From NCBI GenBank assembly GCA_045837725.1, contig JBEWZL010000266.1, positions 434,001 to 498,000 of the forward strand: a DNA stretch of 64,000 nt, written 5' to 3'. The notes under the pieces were generated by a model. That model was not told where the DNA came from. It saw only the letters and a list, made by a program, of their open reading frames with translations, and made no database searches. The DNA is from Vermamoeba vermiformis (taxonomy: Eukaryota). Every line of letters starts with the position of its first letter. Positions within the stretch are counted from its first letter, which is position 1. The position numbers and the translations under genes are program-made. Of this stretch, positions 1 through 64,000 are shown piece after piece.

Positions 1-57
1 AACACAAATTATCCTGCATCTTGTCTCCTGTCTGACACGTAAATATTGCTACTTCAG

Positions 58-423
58 GCATCGACCAAATGGAGCGAGGAGACTCCGAAATTGTAGGCCA
101 CTGTTTATTTGTTGCTAAAAAGGTAACTACAGCCTTGATGGAATCTCGATCGTGTTTCGCCTTTGATCTATTTCCTCCTGCGTGCTGAAAGCGCTTCAAC
201 GCACAATTTTTAATAACCATCGATTAAGAATATCAATACGCTATTTGTAGTACTTATGCGGCAGTTTCTAACTGGACTTTTTGCGCAGGTGGCAGCAGAT
301 CTTGGCTTCGTCGAGACTGGTTATCGAATTGTAACGAATATTGGACGTGATGGGCAACAGAGCGTTCGATGGCTGCACTTCCATTTAATTGGCGGTCGTC
401 GAATGAAATGGCCGCCTGGTTAA
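58..423 (+). CDS. HINT1: Histidine-triad nucleotide-binding (HINT) protein, last two exons (5' end lies before the window)
   Basis: Exons 58-122 ([21 protein letters not shown]) and 289-423 ([44 protein letters not shown]) join through a phase-0 GT..AG intron. The GYR..N....GQ.V..LH.H.IGGR.M.WPPG C-terminus is the HINT signature. Confidence 0.9.
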
Positions 424-640
424 ACCAAATCCGTGGATCCACGCATTTCACGTTTAGTCTTCCTTGTTAATAAATATCACTTGAACAAACATTAGTTGTG
501 TACATAAACGGGCCCCACATAGTGTCCCGTTATTTCTTTGTTTTTTCTGACAGCCAAAACGTTTTAACTTTATCCAAATCGCCGCCTTAGCTCATTGCAC
601 TTTCTCCCACGCCACAGTCCCATATATTGCGACTAGCATT

Positions 641-3600
641 ATGGACGAAAGATCGCAGGATGACATTAAGCGAGAGCTAGAGAAGCTCCAAGATTTGTTC
701 AATTCAAATCTGATCTTAAAAGAAGAGTTTGACCAAAGAAGCACTGAATTATTGTCGACAAAAAGTGTAAGATATTTATAGTTATTATTAACGATACAAT
801 CCATTCTCGGCTTGGTGTAATTTTAAATTTCCTGGTAAAATTGGCGCGGGTGTTAAAAATTATTAAAACGCTTCTATCGCATTTTAGGATGTGCACTTTT
901 AATATTACTATTATTAATAATATTTTTTAATCGCTTTTTAGGTGCAAGATCCAAAGCCGGTTTTAGCAACCACCAGCCCCAGCCCGGCAAGTAAAACTAA
1001 GAAAAAGCTGCCTAAGGATCCCACTTGCAATGAGCCTGTATGCTAGCATAATGTTTGGTTTTTTGACAAGTACTTACCGTTGCGTGGCAGGCGGAAGTGC
1101 ACGAGGATTTCAGCTGCATGTTGAATCAATCGAACATTGGCTTGAACAACAACAAGTTCTTTGTGATTCAAGTGCTCACTGATGGCTCCAAATACTTTGA
1201 ATTCGCTCGGTGGGGTCGTGTCGGGGAAAGAGGCCAATCAAAATTGACACCGTTCACCGACCGTACTGCTGCTGAACAAGCTTTCAAAAGAAGGTACGTG
1301 CTGGAACTTTCACATAATTCATTATTTTTTAACTATCAGTGGCTAATATATTCGTATCAGATTCCGTGACAAAACTGGAAACGAATGGGACCAACGAAAG
1401 AACTTTTCTGCAAAACCTGGCAAATACACGCTGCTTGAAATCGATTACGAGGATAATTCGGTAACTAATGATAATAATTCGTTCCTATTATTTTCTTACT
1501 GACGCCCTTAAAAGTCTCAATTACCTGCTCCGATGAAAGTCGAGCCTTCATCAAATCTACCTGAAGTTGTTAGAGTCGCTCTGACAGAATTGAGTGATGT
1601 CAAATTATACGAGAAAAGTAAGGTTTAGCTCAACTTGACGGTTATTGATATTTTGTTGCAGTTTTGGAGTCACACGAGATCGACGTGCGTAAGATGCCTC
1701 CCTCTAGACTTAGCAAGAATGCCATCGAAACTGCCCGCGAAATTTTGATGCAACTAAATTCTGCAGATACCGATCAGCAACGCAGGGAACTTTGCAACAA
1801 ATATTACACAGTTATTCCGCACAATTTCGGATTCCAGCTCCCACCTCTTATCACCAACGTGTATCCTCACGTAGTTAAACTCGCTGTACTTGAAGATGTT
1901 ATGGAAGCTATGCGTGTGTTGGAAAGCGCACGTGACGAACCAAATATGAATCGCCTTGACGCCCTGCTAAAGAAACTTGACTGCGACTTGGTGCCCGAAG
2001 AAATTATCGTCAGACCTTTAATAGACCAACTTGCAGGCCCTTCTGGTGTCAACCCAACCGGCAAGGTTGTTTCAGCCTTTGCTGTCAAAAAACACGACAA
2101 CACCGCCTTTGCTAAACACGACGGCAAATATAATCGACAATTGCTGTGGCTTGCGTGCTCTAGCATGGCAGCAGTACTGCTCACTTTGCATTCTGGTGCC
2201 AGAGAATACGACCGAAAGTACGGCAAAAGAGGTAAGACCATCATTTTATTTTTACATTAATTTTTGCTTCGTTCTGACTTTCTTTTTAGTTTATTTGACG
2301 CCCAACATTGAAAACGCATTCAATTATGCAAACATCCCAACTGAAGCGACTTACATGGTGCTCGCTGAAGCAGTACTCGGTAGAGAGTACGAAATCCCGG
2401 AAAATCAGCTCTCGATTCCAACGGGACATCACGACTCAGCGGTTTCAAGAGGTCCCGAGCAGTTTGAGACCGAATACATGTAAGTAATTTACTTACAATT
2501 CATCAATGCACTTGGACTAACGCTGCTTACACAAGGTTCTTTGACGGACAGAAAGTTCAAATACCTATTATTAGCGCAGTGTACAAGCGCGGCAGATTCA
2601 CTGAACACCTCATTGCGGATCCGAGCCAAGTTCGCGTTAGATACTTGGTTAAAGTTCAGCCAATTCAGAGCCCACCTGAACCTAGTTCCAATCCCGTGCC
2701 TGTATTTACGCCGAGTAGCTTTTCAGTCATGCCAAGTTTTGGTGGCCCTCAAGTTCAAACTTTAACACCGCCTACCCTTGCTGCTCAACCAGCTTCTGCT
2801 GCACGTAAACGTGTCGATCCTCAATGCAATCTGAACGGTGTAAGTATAATAATATCAAGGTGTTGTTTGTTATCAACTATGGCATTAACAAACGGTAATC
2901 TAGGTGGAAGTTTACGGAGATTTCAATTGCATGTTGTCTCTTGTGGGTGCGTTTGCCACGGCTATGAACAGCAAATTCTTCGTCATTCAGCTGCTGACTG
3001 ACGGGCGCGAATACTACGAGTTCACTCGCTGGGGTCGTATTGGCCAGTCAGGGATGTTTAAGATAGTTACGTTCGATAATGCAGCTGCAGCCGAGCAATC
3101 GTTCAAACGGAGGTTCGTTACGTGTAATATATCGAATTGTCATTTAGCTAACTTATTCGATATCAGATTCTCCGACAAAACTGGAAACGAATGGGACCAA
3201 CGAAAGCACTTCTCTGCAAAACCTGGCAAATACACGATGCTTGATATGGAATACCAGGATGATGATGTGGTAGACCTCGATAATTTGCTCACAGAAACCA
3301 AAAATGTCGCCAAGACCACAAAGACGACTGCTCCGTCTGTTTTGCAGCCACTTCAACTCCAACCAACAGTGCCTTCAGTACATAAATACAAGGTCGATTC
3401 TGAGTGCAAACTTGATGGGGTAAGTAGACAGCTACCGATCCAATGAATTTGAGCTAAAGTACTGATGCTGTGCCACAGGTTCAAGTCCACGAAGATTACG
3501 CTTGCGTCCTTAATCAAACAAACATCGCTGCAAACAGCAATCGGTTCTATATTCTACAAATGCTCACCAACCAAGCCAACAAGTTTTGGGTGTTCAGTCG

Positions 3601-6600
3601 TTGGGGCCGCGTTGGAGAAACCGGACAAAATGCCCTTCGTCCATGCGATACTTTGAACGCTGCTGTTGCGGACTTCAAGAAAAAGTAAGAAATATTGACA
3701 ATATGCTATAAGTGTGCTAATCTTATGCCGTTAATAGGTTCAAGGAAAAGACTGGCAACGATTGGGCAAGCAGAAAGAGTTTCGCGGCAGTCCCGGAAAA
3801 ATACGTGTTGCTCGAGATGGATTTTGACACGCCTGCGCCATTAGTTCAACCACAACAAAGTGCTTTTACTTTCGGAGGTCCAACGACGACGACGTCAGGT
3901 GCCCAATCCCCTGGTGGATTTTTCTTCCCACCTCAGATGAACAATAACACTGGTACATTCGGAAGCCCCGCACTCCCCACTACTTCATTGCCACTAAATC
4001 TAAACATCGGCCAACCCAATCCCACCCCTTCGTTTACATTTGGCGCAAGCTCTGCACTCCCTGCTACTTCCAGTCTGTCAACTCCAACGACAGTCGAGCC
4101 ACAATATACGTTTCCACCATCATTTGGTAGCGGAACTCCGGGTCCTTACGGCCTCCCATCTGCACCTCCACAATCGTCTTCTGCAAATAATCCAATTGAG
4201 TTCAAGTGCTTGATTATCGGTGACGGAGGTGTTGGCAAAACCACTTTTGTCACAAGACACGTAAGTGATGTAGTGCGATAGAATTTATTATACTCAGCTC
4301 TAACTTTATTATTATTACAGCAAACCGGAGAATTTACTCGTCAGTATAATCGTACGTTTGATTTTTAAAAATAGCGACCAAACTAACTTTTCAAACGTAG
4401 CCACTGTTGGAATGCGAACGACCAAAATTCCTTGGTTTACTACTCGTGGATCAATAACTTTCAATATGGTCGAAGTCGGAGGGCAACTCCAACACCGGCC
4501 AGAAAACATCGACGATATTTTGTAAGCCTCGTTTTACTATTGTTTTTTCACTATTTTGCTAACTTGGCGTTTTCAGTGTTGGAGCACAATGTGCTATTAT
4601 CATGTTCGACGTTACAAGCAGAGTAACTTACAAAAATGTTCCGCTGCATTACCGCGACGTCGTGCGAGTTTGTATGGATATTCCTGTCGTGCTTGTTGGC
4701 AACAAGGTAAAACTTTGCCTTTTTAGGAAACCAGTACTAACGATGCTTATTTCTAAGGTCGATGTGGCCGATAGAAAAGTGAAGCCTCAAACGATCACTT
4801 TCCATCGCAAAAAGGTAAGAAACTTATGTAAAATTGCCTTATTTGGACTCAACTAATGATGTTTCCGAAATAGAACTTGCAATATTATGACATTTCAGCG
4901 AAGAGCAATTATAATTACGAAAAGCCGTTCCTGTACTTAATTCGCAAATTGCTCCAGTAAGAAAATATCACAATATTTCTTGCAATTCATTGACACTAAT
5001 ACTGCGAATCTTAGTGACCCCAACGTGTACTTCGAGTCCGCACCCGTTTTATTGCCTCCCGAAATTTTACTGAACAACACTATTGCAAGTCCACTTGAAG
5101 CAGTTGACGACGATTTCGATAATGATCCGGAACTGCCTGCCGAACAGCCCGCGAATCCTCCTCCGAAGGCTTTGAGTGACATTAAAAAGGTAAATTATAT
5201 GCATCTTATTAGCAAAGAGCTAATTGCAATGTTTTTTTGCAGTTTAAAGTGTTGCTTGTTGGAGATCCGGTCGGAAAAACTTCGTTTGTGAAAAAACTGC
5301 TAGCACAACACTTCGACACCAAATACTCACGTAAGTCATCTTATATAATTTTATACGTTTTAACCTTATTTATTAAGCTACGCTTGGTGTTGAAGTTTAT
5401 TCCTTTAAAATTGAAACGAAAAAAGGCGAGAAACTCGAGTTCAATATTTGGGACACTGCTGGACAAGAGAAGTTTGGTGCATTAAGAGATGGCTATTAGT
5501 ACGTATTATTTATAATATAACGATGATCTGATATTAATACCTTGCAGTATCATGGGCAACGCAGCACTGATTTTTTATTCTGTCGAGTCACAAATAACGG
5601 CTAAAAATACCAAAAATTGGCACAGAGACGTTACCCGGGTTTGGTAAGAAAACACTCAATAATAACATTAATTATTAATATTAATATTAATTTTTACATT
5701 AGTGTCGATGTACCTATCGTAATTTGCGGAACACAAGCAGATTTGCCTGAAGAAGAACATCACGTGACTATTGAAAACTTCCCGGTTCCTTCTTTTGTAA
5801 GCCTCAAACAACATTTTTTTTCACGCACAAGGCAAGATTTTTAATTTTCTTTTGCCGAAACAGAAAGAAAAGTATCCGATGATGGAAGTATCGGCCAAGT
5901 CAAACTTGAACATTTACGAGCCATTCATTGAACTAGCGAGAAAGTTGCTCAATGATCCAGAACTCGAATTCAAAGAGAAATTTCCCTTACCAGTCCTTAA
6001 ATTCGCTGCTAAACCAACCGAACAAGGAGACAAGAAGACTACAGAAGATTCTCCGAGTAGCATCAGCCAACAATTCAACCAATTGAATTTGGGTGACGCC
6101 CCGTCTGGCCCAACCGGATTCACTTCGTTCCCAGCGGCCAACAACAGCCCGTTTTCCCCTAGCGCGGTTTCAAGTACGTTTGGTCAAGTGCCACTGATGC
6201 TAGGAAACCAACCAGCGACGTTTGGTTCGCATGTTCGATTCACCTCTTCTTCACAACTGCCAACTTCTTCTTCGTCTCCCTCGCAGTTCACCACACCTAG
6301 TGGCTTCAAACTGACCGTGTCTCCTTTCCCTCGACCAGTCGGTGGATTTACGCCGAACTCGTCTCCTTCGCAGTTCCCTCAACCAGTCAGTGGATTCACA
6401 CTGCCGAACTCGTCTCCTTCGCAGTTCCCTCAACCAGGCTTTACAATGCCTACATCTCCTGCGGCTCCTACATTCAGCTCACCTACAACAAGCGGCTTCA
6501 CAATGCCTAGCAATCCTGTTCCATTGCCGCCTACTCCAGGACCCACAGTGTCTCTTCAATCAGACGCCGCGAAAAATAGCAAGCTCACAAGTGCGTTAGA

Positions 6601-9262
6601 TTTCCTTGAAGTGGTCCAGAAAACGTTTGTCAATCGCATGTCAGTTTACCAGGCCTTTTTGGACATTATGAAGGACTTCAAATCACAACTGTAAGTTCCG
6701 AAATTCATTGATGGTATCTCATTTTAAGTTCAACGACTAACTCTGCTTTAGGATTGATACTCCAGCGGTTATCGCAAGAGTTAAAGAGCTGTTCAAAGGT
6801 CATCCCAAGTTAATTCTTGGATTCAATACGTTCTTGCCTCCTGGTTACACCATCGACAGTTCTGAACTTGAAACCGAAGAACAAGAACTAGAACAACAGA
6901 AAAGTGACGATGAAATTGACAAAGTTTTAACTGACCAACCAAAAACAGCAACAAATGTAGATTTTAATAGGGCTCACACTTATGTGGTGAAGATCAAAAA
7001 CCGCTTCGCGAACCAGCCTGAAGTCTACAAACAGTTTTTGGATATTTTGCACAACTGTCACAATCAAAAGCATCCTATTCCTGAAGTGCTCGAGCAAGTT
7101 TCTGTGCTGTTCAAAGGCCACGAAGATCTGATCGAGGGATTCAAAATATTTATACCAGAAGCCCCCACGCCTAACAAAACTGCCGAATTGGCTGTAAGTA
7201 CTGAATAATTTTATAATTCTGCTCACTTTTTCGATTTAAACGTTGCTTAGAAACTTATCGAATTGAATGTTTAATCGAATTAACTGATTTATTAAGGTAC
7301 CGCAACAGCCCGAGACTGGCGAGTGGCACCCCGTTGACAAATCGCCGAAGTTCCGCGGTGGCCAAGAACTGCGCCAATATCAAATCGATGGGCTCAACTG
7401 GCTGTTGTTCTTATGGACCCATCGTCATGGCTGTATTCTCGCAGATGAAATGGGTCTTGGCAAGACAATTCAAGCCATAGCTTTCTTGAATCACCTCGTC
7501 ACCGTCAAGTCTACTCATGGCCCGTTCTTAGTGGTAGTGCCACTTGCCACACTCTCCAACTGGCAGCGTGAGATCGAGAGTTGGACGGAAATGAGTCTTG
7601 TGTTCTATCACGGTGACAAGAATACTCGTGCCAACATCCGCAAGTCCGAGTTTTTCCGCCCAGGCACAAAAACACCAAAATTCAATGTGCTGTTGACTTC
7701 CTACGAGTTTTTGGTAACTGACAACAATTATCTCGCTGAGATTGATTGGCGCGTGGTGGTCATTGACGAGGCTCACCGAATCAAAAATTCACAGTCAAAA
7801 TTGGTGGAATCTTTGCGCCAGTACAAGTTCGATCACCGCGTGCTGCTCACTGGCACGCCCATTCAGAACAACGTTGAAGAGCTGTGGGCGCTGTTGAGCT
7901 TTATTGAACCTGCAAGGTTTGTGTCCAAAGAAGAGTTCACGGCTGAGTTTGCAGATCTGCAAGAACCTGAACAAGTCCAAAAGTTGCATAAACTCATGTC
8001 CCCTCACATATTACGCAGGTTCGTATAACAACTTTATATTAGAACGCCCGTTCAATTGGCACTAACTATGTTAATGCAGATTAAAATCGGAAGTTTTGCA
8101 AGAGAAATCCATTTCTGCGAATGTTAGCCTGAACCAACCACAGCCCTCATTGTTCGGTCAACAGCCAAACCCACCTACATTTACATTCGGCAACACAGCT
8201 CAACAACAGCCCTCATTGTTCGGTCAACAACCAAACCCGCCAACATTTACTTTCGGCAATACAACTCCTACGTTGTTCGGCACTGCAAATCAAACTTTGC
8301 CACAACCAAATCCCGTTGCTTTTACGTTTGGCAATACCAGCCAACAGCCCCCGTTGTTCGGTCAGCCAAGCCCTTCGGGATTTTCTTTTGGTGCTCCGAT
8401 GCAACAAGTCAACGCCGCACCTGGACCTGTGTTCGGTCAACTGCAACCTGTTAATACGACACCAGTAAGTTCTCTCTAGTTGTAAGTCTTCAATGTAGTT
8501 TTAACCTTTTTACGTCAATTCGCAGACGTTCAAAGTGATCGTTGTCGGTGAAGGAGGCGTTGGCAAGACATGTTTTGTTGACGGGCTGCTCGGAAAGCAA
8601 TTTGAGACTAGATACATCGGTTAGTAGTCCATTGCCTTTAGTTAGTTATCAGCACTAATAGTGGTATAACAGCTACTCTTGGTGTCAGTGTCAATAGCGT
8701 GAGCAGATCTTGCACGAACGGTAAACAAATTGTGTTCAATTTATGGGACACGGCCGGTCAAGAAAAGTTCGGAGGCCTGCGAGACGGATATTAGTATGTA
8801 GATTTTATTGTCATATTAGGAAATATTTATTAACGACAACTCTTAGTATCGGAGCAGATGCCGCGATTATCTGTTATAGTGTTGATTCTGAAGTTACAGC
8901 CAAACAAGTCAGCAAATGGCACCATGACGTTCGCCGAGTATGGTAAGTGCACTAAAATCAGATTTCCTTATTTGGACATGATTACTAAATATGGCTATTT
9001 TAGCGAGAAAGTTCCCGTTGTGCTAGTAGCGCTTAAAAAAGATAATGATCACACTTTCGCTGCCGAGAGTTTACCTTCGCTCGAACCTATTAAGGTAAGG
9101 CAATTACCATATTTGGTAATCACCCATTTAACCATGCCTTTGCAGGAGGAGGCCGTCGGTCACTTCGAAGTCAGTGTTAAAATGAATGAAGACATTAATG
9201 CGCCGTTATTGGCCCTTGCAAAGGCATTGTTGAACGATCCGAATCTGGCTTTTGACAACTAA
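641..9262 (+). CDS. Giant multidomain protein (~31 exons, ~2,250 aa): SHOCT - WGR - PARP_reg - degenerate PARP catalytic - WGR - WGR - FG-rich - Ran-like 1 - Ran-like 2 - PAH - PAH - SNF2_N (CHD-like) - FG repeats - Ran-like 3
   Basis: From ATG 641 ([20 protein letters not shown]) I traced about 30 GT..AG introns with compatible phases and no in-frame stop until TAA 9260-9262. Motifs: three xRWGR[VI]G WGR domains (~1091-1450, 2904-3255, 3479-3825); PARP_reg [14 protein letters not shown]-like [10 protein letters not shown]; Ran-type [24 protein letters not shown][AG][19 protein letters not shown]; Sin3 [38 protein letters not shown]2 [23 protein letters not shown]. Confidence 0.85.
6322..6437 (+). 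repeat. Coding tandem repeat (FP[RQ]PV[GS]GFT(L)PNSSPSQ) in the linker between Ran-like 2 and PAH1
   Basis: Near-identical units containing ccgaactcgtctccttcgcagttccctcaaccag occur at ~6353 and ~6404. Confidence 0.85.
8141..8265 (+). repeat. Coding tandem duplication of a 22-aa FG unit ([19 protein letters not shown]...)
   Basis: cagccctcattgttcggtcaaca starts at 8141 and again at 8207 (66-nt period). Confidence 0.9.
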
Positions 9263-9516
9263 AGGCACCTTTGCCATTTTATTTTTGTTGAGTTAATAAA
9301 GCTAAACTTTTGTATTGGTAAATGACCCATCTAAAGTCATATGCAAGCTATAGTAGCGATCACTTTATCGGCCTGTTTTTCTGACACGTGGATCCGGCTG
9401 AGTCTGGTGGCCGCTGGCTGTGTTATTCTGTTCTTGTGTTATTTTTTTTTTTTATAAAATAAAAAAAATATAAGATATTTTTTCTCCTCGGCAATTATTG
9501 GCAGGTACCAGCGATA

Positions 9517-10381
9517 TTATATTAACTTGCACTTTAGCTTGCCGTTCTTGACCTTCTTCTTTTTCGCATCCGCAGAATTGTGACCGGGCAATGTCTTGCG
9601 CACTTCACGTACCAAAGAGAAGAATGCCTCTTCAATGTTCTATCAAAACAAATAAATTAGATTCGATTCGCTTAAGCAAAATGTAATAAAAACGCGTACA
9701 ATACGGCGTAACGCTGAGGTTTCGAAGAAAGGCGCCTTGTATCGTCGAGCAAGCTCCTCTCCCTCAGCAGTGGTCACTTGTCTCTCGTCTTCGAGATCGG
9801 ATTTATTGCCGACAAGCACAGCAGGCACCCAATCTCGTTCCTTGGCTCTCAAAATTTGGTCGTAGAAAGAATTAACTTCATCGAAGGAACTACGGCTGGT
9901 AATAGCATAGCAGCACAAGAAACCTTGGCCTGTACGCATCTAGACGACAATCGTAAGTATCGACATAAGTGGATAATAGTATTTCTTACGTATTGGTCAA
10001 GCATAACAGAGAAGTCCTCTGGAAGAAAAAAAGGTTCAATATTTAAATCCCGAATTAATTATTATTGAAATAGTAAAATCAGCGAGCAAAAATTACCGTG
10101 TCGCGCAGTGTCTGTAATCTCCAATAAGCAAATTTCATCGTCAACGTGGAATTGTTTGCGATATCTAGAATTTCAAAGTTTAGTTACCCCTTTATAAAGT
10201 CCACATTTAGGCGTCTAGGCGTCAAAGATATTACTATAAAATTAGGTTTAATTATGTGCACTTACGAGTCTTCAATGGTAGGATCGTAAGAACTGATAAA
10301 GTGGTTGGAAATGAGCTGGATCGTGCAAGCGGATTTACCAACACCTTCAGCACCAAGGACAACGATCTTGTATTCGGTCAT
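9517..10381 (-). CDS. ras: Ras-family small GTPase, 5 exons, with non-canonical G12E/G60R/Q61H and CAAX box CKLI
   Basis: Spliced product: [78 protein letters not shown]...GNKSD...[23 protein letters not shown]...[15 protein letters not shown]. The effector loop YDPTIEDSY is intact. Confidence 0.95.
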
Positions 10382-10553
10382 TATTATTATTGATGCTACT
10401 ATACCTTGTGCCATAATAATGGTTAAAAATGGTTATGTTGTTCGGTAAGAAATAAACGCGCTCTGATTGGCCCAAATAAAAATAAATCAAAGTGTCATGT
10501 GTCACCCTCTAACGTTACGTAAACAAAAACATTTATATTACATACTTTGGCTA

Positions 10554-13066
10554 TTAAATGCGCTCAGCGTAGTTAGTCGGGAACCAACCAGTCACACCGT
10601 TCTTAGTGGCCGTGAACCACGTGTCATCCGCGTTATCAATCTCCAAAATGTCACCTTCCATCACGTGCAACTCGCCAGGATTTTCAGCAGGGAATTCGTA
10701 CAACACTCGCACACGTGGCTTTTGAGGTGCTAATCATAACGTTAATATACAGCAAGATGGATTAAAAATTTCCAGATTTGGATGTGCGTACCGTGAGGCG
10801 GAGGAGTGGTCGGTGGCATAGGTCTGTTGCCACCAGGAGTAGGCAGTGTGCGTGTAGGAGGCTGAGGAGTACCACCAGTATTCATACCAGGCGGTGTCGG
10901 GGGCTGCTGTCTCGGAGGCACCATCTTGGGGTTACCACCGCCCATTCCGCCCGAGAGACGTCGCTCTGAAGGTTGATGGCTAGGCAAGGGCAATCCTCCT
11001 CCTTGATTAGGCACGACATTAGGATTAGCACCCATTCCTGATAAGCGGTTAGAAGATCCGTGTGTTGGAATATTAGCCATGCCTCCATTGGAGACACCGC
11101 GAGGAGGTGGCGCCGGGCCGCCGGGCTGCATCATGCCTGTCGAGGGCTGGTGTGGGACACCTAAGACACGTGTCAGAATGTAGTTTACAGCAGAAAAAGG
11201 AGATCCATATTTAAAAAATAATGGGCACCTCCGGCGGAGCTCGAATCCGCGTCTCCGGAGTGAAAGAACGGTATTCTAACCAACTAAACTACAGTGGCAC
11301 CCAAAAAACAATTTAGCCCCAAATGGACCAATCAGCGTCAAGCAAAAAAAAGTAATGAGGGCGACGTGATTCGAACACGCAACCATCGGACCTGGAATCC
11401 GCCGCTCTACCGTTGGAGCTACGCCCCCTCACTTGAAAGCGAGCAACCGAGAACAAACGAAGTCGTCAAAAAGAACGAGCGCATGCTCGGATCTACGTTG
11501 CCAGAAGTTCAACTTACCAAAGCCAGGCTGAGGAGCTCCGTAGCCGGGTTGAGGGGCGCCATAACCAGGTTGAGGAGCGCCGTAGCCAGGTTGTACGCCA
11601 CCATGTCCAGGTTGAGGAGAAACACCACCGTGTGTTGGTTGCGGGTGATGAACGGCACCGCCAGGACCTGGTGGGGGAGGAGGTGGGGGAGGGGCAGATC
11701 CGCCACCGAGGGTTGGTTGCGTGGGAGGAGGCAAGGGATGTGCTGAAGGTTGATGAGTAATCTGTGGCTGTGAAGGTGCGCCTCCTGCTCGATAAAGATC
11801 AGCTATGGACACCTGATAAAACGATGGCGCGTGTCAAACTTACCGCCGCCACCTTGCTGTTGTCTCAATTGTGCCAGTTCTGAATCGATTTGACCAATCT
11901 GCTGGTTGCTGACTTGAGCACTCTTAGCATCGCCTGATCGTTCGTAGGCTTTAGACATTGAATCCAAAGCTTCTCGTTGTTTCATCAAGGATTGGATCTT
12001 GGCGTCAACCTCTGCTGGTGACAAGTGAGCATTCGACGCTGGCTTGCCGCTTGATGGTGCAGAGACGTGGGCTACTGGCACATTCTGCGTGCATTAATTC
12101 ATTAGAATACTTGCCTAATAAGGAAATATTGCAAAAAGTATCGAGGCCAAAAAGTCAAAAAAAATTGCGTTTAAACTCTTCCTCGTTACAAAATAAATAT
12201 GACAATCAATACTTACAGCTACGAATGCCAATTTGATCTTAATATCGCCCGTGACGACGTCCTTGTCTTTGCGTCGCATTAAAGGGTACCACTTTTCTAC
12301 GGGATTGCCAGTGCTATAAGCCTCGTGCAAATCACTTGATGGAATTGAAAATTCGCCCATAAAATCATGGCCACCAAATCTGGATTATATTTCGATATTA
12401 GAGGCTATTTTTAGACTATGTAGCGTAAGAACTGAATTTAGTTTGTTTGGATCCGTACTTATCCCAATCCTTGCACTTCATATCGACGCGCATGCGATCG
12501 TCAACATTTCTATTTATAATTCGGTTAATTGATCGTTCATGAAAATGAAAGAGCTTGCTAATTTCATCTTTTTACTTACTCGAATGAAAGAGACTCGTTC
12601 CATTGAGGATTCTATATTAAAATAAATAATGAGAATATTTCTCGAGCGAAATATATTCAAAAGGAGCAGTAGAATAGAATTCCAAAAATACCCGGATTTA
12701 CGCTGCGTAAATAAATGATAATTTCAATTGCTAGCTGAATGTGGTCTATTTTCCATACCAGTGTTTGCATAATTTTCTTCGTCTTCTTTTTTTGGGCACC
12801 GACCGTTACGATAACGTAAGGATCTGAAAAACCTATAATTTGGAAGCAATGATTGAGTAATTATATTTGAAATAATATTCTAATATTATTTATTACCTGT
12901 CTTATCTTTTGCGGCAAGATCTCGGCCTTCAATAACTACACAATAAAAATAAATTTGTTATTGAAGGTCTGGTATAGTATGTATGTCATCCTGCCTCTTA
13001 TATATACGTCTAAAATATAATTAAATATTATCAGAGCTTACCAGTAACTGTTAAAACTTTCGCCAT
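10554..13066 (-). CDS. C2 domain - HR1-like coiled coil - Pro/Gly-rich region - SH3 protein
   Basis: N-terminal C2 (VIEGRDLAAKDKTGFSDPYV...TLNPQWNE...DWDKFGGHDFMGE), helical segment KIQSLMKQREALDSMSKAYE, polyproline and PQPGYGA repeats, and a last exon encoding SH3 (RVLYEFPAENPGELHVMEGDIL...TWF...GWFPTNY*). Confidence 0.88.
11226..11298 (-). tRNA. tRNA-Glu(TTC)-like gene with imperfect stems (possible pseudogene), intronic
   Basis: GCCACTG TA GTTTAGTTGGTTAGAAT A CCGTT CTTTCAC TCCGG AGAC GCGGA TTCGAGC TCCGC CGGAGGT G. The T arm pairs fully, but there are two anticodon-stem mismatches and one acceptor-stem mismatch. A T-run lies downstream. Confidence 0.65.
11356..11428 (-). tRNA. tRNA-Trp(CCA), intronic
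   Basis: GGGGGCG TA GCTC CAACGGTA GAGC G GCGGA TTCCAGG TCCGA TGGTT GCGTG TTCGAAT CACGT CGCCCTC A folds as a full cloverleaf and is followed by a T8 Pol III terminator. Confidence 0.93.
11523..11617 (-). repeat. 21-nt coding tandem repeat (PQPG[YH]G[AG])
   Basis: Translation shows PQPGHGGVQPGYGAPQPGYGAPQPGYGAPQPG. Confidence 0.85.
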
Positions 13067-13628
13067 CGTGTTGTTATTAACGGAAAAAAATTCAAAATTG
13101 GCAAACTGGCTTGGTAGTCAGTTTAAGTAACCTTTTTGAAATGAATTGAATGGAGAACAGATTATATCAATCAATTGTACCACAATTCGCGAAAACGCTG
13201 TTTTTTGGGGTTTCTCCAAAGATCTTTCGTCGAACGGTATTAATCACTTTTCAATCTCGGGATATTAAATTACGTAAGGAAAAGGAATTATTGCACACTA
13301 CATAATCTAAACAATAACACAGTATATTAATTGCTCAAACAAGCTGCTGCGCCGATGTGAATCTGCAGCAAAAAGCTAATCCAAAGGGATTATGCAAAAT
13401 ATCAACTAGCCTTCTAAGTGTAGGTTAAAATACATGCGTGTGTCAGTATTACACGCGAGGCACGTCATAAATCAGTCTAGATACTAAATCCAAAGAACAT
13501 CCGTGACGTGGATTTCGTTCTTCTCTCGATCAGTCTGACGGCTTTGAAATGGCTTCAATAATGTCGGTAATGGTGGTCATATCTGCTCCAAAAGAGTTTC
13601 AATATTACTCTTCTTTTTGCTGCTATTT

Positions 13629-14628
13629 TTAGTCCTCGTCTTCTTCGTCAACATCCATTGCATCGCCATCGCTTACGTAGCCGCCGCAATCCTTCTCTGT
13701 AGTATAAGACGCATACTCGATCATATTGTCGTAGCTTGTACCAGGCAAGACTGCAATAGCTGAGCTTTTAGTGGGAGGTTCGCGCACGATCAAGCCTCTT
13801 GATCTCAAGACTGAACAGATGACGCGGGCATCGCCGAACCATTGCAAAAACAGTGTTGATTGTATATTACGATCCATATCAAATGCTGAATCTGCTGGAA
13901 TCGTCCAAAACACCGCTCCGCTTTTGCCGCATTCAATTCTACTCCACGCGCAAGTGTTGCAGCACTCAAAAGACCTTTTTAAGACCCATTAGTATCTGGT
14001 TAAATTCACATATATCATATTCACGTACATTTTGGCGTTAAATCCAATGCCACGTAATACTGCAAAGGCATCTCGAATGCGCTCTCTGTCGCTCGAGAAT
14101 TTTGGGATGCACACCAATGATTTGAAGAGTTCTTTCCATGACGGCAATTTAGCCAATCCCAACTACATTAGAAAATATTAAATTTAGAATTCCATTGGCT
14201 ACAAGCCGTAATAATAAGGGACTTTTGATTTTTCTATGAATTTGATAAAAAAATACGAAAAATGCCTAAATAAATACCTTGTAGCCAAAAGAACTCGCAC
14301 AAAGTGCTTTCCATAATCTGTCATTGCTAGTAAATTCGTTCCACGCCTTACAAACAATGCTGGCTGCTGCCAAGTCCTTCGGTTGAAGATTCAACAAAAT
14401 CTAAACATAGGCGCATATCATATTAGCCAATAACATTCACAGCGAATTAATTTTATCGAATATAATTACCTTCTCATAAATCTCTGGAGGTAACCGAAAC
14501 ACAGTATCAGATTCAGAGTCACATGCGCGCGGGCACGACTTCTTAGTAGGTACTGCCACAGCCTCTCCTCGGCCTGCACTCCACTTCTTGCCATAATGTG
14601 GTCCCATTGCAGGCAAGTTCATAAGCAT
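13629..14628 (-). CDS. F-box protein with a C-terminal CCxxC domain of unknown function, 4 exons
   Basis: Spliced F-box FRLPPEIYEK|ILLNLQPKDLAAASIVCKAWNEFTSNDRLWKALC, then RIRDAFAVLRGIGFNAKMSFECCNTCAWSRI...AVFWT...LFLQWFGD...VLRSRGLIV and an acidic tail. The start codon is uncertain. Confidence 0.82.
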
Positions 14629-15589
14629 CTGTGGTGTTGATATTTCATTTGTGCATAAAAAACTGGATCAAAGAATTAAGTAATTTTGAAGTTCAAATCG
14701 TGACACGTGGATAAACTACTGTTCCGACGTCGTTAGCCGATCATCACTTGTCCGCGGACCCCTCGCCTTATTCTACATGATGCCCAATGCACGCGTTCCG
14801 GCCACTGCTTCTCGTTTTCTATCAAATTTAAATACGGAGCTAGTATACTGCGGTATTCCACGGGATCTGATTCCCATACGTTAATTAATGTCGTTAAAAT
14901 GAATAGGACTGATAGATACGTACCTCGAATAGCACCGAGTGCGCAAATCCGCGGGCAACTCACGGCGGCCTGTCAACTTGTACAAAAAAATGTGGGTGAA
15001 CTCAGAAAGGCGAAAAACGAGTCGAATTTAAGAGTATAAGAAAGCTAAAGATTTAAAGATAGAACAACATAAACTGCGAGATTAATTTCAGTTCAAAGTG
15101 CAAGATGTGTCACTTTACCGTTACAAAATCCAAACCAAAAATATCGCCTCCGATATTAATTATAAATGCCAACAACTTAATTAGTGCACATTATGTAATT
15201 TAAATTGTACTTAAACAGGAAAAAAACCACGTTTATCGAGCTCTTTGTTCGAAATTAATTTGCGTTACGTACCACTACCACTTAACAATACATTACCTTA
15301 ATATTTCCTCGTGTAAAGTAAGTGAATTAATATTCCACGCTGCTTTGTTGTATTATTGGAGTCAGATCTTACCAAGATATTTGGATCAAATCCAAATTTC
15401 AGACACAATGAAGTGCTCTACCAAATAAACTTTACAAATCTAATGTGTCATGTTCCCATATTCATGAGTTGTTGTAATTGATTTGTCGCAATTTTGATTT
15501 TTCGGAGGACCTTTCAAATGCACTAAAATACGCAAAATATTATCAGTATTTTATTGCTGAACCAGCGCATCAAAAGCAACATTTAAACA

Positions 15590-15766
15590 ATGCAATACAT
15601 CGCACTCATCGTTGCCATCATCTTGGCCGTATTCTCTTCTCAAGCCGAAGCTGCCGGTGCTTGGGGTGCTGGAGATACCATTGCTCTTTTGTTCGGATTG
15701 CTCGTTGGCATTATTGGCTTCTTTGCTATCATGGGCTGCGTTGCTCGTCGTTCAGGATCTGCTTAA
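15590..15766 (+). CDS. SMIM30: 58-aa small integral membrane protein, SMIM30-like
   Basis: MQYIALIVAIILAVFSSQAEAAGAWGAGDTIALLFGLLVGIIGFFAIMGCVARRSGSA*: a signal peptide ending AEA, then AGDxIALLxG...G....xGxxARR, the pattern I recall from human SMIM30. It is below the ORF-track length cutoff. Confidence 0.8.
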   Translation: MQYIALIVAIILAVFSSQAEAAGAWGAGDTIALLFGLLVGIIGFFAIMGCVARRSGSA

Positions 15767-16429
15767 AACATGGTCAGACCATTCAATTTTGTATAGAAGA
15801 ATAATAACAAGATATTATCGTTTTGGGATGCGAATCACGCAAAAAAATAATTAATCATTCAAGCAATAGAATGAATTATAATAATATACCTCGTGTAATT
15901 TTGTTAAATGGCAATGCTATATTTTTTTGCGCATTTTGCTACCAAAATAAATAATATTATTAAAAATAACACCCGATCCGTTTAACTACAATAGCACGAG
16001 AACTATACAGCTATAACACTCGTCAATGAATTAACTCAACACTAACAACAACCAATTGGCGTTCAAGAAACTTCTAGAGAAAGATACACCTCTGATCGGC
16101 CTTTGCCAGATCTGACCATTTAATGAAAAGGAGCAAGTTCTAACAATGGGTAACGCTTCAATTAATTACTTTTAACAATTTCATACTCTAAAAGAGCTTC
16201 TGAACAGCGCATCTGCGAGAGGTCAATAACAACATACCAATTCATAAATATTTTAATCTTTTGTTTATGATTTAACTTACTAAAATTTGCAACAACAAGC
16301 GACTGCGATCCGGATCCAACGAATAGGAAACAAAGATACGTGATTCAATGATTTTATTGTATAACCGTAACTGAAATCTGAGCAATTACTTAACGTTGCT
16401 ATTGATCAATAAACAGTGTTCTTATAAAC

Positions 16430-17563
16430 TTATTTCTTAGTCTGCAATACTTCAGCCAATTTGCCCTCCTTGTAATAGCCAACAACGATGTCGTGTCCAC
16501 CCACGAATTCACCGTTCACGTACAACTGAGGGTAAGTAGGCCATGAACTAAATAGTACATGTTAGTATTATAGGTCCCTAGTGCATCTATATTATCGCTA
16601 ATATGGGCCATAAAAAGAGGTTGTAATGTAATTATTGGGTTGAAAAGTGTGCGATCCGATCAGATCTGGATCGCGATTGTGTAGCGCTCCCAATCAATAT
16701 GTATTCGCAATTATTGGTCTATATACGTACGAATACTCCTTAACGCTTTGTCTAAGGTTGTCATCCTCAAGAATGTTGATGCCCTTGAATTTGGCGTCTG
16801 TTGAAAAATTAGTAATCATTGTCTAGGAGCGCAGTTCCCACAGGAAAGACAAGTTCGAATAATATATAATCAATATAATTTTAATAGCGTAGACAAAAAT
16901 AGGTATAATTCGGGCTTAGGGAGCTCAAGTAAGGAATATTTTAATATCGAAAAATGCTTTGGCTTATGGAGCTTACCGTGATGGTTCAACAAGTTAACGA
17001 CAGTTCGGCTGAAACCGCATTGAGGAGCATCAGGTGTTCCTATATGAAATACTGAAGTTATTACCGGAGTTCTCGTGGCGCGTGGATCGGGAGTTCAATT
17101 TCAAAATATTCAGAAAACGTTCTCAACTGATTATAATATTATGTACCTTTCATAAATAACAAAACGGGGTTTGATTTAACTTCAGCGTCGATGTATTGCA
17201 TAATGGGATTTTGTTCTTTCTTGTCAGTCGTGTACTTTCTGGATTTCAAAGTAAGGAGCAGGGAAGAGGGCCTAATAATGCGGTTAATATTTAAAATATT
17301 TACGGTTTTATGTGGCATTAAAACATGAATTATTTCGTTCGTTGACATACTTTCCGCTGGCACCAGATCGCGAGATTTGGGTGGTAGTGGCTCTGCAGGC
17401 CTTAGTCTACGCAAATAAATTAATAATAATTTCGCATAATATAAGACGCTATTTTAATCGTAAGACGATAGCTTCAGAAAAGGTTTCATAGATCCGGCTC
17501 CAGATCTGAATAATGCTCCGACGTTAGATTAATGTTATTACTTACGACAATATTCTTGAGCAT
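16430..17563 (-). CDS. GLRX5: Mitochondrial monothiol glutaredoxin (Grx5)
   Basis: Exons give [40 protein letters not shown] and [21 protein letters not shown]. The active site is CGFS and the N-terminal presequence is basic and Ser/Thr-rich ([20 protein letters not shown]). Confidence 0.93.
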
Positions 17564-17769
17564 TGTGTTGTTGTTGAATTAAATAGTGGCTAAAACAACA
17601 ACGGTCCTGCCCGTTACTTTTTTTTGCTGGACACGTTTTCTCGCTTTTTGTTTCGTGGTCTCGCGAGCAAAAATATTTGCTTTATATTATTGCATATATA
17701 CTAGTGCAGTAGGAGAGTTAACATCCAATGTTATTATAAAGCAAGTCTGTTGCAGAAGAAATCGCTCAG

Positions 17770-20229
17770 ATGACGTGGCTCAACAACCGAGCATTTGAAA
17801 CGCGTCTTGGCGTAATTTGTATATTATTTTTATTTATTTCAAATAATTTCGTAGTTATTTATGGAAAAGAGTTCGTCAGAAAACATGAACGAGCTCAGAT
17901 TAAGTAAGTAAACCGAAAATAAATTATATCCAATAATCTAGTTAAATTTAACACATGCTCACATGTAATATGCGAGTATCTCAATTAATTATTGATATTG
18001 TTCCTTTTTTTCGAGCTTTAAAAAATTTTACACGTCATTAGATTTTAATTCGTTAATTTCCGTTGTAGGGAAGCTGTAAAAGACATGTTTTACCACGGGT
18101 ATAATTCTTATATGGCGCATGCATTTCCTAAAGACGAGTTGAAGCCTCTGAGTTGCTCTGGATATGACACTTGGGGCAGGTAAGATCCATCCAAAAATTT
18201 ACTTCGCTGTAATTTTGCTAAATATTTGTTTCGTAGCTATTCATTAACACTTATCGACGCCTTGGATACATTAGTAGTGATGGGCAATAAGACCGAGTTC
18301 GAAAAAGGTGTTTGGTGGCTAGTAGATAATCTCAATTTCGACAAGGACAAAAATGTTTCTTTGTTTGAGACCAATATTCGCGTAGTTGGAGGTAATATAA
18401 GATCTATAATTATATTTGACTAGTCTTTAACGAAGTTTATATTTGTAGGGTTACTATCGGCCCATTTGTTAGCTTCACAACCGGATCTAGATCTCATTAA
18501 GACCCGCCCGTATAATAACGGTAATACATCAATATTGATAGCATATTTTTATCTAATAAGTCGCAATTCCGCTCAGAATTGTTGAGGCTAGTTGTGGATC
18601 TGGTCGATAGATTGTTGCCAGCCTTTGAAACTCCGACACGAATGCCGTACTGCACGATCAATCTGCGCCATGGCGTGCCTTTCAACGAGACTACAGTGAC
18701 GGCTACAGCGTGTGCAGGCACATTAGTCCTCGAGTTTGTGCTGTTGAGTCGACTGACAGGTGATCCAAAGTACGAGTCAGCGGCGGTCAATGCTTTGCAA
18801 GCCCTGTGGAACAGACGATCTACTTTGAATCTCGTTGGAAATCATGTAAGTAGTGCTGAATATTACGATTCTTATTATACTCCTAGCAAGTTTACTTAGA
18901 CGTTTTTTTTCTCTTTCTGAGTCGGTACATTAATGTTTATTTCGTAGATTGATATTAGTTCGGGAATATGGACTCACAAAGACGCGGGTATTGGGTCTGG
19001 AATAGACTCATTCTATGAGTACTTGCTAAAGGTACGTCAGATCTGACCAAAAACTTCGTTTAAAAACAGAAAAATTAAATGTATTTGATGTATAGGCGTC
19101 GATATTGTTCAATGATGATTATTATATGGATATATTCGAAGTAGCGTATAAATCAGCGTTGGAGCACTTGAAGAAAGGCCATTGGTACGTGCAAGTCTCC
19201 ATGGACAAAGCGTTGATGGTCTGGCCGCACTTCAATTCGCTACAAGGGTTCTGGCCCGGCATGCAGGCTCTATATGGCGATGTTGATCATGGTGCAGAGA
19301 CTTTGCATTCATTTCATTCGATTGTGCGGAGATTCGGGTACGTATTTGGTCGATCCGAATCCGTTTTCAGTTAGCAAAGAAATTTCAGTAATCGATAATA
19401 TTTAACCGTCATACTATTGTTTAGCTTATTTTATATGCCATTAATGACTTATTTTGAACAGATTTCCGCCGGAGGGTTTCGATCTGACTAAGAACCAATT
19501 AGTTCCTGGTCAAGAAGGCTATCCTTTGAGACCAGAAATGGCGGAAAGTTATTACTATATGAGCTTGATTAAGAAGGATCCTATTTGGTACACCTACGGT
19601 TTAGATCTGTTCCGCTCTTTAGAAGGAATTACTCGAACTGTAAGTAAAATTACTCCGACTCGATGTAAATTAACATTATGCTAGAAATGTGGGTATGCGG
19701 CTGTTAAAGATGTATCGAAATATACTTTAGAAGACCGTATGGATAGCTTTTTCTTAGCCGAGACGTAAGATCCTCCTTATTTTCGCGTTGACTTTTTTTG
19801 ACCAATGATTTCAATCTTAGATGTAAATATCTATACTTGCTATTTGACGAAGATAACTTCGTGAACAATGGAAATTATATATTCAATACAGAAGGCCATT
19901 TATTTCCGGTTGACATCAAGTTCATGGTTGGATCGGCGAAAAATGTATTAGTCGTTGGTACAAATATGACGCAGCCGTCAGCTAATACTACAAGTACAGT
20001 AGTTTATGAATTTGTGAACGAAGAGGCGGATGATTTTCTGGAAGAGGAGATAATGGAATTTGAAGACAACGCAGATCAACTTGAAGAGATCGAGCCTGTG
20101 GCTGAAAATGAAGAAAAAGAGCAAGACAAGAAAATCGAAGAAAAAATTGTCAAGAATCGACAATGCAAGTGGACGTATAAGCGGCGGATGATTTCCGAAG
20201 ACTTCAAATTCGATCAGCTAAACAGATGA
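17770..20229 (+). CDS. GH47 alpha-1,2-mannosidase, EDEM-like
   Basis: N-terminal hydrophobic anchor, then [87 protein letters not shown] and IFNTEGH. Confidence 0.95.
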
Positions 20230-21017
20230 AGCGGCGCAACAAAACTAACACGTGTAAATAAACCAATTCAAAGAAAATACGAATATATAGGCATCATTTA
20301 GTACCAATACGCTTATTAAGCTTTTATTTTACAGAAGGAATTCTAGAATACAATCAAAAATTCAAACAGAATATGTACAATGAACATGAAGAGAACAGTG
20401 CCCATAGCATACCCTACACTGCATATCGATTCTTCATTTGTAGTATTAATGCTCGAAAAGGCAGAATGTCGCTTCAAAGTGCCGCATCCAGATTCATTCA
20501 AAATTGCCGCAGAGCGAGACGACATAAGTGGGCGCCAAGTGGGAATTCTGGAGTTTTGAAATGAATAAATCTATTTTTATTGCAAAGTAATTTAAGCCGT
20601 GGCTACGTTGTTCGGCTATCTTCGGTGCAGCGTTCAGTACAGACGTGGCTTGCGATGGTTTTTCTTTGTGGTCTTTTCTTTGTTTTGAGGGACAATCTGA
20701 TTGAGATGTAAATACAGCGGGAGTTTTAAGATGCAATTTATCGCCTATAATCTCTGCGCAGATTCCTGGCCGAGAATTCGGAATAATTCAAATTCGCTCA
20801 GCGGAATTTCACCCCTGTTGATTAAATTTAATCTGGAGTACAACGAAAACTTATATTAGACTATTTATATATGTATTTTTAGCTTTACGGGTCTCCCGAA
20901 GTCTTCTTGATCTCGGATCCGTTCTGTCAAAACGAACCATGATTTCGAAAATAATGGAAGTGTGGGCATTATAAACCAGCAAGACGTTTAGAATTAAGTT
21001 TATAGTGCAAGTTGTAA

Positions 21018-23299
21018 TTACAATAAAAATACAATAATGAGCAACAAAACTCCGCTGCTCAATCCAATTTTAGCTGAAGAATTTTGCGGTCCACGTTTTC
21101 CAGGAGCTGCGGGCTTATTACTAGCAATAGGTGTATTACCGGTGTTCACTTCCAATTTAACGCAGTTAAATCCGTCGCCTTCATAGCCATCATTGCAACT
21201 GCATTCGAACGAACCAGGTTTGTTTTCGCAAATAGCATTGGCGCAGCACGGATTAAATTCACATTCGTCAATATCTGCCCAAAAAAGCATATTAGCGGAA
21301 TTATTCATTTAGTACAATTAACGGATCTCGATACTTACCAGTACATCCATCAACGCCTTCACCGGTGCCAGTAAAACCTTCGAAACAAGTGCAATTATAT
21401 GACCCAACGACGTTCGTGCAGTTAGCGTAATCGCTGCAAGGATTATCGACCAAACACTCGTTGATATCTGCAGCAGAAAAATTAGACTTAAGTGTATGTA
21501 TTAATGTCACCAGGAGCGTACCTTGACAGCCATTTTCACCAATGCCATCACCACCGTAGCCACTCGGACAAGTACAAGTGAAATCTCCAATGGTATTGTC
21601 GCAAGTGGCGAGAGGAGAGCAGGGAGTATTCAACGAACTGCATTCATTGACATCTGATGGAAAATATGTCAACGCCAGGGTGCTCATTTACGGGTATAAC
21701 TTAACATACCTTGACATCCGTCGGGGCCAATGCCATCACCATCATAGCCAGCTGGGCAAGTGCAAATGAACGAACCGTTGTTATTCGTACACTGCGCGTT
21801 TGGTGCGCACGGCGATTGGTCGCATTCGTTGATGTCTGGTACGAATAAAATTAGCTTCGGACAGCTACTTTAAGCACCAACCACGACGTACCTTGACAAC
21901 CGTCAGGACCTTGTCCATGACCTGAGTACCCTTGATGGCAAGTACAAGTATATGAGCCATTAGTATTCGCACAATCGGCTTGTGGTGCGCAAGGAATGGT
22001 CGTGCATTCGTCGAAGTCTGAAAGTTAAGTCTGATCTGCAGCCCGGATCTTAATGTTTTTTGAACGTACCTTGGCATCCGTCAATGCCTATACCATCGCC
22101 AGTATATCCATTGTTACAATTACAAGCAAACGAGCCATTCAAGTTCTAGATCCGAGCACGGCGCGTTATCGCATTCATTTACATCTGCAGGCATTAGTAT
22201 CGCTTTAAGAAGAATACTATATGCATTATTATACTCACCTTGGCAACCGTTCTCACCGATGCCAGAGCCAGTATATCCATCGAGGCAGTGGCATTCGAAA
22301 GATCCATCGAGATTTTCGCAGGTAGCATCCGGCGAGCATGCATTTAATGCACATTCATTTACGTCTAACAAGGCATTAATGATACTATACGATGTGAATT
22401 ATTATGATTGTCACGTACCAACACAGGTACCATTACCATCACTTTGGTAACCTTCCACGCATGTACAACTGTAAGATCCGCGCAAGTTGGTGCAAGTAGA
22501 GTGGGCTGGGCAACATCCAAGATCGCATTCATTAATATCTAAAGGAGCCATTAGTAATTTAAGTCATAGAAATATTTTAAGCGGAAGGAAAATTTCGTAA
22601 CGGAATTTCCTAATTGGAAAAAAAACTTTTGTAATTACCTCCGCACATTCCATCCGAGAACTCGTAGCCTTTACCGCAAACTTTGTAAGCAATCTCATCG
22701 ACAGCCATCAAAAAGGCAGAGAATTCGATTTTTGAAATCAGATCGCTGATAGCTTGCACTTGAACTATTCGATAATCATTTGTTATCGCTGTATTTGCGG
22801 GAATAGTAATGCAATTAAATTTAACACCACCGGTGGTGTACATAGACAAGGTTCCAGTTGCTCTAACGTCGTTAGCAATTCGCAAACTGAATTGGTAAAT
22901 TGGCGGATCGAAGGAGATGTAGCTCGTCGAAGTTGAATCTATAGCCAAGAAATAGCCAGGTGTAGTAGACCCTCCATTCCAATTTTCATTACCCATCCAA
23001 TGCCCAGGATTAATGCTGAACCAATAGTTCCATAACAAGCTCGAACTTCCGCCGATCGCAATAGTATGGCTGGCTGGAATTAAAGACGAGTTTAACATTA
23101 CGTATTCAGGGCTAGAAACAGAATATTTCCAAGGTTGTCTGACTGTGAAGCCTTGATCGTCGAAAGTAATTTTTCCATCGAAATCCGATAACTCGGTGTT
23201 GACTACGGCAGCCGCGAGAACATCGGTTACGCAAGTACCAAATGTAGGAGCTATAATTCCTAGAATAATAAGAGTTAAACAGATGGCTCGAAGGAGCAT
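21018..23299 (-). CDS. Cell-surface protein: signal peptide, ~200-aa N-terminal domain, eight calcium-binding EGF exons (one frameshifted), C-terminal hydrophobic/GPI-like tail
   Basis: Repeated phase-1 exons D[IVF][ND]EC...C...A.C.N..G[SD][FY].C.C..G[YF].G.G....C; signal peptide [17 protein letters not shown]-terminus [17 protein letters not shown]. Confidence 0.9.
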
Positions 23300-24267
23300 T
23301 GTGGTCGCGTAGCGGATCAGATCTACTTTAAAAGCTTCGCCAGAAAAAAATGTTTATGTACTTACTCCGCGGAACTATTTTTTCTATTAGGCAGATTATA
23401 CGGGATTATTAATGTCACCAGATCCGGCTAATTTTGGACTTGCGCGTATTTTTCCTTTTAGTACGTTTAAAATACGCCTTATTGTACCGATTTCTAAGGT
23501 TATAAGTGGCACTTTAAGCTTATTTGGAAATGTTGTGACCAGTCCTAGTGATAAGCATCATTAATGAAGAGGTAAAATACAGATTCGGAGTTACCCGAGT
23601 TCCGCCGTGTCCGCTGGCAAACATGGTCAGTATTATAAATTTATCGACCACAGGTGAGTAAATATTATAATATTCGAGGTTTATTACAAAATTGTGCGTT
23701 TAAGCGCTATTTACAAAATTATTTAATCGAAGATCGCAATGTAGATGCGGTAAATAAAGAAAATCATTGTTAATAATTGGCCTACATAAATGATCGATTT
23801 TTCCCAAGGCTCCATTACTGACAAACCAAGTAACAGCTCGTATTGCATCACTTTTAATCCGAAGTAGTTCTTAATCTGCTGCAACATTTCGCTTGTTTTC
23901 TTGCGCGGATAATTAATTATCTTCTAGTGAGGCTTGGGCGTATCAAGTGGTGGTACTTGTTGAGTTCCTCCTGCACGGGAGCACAAAAAGATTTGTCGGC
24001 AGTTGATTTTTTTCTTTAATATTTAGATCTCCCATAATACGTTCACACTTTTAGATTCGACAACACTATTTAAGAAGAATAATCGTATAAAGTAGCTTGT
24101 TTTATTCCAACGCCTATTTTTGGGCCAGCCTGCAGTTAAAAGGATTCTTCCAACAACATTTCGGTTTGATGCGGATGACGTCTTCAGTGATTCATTTCCT
24201 TGAAACCAATAATAACGGTCATTACTGTTAACAAGGAAGTCTTTCTTAACAAAGACACAGCAGGAAA

Positions 24268-25923
24268 ATGGATCCCTCCAGCCAAAATTCAACGCAGCTT
24301 AAGCTTCAGCTTGTCGCAAACCTCCCCGAAAATAAGGTAATATTTTTTGCCGCTTAGGAGGAAATATAATTCTTCTGATATTTATGGTATTAATCTATAT
24401 TTTTTTGTTTTAGGTTTGCTTCGATTGTGGAACACCAAAGGGCAATTGGGTTAGCGTCAATAATGGCGTATTTTTATGTATACAATGTGCTGGTCATCAT
24501 AGACAATTGGGGGTGCACGTGTCATTCCTTAGGTACGATTGAATAACGCATCCAGTTCTCAAAAATTTAATGCGCTCTGCAGATCCGTTCTGTTAGATAC
24601 TTGGACCGCAGAAAAAGTCGCACTGATCACCATCGGAGGCAACAAACGAGCGAATGACTATTTAATATCTCGAGGAGTCAATGTAAGCCGTTTCTCGACC
24701 TTTAAATTCGTTCATTAACTTTTTTCTCAGCCGCCTTCTAGTGGAAAAACTCGGTCACTTGATACATATACATTATATATGGAAGAATATCGATCTATAC
24801 TAAAAGTCGAATCTGAGTATTACATTGTCCGTACGTAGGAAAATTTATGGATTTGGATCTTCTCGGTTCTAAAATTAGGTTTTAGATAAGCAGCTGTTAG
24901 ACGATACACCTAAAGCAACCACGAATGAAGTTCCTAGCCTATCGAATATAGCGATTAAGGCTTGCTGCAAAATCAACGCGTTGAACGAGCAGATCGAGAA
25001 GCGGAATGCAGACTTCCTTCGCCCTCGAATAATAGAATATTTAGCCTCACGAAAAAGCCTATTTGGAGACAATATTTCGTTGATAAGAGGCAATTTCATC
25101 ACTTCTCTTGACCTAGACGGAAGCCAATTATCTTCAAAAGGTACCTTTATTACAAATGTTGAATCGAAACTGGCATTATTATATATCTTAAAATAATATT
25201 AATACTACTATCGATTAGATATTTCTACTATCGCGAAAAATTGCCCTGAACTGCAATCGTTTTCTTTGGTGTTGTTTACGAGTAGCGACGGCTTATCTGA
25301 AGGTCTATTTAAATATAATATACGACATCGATGACTAATATTTGTTCGATTAATTAGGTTTATCGTCGCTAATTGCTTATTGTAGCAAATTGACAACGCT
25401 TAAAATAGAATTTTCAGTCGTTAAACTAGACGCTCGAAAGTTCAACCAGAATGTGATGCCCTTTTCAATTAACTTAAAAGAGCTATCGCTTTATAAGTGC
25501 ATATTTACGGACACTGTAAATACTTTTCCGGCTTTGGAGGACGTATTATTTCTATGTACTAAATTGGAGAGATTGAAACTGGACCAACTACAGAAAAACG
25601 CTCTTTTCAACGACAGCATAGAACAAAGATTCCCGTTTGTAACAGCTTTGTCAAATTACAACAAGATTGTTGCGCTAGAGTAACCCAGATCCAACTTAAT
25701 CTTCGTTTAAGAAACCCTCTGGTTGCTCTCCTGTACAATAAACCTAATTTTATAACTATAGGATCTTTCTTTTTACTTCGGGGCAGAAAAAGTTGCAGAT
25801 GTCATTTGCTGCACTCAAACAAGAGCAACAGAACGTGTAATTTGCAATAACTTCATTTTAAACATGGGCGCTACTGAACTTAGCGCTATGCTTATGCCGC
25901 TGAAAGAAGAAGAGGCCAATAAC
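24268..25923 (+). CDS. ArfGAP zinc finger plus leucine-rich-repeat protein (module 1; 3' end unresolved at the poly-T run)
   Basis: [52 protein letters not shown]...[10 protein letters not shown] (CxxC-x16-CxxC-x4-R), followed by [12 protein letters not shown] and AMN1-like LRRs ([31 protein letters not shown]). Confidence 0.8.
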
Positions 25924-25970
25924 GTAAGAAAATTCTGACGACATTGCAAAAAAAATGAAAATATTTTATT

Positions 25971-25977
<7 letters not shown>

Positions 25978-26029
<52 letters not shown>

Positions 26030-26038
26030 TTTTTTTTT
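25978..26038. repeat. Poly-T tract (T51-G-T9)
   Basis: Seen directly. It sits where a splice acceptor or missing exons would be expected. Confidence 0.95.
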
Positions 26039-26042
26039 CAAA

Positions 26043-27603
26043 ATGGTGTTTGTCGAACTCGATCGCTGGTTCGACTATTACAATCGAATGTTTTACGGCG
26101 GCAATAGGAGGGCTAAAGAGTATTTTGAAGAACATAAGTTAGAAGTAAGTAGATAATCATCCGAGTCTAATGAGAAGGCAGATCAAGATTCGATCTAACT
26201 TTATTTTTGCTTAGACAAAATCAATATTGGCAAGATATGAGTCATCAGTCGCAAAGAATTATAGCCTTGTTTTAACAACGAAAGTTAATAAGGCAGTTGA
26301 TCGTAAGTCAGAAAAATCAAACCAAATCCGGATCATCGCTTACATTTCATTTATGTAGGACATTATAAGCTTGATAAACAGAAAAATACAAATTTAAAGA
26401 CACTGGCTGCAAAAGCACTGGTCAAAGACGACAAACAGTTCATGCACCAATTAGAACAAAAGCACTCGGATTTTGTTAGGCCATTCGTTATTGAGCAATT
26501 CAAATACATGGACCCATTTGACAGGAAATATCTGAATGTGATCAAGGGGGATTATATTCAGCATATCCATTTGACTGGTGGAAAATTAGTTGGGCAAGGT
26601 AAGCCCATCCCGCATCCGAAAAAATCTGATAGCCATCGTTAATGCTTCATTTTACGATTATATATACACATTTAGTAATGTACTAATCTTTTTTTGCAGA
26701 TATTAAGGATGTAGCAGCAAATTGTCCACTTTTGGTATCGCTCCGACTACGTGACTTTGAGGATAAAAATTTCGATACAGGTAGATTAGATAATACATAC
26801 ATCTATATTTATGTATAATAGGTCTCACTAACTATAATAATTAGCATTTGCGCAGTTAATGAAGTGCGATCAGCTCGTGTCTCTGAAGGTCGAATACTCG
26901 GTCATACATCTGACACCTGACAATGTAGCAGCTGCGTGCAGCAAGTCTAAAGTGCAGCTACGAACGCTCTCATTTAAAGGCAGCGTATTTTTTAACGAGC
27001 GAAGTCGTCAGATCTGTGAAGCGATTGTCAAAGCGAATCCGAACTTGCAGGTACGGATCTACAACTCATCTATACCGCCAAAAATCCATCTACTAAGAGC
27101 GCTGCATGATATTACACGAGTCAAAATTGATTTTAGTCATACTAATATTGTTATTAAAATAGACTTTGAAGATCAGCTGGGTAAACGACTCTTGGGGATC
27201 GTTCCTCAAAATGAATGTGTTGGATGCGTTCGATTCGTGTAAAAACCTAACTAATTTGGATCTTTCTGGAGCCTCATTATGGCATTTTTCGCCAACTGAT
27301 AAACGAGTACGTACATAAGCCATAACAGATTCGTTTTTGAACGATCGGATTTGCTAACCGCTTCATCTTTAGGAAACGGATCTTTTAACTATGCTTAATG
27401 AAAACATAAAGAAGATGAGATGGCTCGAGGGAATTATAACCAAAAGAATTGCCGAGCATCTCATGACCAATTGTCCAAATTTGGAAGTGTTGGATCTCCG
27501 CGGCTGTAAGAACAGAGAGCCATTCCTTAATGTGCTAAAGGAGTACCACGAAGCTAAAATAGCTCAACAGAATGTAAACGATGCATACAATGTAAATAGC
27601 TAA
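26043..27603 (+). CDS. Second ArfGAP(C-terminal half)-LRR module: either a continuation of the upstream gene or a tandem paralog
   Basis: FVELDRWFDYYNRMFYGGNRRAKEYF resembles the ArfGAP S..LD.W......M..GGN..A..[YF] segment. EQKHSDFVRPFVIEQF...IKGDYIQHIHLTG parallels [16 protein letters not shown]...[13 protein letters not shown] of module 1. LRRs run to NCPNLEVLDLRGC, with the stop at 27603. Confidence 0.65.
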
Positions 27604-28331
27604 GTTGTTGTACGGATGGCGCCGAAAATTAAAATGAGGTGGTTCTTATTTTTGGAAGTAGTCAATAGATGTATTGGTATTATTGGACCATATAGTAATT
27701 GCTTTTTTTTGTTTTACGCGCCGAAAATGGAACGGCCAGCAAAATCGGAATCGAGTATTTTCAAAAACAAAAGTTTTCGCGAACTAATATCGCCTATATT
27801 GTACGGTAATAAAATTATGATCCATGAATTCACTTTATGCAATTAGAATCGGGTATCCTGGCCGGATGTGGTTCACAAATCATGGCGAGATTCTGTGAGA
27901 TATGCTTGGAAGATTAACTTATAATTAAAGCTCCAACTTATTAAGGACAGTACGTTTAATGCCGTCGAAAGAAAATTTTTTGATTCAAATTTTCGGTACA
28001 AGCAAATCTATCCTGCGCAAACTTGAATCATCAAGATTTGGCTTAATATATGCCTTTCAGCGTTAGTATGAGTCATTATTGTCTATCTGCTGTCTATATT
28101 TGGTGTGCTTTGCGGAGATTTGGTTGGGATAACAAAGAAGATTTTTTTGAGCCAATTTTATTTTATTTTCTAAACACGAACTACAAGGTCTTTTAACCCC
28201 ATATTGTAGTATTATTTATAGTGAATATATTTATTTATTTATTGTATGCTTTGGGGATACAGTTCAATCAGCGACAGAAAAGGGACCGAATAAATTTTAA
28301 AATCCGAATCTGCCAATAAATTCAAATCAAA

Positions 28332-31300
28332 ATGCAGCCCCCACAAACACCCAGATTCCCTGCGAATCCAAATGTATCGCAGAATTTTAGAACGATTATC
28401 GATTTTATGGATCTGGCTGTAACCAAAGAGTCATTGCCGAAAACAAAGCTCTTTGGTGTGCAGTTAGAAACTGTTATGGACAAACAAAAAGCAAAATTAC
28501 CGTTCTTAAATGTGCCCTGGATCGTAATTAAATGCTGCCATTTCTTGTTGGAAGAAGGTAAATTATTTTCATTATTTATTAAATTTTGAAGTCAAATCTG
28601 TTGTTGGCTTCGAGCTTAATGCTATTCATCGATTATATTATGCATATTATTAATATTTAACGTATTTTTGCGACAGGTGTAAGAAGTGAGGGTGTTTTTC
28701 GAGTCCCTGGCGCTCATATGAGCATCCAGCGTTTGGCCGAGGCCTTCGATAATGGTAAATATCAATCTCATATGCTATTTAGTAACGTAATTCGAAATGG
28801 AATGCTCAATTTTCCTTTGATTAGGTGAGAATCCGGATTTCAGAAGATGCTTGGTGGATGATGTTTCTGGCTTGCTTAAAAAATATTTGCGTGAGCTCCC
28901 TGGCTCGATATTGACCGATGGAACTCAAGAAGATCATTTGCAAACAGCATTTAAGCAGACTTTGGGTATGTAACAGGAACATTTTTGAACCGGATTAAGA
29001 TCGAAAAATTATTCCTTCTGGACCGAGTATACGAATTAAGAATAAGGGCCATATAAAAAAATGAGTATTATTAAGTGGTCACAAGCATTTTTTACTCATG
29101 TTTCGGCGGTTTACAACACCCGATCTTAAAAATACCAATAATCTATAACGAAAGATTCGCGCTATTTAAGCCGTAAATACGATAGTACGCATTATTAATT
29201 ATTCTTTCAGAGATTCAAGATGTAGACGAACGGATTAAGAAGACCACTGAACTGATCAAGCAGCTTTCGCACAACAGACGAGCACTCGTTAAAATTCTTA
29301 TTCACTTGTTATACAAAATTAAGAGTAAGTATTTTATAAGCGAAAAAGTTTGCCTCGAAAGAAATTTGAACAAAATTAAATTCACTGACAGATCTTGGCG
29401 ATTTCAATTACTTCTTATTGCTTAGCGATCGGATAATAACTATTAAATTGCATTTTTTCTATGACGCGTTATTATTCTGCTTGGCAACAGAAATCACAAT
29501 GAATTTGCAAAAATTTTATTGAGCGGGTGCCGCTCGATCTGTCCTCGCGCATTTTTAAATTTTATATCATTACTATCATGAACATATACTTGATAAATTA
29601 TCCTATTAGGCGCAACACGTGCCATTTTAAATTAATTTTCGATTGAATACGGAACGTGGATCACGCGCTAATGTAGTTTTATTCTAGACAACGAAGATAA
29701 GACGTTGATGAATTCTGAGAACTTGGCAACTATTTTTGGAGGCATGGGCGATATTTTTGCCTCCAAATTGACTTCAGCTGAACGAACACGATTGACCCGC
29801 TTTATGATTGATTGTTACAAAGAAATCTTCCAGGTACGTATTATTGTTTTAATATTACTACTGTCCTACGAGCATATTAATTGCCGGTAATGAGCTAGTT
29901 ACGCGTGCATTAATCAATTTCAGCGTGTTTGTTAAATTGATTTAACGACCATTTCCTTATTTGGAAATAATTTGGCACTGATTAAACATTCAATTGACGT
30001 CACCTAATTGTTTAGTATTAGCATATATTAACTTAATAATATAATAGGATGTAGATCCGTTGGTGCCACGCCCCGACGACCTAAGCAACTCGGGTTCTAA
30101 GCAAGAAGGCATCAAAGTTTTCTTAGCTGACGGAACATTTAAGAGTTTGTTCACTACTGGCGCTGAGAAGTGCAAAGATTTCGAGAAAAAATTGGCTACC
30201 AAGATCCAGCAACAACTCAACTTGGACACTGCTAAATACAAATTATACGAGACTGCTGATGGTTTATTCAGGCTTATTGGTCCCGAAGAGAAGTACGCCC
30301 TAATCTAAATAGCTATTCTCGATCGGATCTAATCGTTAAAACTGCTCGCAGGGTCCTTGCTATTTACAAGTCAGGCAGCGCTATTTTATACACAGACAAG
30401 TTGAAGGCCAAAGAAAAGAAGAAGAGCTCCTCGGGCAAGAAACGCACCACCAAGAAATCACCTTCGAGTAAGTGTCAAGATCTGACACGTGAGGCAACTT
30501 TGTGGTTCGGTACTAATGAGCTGTTTTAAGTGTCATCTCGCACAGAGTCCGAGTCTGATGAGCCAACTACTCCCCGCTCTGAATCCTCGATAAAACAAAG
30601 CCGTAAAGAGGTGCGTGCCTTGACACTTTGAATTTAATTTTGCGTTAACAATCGGCTCGTGAATGAGACTAGCATTGTTTCCTTTCACCGTGGAACAGCG
30701 CTAAATCCTATTATCCATTCCGTCTAACTCAAACTAATGTCTTTTTAATTAGAAGGGACAATCAATGGCACCAGTTCCCGCTCTTCAAGTTGGTGGCGCC
30801 ACCAACCCCGACCCTACCGCACCAATCACTCCTAAAACAGATCTGCTGCATAAGGCTTGGGTCTTCACGGAGATTCCTCCCGAGTCACTCAAGTACGTAT
30901 TGACGCTATCGTACATTATGCACGCGAGTCCTAACGATTACTAGGGCTTCCGAATGGGACACAAAGAAAGCTCAGCCTGGTGAATTACGTCTGTTCGTGG
31001 ACAACCAAGGCTCGTGCAAGATCAAAGCTATTGTTGGTGACGCTTCGAAGGACTTCCCTGGTGTCAATGCCAAGCAAGTGTTCGATTCTACGCGATACTT
31101 TGTGTTGTGCGCCAATGAAGACGACGAAGGTAGCGTATACGATTTCAATACAGCGATCAGAAATATTGAATTAACTCTGCAGAAATTACAGGCGGCAGTT
31201 ACGGTGTCGGCTTTGAAACACGTGAAGCTTCAACTCGATTCAAGGACGCGTTGATTGCTCTCATTGCTACTGAACAAGTCTCACTGTTGGCTCAATACGA

Positions 31301-34200
31301 TCAGCCTCACGAAGGCGAAGCCCAAACTGAGCCTGTTCCAGCTGCTGAAAGTCAGCCCGACCTTGCAAAGTAAGTTTAAATATTAAGAAGTTTGATTGCA
31401 CTTACTTCCATGATGTATTTGGTTATTCGCTACTATTGAATTACAATGAAACGAAAAATCACCTTCGACTGAGAAGTAGCCTATTCAGTTATTTAATTAT
31501 TATTGACATAGTGTATCGTTCTAATTCATTTTGTACAGAGCTGCTGCAAAGCCCGAACCCGTGCAAGTTACTTCTCGTCAAAAATATTTCGTTGGTCCGT
31601 TGAACTTTGCTGACCGCATTGAGAACGGATTCTACGACCCTGGCCACCAAATCGCTAACGAGCCCTTGACCAGCCTTGAATCATACCAGACTCAAGCTGT
31701 CGATCTTGGCATGCGTGAAGTGATTTTGATTGACGAAGACAAGGACGAGCGATTGATGAAGTACTTGGGTCTGTCAAGGACTTTGGTGCGACAAGCCTCG
31801 ACGTTTGAAGCTAAACTCAGCACTTTGGCCCTCTTCGTAAGTCACAGAAATCCGTTTTTGAGCGACAGTTTGACTAATTAGCTATACTCTGCAGGTCACT
31901 ACAGTCTTGGGCGGTGTCAGCAATTTATTCGGCAGTGTATTGCCCGAATTGTCCCTCGAGACTCTGTCCAAGAACTGCATCAGCGGTTTGAAAAAAGCTA
32001 ACAACAGCAACGTGGTCTTGTTGGGTCAAATCACGCACGGTCTGTTGCGACATCGCGCATTGTTGTTCAAATACTTGGCTGAACGACAAGAGCCCGCCAT
32101 ACCCGTTACATTAGCTAGATCTAACTCTCTAACGGTATGTAATTGCATTGGACGGCTTGATCCGAACACGCGATCCGAATGACATAACGAATCTGATTTA
32201 TTAATACTTGAACATGCATAGACACAAGATGAAGTTGTATGGAACTTAGTTGCCTCTCCTCAATTAGAAACCCATGTGTATATTGACCTAATGGAGGAAA
32301 TTGGCACTCTGCATCCGATCGAATCCGAGAAAGTAAAGCGACTAAAGGTAAAGACTAAATTGGTCTTGCTGTGACCTCGTACTTATTCTAATTATTTAGA
32401 ATGTTATGCACAAATCTACCGGAGCTGATCTTAGCCTCGACAAAGTCCAATCTAACCGAAAGATCCGAGAGGTTACGATGGTTATGTTCAAGAACCTTCA
32501 AATTATTGACCGTCAAGTCACTTTCCCAGACTTAAGGTATGTCGTATTTTATGTCAGACGCAACGTCACGCTTAACGAACGCTGGATCTAATGCGAGGAA
32601 GTTGGTGCGTTGTTTGTTAGTCGTGGCAAGTAGTGACCCGAACACGCAGTAGCGAATCGTCTCGGGCACGACCACACTAACAAGAATGCACCGCTTCCCG
32701 TCCGATCAGCGAAGTTAAGCTTGTTCAGGCCTTCTTAGTACTGGGGTAGGAGACTACCTGGGAATCGGAGGTGTTGTGCTCTTCTCTTTTTTGCTTTTTT
32801 GCTCTTGGTTTTACCAATTTACTCTTATTATTTTTGACCCAATCAACGAGTATCTACTTTTTTGGATGCGGATCTAACTGTTTTTTTTTAGTGCCGAGGG
32901 AATTTCTTCCAATGTAATTACTCACGAACTGATGGCCTCTGGTCCGGCCTCTAAAGTTTATCGTGCTTCAATTGGTCCCTACACAATTGCCATGAAGGAG
33001 TTGTCTGCTGGGTATGCACGCGATCTTGATCCTTTCTGAATCGTTTACTAATCTTGCTTTATTAGTAAATCCACAAGAGATGAAGCAGACTACGCTAAAG
33101 TAGTTGCTCCTCGTGTATCTGTAAAGTAAGTCTAATTCAGAAAAGATTTTGTTGTGATCGGATCACATCTAACCCATTTTAGTCATCCTAATGTCGCCAC
33201 TACTTTTGGCTATGAATATACTGAAGGTGGATTTAGAATTTTATTGGAATACTTCGCAAAGTAAGTCATAGATGCTCATAAAACTATTTCGGATCAAGCA
33301 TTAACGCGCACACTTAGGGGTTCGTTACTCGATGCTCTACAGCGACGAAGATCTTGGCATCAAACTTTCAGCGAAGAGCAACTGTGGTACTACGTGAACC
33401 AAATCGCTGAAGGCTTGGCTGCTCTGCACAGAGAGGGCTTGTTCCACGGTGCTTTGAAGGTAACGTCACTCATAATACTCGCACCTTTCCGATTTGAAAA
33501 CATATTCTACGCGTACGGACTGCCGTTATATGACGTACATGCTAATGTCATAATATTATAACTCTTAGCGTTAGAGTGACGATGGTAAAAAGTGCGGTGC
33601 TAACGATGTTTTTTTTTGCAGAGCACAAATGTATTAGTAGAAGGAGAGGGTGAAGGAGAGCCTTATCCAGTAGTTAAATTGACAGATTTCAACTTTTACT
33701 ACAAAAAACCGAACTCCGTTTTCGAAGTCAACAGCAGTTGGCTCGCACCTGTAAGTCACTCTAGATCCGCTTTGTTTTGGTCAAAAGCTTACCCACTCCG
33801 TTTGCAGGAAGTTATTAATGCTGTAAACCAAAAAGAACCTGTTAATTACGATCCTCGCAAGGCTGACAGTAAGTTTTGGACACGCGATCAGATCCATCAA
33901 ATTTTTTCTTTAGTTGCTGGAGTAACCTATTAACCTTATTTGGCAATAGTTTGGAGTTTGGGCATGCTATTAACAGAGTTGGTGAACTTGGAGACCCCGT
34001 ACTCGAACAAGAGCAACGAAGAAAAGCTGCGAAATATTTCGGCGGGAACTTTGCCTCCTTTGGTCGATGACAAGTACAAAGAATTCGTCGAGTTCTGTTG
34101 CAAACTACAACCGAACGATCGACCGTCTATTGAGGACGTGCTGAAGAAAATAGAAGAATACATTCCTCAGTTCTTGGTCCAACAAATAGCGCCGAAATAA
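28332..34200 (+). CDS. RhoGAP - RA/ubiquitin-like - NECAP PHear-like - EDR1 domain - pseudokinase
   Basis: LFGVQLE...VPWIV..C...EGVFRVPG (arginine finger)...LLKKYLRELP...MNSENLATIFG; IKVFLADGTFKSL; ASEWD...QVFDSTRYFVL...YGVGFETRE; IENGFYD...REVILID...GLLRHRALLFKYLA...WNLV...IDLM; kinase IAMKE...HPNV...FHGALKSTNVL...KLTDFN...WLAPE...DIWSLG...RPS. Confidence 0.85.
32664..32782 (+). rRNA. 5S rRNA, solitary copy inside an intron
   Basis: GGGCACGACCACACTAACAAGAATGCACCGCTTCCCGTCCGATCAGCGAAGTTAAGCTTGTTCAGGCCTTCTTAGTACTGGGGTAGGAGACTACCTGGGAATCGGAGGTGTTGTGCTCT. Helix I pairs (GGGCACGAC/GTTGTGCTC), the conserved CCCGTCCGATC, GAAGTTAAGC and TTAGTACT motifs are present, and T-runs follow. Confidence 0.96.
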
Positions 34201-34389
34201 GGTCTAAAAATATCTGAAAAATAATGTTAACGTAACGGAGAAAAGAAAGCCTTAAAAAAATACAAAGGAACTTTCTTTCTTCTGTTGTGATATATTAATT
34301 TAACTCCTTATTTCATTAATCCAACCCGTTATTATTTGTTAAAATAAACCTTTATTATTACCAAAAAAACACTTCAGTTATTCTGTTAC

Positions 34390-35822
34390 TATTCTACAAA
34401 CCCGGGCGCCGCCCCGGCGCCGGCCCCGACTCTGCCCTGCCTCCCCCGCGGGCGGGGCCCCCCGCCCGCCGCGACCCCGCCGCCCCTACTTGCTCGGCTG
34501 ACAGGTAAGTATGTTGCTACGATTCTTCCTCCGTTATGAGAGACGCTATTTTTGCGTTGCATTCCTATACTTATCGGAAATGATATTAATTGGCAGATCG
34601 ACTTTTTTTCTTCGGGCAACGGGACGATGACCGTTTTCCTCCGCCGGATTCTTTTCTGGACTTGATATCTGTCAGAAGACTTCTCCTTGAACAAACTGAT
34701 TCTTGATCTCAGCCCACATTTGTCTGTTGTGGGGAGTTGACTTGGTTGTGGTCGAGAGGCGCACGGGTTGGTCTGTGTCTGCTGCTCTTGCCTTCGTGGT
34801 TGTGACGAGTTTTTTTGCTCGTGCTTGGTCGGGAGGGCGGTTCTCAGTGTTTGACACGGTGAGTGAGAAGCTCGCTTTACTGTATAATCTTGGTAGGCTC
34901 TATAAGTCTGATTGTTTCTGTTCCCCGCAGCATTGTTATAGTCACTACTGAGAAGGAGACTGATGGAGAGTGGGGACGTGGAGAGGATGGGGCAGCCTAG
35001 GGCGCTGGGGCTTGGTGTTTGTGGGTGGAGCTGTCGTGCGGAGGGGGACGTGGGTGCGGAGCGGTGTAGCTGGGGGAGTGGGGGAGCGGGCTGGGTGGGG
35101 GTGGGGTTGGGGGGGTTTGAGGGGAGGGGGGCGAGTGTGGTGGTGACTGTGTGGAGGTTTGTTTGTGGGTGTTGTGTGTTTGTGTGGAGGAGTGGAAGGA
35201 TTTGTGAGGAGGGAGTGCGGGTAGTGGTGAGATAGAGGGACAAGAGGAAGGGAGGAGGGTATTTATAAGAAGCTTAGGAGAGAGACAGTGAGTAAATTGA
35301 TAGCAAGGGTAGTGTGAAGGCAAAATTAGAGGGCAGCTGAGGGGAGAGATTTGAGAGAGAAAAGCGTAGGGAGTAAGAAAAAGGTAATAGAGTGAGGAAT
35401 GGCGGTACGATAAGGTGAGGAAGCGGGTAAGAGAAGAGGAAGTTTGGCATAAGGAGGGTTGGGGAGGGAGAGAGGAAGATGAGGAGATGCTGGGTTATGG
35501 GGAGCGAAGAGGGAGTAGAGAGGAGGGGAAAAGCTGGAGAGGGGGGAGTGGAGAGGGGTAAGTGAGAGGAGAGAGAAAAAGAGAGAGATAATGTAAGAGA
35601 GTGGAGAAGTAGTGGAGAGTTAGAGGTTGGAGATGAGTGGTAGGAATGGCGGTGTGGGAGATTATTATATTATGGGAGGGGGAGGGGGAGAGTAGGAAGG
35701 GTGGTGGTGGATGCGGGGGGAGGGTGGGGGGGATGGGGCTGGGAGGGGGTGAGTAGGTGTTGTGTTCTGGGGGGAGGGTGGGGCGCTGGGCTTTAGAAGG
35801 GAGACTGAAGCTTGGGATTAAC
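34390..35822. other. Anomalous low-complexity block (GC-rich start, then strongly G/purine-rich on +); possibly low-quality sequence
   Basis: Composition shifts abruptly from the flanks, with many G-runs, no periodic unit and no spliceable coding model. Confidence 0.6.
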
Positions 35823-35866
35823 AACTACATATTTATTATAATACTCACTCGCTAAAAACAAAATTT

Positions 35867-37446
35867 TTAAAACGGGTTATTCATCTTGTTTAGGCCAATC
35901 AAAGGTTGTCTGGCAATGTCCGCTCGTCGTTTCCGCACAAAGAAAATGACACAGCCCACGAGTACAACACCCAATACGATTCCAACAAAAACGATCAGAA
36001 CAGTGTTTTCTCCGTTCGGTTCGTCTTGTGTCGAGGGCTGTCTCGTCGGTGAATGTTGTTGACACTGTACTGAGTGCTGAGAAGATGATTAGCGCTGTAG
36101 TAATAGTAGCGAGTACTAGAGCCTTACCGTAATGGCGTACATCTCACTCTGCTCCATATTCAAGTAGCTCAACTGTTCCTTAGTGAATGCGTTGAGCTGG
36201 TTGCAATTCAAAAATAATATTTGCAGCGTCGTCATATTGTGGACTTGAGCCTCTGTGATTGCTGGAATAACTGTCGCATTGATGGATGCAAAGGCAATAG
36301 GACTGATCGCTCTGAATGCAAGTGGTGACAGTTCTCGAAGCTGATCGGCACTGATGGCCGACACTGTGTCGTTGGTGAAGTATTGCGTGTGTGATTGGTT
36401 GAATACCTTGAAGTCTGCTGCTGCAATCAAAGGCACGTGATCGACACGGAGTCCTTCGAATGCTGAGTATGGCAAGTATCGAAGGACTTCTGCACTGAAC
36501 ACTGGTCCTTGCACAGCCTGTCCATCACTCTTTTTGAGAAGTGCAATCTTTAGCCACGTCACTGAAGACAAGTCTTGGGAGATCGTTTCCCACTCAGTCA
36601 TGAACGGCAATTGTGAAGGAATGAACGATTTGAACTCTAGGAAATAGAAATACTCGTTTAATATGCGAAGTTATAATTCAAATTTGCGAGATTACCTGCA
36701 GCTGCGTCAAGCGGATACATGAAAGTCTGAGTCACGGTCAATTTGTTCACGAGCTCAAGCTTGTAGTTGTTCACAAAAGTCCTCAGCGTCGAAGCACTAA
36801 TCTCTCCAAATGGTCCCCAGGAAAAGTAACCCAATTGCTGTACAGTAACGCCATTCCAGGCTGAGTTGGATAGTACTCTTGCTTGTTGTTCTCTCAGACC
36901 AACGCATGCATGGGGAGGAATGTGACTCATTTGCGAGCCGCTGATATTTTTGAATACAGAGTTTGAGGCCACAAATATGCACTGTGAAGTAAATCCAGAG
37001 AAGGCTAGTGGATTCATCGAGCCAACAAAGTTGTTCACTAGACCTTGGCACCCGCCGTTGATGTTTGTAGTAAAATTCGAAAGACAATCCGCTTCGAGAC
37101 CAGGCGCAGATCCAACAGCCAGTGCGCTGACTTGATACGATAGAAAACCCTTGCAAGACTGTTGAATGAAGTTTCAGTAAGATATTGTAATTGGGCATCG
37201 CATTGTAAACTATTTTCGACGGATGTAGCAAGTTTGTACCGATCCGAAAATTAAAAATAAATTTGTTTCCTGACTTACCTGTGAAGGAATCGACGATAGT
37301 TCTTGGCTTGTAATTGTCGTGAAATCAATCGCAGGTAAAGCGCTCAATTCAGCGGCGGTGATGTTCGCCCAGTTCACGCATCCGACCATCTGGAGCGTGC
37401 TAAGGCTAAGAACGATTATAACAATTGTGGAGGTATTGCTCTTCAT
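35867..37446 (-). CDS. Type I membrane protein with helical repeats (mesothelin/stereocilin-like character), 4 exons
   Basis: Signal peptide MKSNTSTIVIIVLSL; repeats such as ITSQELSSIPSQSCKGF, ISGSQMSHIPPHACVGL and ISADQLRELSPLAF; TM VLIVFVGIVLGVVLVGCVIFFV; tail RKRRADIARQPLIGLNKMNNPF*. Confidence 0.8.
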
Positions 37447-37700
37447 TGTACGAGTAAATATAAAATGTACAAGGGGAAAATATCCGTCGTCAACGACACA
37501 TTCTGCCTTTTTTCTAAGGCACGTGACCAAATTTGTACCGTTCTAGAAGAAAACCAGTCGTTCCCAATAAATCACGAAAGATTTCGGCAAACAGCGAGCT
37601 GTTTTGCCAATACATTCGCAAACCTTATTATTCATCGCACAAGCTAAAATATTGAGACGGTACCGAAATGAAAATTGAATCCACATCATTAACAGAAATG

Positions 37701-37838
37701 CTATCCTTGCAGTCGACGATCAGGCGAATAATAATTCCGTTCTTTGCTTCTAACTGAGTAGTTATCAATACACAAGTATTGTTATTCTCGACGTAGCGGA
37801 CCTCGTGCCACAATTGTCGGCGTGCCAACGGATCCATG
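37701..37838 (-). pseudogene. Relic of the ABCA gene 3' end with an internal deletion
   Basis: 37756-37838 is near-identical to 47089-47171 ([24 protein letters not shown]). 37701-37757 matches 46589-46643 (ABCA stop and 3' flank). Confidence 0.9.
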
Positions 37839-37848
37839 ATATTTGTTT

Positions 37849-38068
37849 TGACGCGGATAGCAAAGAGTGACGCTTTCTTCGCCTTGGCAATGCGAAGATT
37901 CTTTGCCTCAGCTAAGTCGGATTGATTGAGCCGCGGTCATTTAGAAAGGTTAATACATAACAGATCGCGCACTATTTCCCATTGAGCCCTGCGATGCCAT
38001 CAAACTTTTTGCATGTTTCGGAACTTGGGCACAGAAGCTAAACGTTCCGCTAGACTAGCGGCGCAACA
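37849..38068. repeat. Dispersed non-coding repeat, copy 1 (~220 bp)
   Basis: Shares the blocks tgacgctttcttcgccttggcaa, cgaagattctttgcctc, agatcgcgcactatttcc and tttcggaacttgggc with 44699-44935. Confidence 0.9.
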
Positions 38069-38261
38069 TTATTGCAGTATTAGCGAACTATTGGTGCAAT
38101 TGACGTCAGACAGCAAGTTTTTCGTTTGCTTCGCTGAGCTGGATGAAGGACTAAATTGTTGCTGACGAATTAAATCCAATTAAGACCGAGCGTAATAAAT
38201 GGTAAATAGAGGCACATTAAAAGTACCATCGGGATAAAACTCGATTTTTGATAAAGCTCAA

Positions 38262-41200
38262 TTAATTGTTATTGTTATTTGCAATCAAAGTGCCAAAGCT
38301 GCTACTTCGAACGAGCTTTGAGTGACTTCTGTTCAACATGACTTGACCGTGTTGTTTTGCGCCAGTGTTGCGAACATAGAACTCGTGTTCAATCGTGTTT
38401 TTGATCACAAAGCGCACCACTGTCACTGGCTTAGTTTGACCTTGCCGTTGTGCTCGTCCAATTGCTTGATTCTCATACGCTTGTGCTTCTTCTTTTGTGC
38501 CTGTCATTGGGTCTATCATCATGACATTAGCGGGCTTCAAAATGATCGTCTAATGAAATTTCATACCCATCAAGAGCACGTGACTCGCTTCGATCAAGTT
38601 GGTTCCTGACGCGGCTTTACTCAAGCTCAAAAGAATCACTTGCACGTCTGACTCATCAGCTTTGAACTTCTTGAGTGCTTTGCTCTTCTTGTACACGTTG
38701 CTGAGACATCGAGTTAGTCAGGTGATATCGCGCAAAATTTGGCGATATGTCGGCCTGTTTTGAAGAGTACTTACCCTTCAACCATGCTTGAATTGATGTC
38801 GTTCTCTTCCAGCAATGCTGCGATCATGTCGAGATAGTCGGTGAACTGCGAGAAGATGATCACACGCGTGCCAGGTTCTTTGGCAAACAGCGTCTGAAGG
38901 TACCCGACCAAACTTGCCATTTTGGTACCGTAGTTCTCGATCCAGTAGTCTTTAGTATTCTAAAGACAATAGCATTAGTTTTCGGCGAATTGAATAAAAC
39001 TGATAAAATTTAATCGCTTACATATTCAATCTTTGCCGTGTCTCGTGGTTTCTAGTCGATAATATTAATGTTAGAATTATTTCCTTTTATAGTAATACCA
39101 AGCCACTTACGATATCTTGGAACAATTTCAGAAGTCGTCTGTGCTCTTCCAACATTTTTTCATATGCATTGAGGTTCTTTTTGTAGTCCGCCAAGAAACG
39201 AGTTGCCGTTTGTTTGTACCAGTCATCAACTGTTGTTTTTTTCAATTCGGTCTCGTAACTTTTTTTGGTCTCTTTGTGTCCTTCAATTTGATGGTTTACT
39301 GTGTGAATAGCACTGAGTTTCCTTTTGATCATGAATTCTCTCATCTCGTGCAAAGTGCTGCCCCAGTCATAGTTTAACTTGCAACACAGTTCGCGAACTG
39401 GATCTTTGCGGCCATGAGAATAATATACAACTCGGTTCTTCGCATTGGACACAAGTTCTTCGTAGATTGCTGCTTCAATCGGAGTAAAATCCAATAACAC
39501 AACTTCAGGCTTGGTCGCGACCATTTGATACTCTTCCTTGACACTTTCCTAATTAGGAAAAAAAAATGAAAATTAAACTCTGACGAACAAAAACTCAGTC
39601 GATAAATCTTACTTTGGTATTGCGCCAGACCAAGTTATCCATCAATAACTGATTCAACACGTTCCTATTTAACCAATCAGAGTCAGGAGATTGAAATATA
39701 AAGTCCCGTTCCACGTGGGTTGAAATTTCTTACTCTACGTAAACCTCAGTCAAAGGCCGACAATAATGGTGTCCAACCCAATTGTTGCGAATAAATTGTT
39801 CCTGTTCTGGGGTGTATTCGTCATCGTGAAGAGGAATAGCCCGATTAGTGAACATGTCCAAAAACGTTCTAACTCCTTCAAGTGCTTGACTATAGGCAGA
39901 GCGGAACAATTAATATTGATGTCTGACTAACGATGTTACGTACATTTTAGGAAAAGGAGTGCCACTCATGTACCACGAGAACGTTCGTTGCAAGTAATAA
40001 ATGACATCTACGAACGCCAAGTTAATTTCGATCGAACAATATTACCAAATTAGGAAAGTCCTACCCATCGTGAACTCATCGCCAATGACTTCGTGACCTT
40101 CGTCCATGACAATGCGGTGCCAATGAAAGTGATCGAGAATCACTCCTTTGATCTTCTCAGGCGACTTGTCCTTCAGCTCTTCAAGCATTTTATCGACACG
40201 GTCAATGCGATCGTGCGGTGCTGCTGCGTCCATTTTGATTTGTGAGCCGTGACTCGGGTACGCAAGATAATTTTTGTTTTTGAGCAAGTTGTACGTCACA
40301 ACAACGACATCTAATGCACGGTTAGAAGTTTCTTTTGTTACATTCAATTTTGAGATCTTACCAGCATCGATGATTTGTTGATAACTGATCTTCTTGACTT
40401 GCGCAATTGTTGTCATTTGAATCACGCTCAACTTCGGTTCTGAATGTTTTTCAACTTCTTTCACCCATTGGTCAACGAGATGGTTCGGACATAGTACTTG
40501 AAGTTCAATTAAGTAAGTCTCGTTTTGTCACTTTGCAGCTCTACTACTTACCAAGAGTAGCCTTGGTCGCAAAGTACGGGTCACTCTTCGGCGCTTGTTT
40601 CATCGGGTTTGAAAGCATCAAGCCAAGCATTTCGAGGGTTTTGCCAAGACCCATTTCATCAGCGAGCACTCCGCCTTTCGGTTTGAACGCCAAGTTGTGT
40701 TCACTTACGTTCTCAAACAGCACGAGCTTCTCTTCTTGCATCGTGTACTTCACCAAGATGTTCGGCACTCCTGTGTCAAGCAGCGGAGATACTTCGAACT
40801 CTGTCAAGACACAACAAAGTGTTAGAGAGGGTTATCTTATTATGTTATACTTACTCTCATCAGCCTCTTGTTCGGTCGTGACCATCCAATTGATTGCGTT
40901 GATTTGATAGTTGTGCAATTTGACACCTGTCAACGATTGAGGCTGTTCGGTGATGACTGGAAGAACCTAGAAACGAACATAAATATCTAATGCCTTGTAA
41001 TTGTTTGAATTTTACGTACAGTGGGCAAGTAAGACTCCATAGGCTTGAAGTATTGGTCGATCGGTGTTGGAGCTCGAAATTTCTCCGAAAGTTTTTGCAG
41101 TGCAACCTGTCTGAATGGCATGGCTATCGCAACTCCTTCCCCTGCTCTAATGTTTTGTTCAACCCTTTGCAATTTGGAAAATTAACTCGTCGGCAAGGTG

Positions 41201-41983
41201 ACATTTTAATAAATGAGACGTACTTGCTTAAGTTTGCTTCGAGGGAGATATAATGTCCCCAAGATTCTGGCGAGCCTGGTGAAGTATTGTTCACAACATC
41301 GTACAAATTGAGCCGAAAACATTCAGTGTGGTTTAACGCTTCCATAAGTTTTTCGTTAATTGCACCGGTGAAGTCACGAGCAATTGCAGCGGAATTTCCT
41401 TGCTTGTCAGTGAGCTATTTAATGGTCAATAAAAGTTTTGAAATTAAACGATCTGCGTGACAACGACATACGATTGCGAAAAACGCTCCTTTTCGAAATT
41501 CTATAGATTTGACTTTAACTGGCGGTCCTGCATCGGGATAAAGCTTCTTTCGTTCCGTGTGTGGGGTTCCTACAGCAAACAAAAGTAAAGATCTGAGCTG
41601 ACACATCCAGCTTTGTAGTCCTTACCACACATTGAATAAGCATTAGTGTCTTCCAAAAAGGTAAACATTTTCAGAGGAAACCAAGCCAATGATTCGTCTT
41701 TCGATACAAGCCACCAATGTTGACAAACAGCGCCTGCACGAGAAAGATCTGCGCGTGAAAGTTGACAAAATATTGACACTAAAATTTCTGGTGGAAGTTC
41801 TATTTGCTCTTCAATATTTTCAGCTACATTATCGTTATTTTGCTGATTTTTTGACGATTTTTGGTCGTTGTTGGATGTCAGATCGAGTTTTTGTTTTTTT
41901 GTTTGAGGTTCTGTGGCATCGTCTGAATCGTTTGTTGCTGAAATATCATCAATCTTTCGCTTTAGATCTTTTTTAGAAGCCAT
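38262..41983 (-). CDS. F-box plus SNF2-family (Rad5/Rad16-like) helicase
   Basis: F-box [110 protein letters not shown]. Confidence 0.92.
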
Positions 41984-42122
41984 AACTCGAGCTGTGGTCG
42001 TTTGCTCGGAATAAAAACAAATTCGTAGAAAAAATCATAATGAAAGATTTACACCGTTGACAAGAACGTCGTTTAATGTGACGAGGATACTTGTTTCGCT
42101 GCGTACTAAAGGTCAACTTTAT

Positions 42123-44495
42123 TTAAAAATGCATGAAAATCGCACCACCTAATACAGAAACGCTTAAGGAAAGAACGCTTGTCACACTAGCTACACCGTT
42201 ATTCATCGAGCTTCTTGGACTCGTCAAAGGACTGCTTGGGTCTTGTCCAGCTCCATCGGTGATCGCAGGCACTGCAAGTTGATTTCCGCAATTGCAGGCA
42301 TCACTTGGTCTTGGAACATTAGCACCTGTGTCGACAGGAGTTCCATCGAACTTTGCAATGTAATATCCTCCTCCACCAGTGCCAGCTACGATAATTCCTT
42401 CATTTCCTGGTTTCGCGCGCAATGTGTTAATCGTTTTCATGCCTAATCCGTCGGCGGCGAGCGTCCACGTTGGAGCATCACTTAAGAGATTCTGTGTGGT
42501 CCAAGCACCTGTGGCATCGATCACATCATCAAAAGGGTCTTTGCGAGTACCAATAACTGCTTGATTAGGGTTCGCTGGGTTGATAGCAATGTCGCTGACG
42601 TATTCGATGTTGGGAGATCCGCCCCAGCCAACAACTCTCTTCCACGTCCAAGAAGATGAGGCACTATTGTAAGTAGCTCTCCACACTCCATCTTGTCCTT
42701 GGAAATATCCACGAGCAACGGCATAAAGTCGATCAGGCGTGGTCGGATCCATTTCTAGACGAGTGTCACCGTATTGCCAGTTCTTGGGACTGTTGGTCAT
42801 CAGACTGAAGTCGACGCCATTAGAAGTGTAGTAGATGCCTCTGCGGCCAGATAAGAAGAATTCTGTTGGATTGTTTGACCCACGTGAGACGAACCATAGC
42901 AGGCCAGATCCGGTGTTCGCGTCAACGGTATCGTTCAAGGGAATTCGTTGCCAAGAGCTGCCACCATTACTAGTAGTATATAGTCGTCCACTAGCAGTCA
43001 TCCAGACTTTGTTAGCATCAGTTGGGTGCACTAAAATGCCTTGAGGGTACATCCATGCGTTGTACTTGTCCAGATCCGACGGGTAACCTGCTTCACTCCA
43101 AGTCAATCCACCATCAATAGACTTCGCAACGCTGTTGCCATAAGTCCATCCAGGTTGCCCACGAGTCGCATACGCCGTTGTGCCATCAGTGGTAAATGTC
43201 ATGTCCGTGTACCCGCCAAAAGGAGGTAAACCGCTCTTCGCTGCACTTTTCCAGGTCTGGAAATTATCACTGCTGATCCATAATCCATCGTCCATAGCGA
43301 AAGTGAACGATCGGTCGGTATTCACAGGGTTCCACTTGAAGTTGATAGCGACATAGCCAGAATATCCACGTCCTCGCCAGAAATTTGACGATTGGTTAAA
43401 TGGTCGATAAGAACTGCTATCAATAATGGTTTTGCATCCATCTTCAGAGCGGAATATTGTCACCCATGTAGAGATCAGAACACGACTGTCATTCCTTGGG
43501 TCAATGGTGACTTGTCCTGCTTCAAAAGTGAAGTCGAATGCATTTGCAGGTCGGTAGATTTCGGTCCAATTGCCGCCGTTCACTGAACGGAACAGCCTTT
43601 GTTTGTCTTTGTTCATCGCGTAGACCGTGCTCGGATTGCTAGGTGAAACTGCTACATGACGCCAGTTGCCAGATAAAGGAAGCCCGTTGTTGAATGGAGC
43701 CCAACTGTCTCCGCCATTGCTCGTTTTATAGACCCCAGATCCACCAACGGTGACGTACGCAATGTTCGGATCCGTTGAATGAGCTGCAATGGACTCGATG
43801 AACATTGACGGTAAACCAGTGCTGCTAGACTGCCAAGTCCTACCACCATCTTTTGAACGATAGATGCCCTTGTTCAGCACCGAAGCGAGAATAGTCTGAG
43901 AAGTAGATCCGGCCAAGAATGTTGCCGATGCAATGTTGCCTGTCGCGTTGGCGGGTTGAGCAAGCATTGTCCAATTTGCACCACCATTCAGTGATTCGTA
44001 GACGAGACCTTGGTTGCGCAGAGAACTTTCACTTGATCTTCTGCGAGTCCCAAAGAACGACAAAAGTCGGTTAACATTGGTCGGATCAAACAACACAACC
44101 TGCGTAAACGCAGTGAAAGTGGCAAAATCACCATTAGAAGGCATGCCATTACGCATAGAGATCCAATTCTTGCCACCATCTGTTGAACGATAAGGGCCAT
44201 TACCGGTGCCAACCCATACTGTGTTCGGATCTGTCGGATGCCACGTGAACTCTTCAATCATGTAGTTCTGCAAGCCTATCATATTCTGGTCCCAAGTAGC
44301 ACCTCCGTCTAATGATCTTGCAATCCCGAGAATATCTCCGCCGGCTAAAACAACGTTCGAAGCGTGAGGACTGATGGACGCTGCAGTGACGGCACCACCG
44401 ACTCCTGGTTCATATAAAGGACGCCACTGAAGCTGAGCCACAACGATAGAAGCTTGAAATAGGCAAAGCACGAGAGCTGTCAGCAGTACACGCAT
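42123..44495 (-). CDS. Intronless secreted or anchored BNR/Asp-box beta-propeller protein (GH74 xyloglucanase/sortilin-like), 790 aa
   Basis: Single ORF with a signal peptide, many S.DGG.[TNS]W Asp-boxes, GGDILG near the N-terminus (GH74-like position), AMDD, and a C-terminal hydrophobic tail. Confidence 0.88.
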   Translation of the reverse strand: MRVLLTALVLCLFQASIVVAQLQWRPLYEPGVGGAVTAASISPHASNVVLAGGDILGIARSLDGGATWDQNMIGLQNYMIEEFTWHPTDPNTVWVGTGNGPYRSTDGGKNWISMRNGMPSNGDFATFTAFTQVVLFDPTNVNRLLSFFGTRRRSSESSLRNQGLVYESLNGGANWTMLAQPANATGNIASATFLAGSTSQTILASVLNKGIYRSKDGGRTWQSSSTGLPSMFIESIAAHSTDPNIAYVTVGGSGVYKTSNGGDSWAPFNNGLPLSGNWRHVAVSPSNPSTVYAMNKDKQRLFRSVNGGNWTEIYRPANAFDFTFEAGQVTIDPRNDSRVLISTWVTIFRSEDGCKTIIDSSSYRPFNQSSNFWRGRGYSGYVAINFKWNPVNTDRSFTFAMDDGLWISSDNFQTWKSAAKSGLPPFGGYTDMTFTTDGTTAYATRGQPGWTYGNSVAKSIDGGLTWSEAGYPSDLDKYNAWMYPQGILVHPTDANKVWMTASGRLYTTSNGGSSWQRIPLNDTVDANTGSGLLWFVSRGSNNPTEFFLSGRRGIYYTSNGVDFSLMTNSPKNWQYGDTRLEMDPTTPDRLYAVARGYFQGQDGVWRATYNSASSSWTWKRVVGWGGSPNIEYVSDIAINPANPNQAVIGTRKDPFDDVIDATGAWTTQNLLSDAPTWTLAADGLGMKTINTLRAKPGNEGIIVAGTGGGGYYIAKFDGTPVDTGANVPRPSDACNCGNQLAVPAITDGAGQDPSSPLTSPRSSMNNGVASVTSVLSLSVSVLGGAIFMHF

Positions 44496-44698
44496 TGCGA
44501 ATAGTCTGGTGGAAATTTTTGTTATACTCGGTTAACATTTATAGGGTTATTACCTGCGTCGTGTTCTTGCGATGAAATGTGAATGTAAGATTAATGTTAA
44601 AACAAAAACATCGAAATTAACAAACAAGACACGAATGACAGGGGTTTAGCTTACCGATAAAAATACACAGAAAGGCCAACTATTGAGTGATAATTGCT

Positions 44699-44935
44699 TT
44701 GACGCGCTGATAGCAAAGGATGACGCTTTCTTCGCCTTGGCAAAACGAAGATTCTTTGCCTCTGCAGATCTGTTGGAACTAAGTCAAATTGATTGAGCCC
44801 GGGCATGTAGAAAGGTATAATACTTAAAAGATCGCGCACTATTTCCAATTGAGCGGCTGCGATGCATCCAGCTTTTTGCATATTTCGGAACTTGGGCGCT
44901 GAAGCTAACCGTTCCGCCAGACTAGTGGCGCAACA
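44699..44935. repeat. Dispersed non-coding repeat, copy 2
   Basis: Colinear with 37849-38068, with small indels (extra tgcagatctgttggaa). Confidence 0.9.
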
Positions 44936-45061
44936 AAATCAGTGCTAAATTAATCGTTAGAGGCACTCTATTGGCGCAATTTGATATGGCCGTAATCCGA
45001 GCACGTGCTTCTAAAACTCCTGCCAAATAAATCTGAAATTTCTCGAAAGACCAAATCTTAC

Positions 45062-45181
45062 CAGGGTGACATGATTCGAACGCGCACCACTGGGCATAGA
45101 ATCCACCGCTCTACCGTTGGAGCTACGCCCCCTCACTTGAAAGCGAGCAACCGAGAACAAACGAAGTCGTCAAAAAGAACG
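45062..45181 (-). pseudogene. tRNA-Trp-derived pseudogene plus copied 5' flank; anticodon position reads CTA
   Basis: 45106-45181 is identical over 76 nt to 11402-11477 (tRNA 5' third plus upstream flank). The rest is diverged, with broken anticodon and T stems. Confidence 0.88.
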
Positions 45182-45212
45182 CGAGGAGCAGTAAGTCAGC
45201 TAGGCTGGTTTA

Positions 45213-46478
45213 TTAGTTTACCAAGTGCTCTAGCTCCGCGTTCTCAGACTTCTTTTTGTTGTGATACTTATAAGCAACAACTAACGATACGATTACTAGC
45301 AGGATAATAGCTGAGATGATAATCCATTCCGTTGTGTAGTTACGCGTATTAATTGGTGCTGCAACTGGCTCAGCTGCTGTTGGTGTTTGATACTCCGGAG
45401 TACCTTCAAATTTTGTCAATTTGTGGTCAATTAAAGTGAGTATCAATAACTTACTGTAGGTAATGTTAAGGATGACATCTCGCCACTCATATGGAGTACC
45501 GTATTGAGGAGTAATTTCAAAAAAATAAGTGGTATAACCGCCAGGAACGTCTAAATAATGTTATAACGTGTTGGTTTGTTACGCGGAGTTATTTGATGCT
45601 TACCAATTGAAGTTTTGACTTCCGTAGAGTTGCTTAATTGAACGATTTTGACTTCCGTAGAGTTGGTTAATTGAACGAATTCTGAGTTCTTAACCCCGCT
45701 AATAATAACCATACAATTGAAAGGCTGATAATTGAATTGGAAGAAGAATCTAAAGTCAGTCCCCTGATTGCTGTGTATTGGTGTAGTGTAGGCATATGTT
45801 TTAAAAGGAAGCGCAACTAGTTCAGGAGCACGAAATGGGATCGGATCTCCGCTGCGAAACCCAGACATGCCAACTGGTGACACGCTTTAACCTTGAAATA
45901 AAATAATGAAAAATCCTTACTATAGCCAAGGTAGCCAGTGACTGCTGAATTAGCAGTAGAAGTCGCCAACATTCGAATGTTCAGGATGGAGCCATCGGAG
46001 AAGTCGCGATCAGGTTGATACGGACCTTTAATTAATTAATTAAAATTAATCATTATGCCAAAAATAAAGTCCGATTAATATTATGAATGAGAAGTCGGAA
46101 TTAATTCTTCGTGAAAATTTGTAAATCCACCTACTTGCCGCTATGATTATTCCAGCTCCTCTAGCATACGGGACTTCAACGGGTTGTTGATATTTCTGCA
46201 ATTCCAAGATCGAATCAGCCACAGTTTTGATTTTCATACCAACTTACGCCGTTAACGCTAATGTAAAACTCTGCCTTTTGTATTTGGATGTGCGCAAAGT
46301 CACTTTCAGAGATTTCTACGTAGAAATACGGAATCGATCTTGGAGGTATTGGCAAGCTGAGAAAAGGATCACTGCGGATTGGATTTGCCCAATTGAGTGC
46401 TACTGTCCTATTTACAAAGGCACCAAAAGAAGGTGCAAAAAATAAGGCAACTAGTATTAATGGACAACGAAGAGGCAT
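45213..46478 (-). CDS. Type I membrane protein of unknown function, multi-exon
   Basis: Signal peptide MPLRCPLILVALFFAPSFG; beta-rich ectodomain exons; TM WIIISAIILLVIVSLVVAY; tail KKKSENAELEHLVN*. Confidence 0.75.
45613..45678. repeat. 33-bp tandem duplication in an intron
   Basis: ttttgacttccgtagagttg[c/g]ttaattgaacga occurs twice in tandem. Confidence 0.92.
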
Positions 46479-46635
46479 TGTTCGTGGGCGTGTAAAAACG
46501 GAAGAAATAAGCTTAAACGGGCTTAAATGTTGACACGGGACCAAAATTGAGTCTCGATCTGGGTCCCGTATCAATATTAGCCTAAATACTATCCTTGCTA
46601 GAAGATCAGACGAATAATAATTCCTTTCTTTACTT

Positions 46636-49600
46636 CTAACTGAATAAGGGTTGATTCTCATTTTGTTGTTTTGTCAAGTGCAAAAACACTTGTTTGAGCG
46701 AGGTCTGCGAAATCGCCCAGTTCGATATTGACAATTCATGTTTGTTCTCTTCAACGAGGGCGAATAGAGCTGCTAAGTTATTGCCAACAGCACCAACATC
46801 GTACATTCTGAAGCCATCCATTGCCTCGAGCAACTTGCAGCCAGCAAAGTGTGACGTGACGAAGTTGTGCACTTCGACCTGTTTGTCTTGCGAGTAGGTC
46901 AATAGTAATCGATAGCCAGAGCCAAATTTGTGCTTGAGGTGTTGAGGACTGCCTATGCATCGAATCTGGCCTTTAACCATAATGGCTGAAGGAACATAAG
47001 TTAGTCCGGATCCTACATTTAACACAAACTCAATTAGAGAAAAACTTACCTATCCTGTCGCAAATAGCTTCAGCCTCATCCATACTATGAGTAGTTAACA
47101 ATACACAAGTATTGTTATTCTTGACGTAGCGGATCTCGTGCCACAATTGTCGGCGTGCCAACGGATCCATGCCGGAGCTCGGCTCATCCAACAAAATGAT
47201 TTTGCTGCCCCAAGCCATAGCAATAGCCAAACTCAATTTTCTTTTGTTGCCTCCGCTCAAAGTCTTGGTCAGCCTAACAAAAGAGGTGAGTCTACGAGGA
47301 CGTCGTCGAACATGGCAAGATCCGTACTTATTCTCATATTTGCTCAAACCTGTTCTGTGAAGCAGCGTGGTCACGTGATGCGAAACTTGTGCGGGTGTCA
47401 ATCCGGCTCTGAGATATGAGTTAATACATGAATAAATCCTCCGTTATTGTAACACGTACCTCAATTTGACGTAAAGTTCGAGTTGTTCACGGACGGTCAA
47501 AAAGCCCATCAATGCCTTGTTACTTTGCAAGCAACAGTTGAGTGCAATTTGTCGGTAGAGCTTCGACACTGAGATGTTGTGCGTGGACATGTTGTGCAAT
47601 AAAATGTCACCGTGGCTCGTTGACATTTGTGCGGTCAACATTGCGATGGTCGTTGTTTTGCCGGCACCGTTGGGTCCCAACAATCCAAAACAAAGATTGT
47701 TCTGCATGCCCATTGTGACGCCCTTGACAGCTGTCACGTCCTTGTTGTATACTTTGTAAATATTCAGTGCTTTAACCACGTCTTTAGGGTTATGTTGGTC
47801 ATTCCAAACACGATCTTTTTCTTGTCGCACGTCATCGTCCATATCTATGTCGTCACGTGGTGGCAACGAATCATCGTATAATGACTGCTTTCGGTGGTAA
47901 TTATGCTATAAATATGTCATTAGTACCTCTTTGTAAACATTAGAGAAATTGGTCCACGTACCAAACTGTCAACGATGACTAAGATAGCGAAGAAAAGCAA
48001 AGACTGGCCAAGGAAGAATAACAACGACCAACAGATGCCCAAGTTAGGATCCAAAAATGCAAAGTAGTTGCCTTGATTATAGACGCGTGCTTGATCTTTC
48101 AAAGTAGCCAGATGAACGAAGGCTGTGGCGACAGCTGAGGACGGCGTAAGATTGGCCAAGAGGTTGAAAGGTGCCGGCGCGAATAGCAAGCCAGCAGGCA
48201 ATACAGTCACCATATTAATCAAGCCCAACCATTCTGGCAAAAAGAATTAGAATGTTGTTGGATCCGACAAGTTCGGTACTCAAAATTAACTTACTTTGAA
48301 GAGTCTCGACCTTGTTAAACATATAAGTGCATATATATGCCCAAGAAGTATAAGATAATGTGAACCCGAGTGCTACTAGTGCAACGCTTGGGAGCAGATC
48401 GACCGTCAAACCACCCACTACACAGGCATTAGAATCAGAGTTACAGTACGCTAAAAATAGGTACTTACTTTGTACTATAAATCCAACAACACACGCCATG
48501 AATACTGAGATGAAAGTCAAGGTGCCATCAACAATCAAGTTGCTGATCCAGTAGATGAACGGAGGCGTTCCGGTAACATTGATCAACAAGCGAGTTTGGT
48601 GCAATCTTTCGGACAAAATCTAACACATAATATTATTAATCCGATTATCAAGGAAAGAAGTTTCTAAAATAGTTTTTCGATTGATTGGATCCGTACCTTT
48701 TTAGCCAATAAAACTCCGAGAGCGCACAATTCAATCGCAATCAAATATGCATTAGTGCTTTCTCTTATGATCACGAAAATGTTTCCAGAGGCTTGTGGGA
48801 ATGGGTTCGAATTGACCTTCAAGAAAGTCCTGGCAACCTCGGGACTCGCGTTAAGCGCCAAAATAGCGCTGTGGAACATGTTGATGAGTGCAGGCAACGA
48901 ACCATGACGAAGCTGATTATAGTAGAAGTTCATGTAATAGTAGTTCGATGTCGCGTTGATTCCATTGAAAGAAAGCGCGCCAAAACTAAATCGCGGATCT
49001 ATCGTGGCGCTGCTCGACGAGTTGAGTTGGTCGGTCAAATAGTTTTCAATATCATGGTACGTTTGGAATTCCAAGAATTTGATATCTTCAGGGTTCGAAG
49101 ACAAACTGTGCGTAGCATTAAGGAAAGTCCTAATATCAGGTCTGGTGCCATAGTAAAGTTGCGAAAATGGGAATGTGACCGGCAAGAACTCGACGAATGA
49201 AAACGATTCAGGAACTGCATCAGTCTTAGAGTTGATTTGATTATTATTGAGGTTCTGTTGGGTCTGAAAAATATTCATATTAGCCGAGCTGATGGACTTC
49301 AATAATAGACTTACAGTGAATATGAGATTCATGAGCAAGAGCGTCAATGTGGGCAATAGCAAGAACACGAGCAACATCTTCCACGATCTCAATTGGAAGA
49401 TAACTCTGGCCTTAACCAACGCATTCATTTTAGTCACGAAAGACGAGGCTTTTGCGTCTAACAAAAGGCATTAGTAATTGCTCAACAGGTATTATTTTGA
49501 CATGAGAATGTTACCTTCAGCAGCGTCTAATGCAGCAGCAGTACCAGCCACGTGGTCCACTTCATCTTCATCGACATTAATGCTATGTTCTCCGCGTCTT

Positions 49601-52544
49601 TGGCTCGGCTTTGGCTCGTCAGTATGTTCAGTCTCGTCAGCGGTGATCTTCAAAAACACGTCTTCGAGCGATGTCATTGAAATGCCGTAACTTTCAATGC
49701 CCAAATTGTGCACTGGCTCCTTTGTCTCTTGTTCGAGCGCTTTTAATAGATTCAATAGCAACGATGATTCGCTGTTCGGGAGCAAGATAGTCATATCACC
49801 ATCGTTTTCTTGAGCCAATGAGGCCGTAGGGTACAACTCTAAGAAAAAAGTTTAGTATTCGTGACGAGATTTTAGTCGATAGTTGTACCTTTGATAAATT
49901 TAGTGAAGTTGCTCATAGAAAAGAACTCAGCCTTGGCAATGTTCAAGTAGTATCCGATACCAAACCTTTGTTTCAAGAACAAAGGAGTACCATAGCACTT
50001 CAATTTGCCGTTTGCAATAATCGCAATTCGATCACCGAGGACATCAGCTTCTTCCATGAAATGCGTGGTCAAGATGATAGTTTTTCCTTCCTTAAACTTT
50101 TTCAAAGAATCCCACAAATGAGCACGTGATGTGGGATCGAGACCAGACGTCGGTTCATCAAGGAACACCACTAAAAGATTCATTTTAGACGCTGCCACTC
50201 CGAAAAATTTGCTCACGTACCTCGAACTGGACCAATGGTGGCAATGGCAAGACTAAGCCTACGCTTCATACCACCGCTGTACTCTTTGACTATAGTATCT
50301 TTCTTTTCGACCAAATCAACGTTCTCAAGGGCACGCATCACCACGTGATCAAGAACGTCATCGTCAACGCCACGAAGTTTAGCAAAGATTCTCAAATGTT
50401 GGTCGCCAGTAAGTTCGTCAAACAGCAAGTCTTTTTGTGGGCAATAACCCATAACCTTGCGCAACGTGTCAATGTTCTCGTTAATGTCGAGGCCATTGAT
50501 AAGAACTTCACCAGATGTCGCTGAAGTCATTCCTATATTTGGATTAGTCACTGTTGAAGTGGCAGTGACGCGTGTCACTTATTGACGTACCGGTTAAAAC
50601 TGAAATAGTCGTGCTTTTGCCCGCACCGTTGTGTCCCAAAAGAGCCATAATTTGATTGGTGCCAATATCCATGGACAAATTGTTAACGGCAACAACTTTC
50701 TCGTCTTGTTTTCCGGGATAGATTTTGTTCAATTTGCGTATCTGAATGCCAACTGGCTGAGAAGAGTTCAGTTGTTCGATGCCCTCACGAAGCTCGTAAT
50801 CGTTGTCGTTCTCGTTCAACAGAAGAGTTTCTTCTTCGGCTAGTTGTTTTGGCGTAGCTCTCCAGTAGCGGGGCAAAAAACAAAAATAGAATGGCTTTCT
50901 AATGCCTTGATCTTGAGGCAAAACGTTGCTCAAGTACCTGCGAAAAAAGTGTTAGATCCACGAGACGGTACAGAATAGCACATACCATACTAGGAAAGTA
51001 TAGATTATGGCGTCTATGAACAATACAGCAGCAAAGTTACCGGTGGTCATTTCTTCAGTCGAGAACCATACGGAAGCCCATGGACTATTGGTCGCTTCGT
51101 TCACGAACACCTTCATCAAAGCACAGTAGAAGCCCATTGGCGCAATAAAAGCCGTTCCTAATTGCACGCCAAAGCTTGCGTCGAGCAAGAAACTCGATAC
51201 CATGCCAAGGATTGTGAACCACAAGGTAGCGGTAATGGAGGCTAGTTGAGCTGAGGTCATGATAACTGGAACTAAAAACGAGAACATGATTGATGCCACA
51301 ACGTAACCAGCATTCAATAAAAAGAATGCAAAGAACGGTGTTTGAAGCTCTGAGCCCAAGACGAGATAAATCGAGCACGAGGACAGCACCAAAGGACCCA
51401 CGACAAATACTAACTGCATGCACAGCCAGCTGAGCCAATACGCTATTTCATTTAGGCCCGCTATCTTCATGAACTCTTTGAGCTTTGATTGCTTTTCCTT
51501 GACGATTTCTAGCGACAAAATGTCAGCAAAGTTACAGATCCACACGGGTAATTTTTGACCAACTTACGAACTAACGGGACCAAAAACGCGAGCATATATG
51601 AGTAGTTGATCATCTACATGGTAAAGTTAATATCTTTCCTGCTACATTACAGCAGAATTTTCTAATGAACTTTCGTTTTTCCCGAGTTCGGAACTTACTG
51701 AAGCGAAGCTGTTCGCCAATGATTTCGGAGGCTTATCTTGCTTCCAATACGGATATTTAGATACAGCATAATATGACGTCACATTATGCGAGGGCACTGT
51801 TGTCATGAGAATAGCGCGCTCGAGGAGAGATTGAAGGCCAACGAAACCAGAGGTCAAAAACATTTCATCCGAGTCTGTTGACCCGGGCAAATCATCCTCC
51901 GCGAGTCTAATAGTGTAATTAAAGCCCTCTTTTAGTTCTTCAAGCTCAATGCCTAAAAATAGCGAGAGTTAATGATCATAATCGAGAGATCTTGCCTCTT
52001 TGAACTTACCAGCCCAAACAGTATTATTAGCGTATCCTTGTAGCATCTCATCTTGCGATTGAACGTACTGGACTGGCAAGGGAGTCTTTTCATAACGGAC
52101 TAAGGACTTGAAGTTATTGATGATGGTGTCCGTTCTATTTGAACTTCCAAGAGGACGAGCAAGGACTGCTATAGTGCAAGAAGTCATATTATTTGCTGAT
52201 ATACAGTTGTCCAAGGCAGAAATAGTCGTAAAAATCTCTGAGGCGTAGGATTGGGTCGGGATCAGGGTACGCTTGACACTTCCGAGACCAGCTCGCATTG
52301 AAAAACCCGCTGCAGCTGCCTTTTATAAAACATGATTTTTAATAATTATTACGTAACAAAGTTGCCATTTTTATCAGTAAACAAGGTAAAATCAGCAGAT
52401 CCAATTACATAAATCAAAATAAATTTTAAATCTTACCATAAACAAAGGAAGTACGAGTATAATAATCATAGCACCCTTGTTGCGCTTTTGAAGCCACCAG
52501 TTCTTTTTGAACCCGATCTTTATTTGATCGGCGAGCTTTCCCAT
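46636..52544 (-). CDS. ABCA: Full-size ABCA transporter (TMD-NBD-TMD-NBD)
   Basis: [115 protein letters not shown]. Confidence 0.96.
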
Positions 52545-52713
52545 GGTCTAGTGTATTATCAGCGAATACCAACTCGATATATTTCCGAACATAACCAAAA
52601 GGCACTCGTAATTGTGGTTTACGAGTTCTGTCGACGTTTCTTGTTCACGCAAATTTGAAAACTAACAATCTTGCACAACTGAACGCAATAACCCACAAGC
52701 AGTAACTTCAACC

Positions 52714-53727
52714 ATGATAATAATTATTAATGGCCCACTTGGAATTGGTACGGTTTTTCACAATCATAATTGCTGAAGATAACAAAGTCTTTGTACCATC
52801 CATCCTTTTTTTTTCGCGCCTAATTAATTCCTGAATATTGTAGGCAAATCTACTATTTCGGAATCATTGTTAGCTCCATTATCCAAGCAAAATAAGAAGA
52901 TATGGCTATTGGACGTTGATCACCTCATGACTTGTTCTCCCGAGCTCGATGAGAATTTTGGGCCTGCACATTACGAATATTTGACCAAATTAGTTAGTCA
53001 TAATATCAATTTTCATCGCGAAAATGGCTTTGATTGTTTTATTATTAATTATGTCTTTACGGAACACCAACAATTATTCGATCTTATTCAGTACCTGCAC
53101 AAAAATTCAGCGGCAGCTGCTAATGGTGGCATATTTAGCTTTTGTTTATGGTCTCATCATTCTTCAATATTGCAAGTAAATGTGAACAAACGAGCTCTGT
53201 CGAATCTGGATTGGGAATTGAATAGATGCGTGGAACATCACCGTCAGATGGCGAAATTAATTCCTACAAAGAAATTAGGTGAGATTATATTAGTACATGA
53301 TGCCGCAGGAGTAGTTTTAAATCCAGAAACCATTTGCAAGGACATTCTTTCAAAAATAGATGCTATCGTCAATCCAAACACCAACTTAGAAAGGATTGAT
53401 GTTAGTCCTCGCTTTATCGACTGGATACTTGACGGATCCAAAAAAGCAACGACGAGGAAGTGGAAGAAGGAAAGAAAAACTTGGAAGACCGGAGATCTGC
53501 TGCTTGCCATCAATTCGGAAACCAAGAAACCATTTGCAGTACTCAGGCTAGAAAACATACAGACCTCTAAATTTGGAGAATTAACAGAAGATCTAGCGAA
53601 GACCGAACATTTCGAAAGTTTAGACGAGTTCAAACAAGTACTACGAGACATTTATCCAGATATTAATCAAACTGGCGATGCTACCTTAATGCACGTATTT
53701 TATTTTACTCTATTACACATCTTGTAA
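52714..53727 (+). CDS. P-loop nucleoside/nucleotide kinase-like domain fused to a YqfB-like ASCH domain, 2 exons
   Basis: MIIIINGPLGI|GKSTISE (Walker A split by an intron), WLLDVD and FIINYVF; C-terminal RFIDWILDGSKKATTR...KTGD...LTEDLAKTEHFESLDEFKQVLRDIYP. Confidence 0.88.
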
Positions 53728-53911
53728 ATGATAAGGTGATTGAAAAGCGTATCCATTTTTAGTTCAAAATAAATAACTGGTTTATTGCCTCGGCAATTAT
53801 AGTATTAACAAAATTAAACAATTGTAATATGTACAATATTTACAACAACTACGATTGTGTTGCGAAGCTTAACCAAGCAAAATTCCAAAGGGGTCGTAGA
53901 AGTACATCCGC

Positions 53912-56019
53912 TTAAGCGTGAATAGCGGTTTGTTGAGAGACTTCAATAGCAGGTCTCTTTTCGTCGTTCATAGCCGACTTGATATCGACACCATTACCAA
54001 TATCAATGAAGAGGTTCTTGATTTCTTGAATGTAATTTCTTACGTTCTTTTCTTCAATAGCGTTGTTCCAAGTGAACGAGGCGTGCATTTGGTCGTCAGT
54101 GGCCAACCAATAGCAAGTGACGTGGTTAGAGATACCCTTGATAGAGAAGGCAGTGGTACCAGTCGGCATCAGATCCAAAGTCTCGCCAAAGTACGGCTTG
54201 ATGACTTTAAGGTTGCCAAACATGTAAGGGAACGGGCTTTCAGTGTCCTCGAAGTTAAACAACGAGAAGAGATCTTGCGACAAGAAATGAGTCACGTGGA
54301 TGCCCATCTTGACGTTCGAAATGAAGTTATTGTACGATTTGCGGGCCAAAGTCCAAACATCTAAAACAAAAAATAACTCTATTAGACACCTATTATAAAC
54401 ATATCATAGTATTGTACTCGTCACTTACCCATATCTCGAGAGATGTTAGTGTTGGCATAAGCACCGGAAGAAAAGTGGCACATGTCGGATTCGGCAATTG
54501 AACACTTGGGCAAAGCACGGCGCAAGTCGATAGTGATGTTAGTGACGAACTTCTCGGTCTTGACGGGTGATCCCAAGACGCCTCTGTGATAGGCAATCAT
54601 GCAGAGGGCATTCAAGACGAATGTCGGGGAGAGGCTGTGGGCCTTGCAAGCAGCAATGAAGTTGGCGGTTTGTTTCTCGGAGAAATCTAATTGTTCGAAC
54701 AACGACAAACGCACGGCAGGGAGCCTCTTGACTAAGGGCAAGCTCGGCATGTCATTGCGGAGCTTGATGTCGAAAGCTGATTGCACGAAGTAGAGGATCT
54801 TGCGGGGAAGAAGATATTGCGAGTAGGGCTTCAAGGCTTGTTTGGGCGAAGGGAAGGCCGTAATTACTTTGTCCTTCTCCATGTCGGGGTGCATCTGCTG
54901 AGGAGGTTTGTCCAAGTAGCGGAACAACCGGAACATGGTATTCGTAGCGCTCAAATAATCGCAGATAGAGTGGTGAATACTCCACACGACACTGAGGTCA
55001 CGTACAAAGTTGTTTGGGTTCGATCCAGCGTCCTCAGGGTTCTTTACAAGCACGAGGCGCATGAAGGGACCTAAAATGAAATGGAAACGTGAGTATAAAG
55101 AAGAGGATGAGACTTGGCAGTGATTGACGTATTACATTAGCATCGCGCTACACGATTTGAAGTGAATTAAAACGCTCAACAAAAAAGGTAAATTTCGACA
55201 AAAAGCGGATTCGCGAGAATCTAAAAGATCGTATTGACGTACCAATCAATGGATAGTTAGTGTTAGTCTCGCGTCGAACAACTTCCAACCAGGTCAGCTT
55301 ATCTTCAACCAAAATAGGGATTTCGGGGATCTGAAATCGAAAAGGTCAGAAAATCGATTGATTATTCAAAAGTATTCCTTTGTAATTGATAAGCGCGTTT
55401 AATATCATCGGAATACGGTTCCGTCACGATTATAAAACGCGCAACTCAATCGGCGCGCTTGGAAATAGAGTGGGATTTGTTTCAGTGAATTAAGATCAGA
55501 TCGCGCAATTTTCTCAAACAAATTAATGGGTAATTACCTCGGGCTGACGGACCCAATACCATTTAACTCTACGAGTATGACGATGTCTAGCAGCTGCTCC
55601 AACTTGCAAAGTGGGGTTCTCCATCTGGACCGCTCGGGCCGCCAATTTCATGCGAGACATGAATTCAGACCAAGTGACATCTTCTTTGATTTTGAGGCGA
55701 AGGCAAGTGACCATATTACCACTGCCAGGGAACTTCTTTGAATCAAAATGTCTCAAAAAGAAGTGCTCGGCTGCGGTGACGCTGGTCCAATTTGCTGGGA
55801 CTGGAGGCTCTGTTGCAACATTGATTAACAATCTATCGCGCACGTTGACATGTCAATAAAAGATTTCAATTGATTTTGCCAGCACAATAATACTCTTGTA
55901 AATCTGGGATTTGACAACATACCTTTCTCGAAGATCCACGAGATTCTAGGCCATATCAACCTAAAGAAAATATAATAGAACGAAGCTAAGATTAGCGCTC
56001 CGATGCCTTTCGTGTTCAT
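53912..56019 (-). CDS. CoA-dependent acyltransferase (alcohol acetyltransferase/condensation-like fold) with N-terminal membrane anchor
   Basis: HHSICD (HxxxD) motif, GPFMRLVLV, FIAACKAHSLSPT and ITIDLRR; hydrophobic N-terminus GALILASFYYIFFRLIW. Confidence 0.85.
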
Positions 56020-57058
56020 TGTTGCTTTGTGTTTGTTACAAAAAGCTCAGAAATTCTTGCAATTTTTAAAGGTTTTTTGCTTCGCAAGAAATTTGACCGA
56101 AATTTTATCGGCCGCAGTTCGCCGCTGGCTTCCCTGCCCTCGGAATTTGAAAAACTCCGGTCGGATCAACAGATCGCCCGAGCTACCACCGTTCGTGAAC
56201 GAAACTTGCCACGTACGAGCACAGATCTGTGCAAAATTGTAATTTTCATTGAAGGTGCGTGGGGTCGATCTGAAATAGTGAATAATAACGCTTTGCAGTA
56301 ATGCCGATGATAAGCAATTACCAATGGAATCATGCTAAGCGAAACGGGATCCAGAAATTTGAAAGAAAGTTCCAGATCCTATTTTGCGCATCAAGTAAAT
56401 TTAACCGAGTTTCAGACTGTTTTATGCCGCAGTCTTCCCTTTAATAGACTGCAAATAAGAGTACATATGTAGATTTACTATATTTCTAGGGATAAAAATC
56501 CAACGTAACAAAGTTGAAACGGCATCTAGCAAAATCTAGCATGCAGCATCTGTCAAACGCGCTTGGCTATTAATTTTACTTCGTGCAAACACATGGCACA
56601 TTTGCAAAATAATATCTTATGCTAACGATTATTAAATCAGAACGAAGGATTGGTCAGTCAAAAATTATGTGCAACGGCTAGATTCTTATTTGACCATTTG
56701 TAAATACTCAAAATAATTACCTTCACGATAAAAAAACTTAAGGATAATAACTAGCGTTAAAATAAAATTTTTGGACGTACCTGGAGCTCGAACTATAAAA
56801 ACGTTGGTCCAGGATGGATGGAGACTGGCGTTGTTAAATCATCGTTGCTGAGCGCTGCGTATACACAGAATTGGTGCCAGAGTTTGACCAACAGATACAC
56901 GTGGTATCTACGTAGGGCAACAAGAGCTTTTGTTGGATGTCACGTTTCGACAATTTTTCTCAGTTCGTTCCTCTCACAAACGAACGAAACCGATAAAAAG
57001 TTGTTCTTAGCTAAAAGTTAGAAGAGTATACCGACTCACTACCAACCAACATCAGCAA

Positions 57059-58467
57059 ATGGAACAAAATCAAGATCGAGGAAGAAAAGTGCCTCAAAAG
57101 CCTTATCAAGGCACAACAAACAGAAACCTCAGAGTGTTGACTCAAGAACAAATTGATGAGTTCAACGAACAAGGATTTATTATAATCCCGAATGCAGTCT
57201 CAGCTGAAGACTGCGACAGATGTTACCAAGAAATCTGGCAAATGGTTGAGCAAAACAGTCCCGTAAGTGCGATATTTTATAGCAATTTTAACGCGATTTA
57301 ATTTGATTTATCTAACAATAATGAAAATTATAGGCACGCCAAAATGATCCGTCAACTTGGAATGGTCAGCCCTTCGATACTAAGGTACGTAACTATTAAT
57401 GTACACGGGTTATAGTAGCTAACGTCGGCATATATAGGGATTTTTGGACACTTTCCCCGTTCATCATTTGCAAACGATTTGGAACATGCGACAAGATCCC
57501 AAGATCTACAGCTACTTTGTCGACATCCTCGGCAGAGAAGAGCTATTAGTATCGATAGATCGCGTCAGTTTGAAAAGGTAATGCCTTATTCATATCATTG
57601 TGATGTATATTGACATATTCTGAAGACCTGGCGTTGTCAAAGGCAAACCACATCCCGAGTGGCACCGCGCAACAAACTATCATACTGATATTAACCCTCA
57701 CGTAAGTTTAAAACACTCGAACACATCAATTATTGATCTAATGTCTTATTTATATAGTTCTTACCTCCCAAGTTGATGGTTCAAGGCTTCGTGTCGCTCT
57801 TGGACACGGATGTGAGTCAAGGCTCATTGCACGTCATTCCAGGCTGGCAATGGGACATTGAAAAATGGGCTGCTGATCACCCTGATAAGGTACTAATATA
57901 TAAGATACTTAATTCAACTCGGAAACTTACCTCGTTGTTCAGAAACGACCTCCTCACGTAAAATTAAACTGGTTCACTGACGAATCAGTGACGAGCAAAA
58001 GAACAAAGCAATTGTCCTTCAAGAAAGGCGACTTTTTGATATGGAACTCCGCGGTCATTCACGGCAGTTATCCGAACACCAGATCTCTGTGGCGATCTTT
58101 TGTGTACATCACGTACTTTGAGGCCGATTATAACGACCAAGAAATGCTTGAAGCACGTTTACAGAGCTATAGAGTAAGTTCTATAAGACAAATCAGTTTG
58201 AATTTCTGCATTATTAAAAGTCAATTATGTTGTTTACTAACCTGTTTGAACCAGACTGGTGTGGCCCCTGACAAGTTCGCGACAGGGAATCACATTCCGC
58301 AAGTTCACGTCTCTGAAGCACAATTGGTACGGGCGATACTAAGCGTATATTATACATTGCTAACTTGATAATTATAGGCTCGATACGTACCTCCGCAATT
58401 GACGGAACTTGGAAGAAAGTTGCTCGGAGAAGTCTATTGGCCTAATGGTGCCATGAACGATCTATAA
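57059..58467 (+). CDS. PhyH-family Fe(II)/2-oxoglutarate dioxygenase
   Basis: LTQEQIDEFNEQGFIIIPNAV; LLVSIDR; IHTD (HxD); VQGFVSLLD...GSLHVIPG; KKGDFLIWNSAVIHGSYPN....R. Confidence 0.92.
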
Positions 58468-58582
58468 ATAGTATAAGCGAAGCTGTCGTTAGATCTCTTC
58501 GTGAAGACATTTACATGTAGTTTATCATATCCGCGGCAGACATTGACGGTGAGGAAAGAAGGAACCAAATTTATTAGTGCTT

Positions 58583-60000
58583 TTAGTTATCAAAGATCCG
58601 GTGATAAGTGGACGTCCTTGCAGAGTTTGACTTGACAGTGAACTCGCTAGTCAAGCAGTTGTTCTCGTTGCTGTTAGGACCGACCCACAATTGGAAAGTA
58701 CCGGGCTCAACTTTGAAGACCATGTTCGCGTCGTAATGAGCTAATTCTGAGACAAGCAAGTTGAACGTTATTTGCTATACAAAATCCGTTAGACGGGCAC
58801 GTGACAAGATTTTTTTCTCGATTCCAGAGTTTGACTTACGACCGTGGATCCAGCGGGAATCGAGACCTTTTGGAATTGGTGCAACAATTTCTTGTAACGC
58901 ACGACACTTGCACCAGTCAGTTGCGCGATGTAGATCTGCGCTGCATCCTTGCCCTCACGATTTCCGGTGTTAGAGATTGACACTTGGACTTGCAGAGTGC
59001 CGTCAACCTGCACGACCACCCCATGATTCCTATTATAAATCTGTCGAAGATTATGCAATGTCTTACTCGGCAAATATCGGCGTTGTCACCAACAAAGAGA
59101 AGGGCCATATCCGAGCTGAAAGCAGCGGCAACAGCTTGACTAAGCAAAGCTTGACTATTGTTCATAATATAGTGTCCTTCAGCGAAGTTGGTTGAGATCT
59201 TGGCTGAGAAGTTGGCGTTGTAGTCCTGGATGTAGTTTTGGATGCCTTGAAGAGGCGTGACGATAGTAGCGCATACAAAGTATACTCGCCAAGTTGCTGG
59301 TATACAAAAAAGATTAATTAATTCAATGAATTTAACATTGTGTCAGGTGGCGTTATTTCCTTTTATGGAAGTTACGAAATTAAATGCATAAATTAGTTCT
59401 TTTGTACGTACACCGATAGGCTCGTTAGCTGTCGGACCATTGATAGCTACAGATTTTAACTGAATTGTCGATGGTTAGTACGAGATCCCGATGAAGTTTA
59501 TGGCTTACCTTAGAGAGATCAAGAGGCAATTGACCAGCGTCGTTCTTCAACAATACAGTGCCTTCAACGGCAGCAGTACGAGCCAAGGCGCGGTTAGTGG
59601 GGTTGTCAAGACTTTTGGCACCATTGGGGTCGGCGTAAGGGTTCTCGAAGATACCAATAGCGAACTTTGAGTAGCACTTTGCCAGCGGATCGATCAACAT
59701 ACTCCATAGGGACCTATAATTGGTAGATTAGCTTAACGAGCACTCGAAGTAGAGGTTCTGGATCGCGTAGGTTGGGTAGCGTCGGCAGGAATGTTTGATC
59801 TGGTACAAAGAAATCAGCAAGCGCCAAGGGAGTCCTTATTGATCAAATAACCATCCATAATATTTTTAAAGAAGGTTCTTGAATTATCAAGATATTCGTA
59901 GGTCACTAAGGTGTTTTTAACTCGTTCACGTACCAGCGTGGATGTGATTACTGACCAAGCAAATGGCGACAACAGCCACGAGTACTAAGTACTTGTTCAT
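58583..60000 (-). pseudogene. GH3 beta-glucosidase/xylosidase pseudogene with large deletions and frameshifts
   Basis: Signal peptide MNKYLVLVAVVAICLV, then almost directly KFAIGIFENPY...ARTAAVEGTVLLKND...LPL, SVAINGPTAN, IVTPLQGI and an Fn3-like VSISNTGNREGKDAAQIY...VEPGTFQLWVG. The catalytic barrel is missing, and there are frame breaks near 59673 and 59271. Confidence 0.8.
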
Positions 60001-60967
60001 GCTGACGAGCCCTAGCTTTCAATGTTCGGTGGTCAATTGTCGAGCAACGAAAAGCTGCTTTGACGCTAAATGATTTTCTTTTTATCCAACAGTCGCGTAC
60101 GCATAGTAGCGGCGGAGCAACAATTATTATATGTGCTTATAATAGATGTGCATATGCTTATTAAATTCATGAAAGGAGAAGTAAGTACAGCCCCATATCA
60201 AAAATTTATTCAGAGAAATGTTTTGCAGCAATTCCTGAATTCAAAAAATATAATAAATAAGGAATATTATAGTGTATGTCAATAAATGAGGTTTGAGTGC
60301 TTCGTGACACTTTGATCAAGATTTGGCATGACAGAAAAATTTTATAATGTCTAACATTAATTGACTTCAATAATACAATGAACCATTTAATAGTATTAGC
60401 ACATAATATAAACAGCAAAATAAGCAACAAAATTTAGCGTGTCTAATCCTAAATGTAAACTACACCAACTTCACCTAACACGTGTTCGCCAACGTATAGG
60501 CGTATTACGTACCAACGCATTAGCACTCTGAAGTTGCAAATTATCGGTCGCACGAGTATAAAATGATTGACCACCAAAACGGTAAATTAATTAATGCATA
60601 GGTGTGCACTTGAGTGTGGACGATTGTACCTCGCGATTTATCCTGCAGGTAATGAGACGTTACTAAGCAGGGAAACAATTAATAATGCATCATATTAATT
60701 TTGACCAAGAAGCCGCTACAACGAGAGTGTTTTTGAACCAAATCCACTGAAGACGTCATTTTCTCCTGATCTGGAGATGAAAGGCTTAATGTGAGTCGCA
60801 GAGTACAGTATACCGGCCCAGGTTGCTACACCCTAATTAATTTAGCAAATTGCCGTTAAATCTCCCCGTCCGAGATAAATTTTTGGTTTCGTTCGTGTCA
60901 ATCAAACAATTTTTATCATTTATTGTAATAGAACACCACCAAGAAGGTTTCTAAACTAAAACCAACA

Positions 60968-61802
60968 ATGACTACTGCCAAGGTCGAGCAATTTATTGCA
61001 TTCAAGGTAAGTTAGTTTTCTCATTGATCAGATGAACAACGAATTTCAACGCTGCCAATAAATTTGAACATTAACTCGGATTATAAATATGCAATATGAC
61101 CGGAACTAATATTGTTGCATGCTATTCCTTGCGGAGGAATTTAATATTCTCGCGTCAAAATAGATGCGATATTATTAAAATTTTGTTTTGTGAAACGTAA
61201 ATATTTGGAGCAACATTAAAGACCTTTATCATAATAATCACATTGCGCAGCTCCCATATTCATTGCAAGAATTTGGTCCGAAATTTTTCGTTCTTTTTAA
61301 GGAAAGACCCCGACAACCTTAAATCATTACAGATTAATTAAAAAAGCTGAAAATTAAGCAAAAGAAACTACATCTAGTATTATGGGGCGTTGAAAATCCA
61401 ATTCACAAAATTCACAAAACCGGATCACTAATTATTTTTATCCTCGTGCAGAAAGATTGGAACCAAGCCACTGGTAGCACTTACTACTTGATCGGAGATG
61501 ACTCTTTCGTAGTACCTTTAATCAAGGGCCTGAACTCTTTATTGGCGAACTACACCGTCAAGCAAAAGAAGTACGAGATCACGTTCGAATTTGAAAAAGA
61601 CGAGTACAACAGATGGAATATGCAATCATCTAGTGAATTTGCAATGCTATACGAAGATAGCTTCATTATTTCTGTCGTTAACTACATGTCAACGAACGGA
61701 TGGCAATTCAAAACTCAATACACCCAAAATTTGGATCTGCCCGGACGAAAGCAAGTTAAAGAAGTATGGTTGTTCTCTAACATCAGCAAGGTCCTTATTT
61801 AA
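60968..61802 (+). CDS. Small hypothetical protein (~130 aa), 2 exons
   Basis: MTTAKVEQFIAFK joins in phase 0 to KDWNQATGSTYYLIGDD...VVNYMSTNGWQFKTQY...KEVWLFSNISKVLI*. Confidence 0.65.
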
Positions 61803-62289
61803 AAACAATATCGCCGTGCCGAAAATAGGAAAAATCAAATTTACCGTTTTTTGCAAATAATTTGAATCGGTAGATTGCGTTCAACAGCAACATTATTTAA
61901 TTTTAGATGTAATAATAATTAGAACTCGTTTGGATTGTAAATCATAATAAAAGCATAGTTAAAAATTAATATGGATGCGGAACAACCCTGAAGTCATTTA
62001 ATGACAGGTGTCGCTCGGTATTTATAGGACGCTGTTGCCCGAGATTGATTTGTAATTGTAATATTTAGATCAGTAATCTAGCTTTGCTAACCGACCTGGC
62101 AATTCTATTCGGAGATAATAGCGCCGTGGAGCCGATCCCACCCTCTATTATCAGGTTGAAACTTTTATGGTAAAAGCGTGAGTTAGTTAGGGAACAAGAC
62201 GATATCCGTTCTTAATCGTCAAAGCACTAACGACGTCTTTTTTTGGATTTTTGATCTTATTGTCTGTGTGATCTTACAAAAGAAGCATC

Positions 62290-63260
62290 ATGTCGCAAAT
62301 CAAAGTAGTACCATTAGGTTTGTCTACAAATATACGTTCTGTAATCATCTGACCTTGTGTGATGAAGGTGCTGGACAGGATGTCGGACGAAGCTGCGTAG
62401 TCGTCACAATTGGAAACAAAAATATAATGTTTGATTGTGGTATGCACATGGGGTACAACGATGAAAGGTAAAGAGTTGGCAATACAATTTGCGACAAGAT
62501 CCGAGTTATAAAAATTACCAAAAAATACCAAATTATTCTAAAATACAAATTATAGTTATATATGGTGCGGGTATAATATTTAGACCTTTAATTAAATATT
62601 TGTATAATTATAGGCGGTTTCCTGACTTCAGTTATTTGTCGAAGAACAAAAATTTCGATAACGTCATTGATTGCGTTATTATCTCGCATTTGTATCCTTT
62701 AAACAATTATTACAATCATATAATTTAATATTATCATTCGGTTATGTTGTTTTACCTTCACTTTGCTAACAATAGCCACTTGGATCACTGCGGCGCGTTG
62801 CCTCATTTTACAGAGATGTTAGGGTACGTTTAATTCCTCGAAATTATCGTTTAAATATTAAAATTGATGTAAATACTGTATTTAGGTACAATGGACCCAT
62901 CCTGATGACAGTAAGAAAAAATCAATCGTTAGTCGCTCGTATCATGTCATTTAATAGTACTTATATAGCATCCCACGAAAGCTATATGCCCTATATTATT
63001 AGAAGATTACAGAAAAATTACAGTAGAACGCAAAGGCGAGACGAATTTTTTCACCTCGCAAATGATCAAAGATTGCATGAAGAAAGGTACGTCGGGAGCT
63101 TGTCCAAAATCACCATAATATCAATATTATCGCATATTTTATGCTTGCAAATGCGAGTTGTTGTATTAACCTAATTTGATCCAAAGTTACCGCCGTGAAC
63201 ATTAACGAGACCACGGAGATTGAAGAAGATTTTGAAGTGCGAGCTTATTACGCGGGACAC
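62290..63260 (+). CDS. INTS11: Integrator complex subunit 11 (CPSF3-like endonuclease), 5' exons; the gene continues past the window
   Basis: [19 protein letters not shown]...[22 protein letters not shown]...[14 protein letters not shown]...[41 protein letters not shown]...AYYAGH. Confidence 0.96.
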
Positions 63261-63298
63261 GTAAGTTTTAATCCTTTTGTCAATATTTATACCAAGAT

Positions 63299-63470
63299 CG
63301 ATCGGTGGTGCGCTTAGTGGTGAGATTCGCGATCAGTCTAAAACAGATTCTGTGAATCTGGTGAGAACGCATCTCAAACAAATCAACAATAATTCAATGA
63401 AACGTTTATTTTGAGCTAATTAAGATCGCGCAACCCTTTGGGCTTCGAGTCCAAGGGCTGTTCGTCTTTT
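63299..63470 (+). ncRNA. Candidate structured Pol III RNA of unknown identity, intronic
   Basis: A-box-like GCTTAGTGG, B-box-like GCTTCGAGTCC, long-range pair CGCGATC/GATCGCG, hairpin CAGATTC-TGT-GAATCTG, a 3' hairpin and a TTTT end. Confidence 0.4.
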
Positions 63471-63509
63471 GCACGACCACGTGTGTTCCGACAAATTTCT
63501 CTCAACAAC

Positions 63510-63580
63510 GGTGCTGTAGTTTAACGGGAGAATCCCTGTCTTGGACACAGGAGACCTTGGTTCGACTCCAAGCAGCGCCT
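63510..63580 (+). tRNA. tRNA with anticodon TGG (nominally Pro) on an atypical body, intronic
   Basis: GGTGCTG TA GTTT AACGGGA GAAT C CCTGT CTTGGAC ACAGG AGAC CTTGG TTCGACT CCAAG CAGCGCC T. All stems pair and T-runs follow. Confidence 0.85.
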
Positions 63581-63940
63581 TTATCTTTTTGCCCTTAATA
63601 CTGTTTTCAAGGAGCACCCGTCATGATGGTGATCGGTTAAGCAGCTCACGCCAAAGAGATTTTTTTTGGCATAATTAGGCTACAAGTTGTGAGAAATTAC
63701 TATGAAAAGGAAACCGATCACCACCGACGAGAGAACTGTGCAGTTCGTTGCAGCCAGAGTGTTGTTTCGTCAAACTCAATTCCCTCTACCACGTTGTCAA
63801 ACATGAGTTTATCTTATCCTGTGTTGCCGTACTCTAATCATACTGATTGCTCGCCTTTCTCTTTCGATCTGCCGACCTGACTTGGTCGCGCCCTTTCGTC
63901 CTGTCCCCTCGACGGACCAGTGAGGGCCGCGGTCATCAAA

Positions 63941-64000
63941 CCGACCTTAGCTCAGTCGGTAGAGCGGAGGACTGTAGTGAAGCATCAATCCTTAGGTCGC
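63941..64000 (+). tRNA. tRNA-Tyr(GTA) with a 10-nt intron, truncated by the window end
   Basis: CCGACCTTAGCTCAGTCGGTAGAGCGGAGGACTGTAG[tgaagcatca]ATCCTTAGGTCGC, with the intron at the canonical 37/38 position (63978-63987). Confidence 0.95.

Follow-up and report, generated by a model that had tools for sequence, protein, structure and literature searches.

A probable composite gene of Vermamoeba vermiformis joining PARP/WGR, Ran-like, FG, PAH and SNF2 modules

The DNA-dependent PARPs of clade 1, PARP2 and PARP3, share the order WGR domain, helical regulatory domain and catalytic (ART) domain, and WGR domains have a role in DNA-break binding. Ran (Gsp1) occurs as a free protein with a mass of about 25 kDa, FxFG nucleoporins of the Nsp1/Nup62 type contain charge-poor linkers with FTFG, FSFG and LFG repeats, the Sin3 co-repressor has PAH domains, and SNF2 remodelers of the CHD6-9 type combine their ATPase with chromodomains and a Helicase_C lobe. 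In addition, the parts of the literature available to us describe scaffolds, p190RhoGAP among them, with pseudo-GTPase domains, i.e., GTPase folds with degenerate G motifs that serve as structural or binding modules in a large protein.

In the window, the whole stretch of 64,000 nt that was analysed, one locus very probably encodes a single protein with likenesses to all of these systems (Table 1). Its modules were assigned by per-exon Pfam and PDB searches. A short helix, a WGR domain, a PARP regulatory domain, a PARP-like catalytic domain and two further WGR domains form the N-terminal part, which is followed by an FG linker, two Ran-like modules, a P/S/T-rich linker and two PAH domains in the middle, and by an SNF2 N-lobe, an FxFG linker and a third Ran-like module at the C-terminal end. 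These are the modules that had been named in an earlier, sequence-only reading of this DNA, which had also known of no described protein that combines them. Indeed, no previously described counterpart of the PARP/WGR-FG-Ran-PAH-SNF2 architecture was found in sequence and literature searches, and the sequence searches yielded no full-length annotated counterpart of the 2,274-aa protein. Likewise, in the available parts of the main text of two surveys of PARP architectures a fusion with GTPase, SNF2 or Sin3 domains is absent (PMC2964712, PMC4245714).

Table 1. Coordinates of the gene model and its modules in the window
Feature	Position	Strand	Basis
Whole gene	641..9262	+	30 exons, 29 GT-AG introns, 2,274 codons + stop
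Exon 1, start codon and 42-aa amphipathic helix (SHOCT-like, lead only)	641..766	+	Pfam, Atlas
WGR domain 1 (aa 75-172, one intron)	1091..1451	+	Pfam WGR, E 1.7e-17
PARP regulatory (helical) domain	1545..1963	+	Pfam PARP_reg, 7e-15
PARP-like catalytic (ART) domain	2096..2662	+	PDB alignments of flanking exons
WGR domain 2	2904..3257	+	Pfam WGR, 1.6e-13
WGR domain 3	3479..3828	+	Pfam WGR, 5.7e-20
FG linker 1 (120 aa)	3832..4191	+	4 FG motifs, 1 charged residue
Ran-like module 1 (Ran1)	4198..5039	+	PDB Ran/Gsp1 matches, motif comparison
Ran-like module 2 (Ran2)	5243..5980	+	PDB Ran/Gsp1 matches, motif comparison
P/S/T-rich linker 2 (187 aa)	6011..6571	+	2 FG, 6 GF motifs
PAH1 + PAH2 (Sin3-type paired amphipathic helices)	6581..7154	+	Pfam PAH, 3.4e-30
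SNF2 N-lobe only, CHD6-9-like	7297..8104	+	Pfam SNF2-rel_dom, 1.6e-68
FxFG linker 3 (119 aa)	8105..8461	+	9 FG motifs, 1 charged residue
Ran-like module 3 (Ran3)	8529..9259	+	Pfam Ras family, motif comparison

Modules and their deviations from the described families

The best PDB matches of the PARP/WGR block were PARP1, PARP3 and PARP2, and its regulatory domain aligns with PARP1 structures (E 5e-15). Unlike in PARP2/PARP3-type proteins, the ART domain is followed by two more WGR domains, the first of which is 61% identical to WGR1, and then by unrelated modules that make up about 1,450 aa. A second difference concerns the active site, where the catalytic His is replaced by Leu (codon 2150-2152) and the next Gly by Ala, so that Leu-Ala-Cys aligns with His-Gly-Ser of PARP1. 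The catalytic Glu is retained (codon 2603-2605) in a C-terminal strand that aligns weakly with PARP2 (E 0.87), the position of the Tyr appears to be retained by inspection, and the middle ART exon matched nothing in PDB or Pfam. PARP members without the catalytic His have been reported to be inactive.

Pieces of all three GTPase modules match the Pfam Ras family. Ran or Gsp1 accounts for 44 of the 45 PDB matches of the Ran1 exon and for the first 44 matches listed for the Ran2 exon, and each of the three modules has retained the C-terminal helix typical of Ran, including its 'DP-x-LEF'-like end. However, they are embedded as three copies in one chain and, judged against canonical Ran stretches from the PDB alignments, each copy deviates at a different G motif or switch II. 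Ran1 retains the P-loop, NKxD (as NKVD), SAK and the HRKK patch, which has a known role in Ran; its switch II is rewritten, and an acidic tail lies behind the module. Ran2 has an intact switch II, a P-loop that is one residue short, and TQxD in place of NKxD. In Ran3 the P-loop and switch II (DTAGQ) are intact, LKKD replaces NKxD, SVK replaces SAK, and the C-terminal half contains insertions. Hence, switch II of Ran2 and Ran3 is nearly letter-for-letter canonical and the guanine-recognition motif is gone, and the modules look sub-functionalised. Phe72 of switch II and FxFG repeats have roles in NTF2 binding, and in other GTPases nucleotide binding is still possible with TKxD-like motifs. The pseudo-GTPases of p190RhoGAP, as far as the literature available to us describes them, belong to a different GTPase family, and the Ran-like modules here are accompanied neither by a GAP domain nor by another catalytic partner.

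Linker 3 reached 30.9 bits with Pfam Nucleoporin_FG, just below the cutoff of 32.2, and unlike in the FxFG nucleoporins, no pore-anchoring coiled-coil domain was found. Pfam PAH matched two stretches in exon 6752-7193, and the N-terminus of PAH1 lies in exon 5864-6690; in contrast to Sin3, Pfam detected neither an HDAC-interaction nor a Sin3 C-terminal region in any exon. The SNF2-rel_dom match spans model positions 1-219 of 290 and includes GxGKT and DEAH motifs. Its best named matches are CHD7/8-type proteins, with an identity of about 50% (at most 52%). Unlike CHD6-9-type remodelers, the protein has no chromodomain with the SNF2 piece and no Helicase_C lobe anywhere in the gene, according to per-exon Pfam searches, and the domain ends just past 'LRR-x-K', after which FG repeats begin. 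The view of the sequence-only reading that nearly every module is catalytically damaged or partial is therefore supported for several of them, namely the PARP, SNF2 and Ran-like modules.

It could be argued that the protein is nevertheless an active multi-enzyme, i.e., a break-activated ADP-ribosyltransferase with Ran-like modules as nucleotide-switched regulators and an SNF2 N-lobe that acts with a partner. The retained WGR-HD-ART order of DNA-dependent PARPs would be in agreement with this, as would the apparently retained Tyr and Glu, the intact motifs of Ran3 and Ran1, and GxGKT and DEAH of the SNF2 piece. However, the lost His is the NAD+-binding residue and the Gly next to it has changed as well, the middle ART exon has diverged so far that neither PDB nor Pfam gave a match, Helicase_C is absent, and one G motif is broken in every Ran-like module, which makes this explanation unlikely. 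Still, the deviations are no proof of inactivity, considering the ART Glu and the P-loop and switch II of Ran3.

Gene model, transcripts and relatives

Joining stop-to-stop ORFs of the plus strand resulted in a spliced CDS of 6,825 nt from the ATG at 641, the first past an in-frame stop, to the stop codon at 9260-9262. As proposed earlier, with an estimated size of about 2,250 aa, the exons form a single open frame without internal stop. The introns have sizes of 44-103 nt in 28 of 29 cases; the remaining one, the first intron with 175 nt, is the widest non-coding gap within the gene, in line with the earlier claim that no intergenic-sized gap precedes 9262. Intron retention would disrupt the frame in 27 of 29 cases, the GC content is 0.462 in exons versus 0.304 in introns, and the donor is GTAAG, GTACG or GTATG at 23 of the 29 introns. 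On the plus strand of 641-9262, 18 of 21 GTAAG sites are model donors. Four junction introns postulated before (2840-2903, 5190-5242, 8019-8079, 8465-8525) were recovered unchanged, and a fifth, given as 7194-7297, was recovered with its end at 7296.

This locus is very probably one real gene because its exons join into an uninterrupted frame and its intron signals are strong, and because three junctions between unlike modules lie within single exons, as had been noticed for several junctions: PARP C-terminus to linker in exon 2536-2839, the end of WGR3 via FG linker 1 to the Ran1 P-loop in exon 3738-4260, and the Ran2 C-terminus via linker 2 to the start of PAH1 in exon 5864-6690. Furthermore, an SNF2 motif runs over intron 8019-8079 into the FG exon, the exon ORFs of Ran2, SNF2 and Ran3 have no ATG before their first motifs, and the locus is delimited on one side by a HIT-domain gene that ends at 423 and on the other by a minus-strand Ras gene from 9643 onwards.

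Transcript evidence came from spliced contigs of a near-identical organism (X1; labelled only 'RNA?'), which in several pieces differ from the window at 0-3 positions per 142-207 nt. They skip introns 2232-2289 (ART), 3685-3737 (WGR3) and 5190-5242 (Ran1-Ran2 bridge), the second of which was additionally confirmed by four reads of another data set (X8). The gene is thus expressed with splicing. X1 covered 14 of 25 depth bins of 644-9243 with a depth of 0.16-3.2, and the depth was 2-4 on this gene, compared with maximum values of about 790 for the neighbouring Ras gene. No read or contig in the transcript data spans the whole gene, and X1 gave no support for introns 7194-7296 (PAH2-SNF2), 8019-8079 (SNF2-FG) and 8465-8525 (FG-Ran3). 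The weakest link of the one-gene model is the PAH2-to-SNF2 intron, which transcripts do not cover and which combines a perfect GTAAGT donor with a weak AAG acceptor at 7296.

Related ORFs match several exons. Identity is 95% across the WGR-FG-Ran exon (P0264), 76% over 98% of the Ran2-linker-PAH1 exon (P0265), and 88% (P0121) and 64% (P0124) for the SNF2 exon, at whose boundary both of the latter stop. P0121 and P0265 each map to one ENA contig with a length of 10,535 nt and therefore probably to the same one. P0121 begins with an ATG a short distance before the SNF2 exon, at a place that is intron in the window, and a separate SNF2-FG-Ran3 product is conceivable in its species. The C-terminal half of the Ran2-type module is kept in more distant ORFs (39/49 identities in P0266, 61/79 in P0267), whereas linker identity falls to 45/118 and 32/110, respectively. 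P0267 keeps a variant TKxD motif, and the same ORF continues into a second Ran P-loop. The gene is probably lineage-restricted.

The three introns without transcript evidence leave room for the view that two or more adjacent genes or transcripts were wrongly joined, e.g., PARP/WGR-Ran1-Ran2-PAH up to a stop at 7206-7208, which read-through at 7194 reaches in four codons, followed by SNF2-FG-Ran3, for which the ATG of P0121 could serve as a precedent. However, the gap would be merely 103 nt and opens with the perfect donor, the window has no ATG before motif I in the SNF2 ORF or before the P-loop of Ran3, the relatives P0121 and P0265 probably come from one and the same contig of 10.5 kb, and all junctions upstream of 7194 lie within exons or are confirmed by X1. 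A wrong junction is thus rather improbable.

Possible origin and role of the protein

The sequence-only reading had proposed an integrated-decoy array, in which inactive copies of nuclear hubs bait pathogen effectors and a SHOCT helix oligomerises the bait. The modules do stem from conserved nuclear hubs, several are partial or deviant at catalytic or nucleotide motifs, and the closest named Atlas clusters of exon 1 are SHOCT, albeit with a score of 0.84 that provides only a lead. In Pfam, SHOCT did not match exon 1 even at E<=10, and the sole match was GvpG (22.5 bits versus a cutoff of 30.6), so that the SHOCT label could not be upheld. Its oligomerising function fares no better, since in the available part of the paper that defined SHOCT the authors' own experiments gave no support for oligomerisation (PMC3581485). 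The Ran2-type module is 77-80% conserved in distant relatives, a pattern more suggestive of purifying selection than of turnover in an arms race. The integrated decoys that are known are carried by a receptor or signalling chassis. However, no NB-ARC, NACHT, LRR, TIR, death fold or other receptor or signalling domain was matched by Pfam in any scanned exon, and the decoy proposal is very unlikely to hold.

That the gene is a functionless, exon-shuffled chimera drifting to a pseudogene, as its partial, motif-damaged modules and its low transcript depth beside a highly expressed neighbour might suggest, is hardly probable at all, because the 2,274-codon frame is intact with 29 well-formed introns, the X1 indels (3, 12 and 5+1+3 nt) sum to multiples of three, the exons of relatives are intact, the Ran2-type module is kept where linkers diverge, and the three Ran-like modules are just 35-49% alike in pairs, so that the array seems to be old and its frame is still open.

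Instead, we consider it moderately likely that modules copied from nuclear proteins were assembled here for binding rather than for catalysis, and that the protein is a multivalent nuclear scaffold. A largely non-enzymatic state would follow from the His to Leu exchange in the ART domain, the missing Helicase_C lobe and the deviating G motifs; it is predicted from the sequence, as are the binding partners and the nuclear location. The block of three WGR, helical and ART-like domains, the SNF2 N-lobe and the two PAH domains might bind nucleic acids, chromatin and peptide motifs. The FxFG-type linkers and the three Ran-like modules could offer surfaces for the Ran/nuclear-transport machinery, with NTF2, karyopherins and RanBP1- or RCC1-type proteins as candidate partners. 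More specifically, and only tentatively, the protein may tether transport to chromatin. A scaffold that couples DNA-break sensing to the transport machinery, the alternative offered by the sequence-only reading, would fit its anatomy.

Gene model and splicing of the mosaic gene

The sequence-only reading had proposed that a single spliced multi-module protein is encoded at 641-9262, and this was confirmed. Junction-by-junction chaining of the stop-to-stop plus-strand ORFs yielded one frame of 30 exons and 29 GT-AG introns, and the modules were identified by Pfam and PDB searches with the individual exons. The coding sequence of 6,825 nt (2,274 codons) runs from an ATG at 641 to a stop codon at 9260-9262. 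The first intron has a length of 175 nt, which is also the largest non-coding gap within the gene, and the other 28 have lengths of 44-103 nt. All five introns that had been predicted at module junctions were reproduced. The donors are GTAAG (18), GTACG (3), GTATG (2), and others (6), the acceptors are CAG (13), TAG (11), and AAG (5), and 18 of the 21 plus-strand GTAAG sites of the region coincide exactly with model donors. The GC content is 0.462 in exons versus 0.304 in introns, and retention of 27 of the 29 introns would lead to a stop codon or a frameshift. Domain alignments continue over introns, for example across 8019-8079, which separates the halves of the SNF2 motif LRR/LK-x-E-V, and the Ran motifs follow in canonical order along the spliced model. 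The model requires a mini-exon of 31 nt (4321-4351), which restores the Ran motif past the P-loop; P0264, an ORF relative on an NCBI contig, has identical letters and the same frame at this mini-exon.

Near-identical contigs from the sequencing run X1 (indels of 3, 12, and 5+1+3 nt relative to the window) precisely omit the introns 2232-2289, 3685-3737, and 5190-5242. They also omit four introns of the adjacent Ras gene, seen as CT..AC joints at 9640-9699, 9940-9989, 10019-10096, and 10165-10265, and therefore the X1 contigs come from spliced RNA. Within 644-9243 their coverage, which is of low depth, extends to 14 of 25 depth bins. Three runs of raw RNA reads that carry the same species label (X7-X9) align within 300-10600 only at 90-95% likeness and on conserved GTPase patches, which indicates that neither this organism nor a close relative was their source; 91-97% of the aligned material continues unlike the window, so that these runs are uninformative on the mosaic gene.

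The further genes of the window, which is eukaryotic, are compiled in the table. Between the HIT gene and the mosaic gene, about 215 nt are available to the promoter and the 5' UTR of the latter. The intronless Sortilin-Vps10/BNR ORF is possibly an acquired gene, or it is simply intron-poor. The other SNF2-related gene gave no tblastn match with the mosaic protein, and paralogous modules were not found elsewhere in the 64-kb window.

Genes and coding segments in the window
Feature	Position	Strand	Remarks
HIT-domain protein, C-terminal end	217-423	+	Pfam HIT 2.1e-06; directly upstream of the mosaic gene
Mosaic gene	641-9262	+	
Ras-family gene	9643-10432	-	Convergent with the mosaic gene; X1 depth up to ~790
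SH3-domain exon, then long Pro/Gly-rich low-complexity ORFs	10554-11833	-	
Calcium-binding EGF repeats	21301-21687	-	
Pro/Ser/Thr-rich low-complexity long ORFs	34389-35669	-	Overlapping, two frames
Second, unrelated SNF2-related gene	39087-40527	-	Pfam SNF2-rel_dom 3.4e-11
ORF with Sortilin-Vps10/BNR repeats	42123-44531	-	Uninterrupted, 802 aa; intronless, in a region otherwise rich in introns
Multi-exon ABC transporter	46600-52300	-	ABC2_membrane_3 match under the Pfam cutoff

Modules and their parent families

Pfam searches with 20 exon pieces revealed three WGR copies (1.7e-17, 1.6e-13, and 5.7e-20) and the PARP regulatory domain (PARP_reg, 7e-15). The first WGR copy and PARP_reg precede the catalytic domain in the order that is typical of clade-1 PARPs, and in the PDB search the block aligned to PARP1/3/2. 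In the alignment to PARP1 structures the His-Gly-Ser of PARP1 is replaced by Leu-Ala-Cys, and thus the His of the H-Y-E triad is absent. The C-terminal strand of the catalytic ADP-ribosyltransferase (ART) domain, which carries the Glu, aligns weakly to PARP2 (E 0.87), and the middle ART exon had no match in PDB or in Pfam, the Pfam PARP model having been applied to single exons. The N-terminal third seems to resemble, and in part to qualify as, a clade-1 PARP, and it falls short at the catalytic histidine. The main text of two surveys of PARP architectures mentions no GTPase, SNF2, or Sin3 partner (PMC2964712, PMC4245714).

For the N-terminal 42 aa an oligomerizing SHOCT domain had been suggested, which was not borne out. 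No SHOCT match was obtained with Pfam at E<=10, and the sole Pfam match was GvpG with 22.5 bits, below the cutoff of 30.6; in the Atlas feature search over protein clusters SHOCT clusters were nearest (0.84), which is a lead only. In the SHOCT paper, oligomerization was unsupported by the experiments, and the domain is reported for few eukaryotes, including trypanosomes, Naegleria, and Dictyostelium (PMC3581485).

All three GTPase modules (Ran1, Ran2, and Ran3, from the N- to the C-terminus) have Ras-family matches in Pfam. For the Ran1 exon 44 of 45 PDB matches are Ran/Gsp1, as are the first 44 for the Ran2 exon, and both exons are specifically of the Ran/Gsp1 type and not of that of other Ras-superfamily members. 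The motif states were read against the canonical Ran stretches in the PDB alignments. Ran1 has retained the P-loop, NKVD, SAK, the HRKK patch, and the acidic tail, and its switch II is rewritten. Ran2 has retained DTAGQ and a switch II with one substitution, its P-loop is one residue short, and NKxD is changed to TQxD. Ran3 has a P-loop and a switch II identical to that of Ran, together with LKKD in place of NKxD and SVK in place of SAK. A complete set of G1-G5 motifs with a canonical switch II is present in none of the three. A frameshift was considered as the origin of the odd switch II of Ran1 and rejected, because inspection by eye of the other two frames of 4458-4560 revealed no Ran-like switch II. 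Pairwise identities are only 35-49% among the Ran-like modules and 39-61% among the WGR copies, and thus the repeats are old. Ran usually occurs as a free switch with one domain, whereas the mosaic gene has three diverged Ran-like copies within one chain.

The linkers are poor in charged residues and contain 4, 2, and 9 FG motifs, mostly FTFG, FSFG, and LFG; the linker with nine has a single charged residue in 119 aa. The Nucleoporin_FG match (30.9 bits) is just under the Pfam cutoff of 32.2, and a pore-anchoring domain was not seen. Sin3 combines PAH repeats with an HDAC-interaction domain, whereas per-exon Pfam searches revealed two PAH domains and no match to the Sin3 co-repressor/HDAC-interaction domain in any exon. 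Likewise, SNF2/CHD remodelers contain both ATPase lobes and upstream chromodomains, whereas the mosaic gene has the N-lobe alone: the SNF2-rel_dom match is limited to model positions 1-219 of 290, Pfam found no Helicase_C downstream, where FG and Ras exons follow, and no chromodomain in any exon, the exon 5' of SNF2 containing the two PAH domains. Judged from these matches, the non-PARP blocks are fragments of the Ran, Sin3, and CHD6-9 types and probably of the FG-nucleoporin type, and none of the blocks seems to satisfy the full definition of its parent family. Three Ran-like modules joined via FG linkers to PARP-, Sin3-, and CHD-derived modules were found described in no annotated protein or paper, and the literature search yielded no PARP-Ran, Ran-PAH, or tandem-Ran proteins.

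Relatives of individual exons

The mosaic architecture is real, expressed, and conserved in close relatives. A search with the SNF2 exon against 1.84 billion representatives of any length revealed two matches nearer than ordinary CHD proteins, P0121 (88%, 249 aa) and P0124 (64%, 202 aa), both of which are exon-sized ORFs that stop at the same exon boundary as the SNF2 exon. P0264 is 95% identical to the WGR3-FG-Ran1 exon, and P0265 is 76% identical to the Ran2-linker-PAH1 exon, with 98% coverage and the same end boundary. P0265 was traced to a single ENA contig, as was P0121; both contigs have a length of 10,535 nt and are most likely identical. In P0265 the identities are 41/43 for the end of Ran2, 142/171 for the linker, which has additional gaps, and 32/38 for PAH1. 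The more distant P0266 and P0267 have 39/49 and 61/79 identities, respectively, in the Ran2-type half and 45/118 and 32/110 in the linker. Both of them, like P0124, are on JGI contigs. This pattern indicates that tandem, motif-variant Ran-like modules are conserved in a small group of organisms, which are mostly known from metagenomes.

P0267, a JGI metagenome ORF, has kept the variant G4 motif, and its linker is followed by another Ran P-loop in the same ORF. In the window Ran1 precedes Ran2, whereas in P0267 a Ran2-type module comes first and a Ran1-like P-loop second, and therefore relatives may have more modules or another module order. The Atlas search with P0267 returned generic small-GTPase clusters only. 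Among proteins of 421-2,000 aa, the best 120 of 6,447 relatives of the SNF2 exon are ordinary CHD/SNF2 proteins with at most 52% identity, and inspection by eye found no Ras, PARP, WGR, or PAH families listed among them. In a metagenome scan with the SNF2 alignment all 80 loci kept had an ordinary SNF2 match alone and no further module; neither the contig of P0121 nor that of P0124 was recovered. With the Ran2-type alignment, 81 pattern matches in genome contigs and 119 in viral contigs were obtained, none of which was confirmed. Prokaryote-style gene calling turns genes of this kind into anonymous fragments, as exemplified by P0121 and P0264-P0267.

Putative function and alternative readings

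So far, the unusual domain architecture is established and the function is putative. In the ART domain the NAD+-binding His is missing, in the SNF2 piece the second lobe, and every Ran-like module has one broken element, yet the modules are conserved, and we infer that this pattern fits binding modules better than enzymes. In their parent proteins, WGR, the helical (PARP regulatory) domain, and the SNF2 N-lobe bind nucleic acids or chromatin, and PAH domains recognize short helical motifs in transcription factors. Transport receptors are bound by FxFG repeats and NTF2 by switch II of Ran, and the HRKK patch and the acidic tail of Ran contact karyopherins and RanBP1. The complementary surfaces kept by Ran1 versus Ran2 and Ran3 suggest sub-functionalized Ran mimics that might be frozen in different states. 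The protein might be a multivalent nuclear scaffold, which would tie binding of the transport machinery to binding of DNA or chromatin; in this specific form we regard the scaffold, tentatively, as the best reading. It is a more speculative proposal that the mosaic gene, together with the ORFs P0266 and P0267, would found a hitherto undescribed family of tethered pseudo-Ran arrays. Their Ran-like modules, held fixed in different conformations, would be hard-wired with FxFG repeats to DNA- and chromatin-binding modules, and the protein would present, at chromatin or DNA lesions, either a fixed Ran-state signal or a sink for NTF2 and karyopherins.

Alternatively, the protein could be an active but atypical enzyme, which is rather unlikely.

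It is improbable that separate genes have been mis-joined. No transcript support was found for the inter-module introns 7194-7296, 8019-8079, and 8465-8525, the acceptor at 7296 is a weak AAG, P0121 has an ATG just 5' of the SNF2 exon, and no single molecule covering 641-9262 was found. However, at three places unlike modules meet within a single exon (2536-2839, 3738-4260, and 5864-6690), the exon ORFs that open Ran2, SNF2, and Ran3 have no ATG ahead of the first motif, and the X1-confirmed intron 5190-5242 joins the Ran1 tail to Ran2. A single gene at 641-9262 is very probable.

An integrated-decoy array, as proposed in the sequence-only reading, is still less probable than mis-joining: NLR-type integrated decoys are fused to an immune-receptor chassis, and Pfam revealed none (NB-ARC/NACHT, LRR, or TIR) in the 20 exon pieces. 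Least likely is a decaying chimera, in which the broken elements would be signs of decay in modules that are nevertheless conserved.

The mosaic gene also illustrates how exon shuffling may assemble a coding sequence for 2,274 aa out of parts of housekeeping nuclear genes. If the inferred function is true, the protein would amount to a natural experiment in which nuclear-transport signals are wired to chromatin or DNA-damage sensors, and a clear case of selection keeping pseudo-enzyme modules. The pseudo-Ran array, if true, would represent a new use of the Ran system that does not depend on the soluble GTP/GDP gradient.

Follow-up and report, generated by a model that had tools for sequence, protein, structure and literature searches.

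Three Ran-like domains encoded within a 64,000-nt window of the Vermamoeba vermiformis genome (contig JBEWZL010000266.1, positions 434,001 to 498,000) are modules of one large spliced gene, not separate genes, and their sequences suggest that they are probably pseudoGTPases or atypical GTPases, maintained by selection as binding modules of a conserved, FG-linked protein. Splicing by hand and by script gave a single open frame of 31 exons on the forward strand, with 2257 codons, a TAA stop codon and no internal stop, followed by an AATAAA 33 nt 3' of the stop codon. The 30 introns (44–175 nt) are of the consensus short type, all with GT..AG borders. The modules are arranged in the order WGR, PARP-like, WGR, WGR, FG linker, Ran1, Ran2, F-rich linker, two PAH repeats, SNF2 N-lobe, FG linker and Ran3 (Table 1), an architecture that was found in no other protein in the database searches run. 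That the domains are joined in one 2257-residue protein with FG linkers and degenerate nuclear-enzyme modules had been missed or understated in a sequence-only reading of the same DNA.

Table 1. Modules of the gene, with positions in the window and the evidence for each.
Feature	Position	Strand	Evidence or content
Whole coding region	641..9262	+	spliced model; GT..AG conserved in L001; 4 introns with X8 support
WGR domain 1 (two exons)	1091..1460	+	Pfam WGR E 1.7e-17 on exon 1091-1291
PARP regulatory and diverged PARP-like catalytic domain	1515..2839	+	Pfam PARP_reg E 7e-15
WGR domain 2 and acidic/T-rich linker	2904..3419	+	Pfam WGR E 2.5e-11
WGR domain 3	3479..3830	+	Pfam WGR E 5.7e-20; intron 3685-3737 spliced out in X8 contig
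FG linker 1	3831..4197	+	4 FG in 127 residues; P/T/S-rich; 3 charged residues
Ran1	4198..5189	+	solved-structure matches, motif alignment, translation check
Ran2	5243 to about 5975	+	solved-structure matches, motif alignment, translation check, X8 contig
S/P/T/F-rich linker 2	5976..6580	+	18 Phe, only 2 FG, in 200 residues; short direct repeats
Two Sin3-type PAH (paired amphipathic helix) repeats	6581..7193	+	Pfam PAH E 3.4e-30, two stretches
SNF2-type ATPase, N-lobe only	7297..8105	+	Pfam SNF2-rel_dom E 1.6e-68, profile 1-219 of 290
FG linker 3	8106..8464	+	9 FG in 120 residues; Q/N/T/P spacers; 1 charged residue
Ran3	8526..9262	+	solved-structure matches, motif alignment, translation check

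Continuity of the gene was evident from exons that cross module borders: exon 3738–4260 is common to WGR domain 3, FG linker 1 and the Ran1 P-loop, exon 5864–6690 to the end of Ran2, linker 2 and the first PAH repeat, and exon 8080–8464 to the end of the SNF2 piece and FG linker 3. The modules are nowhere divided by a stop codon, either in the window gene or in its orthologue on L001, a metagenome contig from a related species, and indels in the linkers are in frame. Introns 2232–2289, 3685–3737 and 5190–5242 are missing from contigs of X8, a run guessed to be RNA (depth 2–4), a loose end implies removal of intron 3420–3478 as well, and one spliced contig links the Ran1 tail to the start of Ran2, covering 5243–5294 without difference and reading GDPVGKT. 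X8 differs from the window at 30 sites, 17 synonymous and 13 nonsynonymous (11 versus 2 within folded domains). It is therefore highly improbable that several adjoining genes, such as separate Ran paralogues and a PARP-like gene, were wrongly merged in the model, although transcript support extends to only 4 of the 30 introns (three joints and one loose end) and the whole-gene span is absent from every read and contig.

The L001 gene is a syntenic orthologue, collinear from ATG to TAA and identical to the window gene in 7672 of 8931 aligned columns, and the flanks on both sides match at 83–86%, with the same neighbouring genes in both species. GT..AG is kept at all 30 introns and 23 of the 25 exon indels are multiples of three. 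The overall dN/dS was 0.315 (P 6e-31), with values of 0.22 for the Ran1 core (P 1e-4), 0.16 for Ran2 (P 1e-6) and 0.30 for Ran3 (P 1e-3), in estimates that come from two species only with a dS of about 0.18; intron differences (207 of 1443 sites) were similar to dS. All three Ran domains are under purifying selection, at values (0.16–0.30) much looser than expected of a true Ran. P0242, a fragment from a more distant relative, is 50% identical and has the same kind of module-linker-WGR layout. The locus is very probably one selected multi-domain gene and, since the related species keeps the same gene, its product is probably a working scaffold rather than junk.

Some features would nevertheless fit a young chimeric gene or decaying pseudogene, in which Ran, PARP, Sin3 and CHD fragments were joined through duplication or the action of a mobile element that captures fragments, transcription being at the level of noise and the product functionless. 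All of the enzyme modules are truncated or motif-deficient, and there are recent internal duplications: the second exons of WGR2 and WGR1 share 89% DNA identity, and a 66-nt tandem duplication in FG linker 3 (8135–8266) is absent from L001. Two 1-nt frame breaks in L001, near its positions 4554 and 7189, bracket Ran1, Ran2 and the first PAH repeat and, if real, would truncate the protein in that relative; they may be errors or very recent, as both lie inside short homopolymers, the coverage given in the contig name is about 3x and the stretch that they enclose has a dN/dS of 0.29. From three RNA-seq runs with the species label of the best DNA holder (X14–X16, about 13 million records each), only 4, 1 and 3 reads mapped to the 9.2 kb. 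These fall mostly in a single bin (4698–5004) and continue into unlike sequence, so that they probably derive from another Ran transcript; accordingly, either the gene has no or very low expression in these runs, or the runs lack this organism. Against such an origin stand the 2257 stop-free codons, the conserved splice-site pairs, in-frame indels and dN/dS values, the shared flanking genes, the layout of P0242 and the lack of terminal inverted repeats within positions 1–10500 of the window, and we regard it as very unlikely.

The sequences of the other modules indicate that the enzyme domains among them are degenerate too. In the PARP-like domain, LWLAC (2144–2158) stands in place of the LWHGS of PARP1 (NRQLLWLAC versus NRQLLWHGS in the solved-structure alignment), so that Leu occupies the His position of the H-Y-E triad; the triad Glu is seemingly kept (weak alignment, E 0.87), and the middle exon of the catalytic domain gave no match. 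The SNF2 piece carries GLGKT (7453–7467) and DEAH (7765–7776), its frame passing directly into FG repeats; Helicase_C had no Pfam match on any exon scanned, and the helicase-C lobe is absent after the N-lobe. FG linker 3 matched Pfam Nucleoporin_FG at E 5e-7 and 30.9 bits, slightly below the 32.2-bit cutoff, and has a dN/dS of 0.095 between the window and L001; FG linker 1 evolves fast and almost neutrally (0.81). The protein is an assembly of nuclear-protein pieces – a unit of the PARP2/3 type that has lost its catalytic His, three WGR domains, a pair of Sin3 PAH repeats, half a CHD-type SNF2 ATPase and three Ran copies – connected by low-charge Phe-rich linkers, two of them nucleoporin-type FG repeats.

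Judging from sequence matches, the likeness of the three domains to Ran is not due to chance. Pfam Ras reached E 1e-8 and 3e-8 on single exons of 39–43 aa, and Ran/Gsp1 was the best solved-structure match for all three. Exon 4578–4706 of Ran1 matched 44 distinct solved-structure sequences, all of them Ran/Gsp1 (E about 4e-17); among the best 60 of 73 matches to exon 5380–5496 of Ran2, the top 44 were Ran/Gsp1 (E 1e-10 to 2e-8), with Rab matches beginning only at E 1e-5; and 44 of 46 weak matches to exon 8848–8940 of Ran3 (E about 0.007) were again Ran/Gsp1. Three intron positions and one 121-nt exon are common to the three copies, which therefore go back to a Ran gene with introns that was duplicated at the DNA level. 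Across the whole of the aligned domain the copies share 45–53% identity with canonical Rans, as against about 73% among canonical Rans across kingdoms, and the Ran1 core is 62–63% identical to Naegleria and Willaertia Ran over 171 residues.

None of the copies has a complete set of canonical G motifs. The motif changes listed in the sequence-only reading were all present, at the positions it gave, after splicing and translation, and its observation that each domain deviates at different G-motifs agreed with our motif table. The deviant motifs all recur in L001, with minor differences at two places (GKS for GKT in Ran1, STK for SVK in Ran3); their presence on this independent contig, together with the short Ran2 P-loop in the spliced X8 contig, shows that they are not sequencing errors.

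Ran1 retains the P-loop GDGGVGKT (4219–4242), the G4 motif NKVD, interrupted by an intron (4701–4706 and 4758–4763), SAK (4895–4903), alpha3 (14/18), the basic patch HRKK (4/4) and, in a Ran-like C-terminal extension, the acidic DDDFDND (5106–5126). Its switch I keeps the Thr but is otherwise half changed (8/18). The G3/switch II (4469–4519, or 4469–4521 for the replaced segment), previously described as broken, is identical to canonical Ran at 3 of 17 positions; the loss concerns the switch II stretch, whereas the preceding Gly and Gln of G3 are kept, the core being ExxGQ instead of DxxGQ. G3E GTPases have Glu in place of Asp in this motif, and Mg and GTP chemistry might still be possible with ExxGQ. 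With G1, G4 and G5 intact and G3 still having its Gly and Gln, Ran1 may well still hold guanine nucleotide; we propose that, having lost Ran's switch II, it would not signal its nucleotide state in Ran's way.

Ran2 has a P-loop one residue short (GDPVGKT, 5261–5281) and TQAD at G4 (5731–5742), with Asn and Lys gone, and because of these two changes is probably nucleotide-free. It keeps DTAGQ (5452–5466), a switch II matching Ran at 16 of 17 positions and SAK (5891–5899), and its alignment to Ran showed neither a basic patch nor an acidic tail. Ran3 has an intact P-loop (GEGGVGKT, 8547–8570), DTAGQ (8747–8761) and a switch II identical to that of Ran (17/17), with LKKD at G4 (9032–9043; Lys and Asp kept) and SVK at G5 (9173–9181); basic patch and C-terminal extension are absent, the domain stopping where the G domain closes. 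Nucleotide binding by Ran3 is probably weak or nil, given the changes of G4 Asn to Leu and G5 Ala to Val or Thr. Changes at the equivalent Asn (NKxD) and Ala (SAK) of Ras accelerate nucleotide exchange in mutants that are active all the same. This property, the Glu of the G3E family, the retained motifs and switch I Thr of Ran1 and the G1, G3 and LKKD of Ran3 would suit a regulated multi-GTPase machine in which at least one domain, with Ran1 and Ran3 as the likeliest, has remained a functional though atypical GTPase, cycling or GTP-loaded. We consider this unlikely in view of the altered switches of Ran1, the P-loop deletion and G4 losses of Ran2 and the alteration of two of the three guanine-contact motif residues in Ran3.

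The degeneration is complementary: Ran1 has the nucleotide-base motifs, patch and tail without switch II, and Ran2 and Ran3 have a near-perfect switch II without canonical G4, patch or tail. Such retention, with purifying selection and conserved deviations, is expected of functional pseudoGTPase-like binding modules, and on these grounds we find it reasonably likely that the Ran modules function as non-switch binding modules. The earlier proposal of pseudo-GTPases preserving different Ran surfaces accordingly gains from the Ran descent, the conserved deviations, the complementary retention and the dN/dS values, and needs qualification for Ran1 with its intact G1, G4 and G5. Karyopherins and NTF2 are bound by FG repeats. 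The copies would most likely act not as GTP/GDP switches but as permanently 'set' binding surfaces, which, with the FG repeats, may tether Ran-pathway proteins or transport receptors in a scaffold linked to the nuclear pore or to transport. Tentative candidates for the partners are karyopherins or regulators of Ran, located at the pore or close to it; no pore-anchoring (nucleoporin) domain was detected in the 2257-residue protein. In Ran itself the basic patch comprises residues 139–142 and the acidic tail DEDDDL residues 210–216, the tail packing against the patch in the GDP form (excerpt of PMC9885160), and the C-terminal tail is auto-inhibitory (excerpt of PMC8607414). Ran2 and Ran3 present an almost unchanged Ran switch II without the auto-inhibitory tail.

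Among known systems, the N-terminal third of the protein is ordered as in PARP2/PARP3 (WGR, regulatory, catalytic-like), from which it differs in the PARP His being Leu and in an unrecognisable catalytic middle. The SNF2 piece is nearest to CHD6-9-like proteins (45–52% identity) but lacks the C-lobe of CHD-type ATPases. Like RanBP2/Nup358, the protein is large and unites FG repeats with Ran-system modules (excerpt of PMC12246119); RanBP2, however, has Ran-binding domains that bind Ran, whereas the present protein has copies of Ran and no detected nucleoporin anchor. PseudoGTPase domains such as those of p190RhoGAP are likewise G-motif-mutated GTPase folds with a structural or binding role within a larger protein (excerpt of PMC5593906), but are not Ran-derived and have no FG-repeat link, and the corresponding state of the present domains is suggested by their motifs only. 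Ran/Gsp1 itself shares the switch II of Ran2 and Ran3 and the alpha3, NKVD, HRKK, SAK and C-terminal extension of Ran1, the extension closing, like that of Naegleria Ran, with an acidic DDDF; Ran/Gsp1 is a stand-alone protein of about 216 residues, unlike the embedded copies described here. The statement that Ran occurs only as a stand-alone GTPase did not hold, as the databases contain tandem di-Ran proteins of Saprolegnia parasitica, P0121 (385 aa) and P0122 (377 aa). These uncharacterised proteins, for which our searches found database names only and no literature, are the nearest analogues found. They have two domains only, without FG linkers or other modules, and in the reverse order, the domain lacking switch II being last. 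As in the present protein, each of their Ran-like domains is degenerate at different motifs: the first has SKID at G4, and the second has a replaced switch II (DFAGQGSHDDHYAD), SVK at G5 and an acidic tail, a complementary decay akin to that of Ran1 versus Ran2 and Ran3.

The Ran-like domains were found to lie within a single conserved, selected, spliced, multi-module gene, in window DNA that is eukaryotic with short GT..AG introns. Splicing removed 30 introns of 44-175 nt and gave a single frame of 2257 codons with a TAA end and 0 internal stops. Domains were called using Pfam on exon pieces and alignments to solved structures, all external searches being made with single exons. The predicted protein comprised, in order, a short N-terminal helix, WGR1, a PARP regulatory domain, a diverged PARP-like catalytic domain, a P/S-rich linker, WGR2, WGR3, FG linker 1 (FG1), Ran1, Ran2, a long S/P/T/F-rich linker (linker 2), two Sin3-type PAH repeats, the N-lobe only of a CHD-like SNF2 ATPase, FG linker 3 (FG3) and Ran3, followed by the stop. 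A mistaken joining of neighbouring genes in one model is extremely unlikely, since module borders fall within exons, exon 3738-4260 running from the last part of WGR3 through FG1 into the Ran1 P-loop, exon 5864-6690 from the last part of Ran2 through linker 2 into PAH1, and exon 8080-8464 from the last part of SNF2 into FG3, so that separate genes would be impossible unless internal promoters were used. In DNA, the second exon of WGR1 (1355-1457) was 89% identical to that of WGR2 (3161-3263), compared with 60% for the WGR3 counterpart (3732-3834), suggesting a recent duplication inside the gene or gene conversion between its modules.

Features of the window, with dN/dS against the orthologous locus L001 (Nei-Gojobori, in the window's frame; P from binomial tests against neutrality)
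Feature	Position (strand)	Observation	dN/dS
HIT-family-like gene, end	217-423 (+)	Upstream of the large gene; presumably HIT family, from a 15-residue motif stretch	
Large gene	641-9262 (+)	31 exons	0.315 (dS 0.177), P 6e-31
WGR1	1091-1460 (+)		
PARP-like part	1515-2839 (+)		
WGR2	2904-3419 (+)		
WGR3	3479-3830 (+)		0.15
FG1	3831-4197 (+)	4 FG in 127 residues	0.81
Ran1	4198-5189 (+)		0.22 (core), P 1e-4
Ran1 P-loop	4219-4242 (+)	GDGGVGKT	
Ran1, place of switch II	4469-4519 (+)	17-residue replacement stretch	
Ran1 acidic tail	5106-5126 (+)	DDDFDND	
Ran2	5243-5975 (+)		0.16, P 1e-6
Ran2 P-loop	5261-5281 (+)	GDPVGKT	
Ran2 G4	5731-5742 (+)	TQAD	
Linker 2	5976-6580 (+)	2 FG only	
PAH repeats	6581-7193 (+)		0.33
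SNF2 N-lobe	7297-8105 (+)		0.31
FG3	8106-8464 (+)	9 FG in 120 residues, 1 charged residue	0.095
Ran3	8526-9262 (+)		0.30, P 1e-3
Ran3 G4	9032-9043 (+)	LKKD	
Ran3 G5	9173-9181 (+)	SVK	
Ras/Rap-like small GTPase gene	9500-10100 (-), open frame 9643-9939	Separate gene, tail to tail, just downstream; NKSD and ETSA intact; region also downstream in L001	
Composition anomaly	34000-36000	GC 0.495, GC skew +0.37 (+ strand); overlaps long minus-strand open frames that are C/T-rich and of low complexity	
Intron-free open frame	42123-44531 (-)	802 residues, many Asp-box-like repeats (S/T-x-D/N-G-G-x-T/S-W), signal-like N-terminus; from the motif, presumably a secreted BNR/sialidase-type repeat protein; unusual for the intron-rich window	
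ABC transporter gene	46200-51600 (-)	Multi-exon, ABCA-like appearance, two nucleotide-binding folds (open-frame list)	

The sequence-only reading had placed three Ran-like domains within 4195-9262, and translation of the coordinates confirmed their places and all of the motifs quoted for them. Single exons of 39-43 residues matched the Pfam Ras profile (E 1e-8). Exon 4578-4706 of Ran1 matched 44 distinct solved-structure sequences, all Ran/Gsp1 (E ~4e-17); for exon 5380-5496 of Ran2 the best 44 of the 60 matches listed were Ran/Gsp1 (1e-10 to 2e-8), Rabs appearing from 1e-5; and 44 of the 46 weak matches of a Ran3 exon to solved structures were Ran/Gsp1. Judged by these matches, the Ran likeness of the three domains is specific, each being a Ras-like G domain nearest Ran/Gsp1. 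None of them combines canonical G1 (GxxxxGKT), G3 (DxxGQ with switch II), G4 (NKxD) and G5 (SAK), and none is a stand-alone protein of ~215-220 residues with a C-terminal extension and acidic tail, all three lying inside the 2257-residue frame.

Agreement of the spliced Ran-like domains with canonical Ran, from an alignment with Rans found in the protein search (numbering of the vertebrate-type Ran P0189)
Segment	Ran1	Ran2	Ran3
P-loop	7/8	5/8, one-residue gap	6/8
Switch I	8/18	10/18	10/18
G3 and switch II	3/17	16/17 (DTAGQ)	17/17
Alpha3	14/18	10/18	9/18
G4	NKVD (NK/VD)	TQAD	LKKD
Basic patch HRKK	4/4	1/4	0/4
G5	SAK	SAK	SVK
After the G domain	Extension ending in acidic DDDF (this copy only), resembling Naegleria Ran	Short, unrelated continuation only	Ends with the G domain

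The segment comparison bore out the proposal that the Ran copies retain complementary parts. For Ran1, the earlier description of a broken G3 held in that the Ran switch II is lost, but was too strong because the Gly and Gln of G3 are kept (ExxGQ). In canonical Ran, according to the available text of PMC9885160, the basic patch (139-142) is packed upon by the acidic tail (210-216) in the GDP form, and the tail is described as auto-inhibitory in a passage of PMC8607414. Rescue of the motifs by other splice sites was rejected, as all of the deviant motifs are internal to exons and the introns beside them are 47-67 nt long with conserved ends; for the Ran2 P-loop, a contig from run X8 further confirmed the exon start ahead of the short motif.

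Searching metagenome contigs with the PARP exon yielded 74 pattern matches and a single locus, L001 (10,535 nt), the one orthologue found. The whole gene was collinear, with the same ATG and TAA as in the window, 7672 of 8931 aligned columns identical and flanks on both sides matching at 83-86%. GT..AG was kept at all of the 30 introns (30/30), 23 of 25 exon indels were multiples of three, and intron differences (207/1443 sites) were near dS. The replaced switch II of Ran1 was identical letter for letter in L001, and GD-PVGKT and TQAD of Ran2 and LKKD of Ran3 were unchanged, the sole changes being GKS for GKT in Ran1 and STK for SVK in Ran3. The presence of the deviant motifs in L001 rules out sequencing error as their source and argues that the altered motifs themselves are maintained.

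The two remaining indels in L001 were single-base differences in short homopolymers, near L001 positions 4554 and 7189, bracketing Ran1 to PAH1; taken at face value, they would truncate the relative's protein ahead of Ran1. The coverage of L001 (~3x, from the contig name) and a dN/dS of 0.29 between the two breaks, like that of the rest, are compatible with either an assembly error or a very recent inactivation. These breaks, together with the truncated modules and the missing RNA-seq reads, could indicate a young chimeric gene or a decaying pseudogene; however, the intact frame, conserved splice sites, in-frame indels, dN/dS values and lack of terminal inverted repeats make this highly unlikely. 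Transposon capture was also rejected, there being no inverted repeats of at least 24 nt in 1-10500.

None of the runs listed as containing the stretch is recorded as RNA. For transcripts, the gene was compared with three raw RNA-seq runs, X14-X16, which carry the species label of the DNA run that best contains the stretch, and with X8, a run of contigs labelled with another organism whose RNA nature is only guessed. Over 9.2 kb, X14-X16 gave 4, 1 and 3 reads, almost all of them in the bin 4698-5004; the reads were 95-99% alike, had T>C at 4885 in common and mostly continued into unlike sequence, so that they look like another Ran transcript. X14-X16 thus gave no expression support, and they count against expression in those samples unless this organism was missing from them. 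The reads sit mostly on the Ran1 exon 4874-4956, and may derive from the true Ran mRNA, in which case this exon would be almost the same as true Ran at the DNA level, perhaps through gene conversion. From X8, seven contigs (95-99% identity) covered 10 of 30 bins; three of them skipped exactly the introns 2232-2289, 3685-3737 and 5190-5242, and removal of 3420-3478 was shown by a loose end. The contig across 5190-5242 starts near 5088 and extends 52 letters beyond the joint, reading the short P-loop without difference, and so links the Ran1 tail to Ran2. X8 and the window differed by 30 substitutions, of which 17 were synonymous; in folded domains, 11 were synonymous and 2 nonsynonymous.

Every enzyme-derived module of the gene lacks something essential to its parent activity. 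In the PARP-like catalytic domain, NRQLLWLAC aligns with NRQLLWHGS of PARP1, and as LWLAC replaces LWHGS the His of the H-Y-E triad is Leu; this catalytic His is also lacking in L001 (LWLTC), while the Glu of the triad appears kept in a weak alignment. The SNF2 N-lobe contains GLGKT and DEAH and matched the SNF2-rel_dom profile to position 219 of 290, after which the frame enters FG repeats; with no Pfam match to the Helicase_C lobe on any exon, the two RecA-like lobes of the SNF2 family are not both present. FG dipeptides numbered 19 in the whole protein, against 7.6 expected from composition. FG3 scored 30.9 bits against the Pfam Nucleoporin_FG profile (cutoff 32.2), and no nucleoporin structural domain was found in Pfam scans of 20 exon pieces. 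FG3 also contains a 66-nt tandem duplication (8135-8266, copies 89% alike), one copy of which is missing from L001, indicating that the length of the FG array is shifting between close relatives.

The Ran copies shared 45-53% identity with canonical Rans over the full aligned domain, canonical Rans being ~73% alike across kingdoms. Ran2 and Ran3 were 47% identical and Ran1 33-35% identical to either, while the Ran1 core shared 62-63% identity over 171 residues with Naegleria and Willaertia Ran. A quick maximum-likelihood tree was generated from 78 rows, 72 of 120 library matches having been kept by length (195-240 aa); all rows were Ran-type, so that the tree alone does not exclude other families. 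Ran1 and its orthologue were placed on a long branch among canonical Rans, beside the heterolobosean (Naegleria/Willaertia) Rans (SH-aLRT 80-89), and these affinities weakly suggest a heterolobosean-like host. Ran2 and Ran3 were on very long branches on the same side of a split with a support of 97, where long-branch effects are possible. Introns after a YN, YS or YI codon (phase 1), within DGY/Y (phase 2) and before NLQ, KEK or EEA (phase 0) were common to all three copies, as was a 121-nt exon, and one further intron was common to Ran2 and Ran3. These common positions show that the copies come from DNA-level duplication of an intron-bearing Ran gene and not from retroposition.

The roles of the G1-G5 motifs provide the basis for reading the nucleotide state of the Ran copies. 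On these motifs, Ran2 would not hold nucleotide normally and Ran3 would show weak or no binding; nucleotide binding by Ran1 is possible, though it has no Ran-type switch II to report it. One or more of the three domains could still be an atypical active GTPase, which we consider unlikely; the motif states instead suggest that the modules are fixed binding surfaces. Transport receptors are bound by FG repeats and, like Ran regulators, also by Ran surfaces, the combination suggesting a transport- or pore-associated scaffold that would also carry chromatin- or nucleic-acid-binding modules (WGR, PAH), a reading of the module content that we put forward tentatively, as possible rather than probable. 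It is a distinctly less probable proposition that this FG-repeat, nucleoporin-like scaffold with built-in Ran mimics represents a novel kind of transport-system protein. As built-in mimics, Ran1 would be frozen in a tail-on, switch-less, "GDP-like" shape, and Ran2 and Ran3, tail-less with switch II intact, would provide a "GTP-like" display. Local docking, sorting or unloading of karyopherins, NTF2, RanBP1 or partners of the RCC1 type would then be possible on the scaffold, independently of the soluble Ran gradient, with chromatin or nucleic acid held at the same time by the WGR, PAH, PARP-like and half-SNF2 modules.

Few eukaryotic proteins are as conserved as Ran, which is usually regarded as a stand-alone switch. 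The giant modular protein described here incorporates three Ran copies, each without a different switch part, yet under selection. They provide a natural "separation-of-function" set of Ran surfaces, in which switch II is set apart from the tail, basic patch and alpha3. If their partners are transport receptors or Ran regulators, Ran-like signals would be hard-wired into a scaffold beside FG repeats. The gene is also a clear case of a protein made almost wholly of disabled enzyme modules (PARP, SNF2 and three Ran) and may serve as a model for the recruitment of pseudoenzymes.

The SNF2 exon retrieved only CHD-like proteins of up to 52% identity among proteins of 421-2000 residues, and neither the gene's own protein nor an orthologue in that size range. 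The PARP exon, searched against 1.84 billion cluster representatives without limit on length, gave one match at E <=1e-30, the open-frame fragment P0241, identical to the L001 sequence; the remaining matches were P0242, a fragment of 50% identity, and ordinary PARPs of ~30% identity. P0242 is a 223-residue open-frame fragment in which PARP_reg is followed by a G/S/P-rich linker and by the beginning of a WGR exon, a layout suggesting that a more distant relative may have a modular gene of this kind that lacks the catalytic part. The C-terminal half of Ran3 (9005-9259, with one in-frame intron read through) gave one candidate among proteins of 46-149 aa and none at E <=0.01.

Full-text searches of the main texts of open-access articles returned no paper on tandem Ran proteins or on multidomain or FG-repeat proteins that contain Ran-derived domains. 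The nearest concept is that of the pseudoGTPase domains of p190RhoGAP, as presented in the available text of PMC5593906, and pseudoGTPase classes are cited in the available text of PMC13393502. The top matches of the Ran query were P0121 and P0122 from Saprolegnia parasitica, uncharacterised tandem di-Ran chains in which each domain is degenerate at different motifs, domain 1 having SKID as G4 and domain 2 a replaced switch II, SVK as G5 and an acidic tail. In the ESM Atlas, the clusters retrieved for P0122 were all ordinary Ran/Ras ones. P0121 and P0122 show that tandem Ran domains with complementary degeneration occur elsewhere as well, and by analogy with the Saprolegnia proteins such arrangements may have arisen more than once, independently.

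Follow-up and report, generated by a model that had tools for sequence, protein, structure and literature searches.

A Ras gene of Vermamoeba vermiformis raises the question of what a Ras protein can be when the residues of its GTPase switch are replaced and its other Ras features are kept. The gene lies in a stretch of 64,000 nucleotides (the window; contig JBEWZL010000266.1, positions 434,001 to 498,000 of the forward strand) and encodes Glu12, Arg60, and His61 at the places of Gly12, Gly60, and Gln61. A preliminary description, made from the letters of the window, had taken the product for a hydrolysis-deficient Ras with substitutions at oncogenic hotspots, controlled by expression or turnover, or for a further decoy. 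We confirmed that this natural E12/R60/H61 Ras exists. The explanation that we favor, with slightly less than even confidence, is that the regulated GTPase switch was lost in a duplicate of a canonical Ras, which selection nevertheless kept, likely as a damper or bias on the signalling of its parent.

Gene structure and read support

The gene runs from position 10381 to 9517 on the minus strand and consists of five exons with an open frame of 191 codons; its four introns (101, 78, 50, and 60 nt) are all of the GT-AG type (Table 1). A Pfam Ras match covers exons 1 and 4. The product has the sequence features of the Ras subfamily, namely the effector loop YDPTIEDSY, G1 GxxxxGKS, G2 Thr35, G4 NKxD, and G5 SA, as well as a Ras-type C-terminus with a polybasic tail and a CaaX box (a predicted prenylation site). 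The canonical-switch residues G12, G60, and Q61 are absent, because the P-loop reads GAEGVGKS and the G3 motif reads DTARH. These two motifs, the polybasic tail, and the terminal CKLI were all found as first described. The Ras numbering, which had been called exact, holds to about residue 120 and is one higher beyond it, so that SAL occupies residues 146–148.

Table 1. Positions of the parts of the variant Ras gene in the window.
Feature	Positions	Strand	Remarks
Exon 1 (residues M1–S39): E12-bearing P-loop, helix 1, the larger part of switch I	10266..10381	-	Intron position as in parent locus L002
Codon 12, GAA (Glu); parent GGA (Gly)	10346..10348	-	X1 contig, 0 other letters; E12 also in P0122
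Exon 2: interswitch and G3 motif DTARH (V44F, N45H, A50I, D54E, L56T, G60R, Q61H)	10097..10164	-	
Codons 60-61, CGA CAC (Arg, His)	10098..10103	-	Orthologue L033: Arg, Tyr
Exon 3: switch II helix, Y64F, A66V, R68L	9990..10018	-	L033 has the same letters; X4 the same at the three places shown
Exon 4: beta4 to G5, with NKSD and SAL	9700..9939	-	SAL inherited from parent
Codons 123-170 (helix 4, strand 6, G5, helix 5; intron 4 inside)	9583..9786	-	48 residues identical to parent
Exon 5: helix 5, polybasic tail, CaaX box CKLI, stop	9517..9639	-	
In-frame upstream ATG (10414), candidate 11-residue N-terminal extension	10382..10414	-	Not in parent; P0122 keeps 10/11 residues
Promoter-like block with CCAAT word	10450..10504	-	Common to parent (51/55 identical)

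Contigs assembled from the DNA run X1 span codons 12, 60, and 61 at a depth of about 340–380 and agree with the window without any other letter. X1 may be the source sample of the assembly itself, and we therefore regard it as a check of the assembly and not as an independent isolate. The sole difference between the X1 contigs and the window is the lack of 17 bases in intron 1 (10165–10265), which suggests two alleles or an assembly difference; intron 1 of the metagenomic orthologue L033 is likewise shorter (85 nt). Alternative splicing that would restore DTAGQ was ruled out, since no suitable other donor is present.

Origin by duplication of a canonical Ras gene

We searched the genome (43 Mb in 309 contigs) for related genes. 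Exon 4 gave 78 matches, and at the DNA level the gene had a second match at one locus only, L002 on contig C306, with 71% identity over about 1 kb. L002 (1316–2225, minus strand) is a canonical Ras with G12, G60, and Q61, the motif SAL, and the end CKLM. The two products share 152 of 191 residues, all four introns of the variant are at L002 positions, and a 15-mer taken from the promoter block occurs exactly twice in the genome, upstream of the variant and of L002. Because L002 alone matches as DNA, and because the introns and the upstream block are shared, the window gene is a DNA-level duplicate: the variant is a lineage-specific duplicate of a canonical Ras, about 1 kb long, with promoter and introns included. 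In a tree of 19 rows, the variant and parent rows formed one clade (100/98), within which the two variants stood on a long shared branch.

The hotspot changes are three of 29 G-domain changes from the parent, the others including V44F, D54E, L56T, Y64F, A66V, R68L, and V103A. The SAL motif had been listed among the departures from Ras as a replacement of SAK. The letters are right, but SAL is inherited from L002, is carried by the orthologues, and occurs in 4 of 110 homologues; it is thus not a trait of the variant and was ruled out as a lesion. The other 106 of the 110 homologues have Lys at this position. In addition to SAL, L002 has a one-residue insertion near position 94, and both are fixed in its orthologues.

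Occurrence of the substitutions in other Ras proteins

G12, G60, Q61, and Y64 were present in all 110 full-length homologues examined (170–260 residues, with shorter and longer matches left out), and the named ones among them were largely amoebozoan. Within the genome itself, the best 30 of the 78 matches contained 26 readable P-loops, 15 of which were without G12; many of these loci are Rab-like, where the absence of G12 is normal. Two loci whose switch I is of the Ras or Rap type, as read from tblastn pieces and not from full gene models, combine V12 with T61 (L009; G000:C63, match 1501–1725) and A12 with H61 (L015; G000:C232, match 1501–1671), and both keep G60. These examples, together with the 15 of 26 P-loops, indicate that changes at positions 12 and 61 are not rare in this genome. 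In regards to position 60, the glycine was kept in 19 of the 20 clearly read G3 motifs from the same best 30 of 78 matches (four more motifs, misaligned or doubtful, stand outside the 20), and the exception was the variant gene.

Two Ras-like domains or genes were observed within 3 kb of each other at several loci (L015, L022, and, on contigs C294 and C208 of G000, L018, L019, and L030). The 58.5–63 kb region of C208 contains a cluster of at least four Ras matches, several with altered P-loops.

Orthologues of the variant and of its parent

Among 78 loci obtained in a scan of metagenomes, we recognized one orthologue of the variant (L033) and two of the parent (L031 and L032); the other 75, which matched at 59% or lower or only in part, were left out of the study. 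L033 is a true, syntenic orthologue, which runs on into the same Ran-fusion gene at 83–89% identity. It reads DTARY at G3 and keeps F44, H45, I50, R60, F64, V66, and L68, and it has I36L in switch I and two inserted residues in switch II; the contig begins at codon 30, so that position 12 is outside it. At codon 143 of L033, a run of T appears to lack 1 nt, which would shift the frame. This frameshift is probably an assembly error, because codons 124–170 differ from the window by 0 non-synonymous and 10 synonymous changes, mostly downstream of the supposed frameshift, because a second isolated +1 is present on this contig, in the PAH exon of the neighbouring gene, and because the frame is open across codon 143 in P0129 and P0130, two exon-4 products of the variant type.

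P0122, a product of exon 1, keeps E12 and the upstream extension and has V29 and D30, as in the ancestor. The NCBI records of P0122 and P0130 each consist of one contig with a length of 2666, so that the two are probably the same gene. If so, E12 would be kept in a more parent-like lineage, which differs from the window in 12 of 81 exon-4 columns. A low-depth orthologue in a water-metagenome run (X4) keeps F64, V66, and L68; it is unreadable at positions 12, 60, and 61, and codon 12 is near the contig end. In the protein collection, no full-length predicted variant protein was found among the best 120 of 643 matches of 141–2000 residues. The orthologues of the parent (L031, P0001, P0121, P0131, and P0132) differed from L002 by 1–4 exon-4 residues.

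In regards to persistence of the three residues, E12 thus recurs in P0122 and R60 recurs in L033, where the linkage to the Ran-fusion gene is also kept, but position 61 is either His or Tyr. Switch II drifts among the orthologues (H or Y at 61, the two-residue insertion, T or M at 56), a pattern that would fit a new function and relaxation equally. Selection for R60 and E12 themselves does not follow from one orthologue each (for R60 at dS 0.34).

Selection on the variant and distribution of the changes

The variant and L002 are separated by a dS of 0.70 with an omega of 0.17 (0.10–0.27). For the window and L033 (143 of 161 residues identical), dS was 0.34 and omega 0.16 (0.08–0.29), with 20 non-synonymous and 28 synonymous differences. 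In a codon model of four sequences (residues 1–167), omega was 0.157 on the variant branches and 0.015 on the parent branches (p 1e-6), and omega = 1 was rejected on the variant branches (p 1e-9). For residues 1–122 alone, omega was 0.27 (p 2e-4 against neutrality), and on the tip branches over the same residues it was 0.35 (p 0.012). These results indicate that the variant evolves about ten times faster than its parent, yet under purifying selection.

All 29 G-domain changes fall in residues 6–122, and none in residues 123–170. Between the variant and the parent, codons 124–170 contain 15 synonymous differences and identical residues. A permutation test with correction for scanning gave p 7e-4 for the invariance of 123–170, a block that was picked after the data were seen; P0129 has one change, at residue 123. 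Gene conversion was ruled out as the cause of the block, because its synonymous divergence is not lower (dS 0.65 vs 0.70). Also unchanged in the variant are G10, G13–S17, F28, residues 31–43 (switch I), D57, N116, K117, and D119. Across the 110 canonical homologues, conservation was highest in residues 1–86 (mean 0.96), and residues 123–167 formed the least conserved third (0.82). The pattern of change in the variant is therefore the reverse of the variation in canonical Ras.

Biochemical properties expected from KRAS

A close model of the variant is KRAS G12D/G60R, a human protein with two substitutions made in the laboratory (PDB 9C3Z, cited in 10.1101/2024.10.22.618529), which likewise combines an acidic residue 12 and Arg60 on a Ras scaffold; the variant is natural, carries H61 and a rewritten switch II in addition, and has been kept by selection. 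According to that preprint, the double mutant, in which G60R acts as a suppressor of G12D, was crystallized with GDP, shows neither intrinsic GTPase activity nor NF1 binding, undergoes SOS-mediated exchange below the intrinsic rate of G12D, and loses PI3Kgamma binding with weaker but real binding to the RAF1-RBD. The first claim of hydrolysis deficiency is well supported by this analogy, and G60R is indeed listed among RASopathy germline alleles in 10.1101/153726.

Energetic data for single KRAS substitutions lead in the same direction. In PMC10866706 (Table S5), G60R has ddG values of +0.29 (fold), +0.77 (RAF1), +1.67 (PIK3CG), +1.66 (RALGDS), and +0.71 kcal/mol (SOS1), as well as +2.38 kcal/mol for the GTP-state DARPin K55 and −0.83 kcal/mol for the GDP-state DARPin K27; with G60R alone, every effector and the GTP-state binder are thus bound less well, and the GDP-state binder is bound better. 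In the same data, the single changes G12E and Q61H leave effector binding nearly as it was or improve it slightly. The framing as an oncogenic-hotspot Ras points the wrong way, since G60R was isolated as a G12D suppressor and favours the GDP-state binder; by analogy with KRAS, the effect of G60R would dominate and an off-like shape would be favoured.

Fifteen of the 29 changes were mapped onto KRAS, 14 with the same starting residue and T50I standing for A50I. Summed over these, ddG was −0.4 (RAF1), +0.5 (RALGDS), +1.2 (SOS1), +2.0 (PIK3CG), and +3.5 kcal/mol (folding), where many single values are of low confidence and the additivity of human KRAS values in another protein is a rough guide only. 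The largest single folding cost was not over 0.52, but the folding sum, if the values add up, counts against the favoured explanation. The interface of Ras with its effectors is treated in PMC5147862; a list of SOS interface residues was not found in the literature search.

On these grounds, the variant would fold and bind guanine nucleotide, and E12, R60, and H61 would leave it unable to hydrolyze GTP. It is expected to be deaf to GAPs and largely to GEFs, to have lost PI3K-type partners that depend on switch II, and to keep weak binding through switch I (RBD-type). It may then reach the same membrane as the parent in a fixed state, its output set only by the amount made, and may occupy switch-I binders or a partner of helices 4 and 5 without the full output of the parent. 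Judged by the KRAS analogy, the non-cycling biochemistry is highly probable; the role as damper or bias is the less certain step. Ras-activated PI3Ks are described as the main Ras effectors in amoeba macropinocytosis, where they drive feeding cups (PMC6304742), and in an amoeba the variant would be more likely to damp or redirect the output of the parent than to mimic an oncogene.

An ERas-like Ras, constitutively active and proof against GAPs, which loads GTP spontaneously and, when expressed, drives a narrowed set of switch-I effectors, is an alternative that we consider unlikely although several observations fit it. In KRAS, effectors bind slightly better when G12E or Q61H is the only substitution, the mapped changes other than G60R sum to −1.1 (RAF1) and −1.2 kcal/mol (RALGDS), which offsets much of the G60R effect, and the residues that chiefly contact RAF1 (I36, E37, D38, and Y40; PMC10866706) are intact in the variant. 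KRAS G60R has been described, in PMC5415020 citing Gremer 2011, as GTP-stuck and unable to engage effectors, GAPs, and GEFs, and activated Ras stimulates feeding by macropinocytosis in Dictyostelium (PMC6304742). Against these points, G60R suppresses G12D and abolishes binding to PI3K, the main effector of macropinocytosis; it favours the GDP-like shape in cells (PMC10866706); and in Rac it is a loss-of-function allele (PMC5415020).

Relation to known non-cycling GTPases

Apart from its 29 changes and candidate N-terminal extension, the variant is of the canonical RasG/KRAS type represented by L002 and the orthologues P0001, P0121, and L031, with which it has switch I, SAL, helices 4 and 5, and the polybasic CaaX tail in common. 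ERas, which has a substitution at G12, is constitutively active, and both ERas and DIRAS are natural hotspot variants. Rnd, RhoH, MRAS, ERas, and DIRAS mostly keep G60 and are effector-competent. In contrast to these proteins, the variant is without G60 and is predicted to be in an off-like or biased state, and its parent is still 80% identical.

Established non-cycling small GTPases are Rnd, RhoH, RhoBTB, RGK, and MRAS; Rnd and RhoH bind GTP but are enzymatically inactive, and the RGK proteins depart from the GDP/GTP switch (PMC11733253). Most of these proteins are old and far from their ancestors. The RGK proteins (Rad, Gem, Rem1, and Rem2) resemble the variant in that the G3 glycine is replaced (DXWE for DXXG; PMC4081519), but their switch I is unconserved according to the same paper and they form an old animal family, whereas the variant is a young duplicate with a perfect switch I, DTARH, and a CaaX box. 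Membership in RGK was ruled out by this difference in G3 and switch I. By descent the variant is a Ras, and its sequence and selection patterns would place it among the pseudo-GTPases.

We found no report of a natural Ras with the E12/R60/H61 pattern among the matches listed from the open-access literature. The variant is a natural counterpart of the KRAS G12D/G60R suppressor, and with the parent (80% identical) in one genome with it and with orthologues of intermediate form, the path from switch to pseudo-switch can be put in order and assayed step by step. How GTPases control signalling without switching has been called an open question in PMC11733253. A bolder form of the explanation, in which the variant is a young pseudo-GTPase and a dominant regulator of its own parent, with switch II dismantled and the face of helices 4 and 5 invariant, is speculative, and we give it a low probability. 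If true, the helix 4-5 face would carry a selected interaction (pairing of parent and variant, a scaffold, or a pathogen protein), and the gene would be a natural test for a partner of helices 4 and 5 and for signalling by GTPases that do not switch.

Expression and the possibility of decay

We examined two RNA runs (X14 and X16; 94 and 32 reads at 88% likeness). No read was found on the tail of the variant (9480–9571) or on exons 1 and 2, all reads sit at places open to cross-mapping from the parent, and at position 9625 the letter of the parent was seen in 106 of 106 reads. X14 and X16 carry the same species label and come from a different strain, as indicated by loose read ends that enter a parent-type tail unlike that of L002, and this strain may lack the gene. 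If it has the gene, the level of the variant was under about 3% of that of the parent in these cultures. The RNA result counts against constant expression and is compatible with stage-specific expression or with absence of the gene there; the conserved promoter block would argue for expression. For the control by expression that was first suggested, no variant-type RNA read was found in these runs of another strain.

These data bear on a second alternative, a partly relaxed duplicate in slow decay, in which the parent suffices for the task, what constraint is left serves only against misfolding, and the variant has little function or is silent in some strains. Besides the lack of variant reads, this reading draws on an omega ten times that of the parent, with 0.35 on the tip branches over residues 1–122 (p only 0.012 against neutrality), on the apparent frameshift in L033, and on changes that are nearly blind to conservation: mean conservation was 0.89 at changed and 0.90 at unchanged positions, and positions conserved at 95% or more took 13 of 20 changes against an expectation of 69 of 86 (p 0.06). 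Moreover, the divergent RasX, RasY, and RasZ of Dictyostelium are without an obvious mutant phenotype (PMC6304742). However, frame, splice sites, promoter block, and CaaX box have all survived a dS of 0.7 from the parent, codons 124–170 show no non-synonymous change between the window and L033, and the frameshift itself is weakened by the second isolated +1 on that contig and by the in-frame P0129 and P0130. We consider decay improbable on balance. If the variant were silent or redundant, it would simply add to the drifting genes of a large protist Ras family in which changes at 12 and 61 are common.

Neighbouring genes

The gene is 254 bp from the stop codon of the Ran-fusion gene and 172 bp from the gene on its other side, and the neighbours of the parent L002 are different ones. 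On the plus strand, positions 1649–9262 contain PARP-regulatory, WGR, FG-like, three Ran-like, PAH, and partial SNF2 segments in a row, which may form one gene, larger than a Ran fusion. The P-loops of the three Ran-like segments are increasingly altered. L033 carries the orthologous stretch of 3553–9400 at 85–89% identity. The 3' end of this neighbour is single-copy in the assembly, and X1 has a second, diverged contig over 9250–9384. The tail-to-tail distance of about 250 bp was correctly described at first, but a meaningful link does not follow from it: the gaps are ordinary, synteny is expected in L033, and a special functional link between the variant Ras and the Ran fusion is unsupported.

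This neighbourhood is the background of a third alternative, according to which the variant is a decoy for pathogen proteins that attack Ras, with the recognized surfaces kept and the signalling dropped, like the altered Ran domains next to it. The retention of switch I, helices 4 and 5, and the membrane anchor together with the loss of the switch would fit, as would a neighbour in which PARP-regulatory, WGR, Ran-like, PAH, SNF2, and FG-repeat segments are strung together and which adjoins the gene in L033 as well. Positive selection was not seen, omega being below 1 in every partition of the four sequences; the gene is unfused to any sensor or executor; the flanking gaps measure 170–250 bp on either side, and at the small distance of L033 synteny is expected; and no report of an amoeba Ras decoy was found in the open-access literature among the 15 of 41 matches listed. 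The proposal of a further decoy has no positive evidence in its favour, and we regard it as very unlikely. A sequencing or gene-model artefact is scarcely credible: each hotspot change is only one or two bases from the parent codon and X1 may not be independent, but X1 agrees at a depth over 300, P0122 (E12) and L033 (R60) are independent, and the introns are those of the parent.

Two further genes of the window were observed. On the minus strand, positions 10554–11833 and upstream encode proline-rich stretches and a C-terminal SH3 domain, in the gene that ends 172 bp before the start of the variant Ras. Positions 42123–44531, also on the minus strand, hold an intron-free frame of 802 codons with a signal-like start and repeated S.DGG.TW words, which we take to resemble a beta-propeller of the sialidase or xyloglucanase type; such a frame is unusual in this intron-rich genome, and this one is possibly of bacterial origin.
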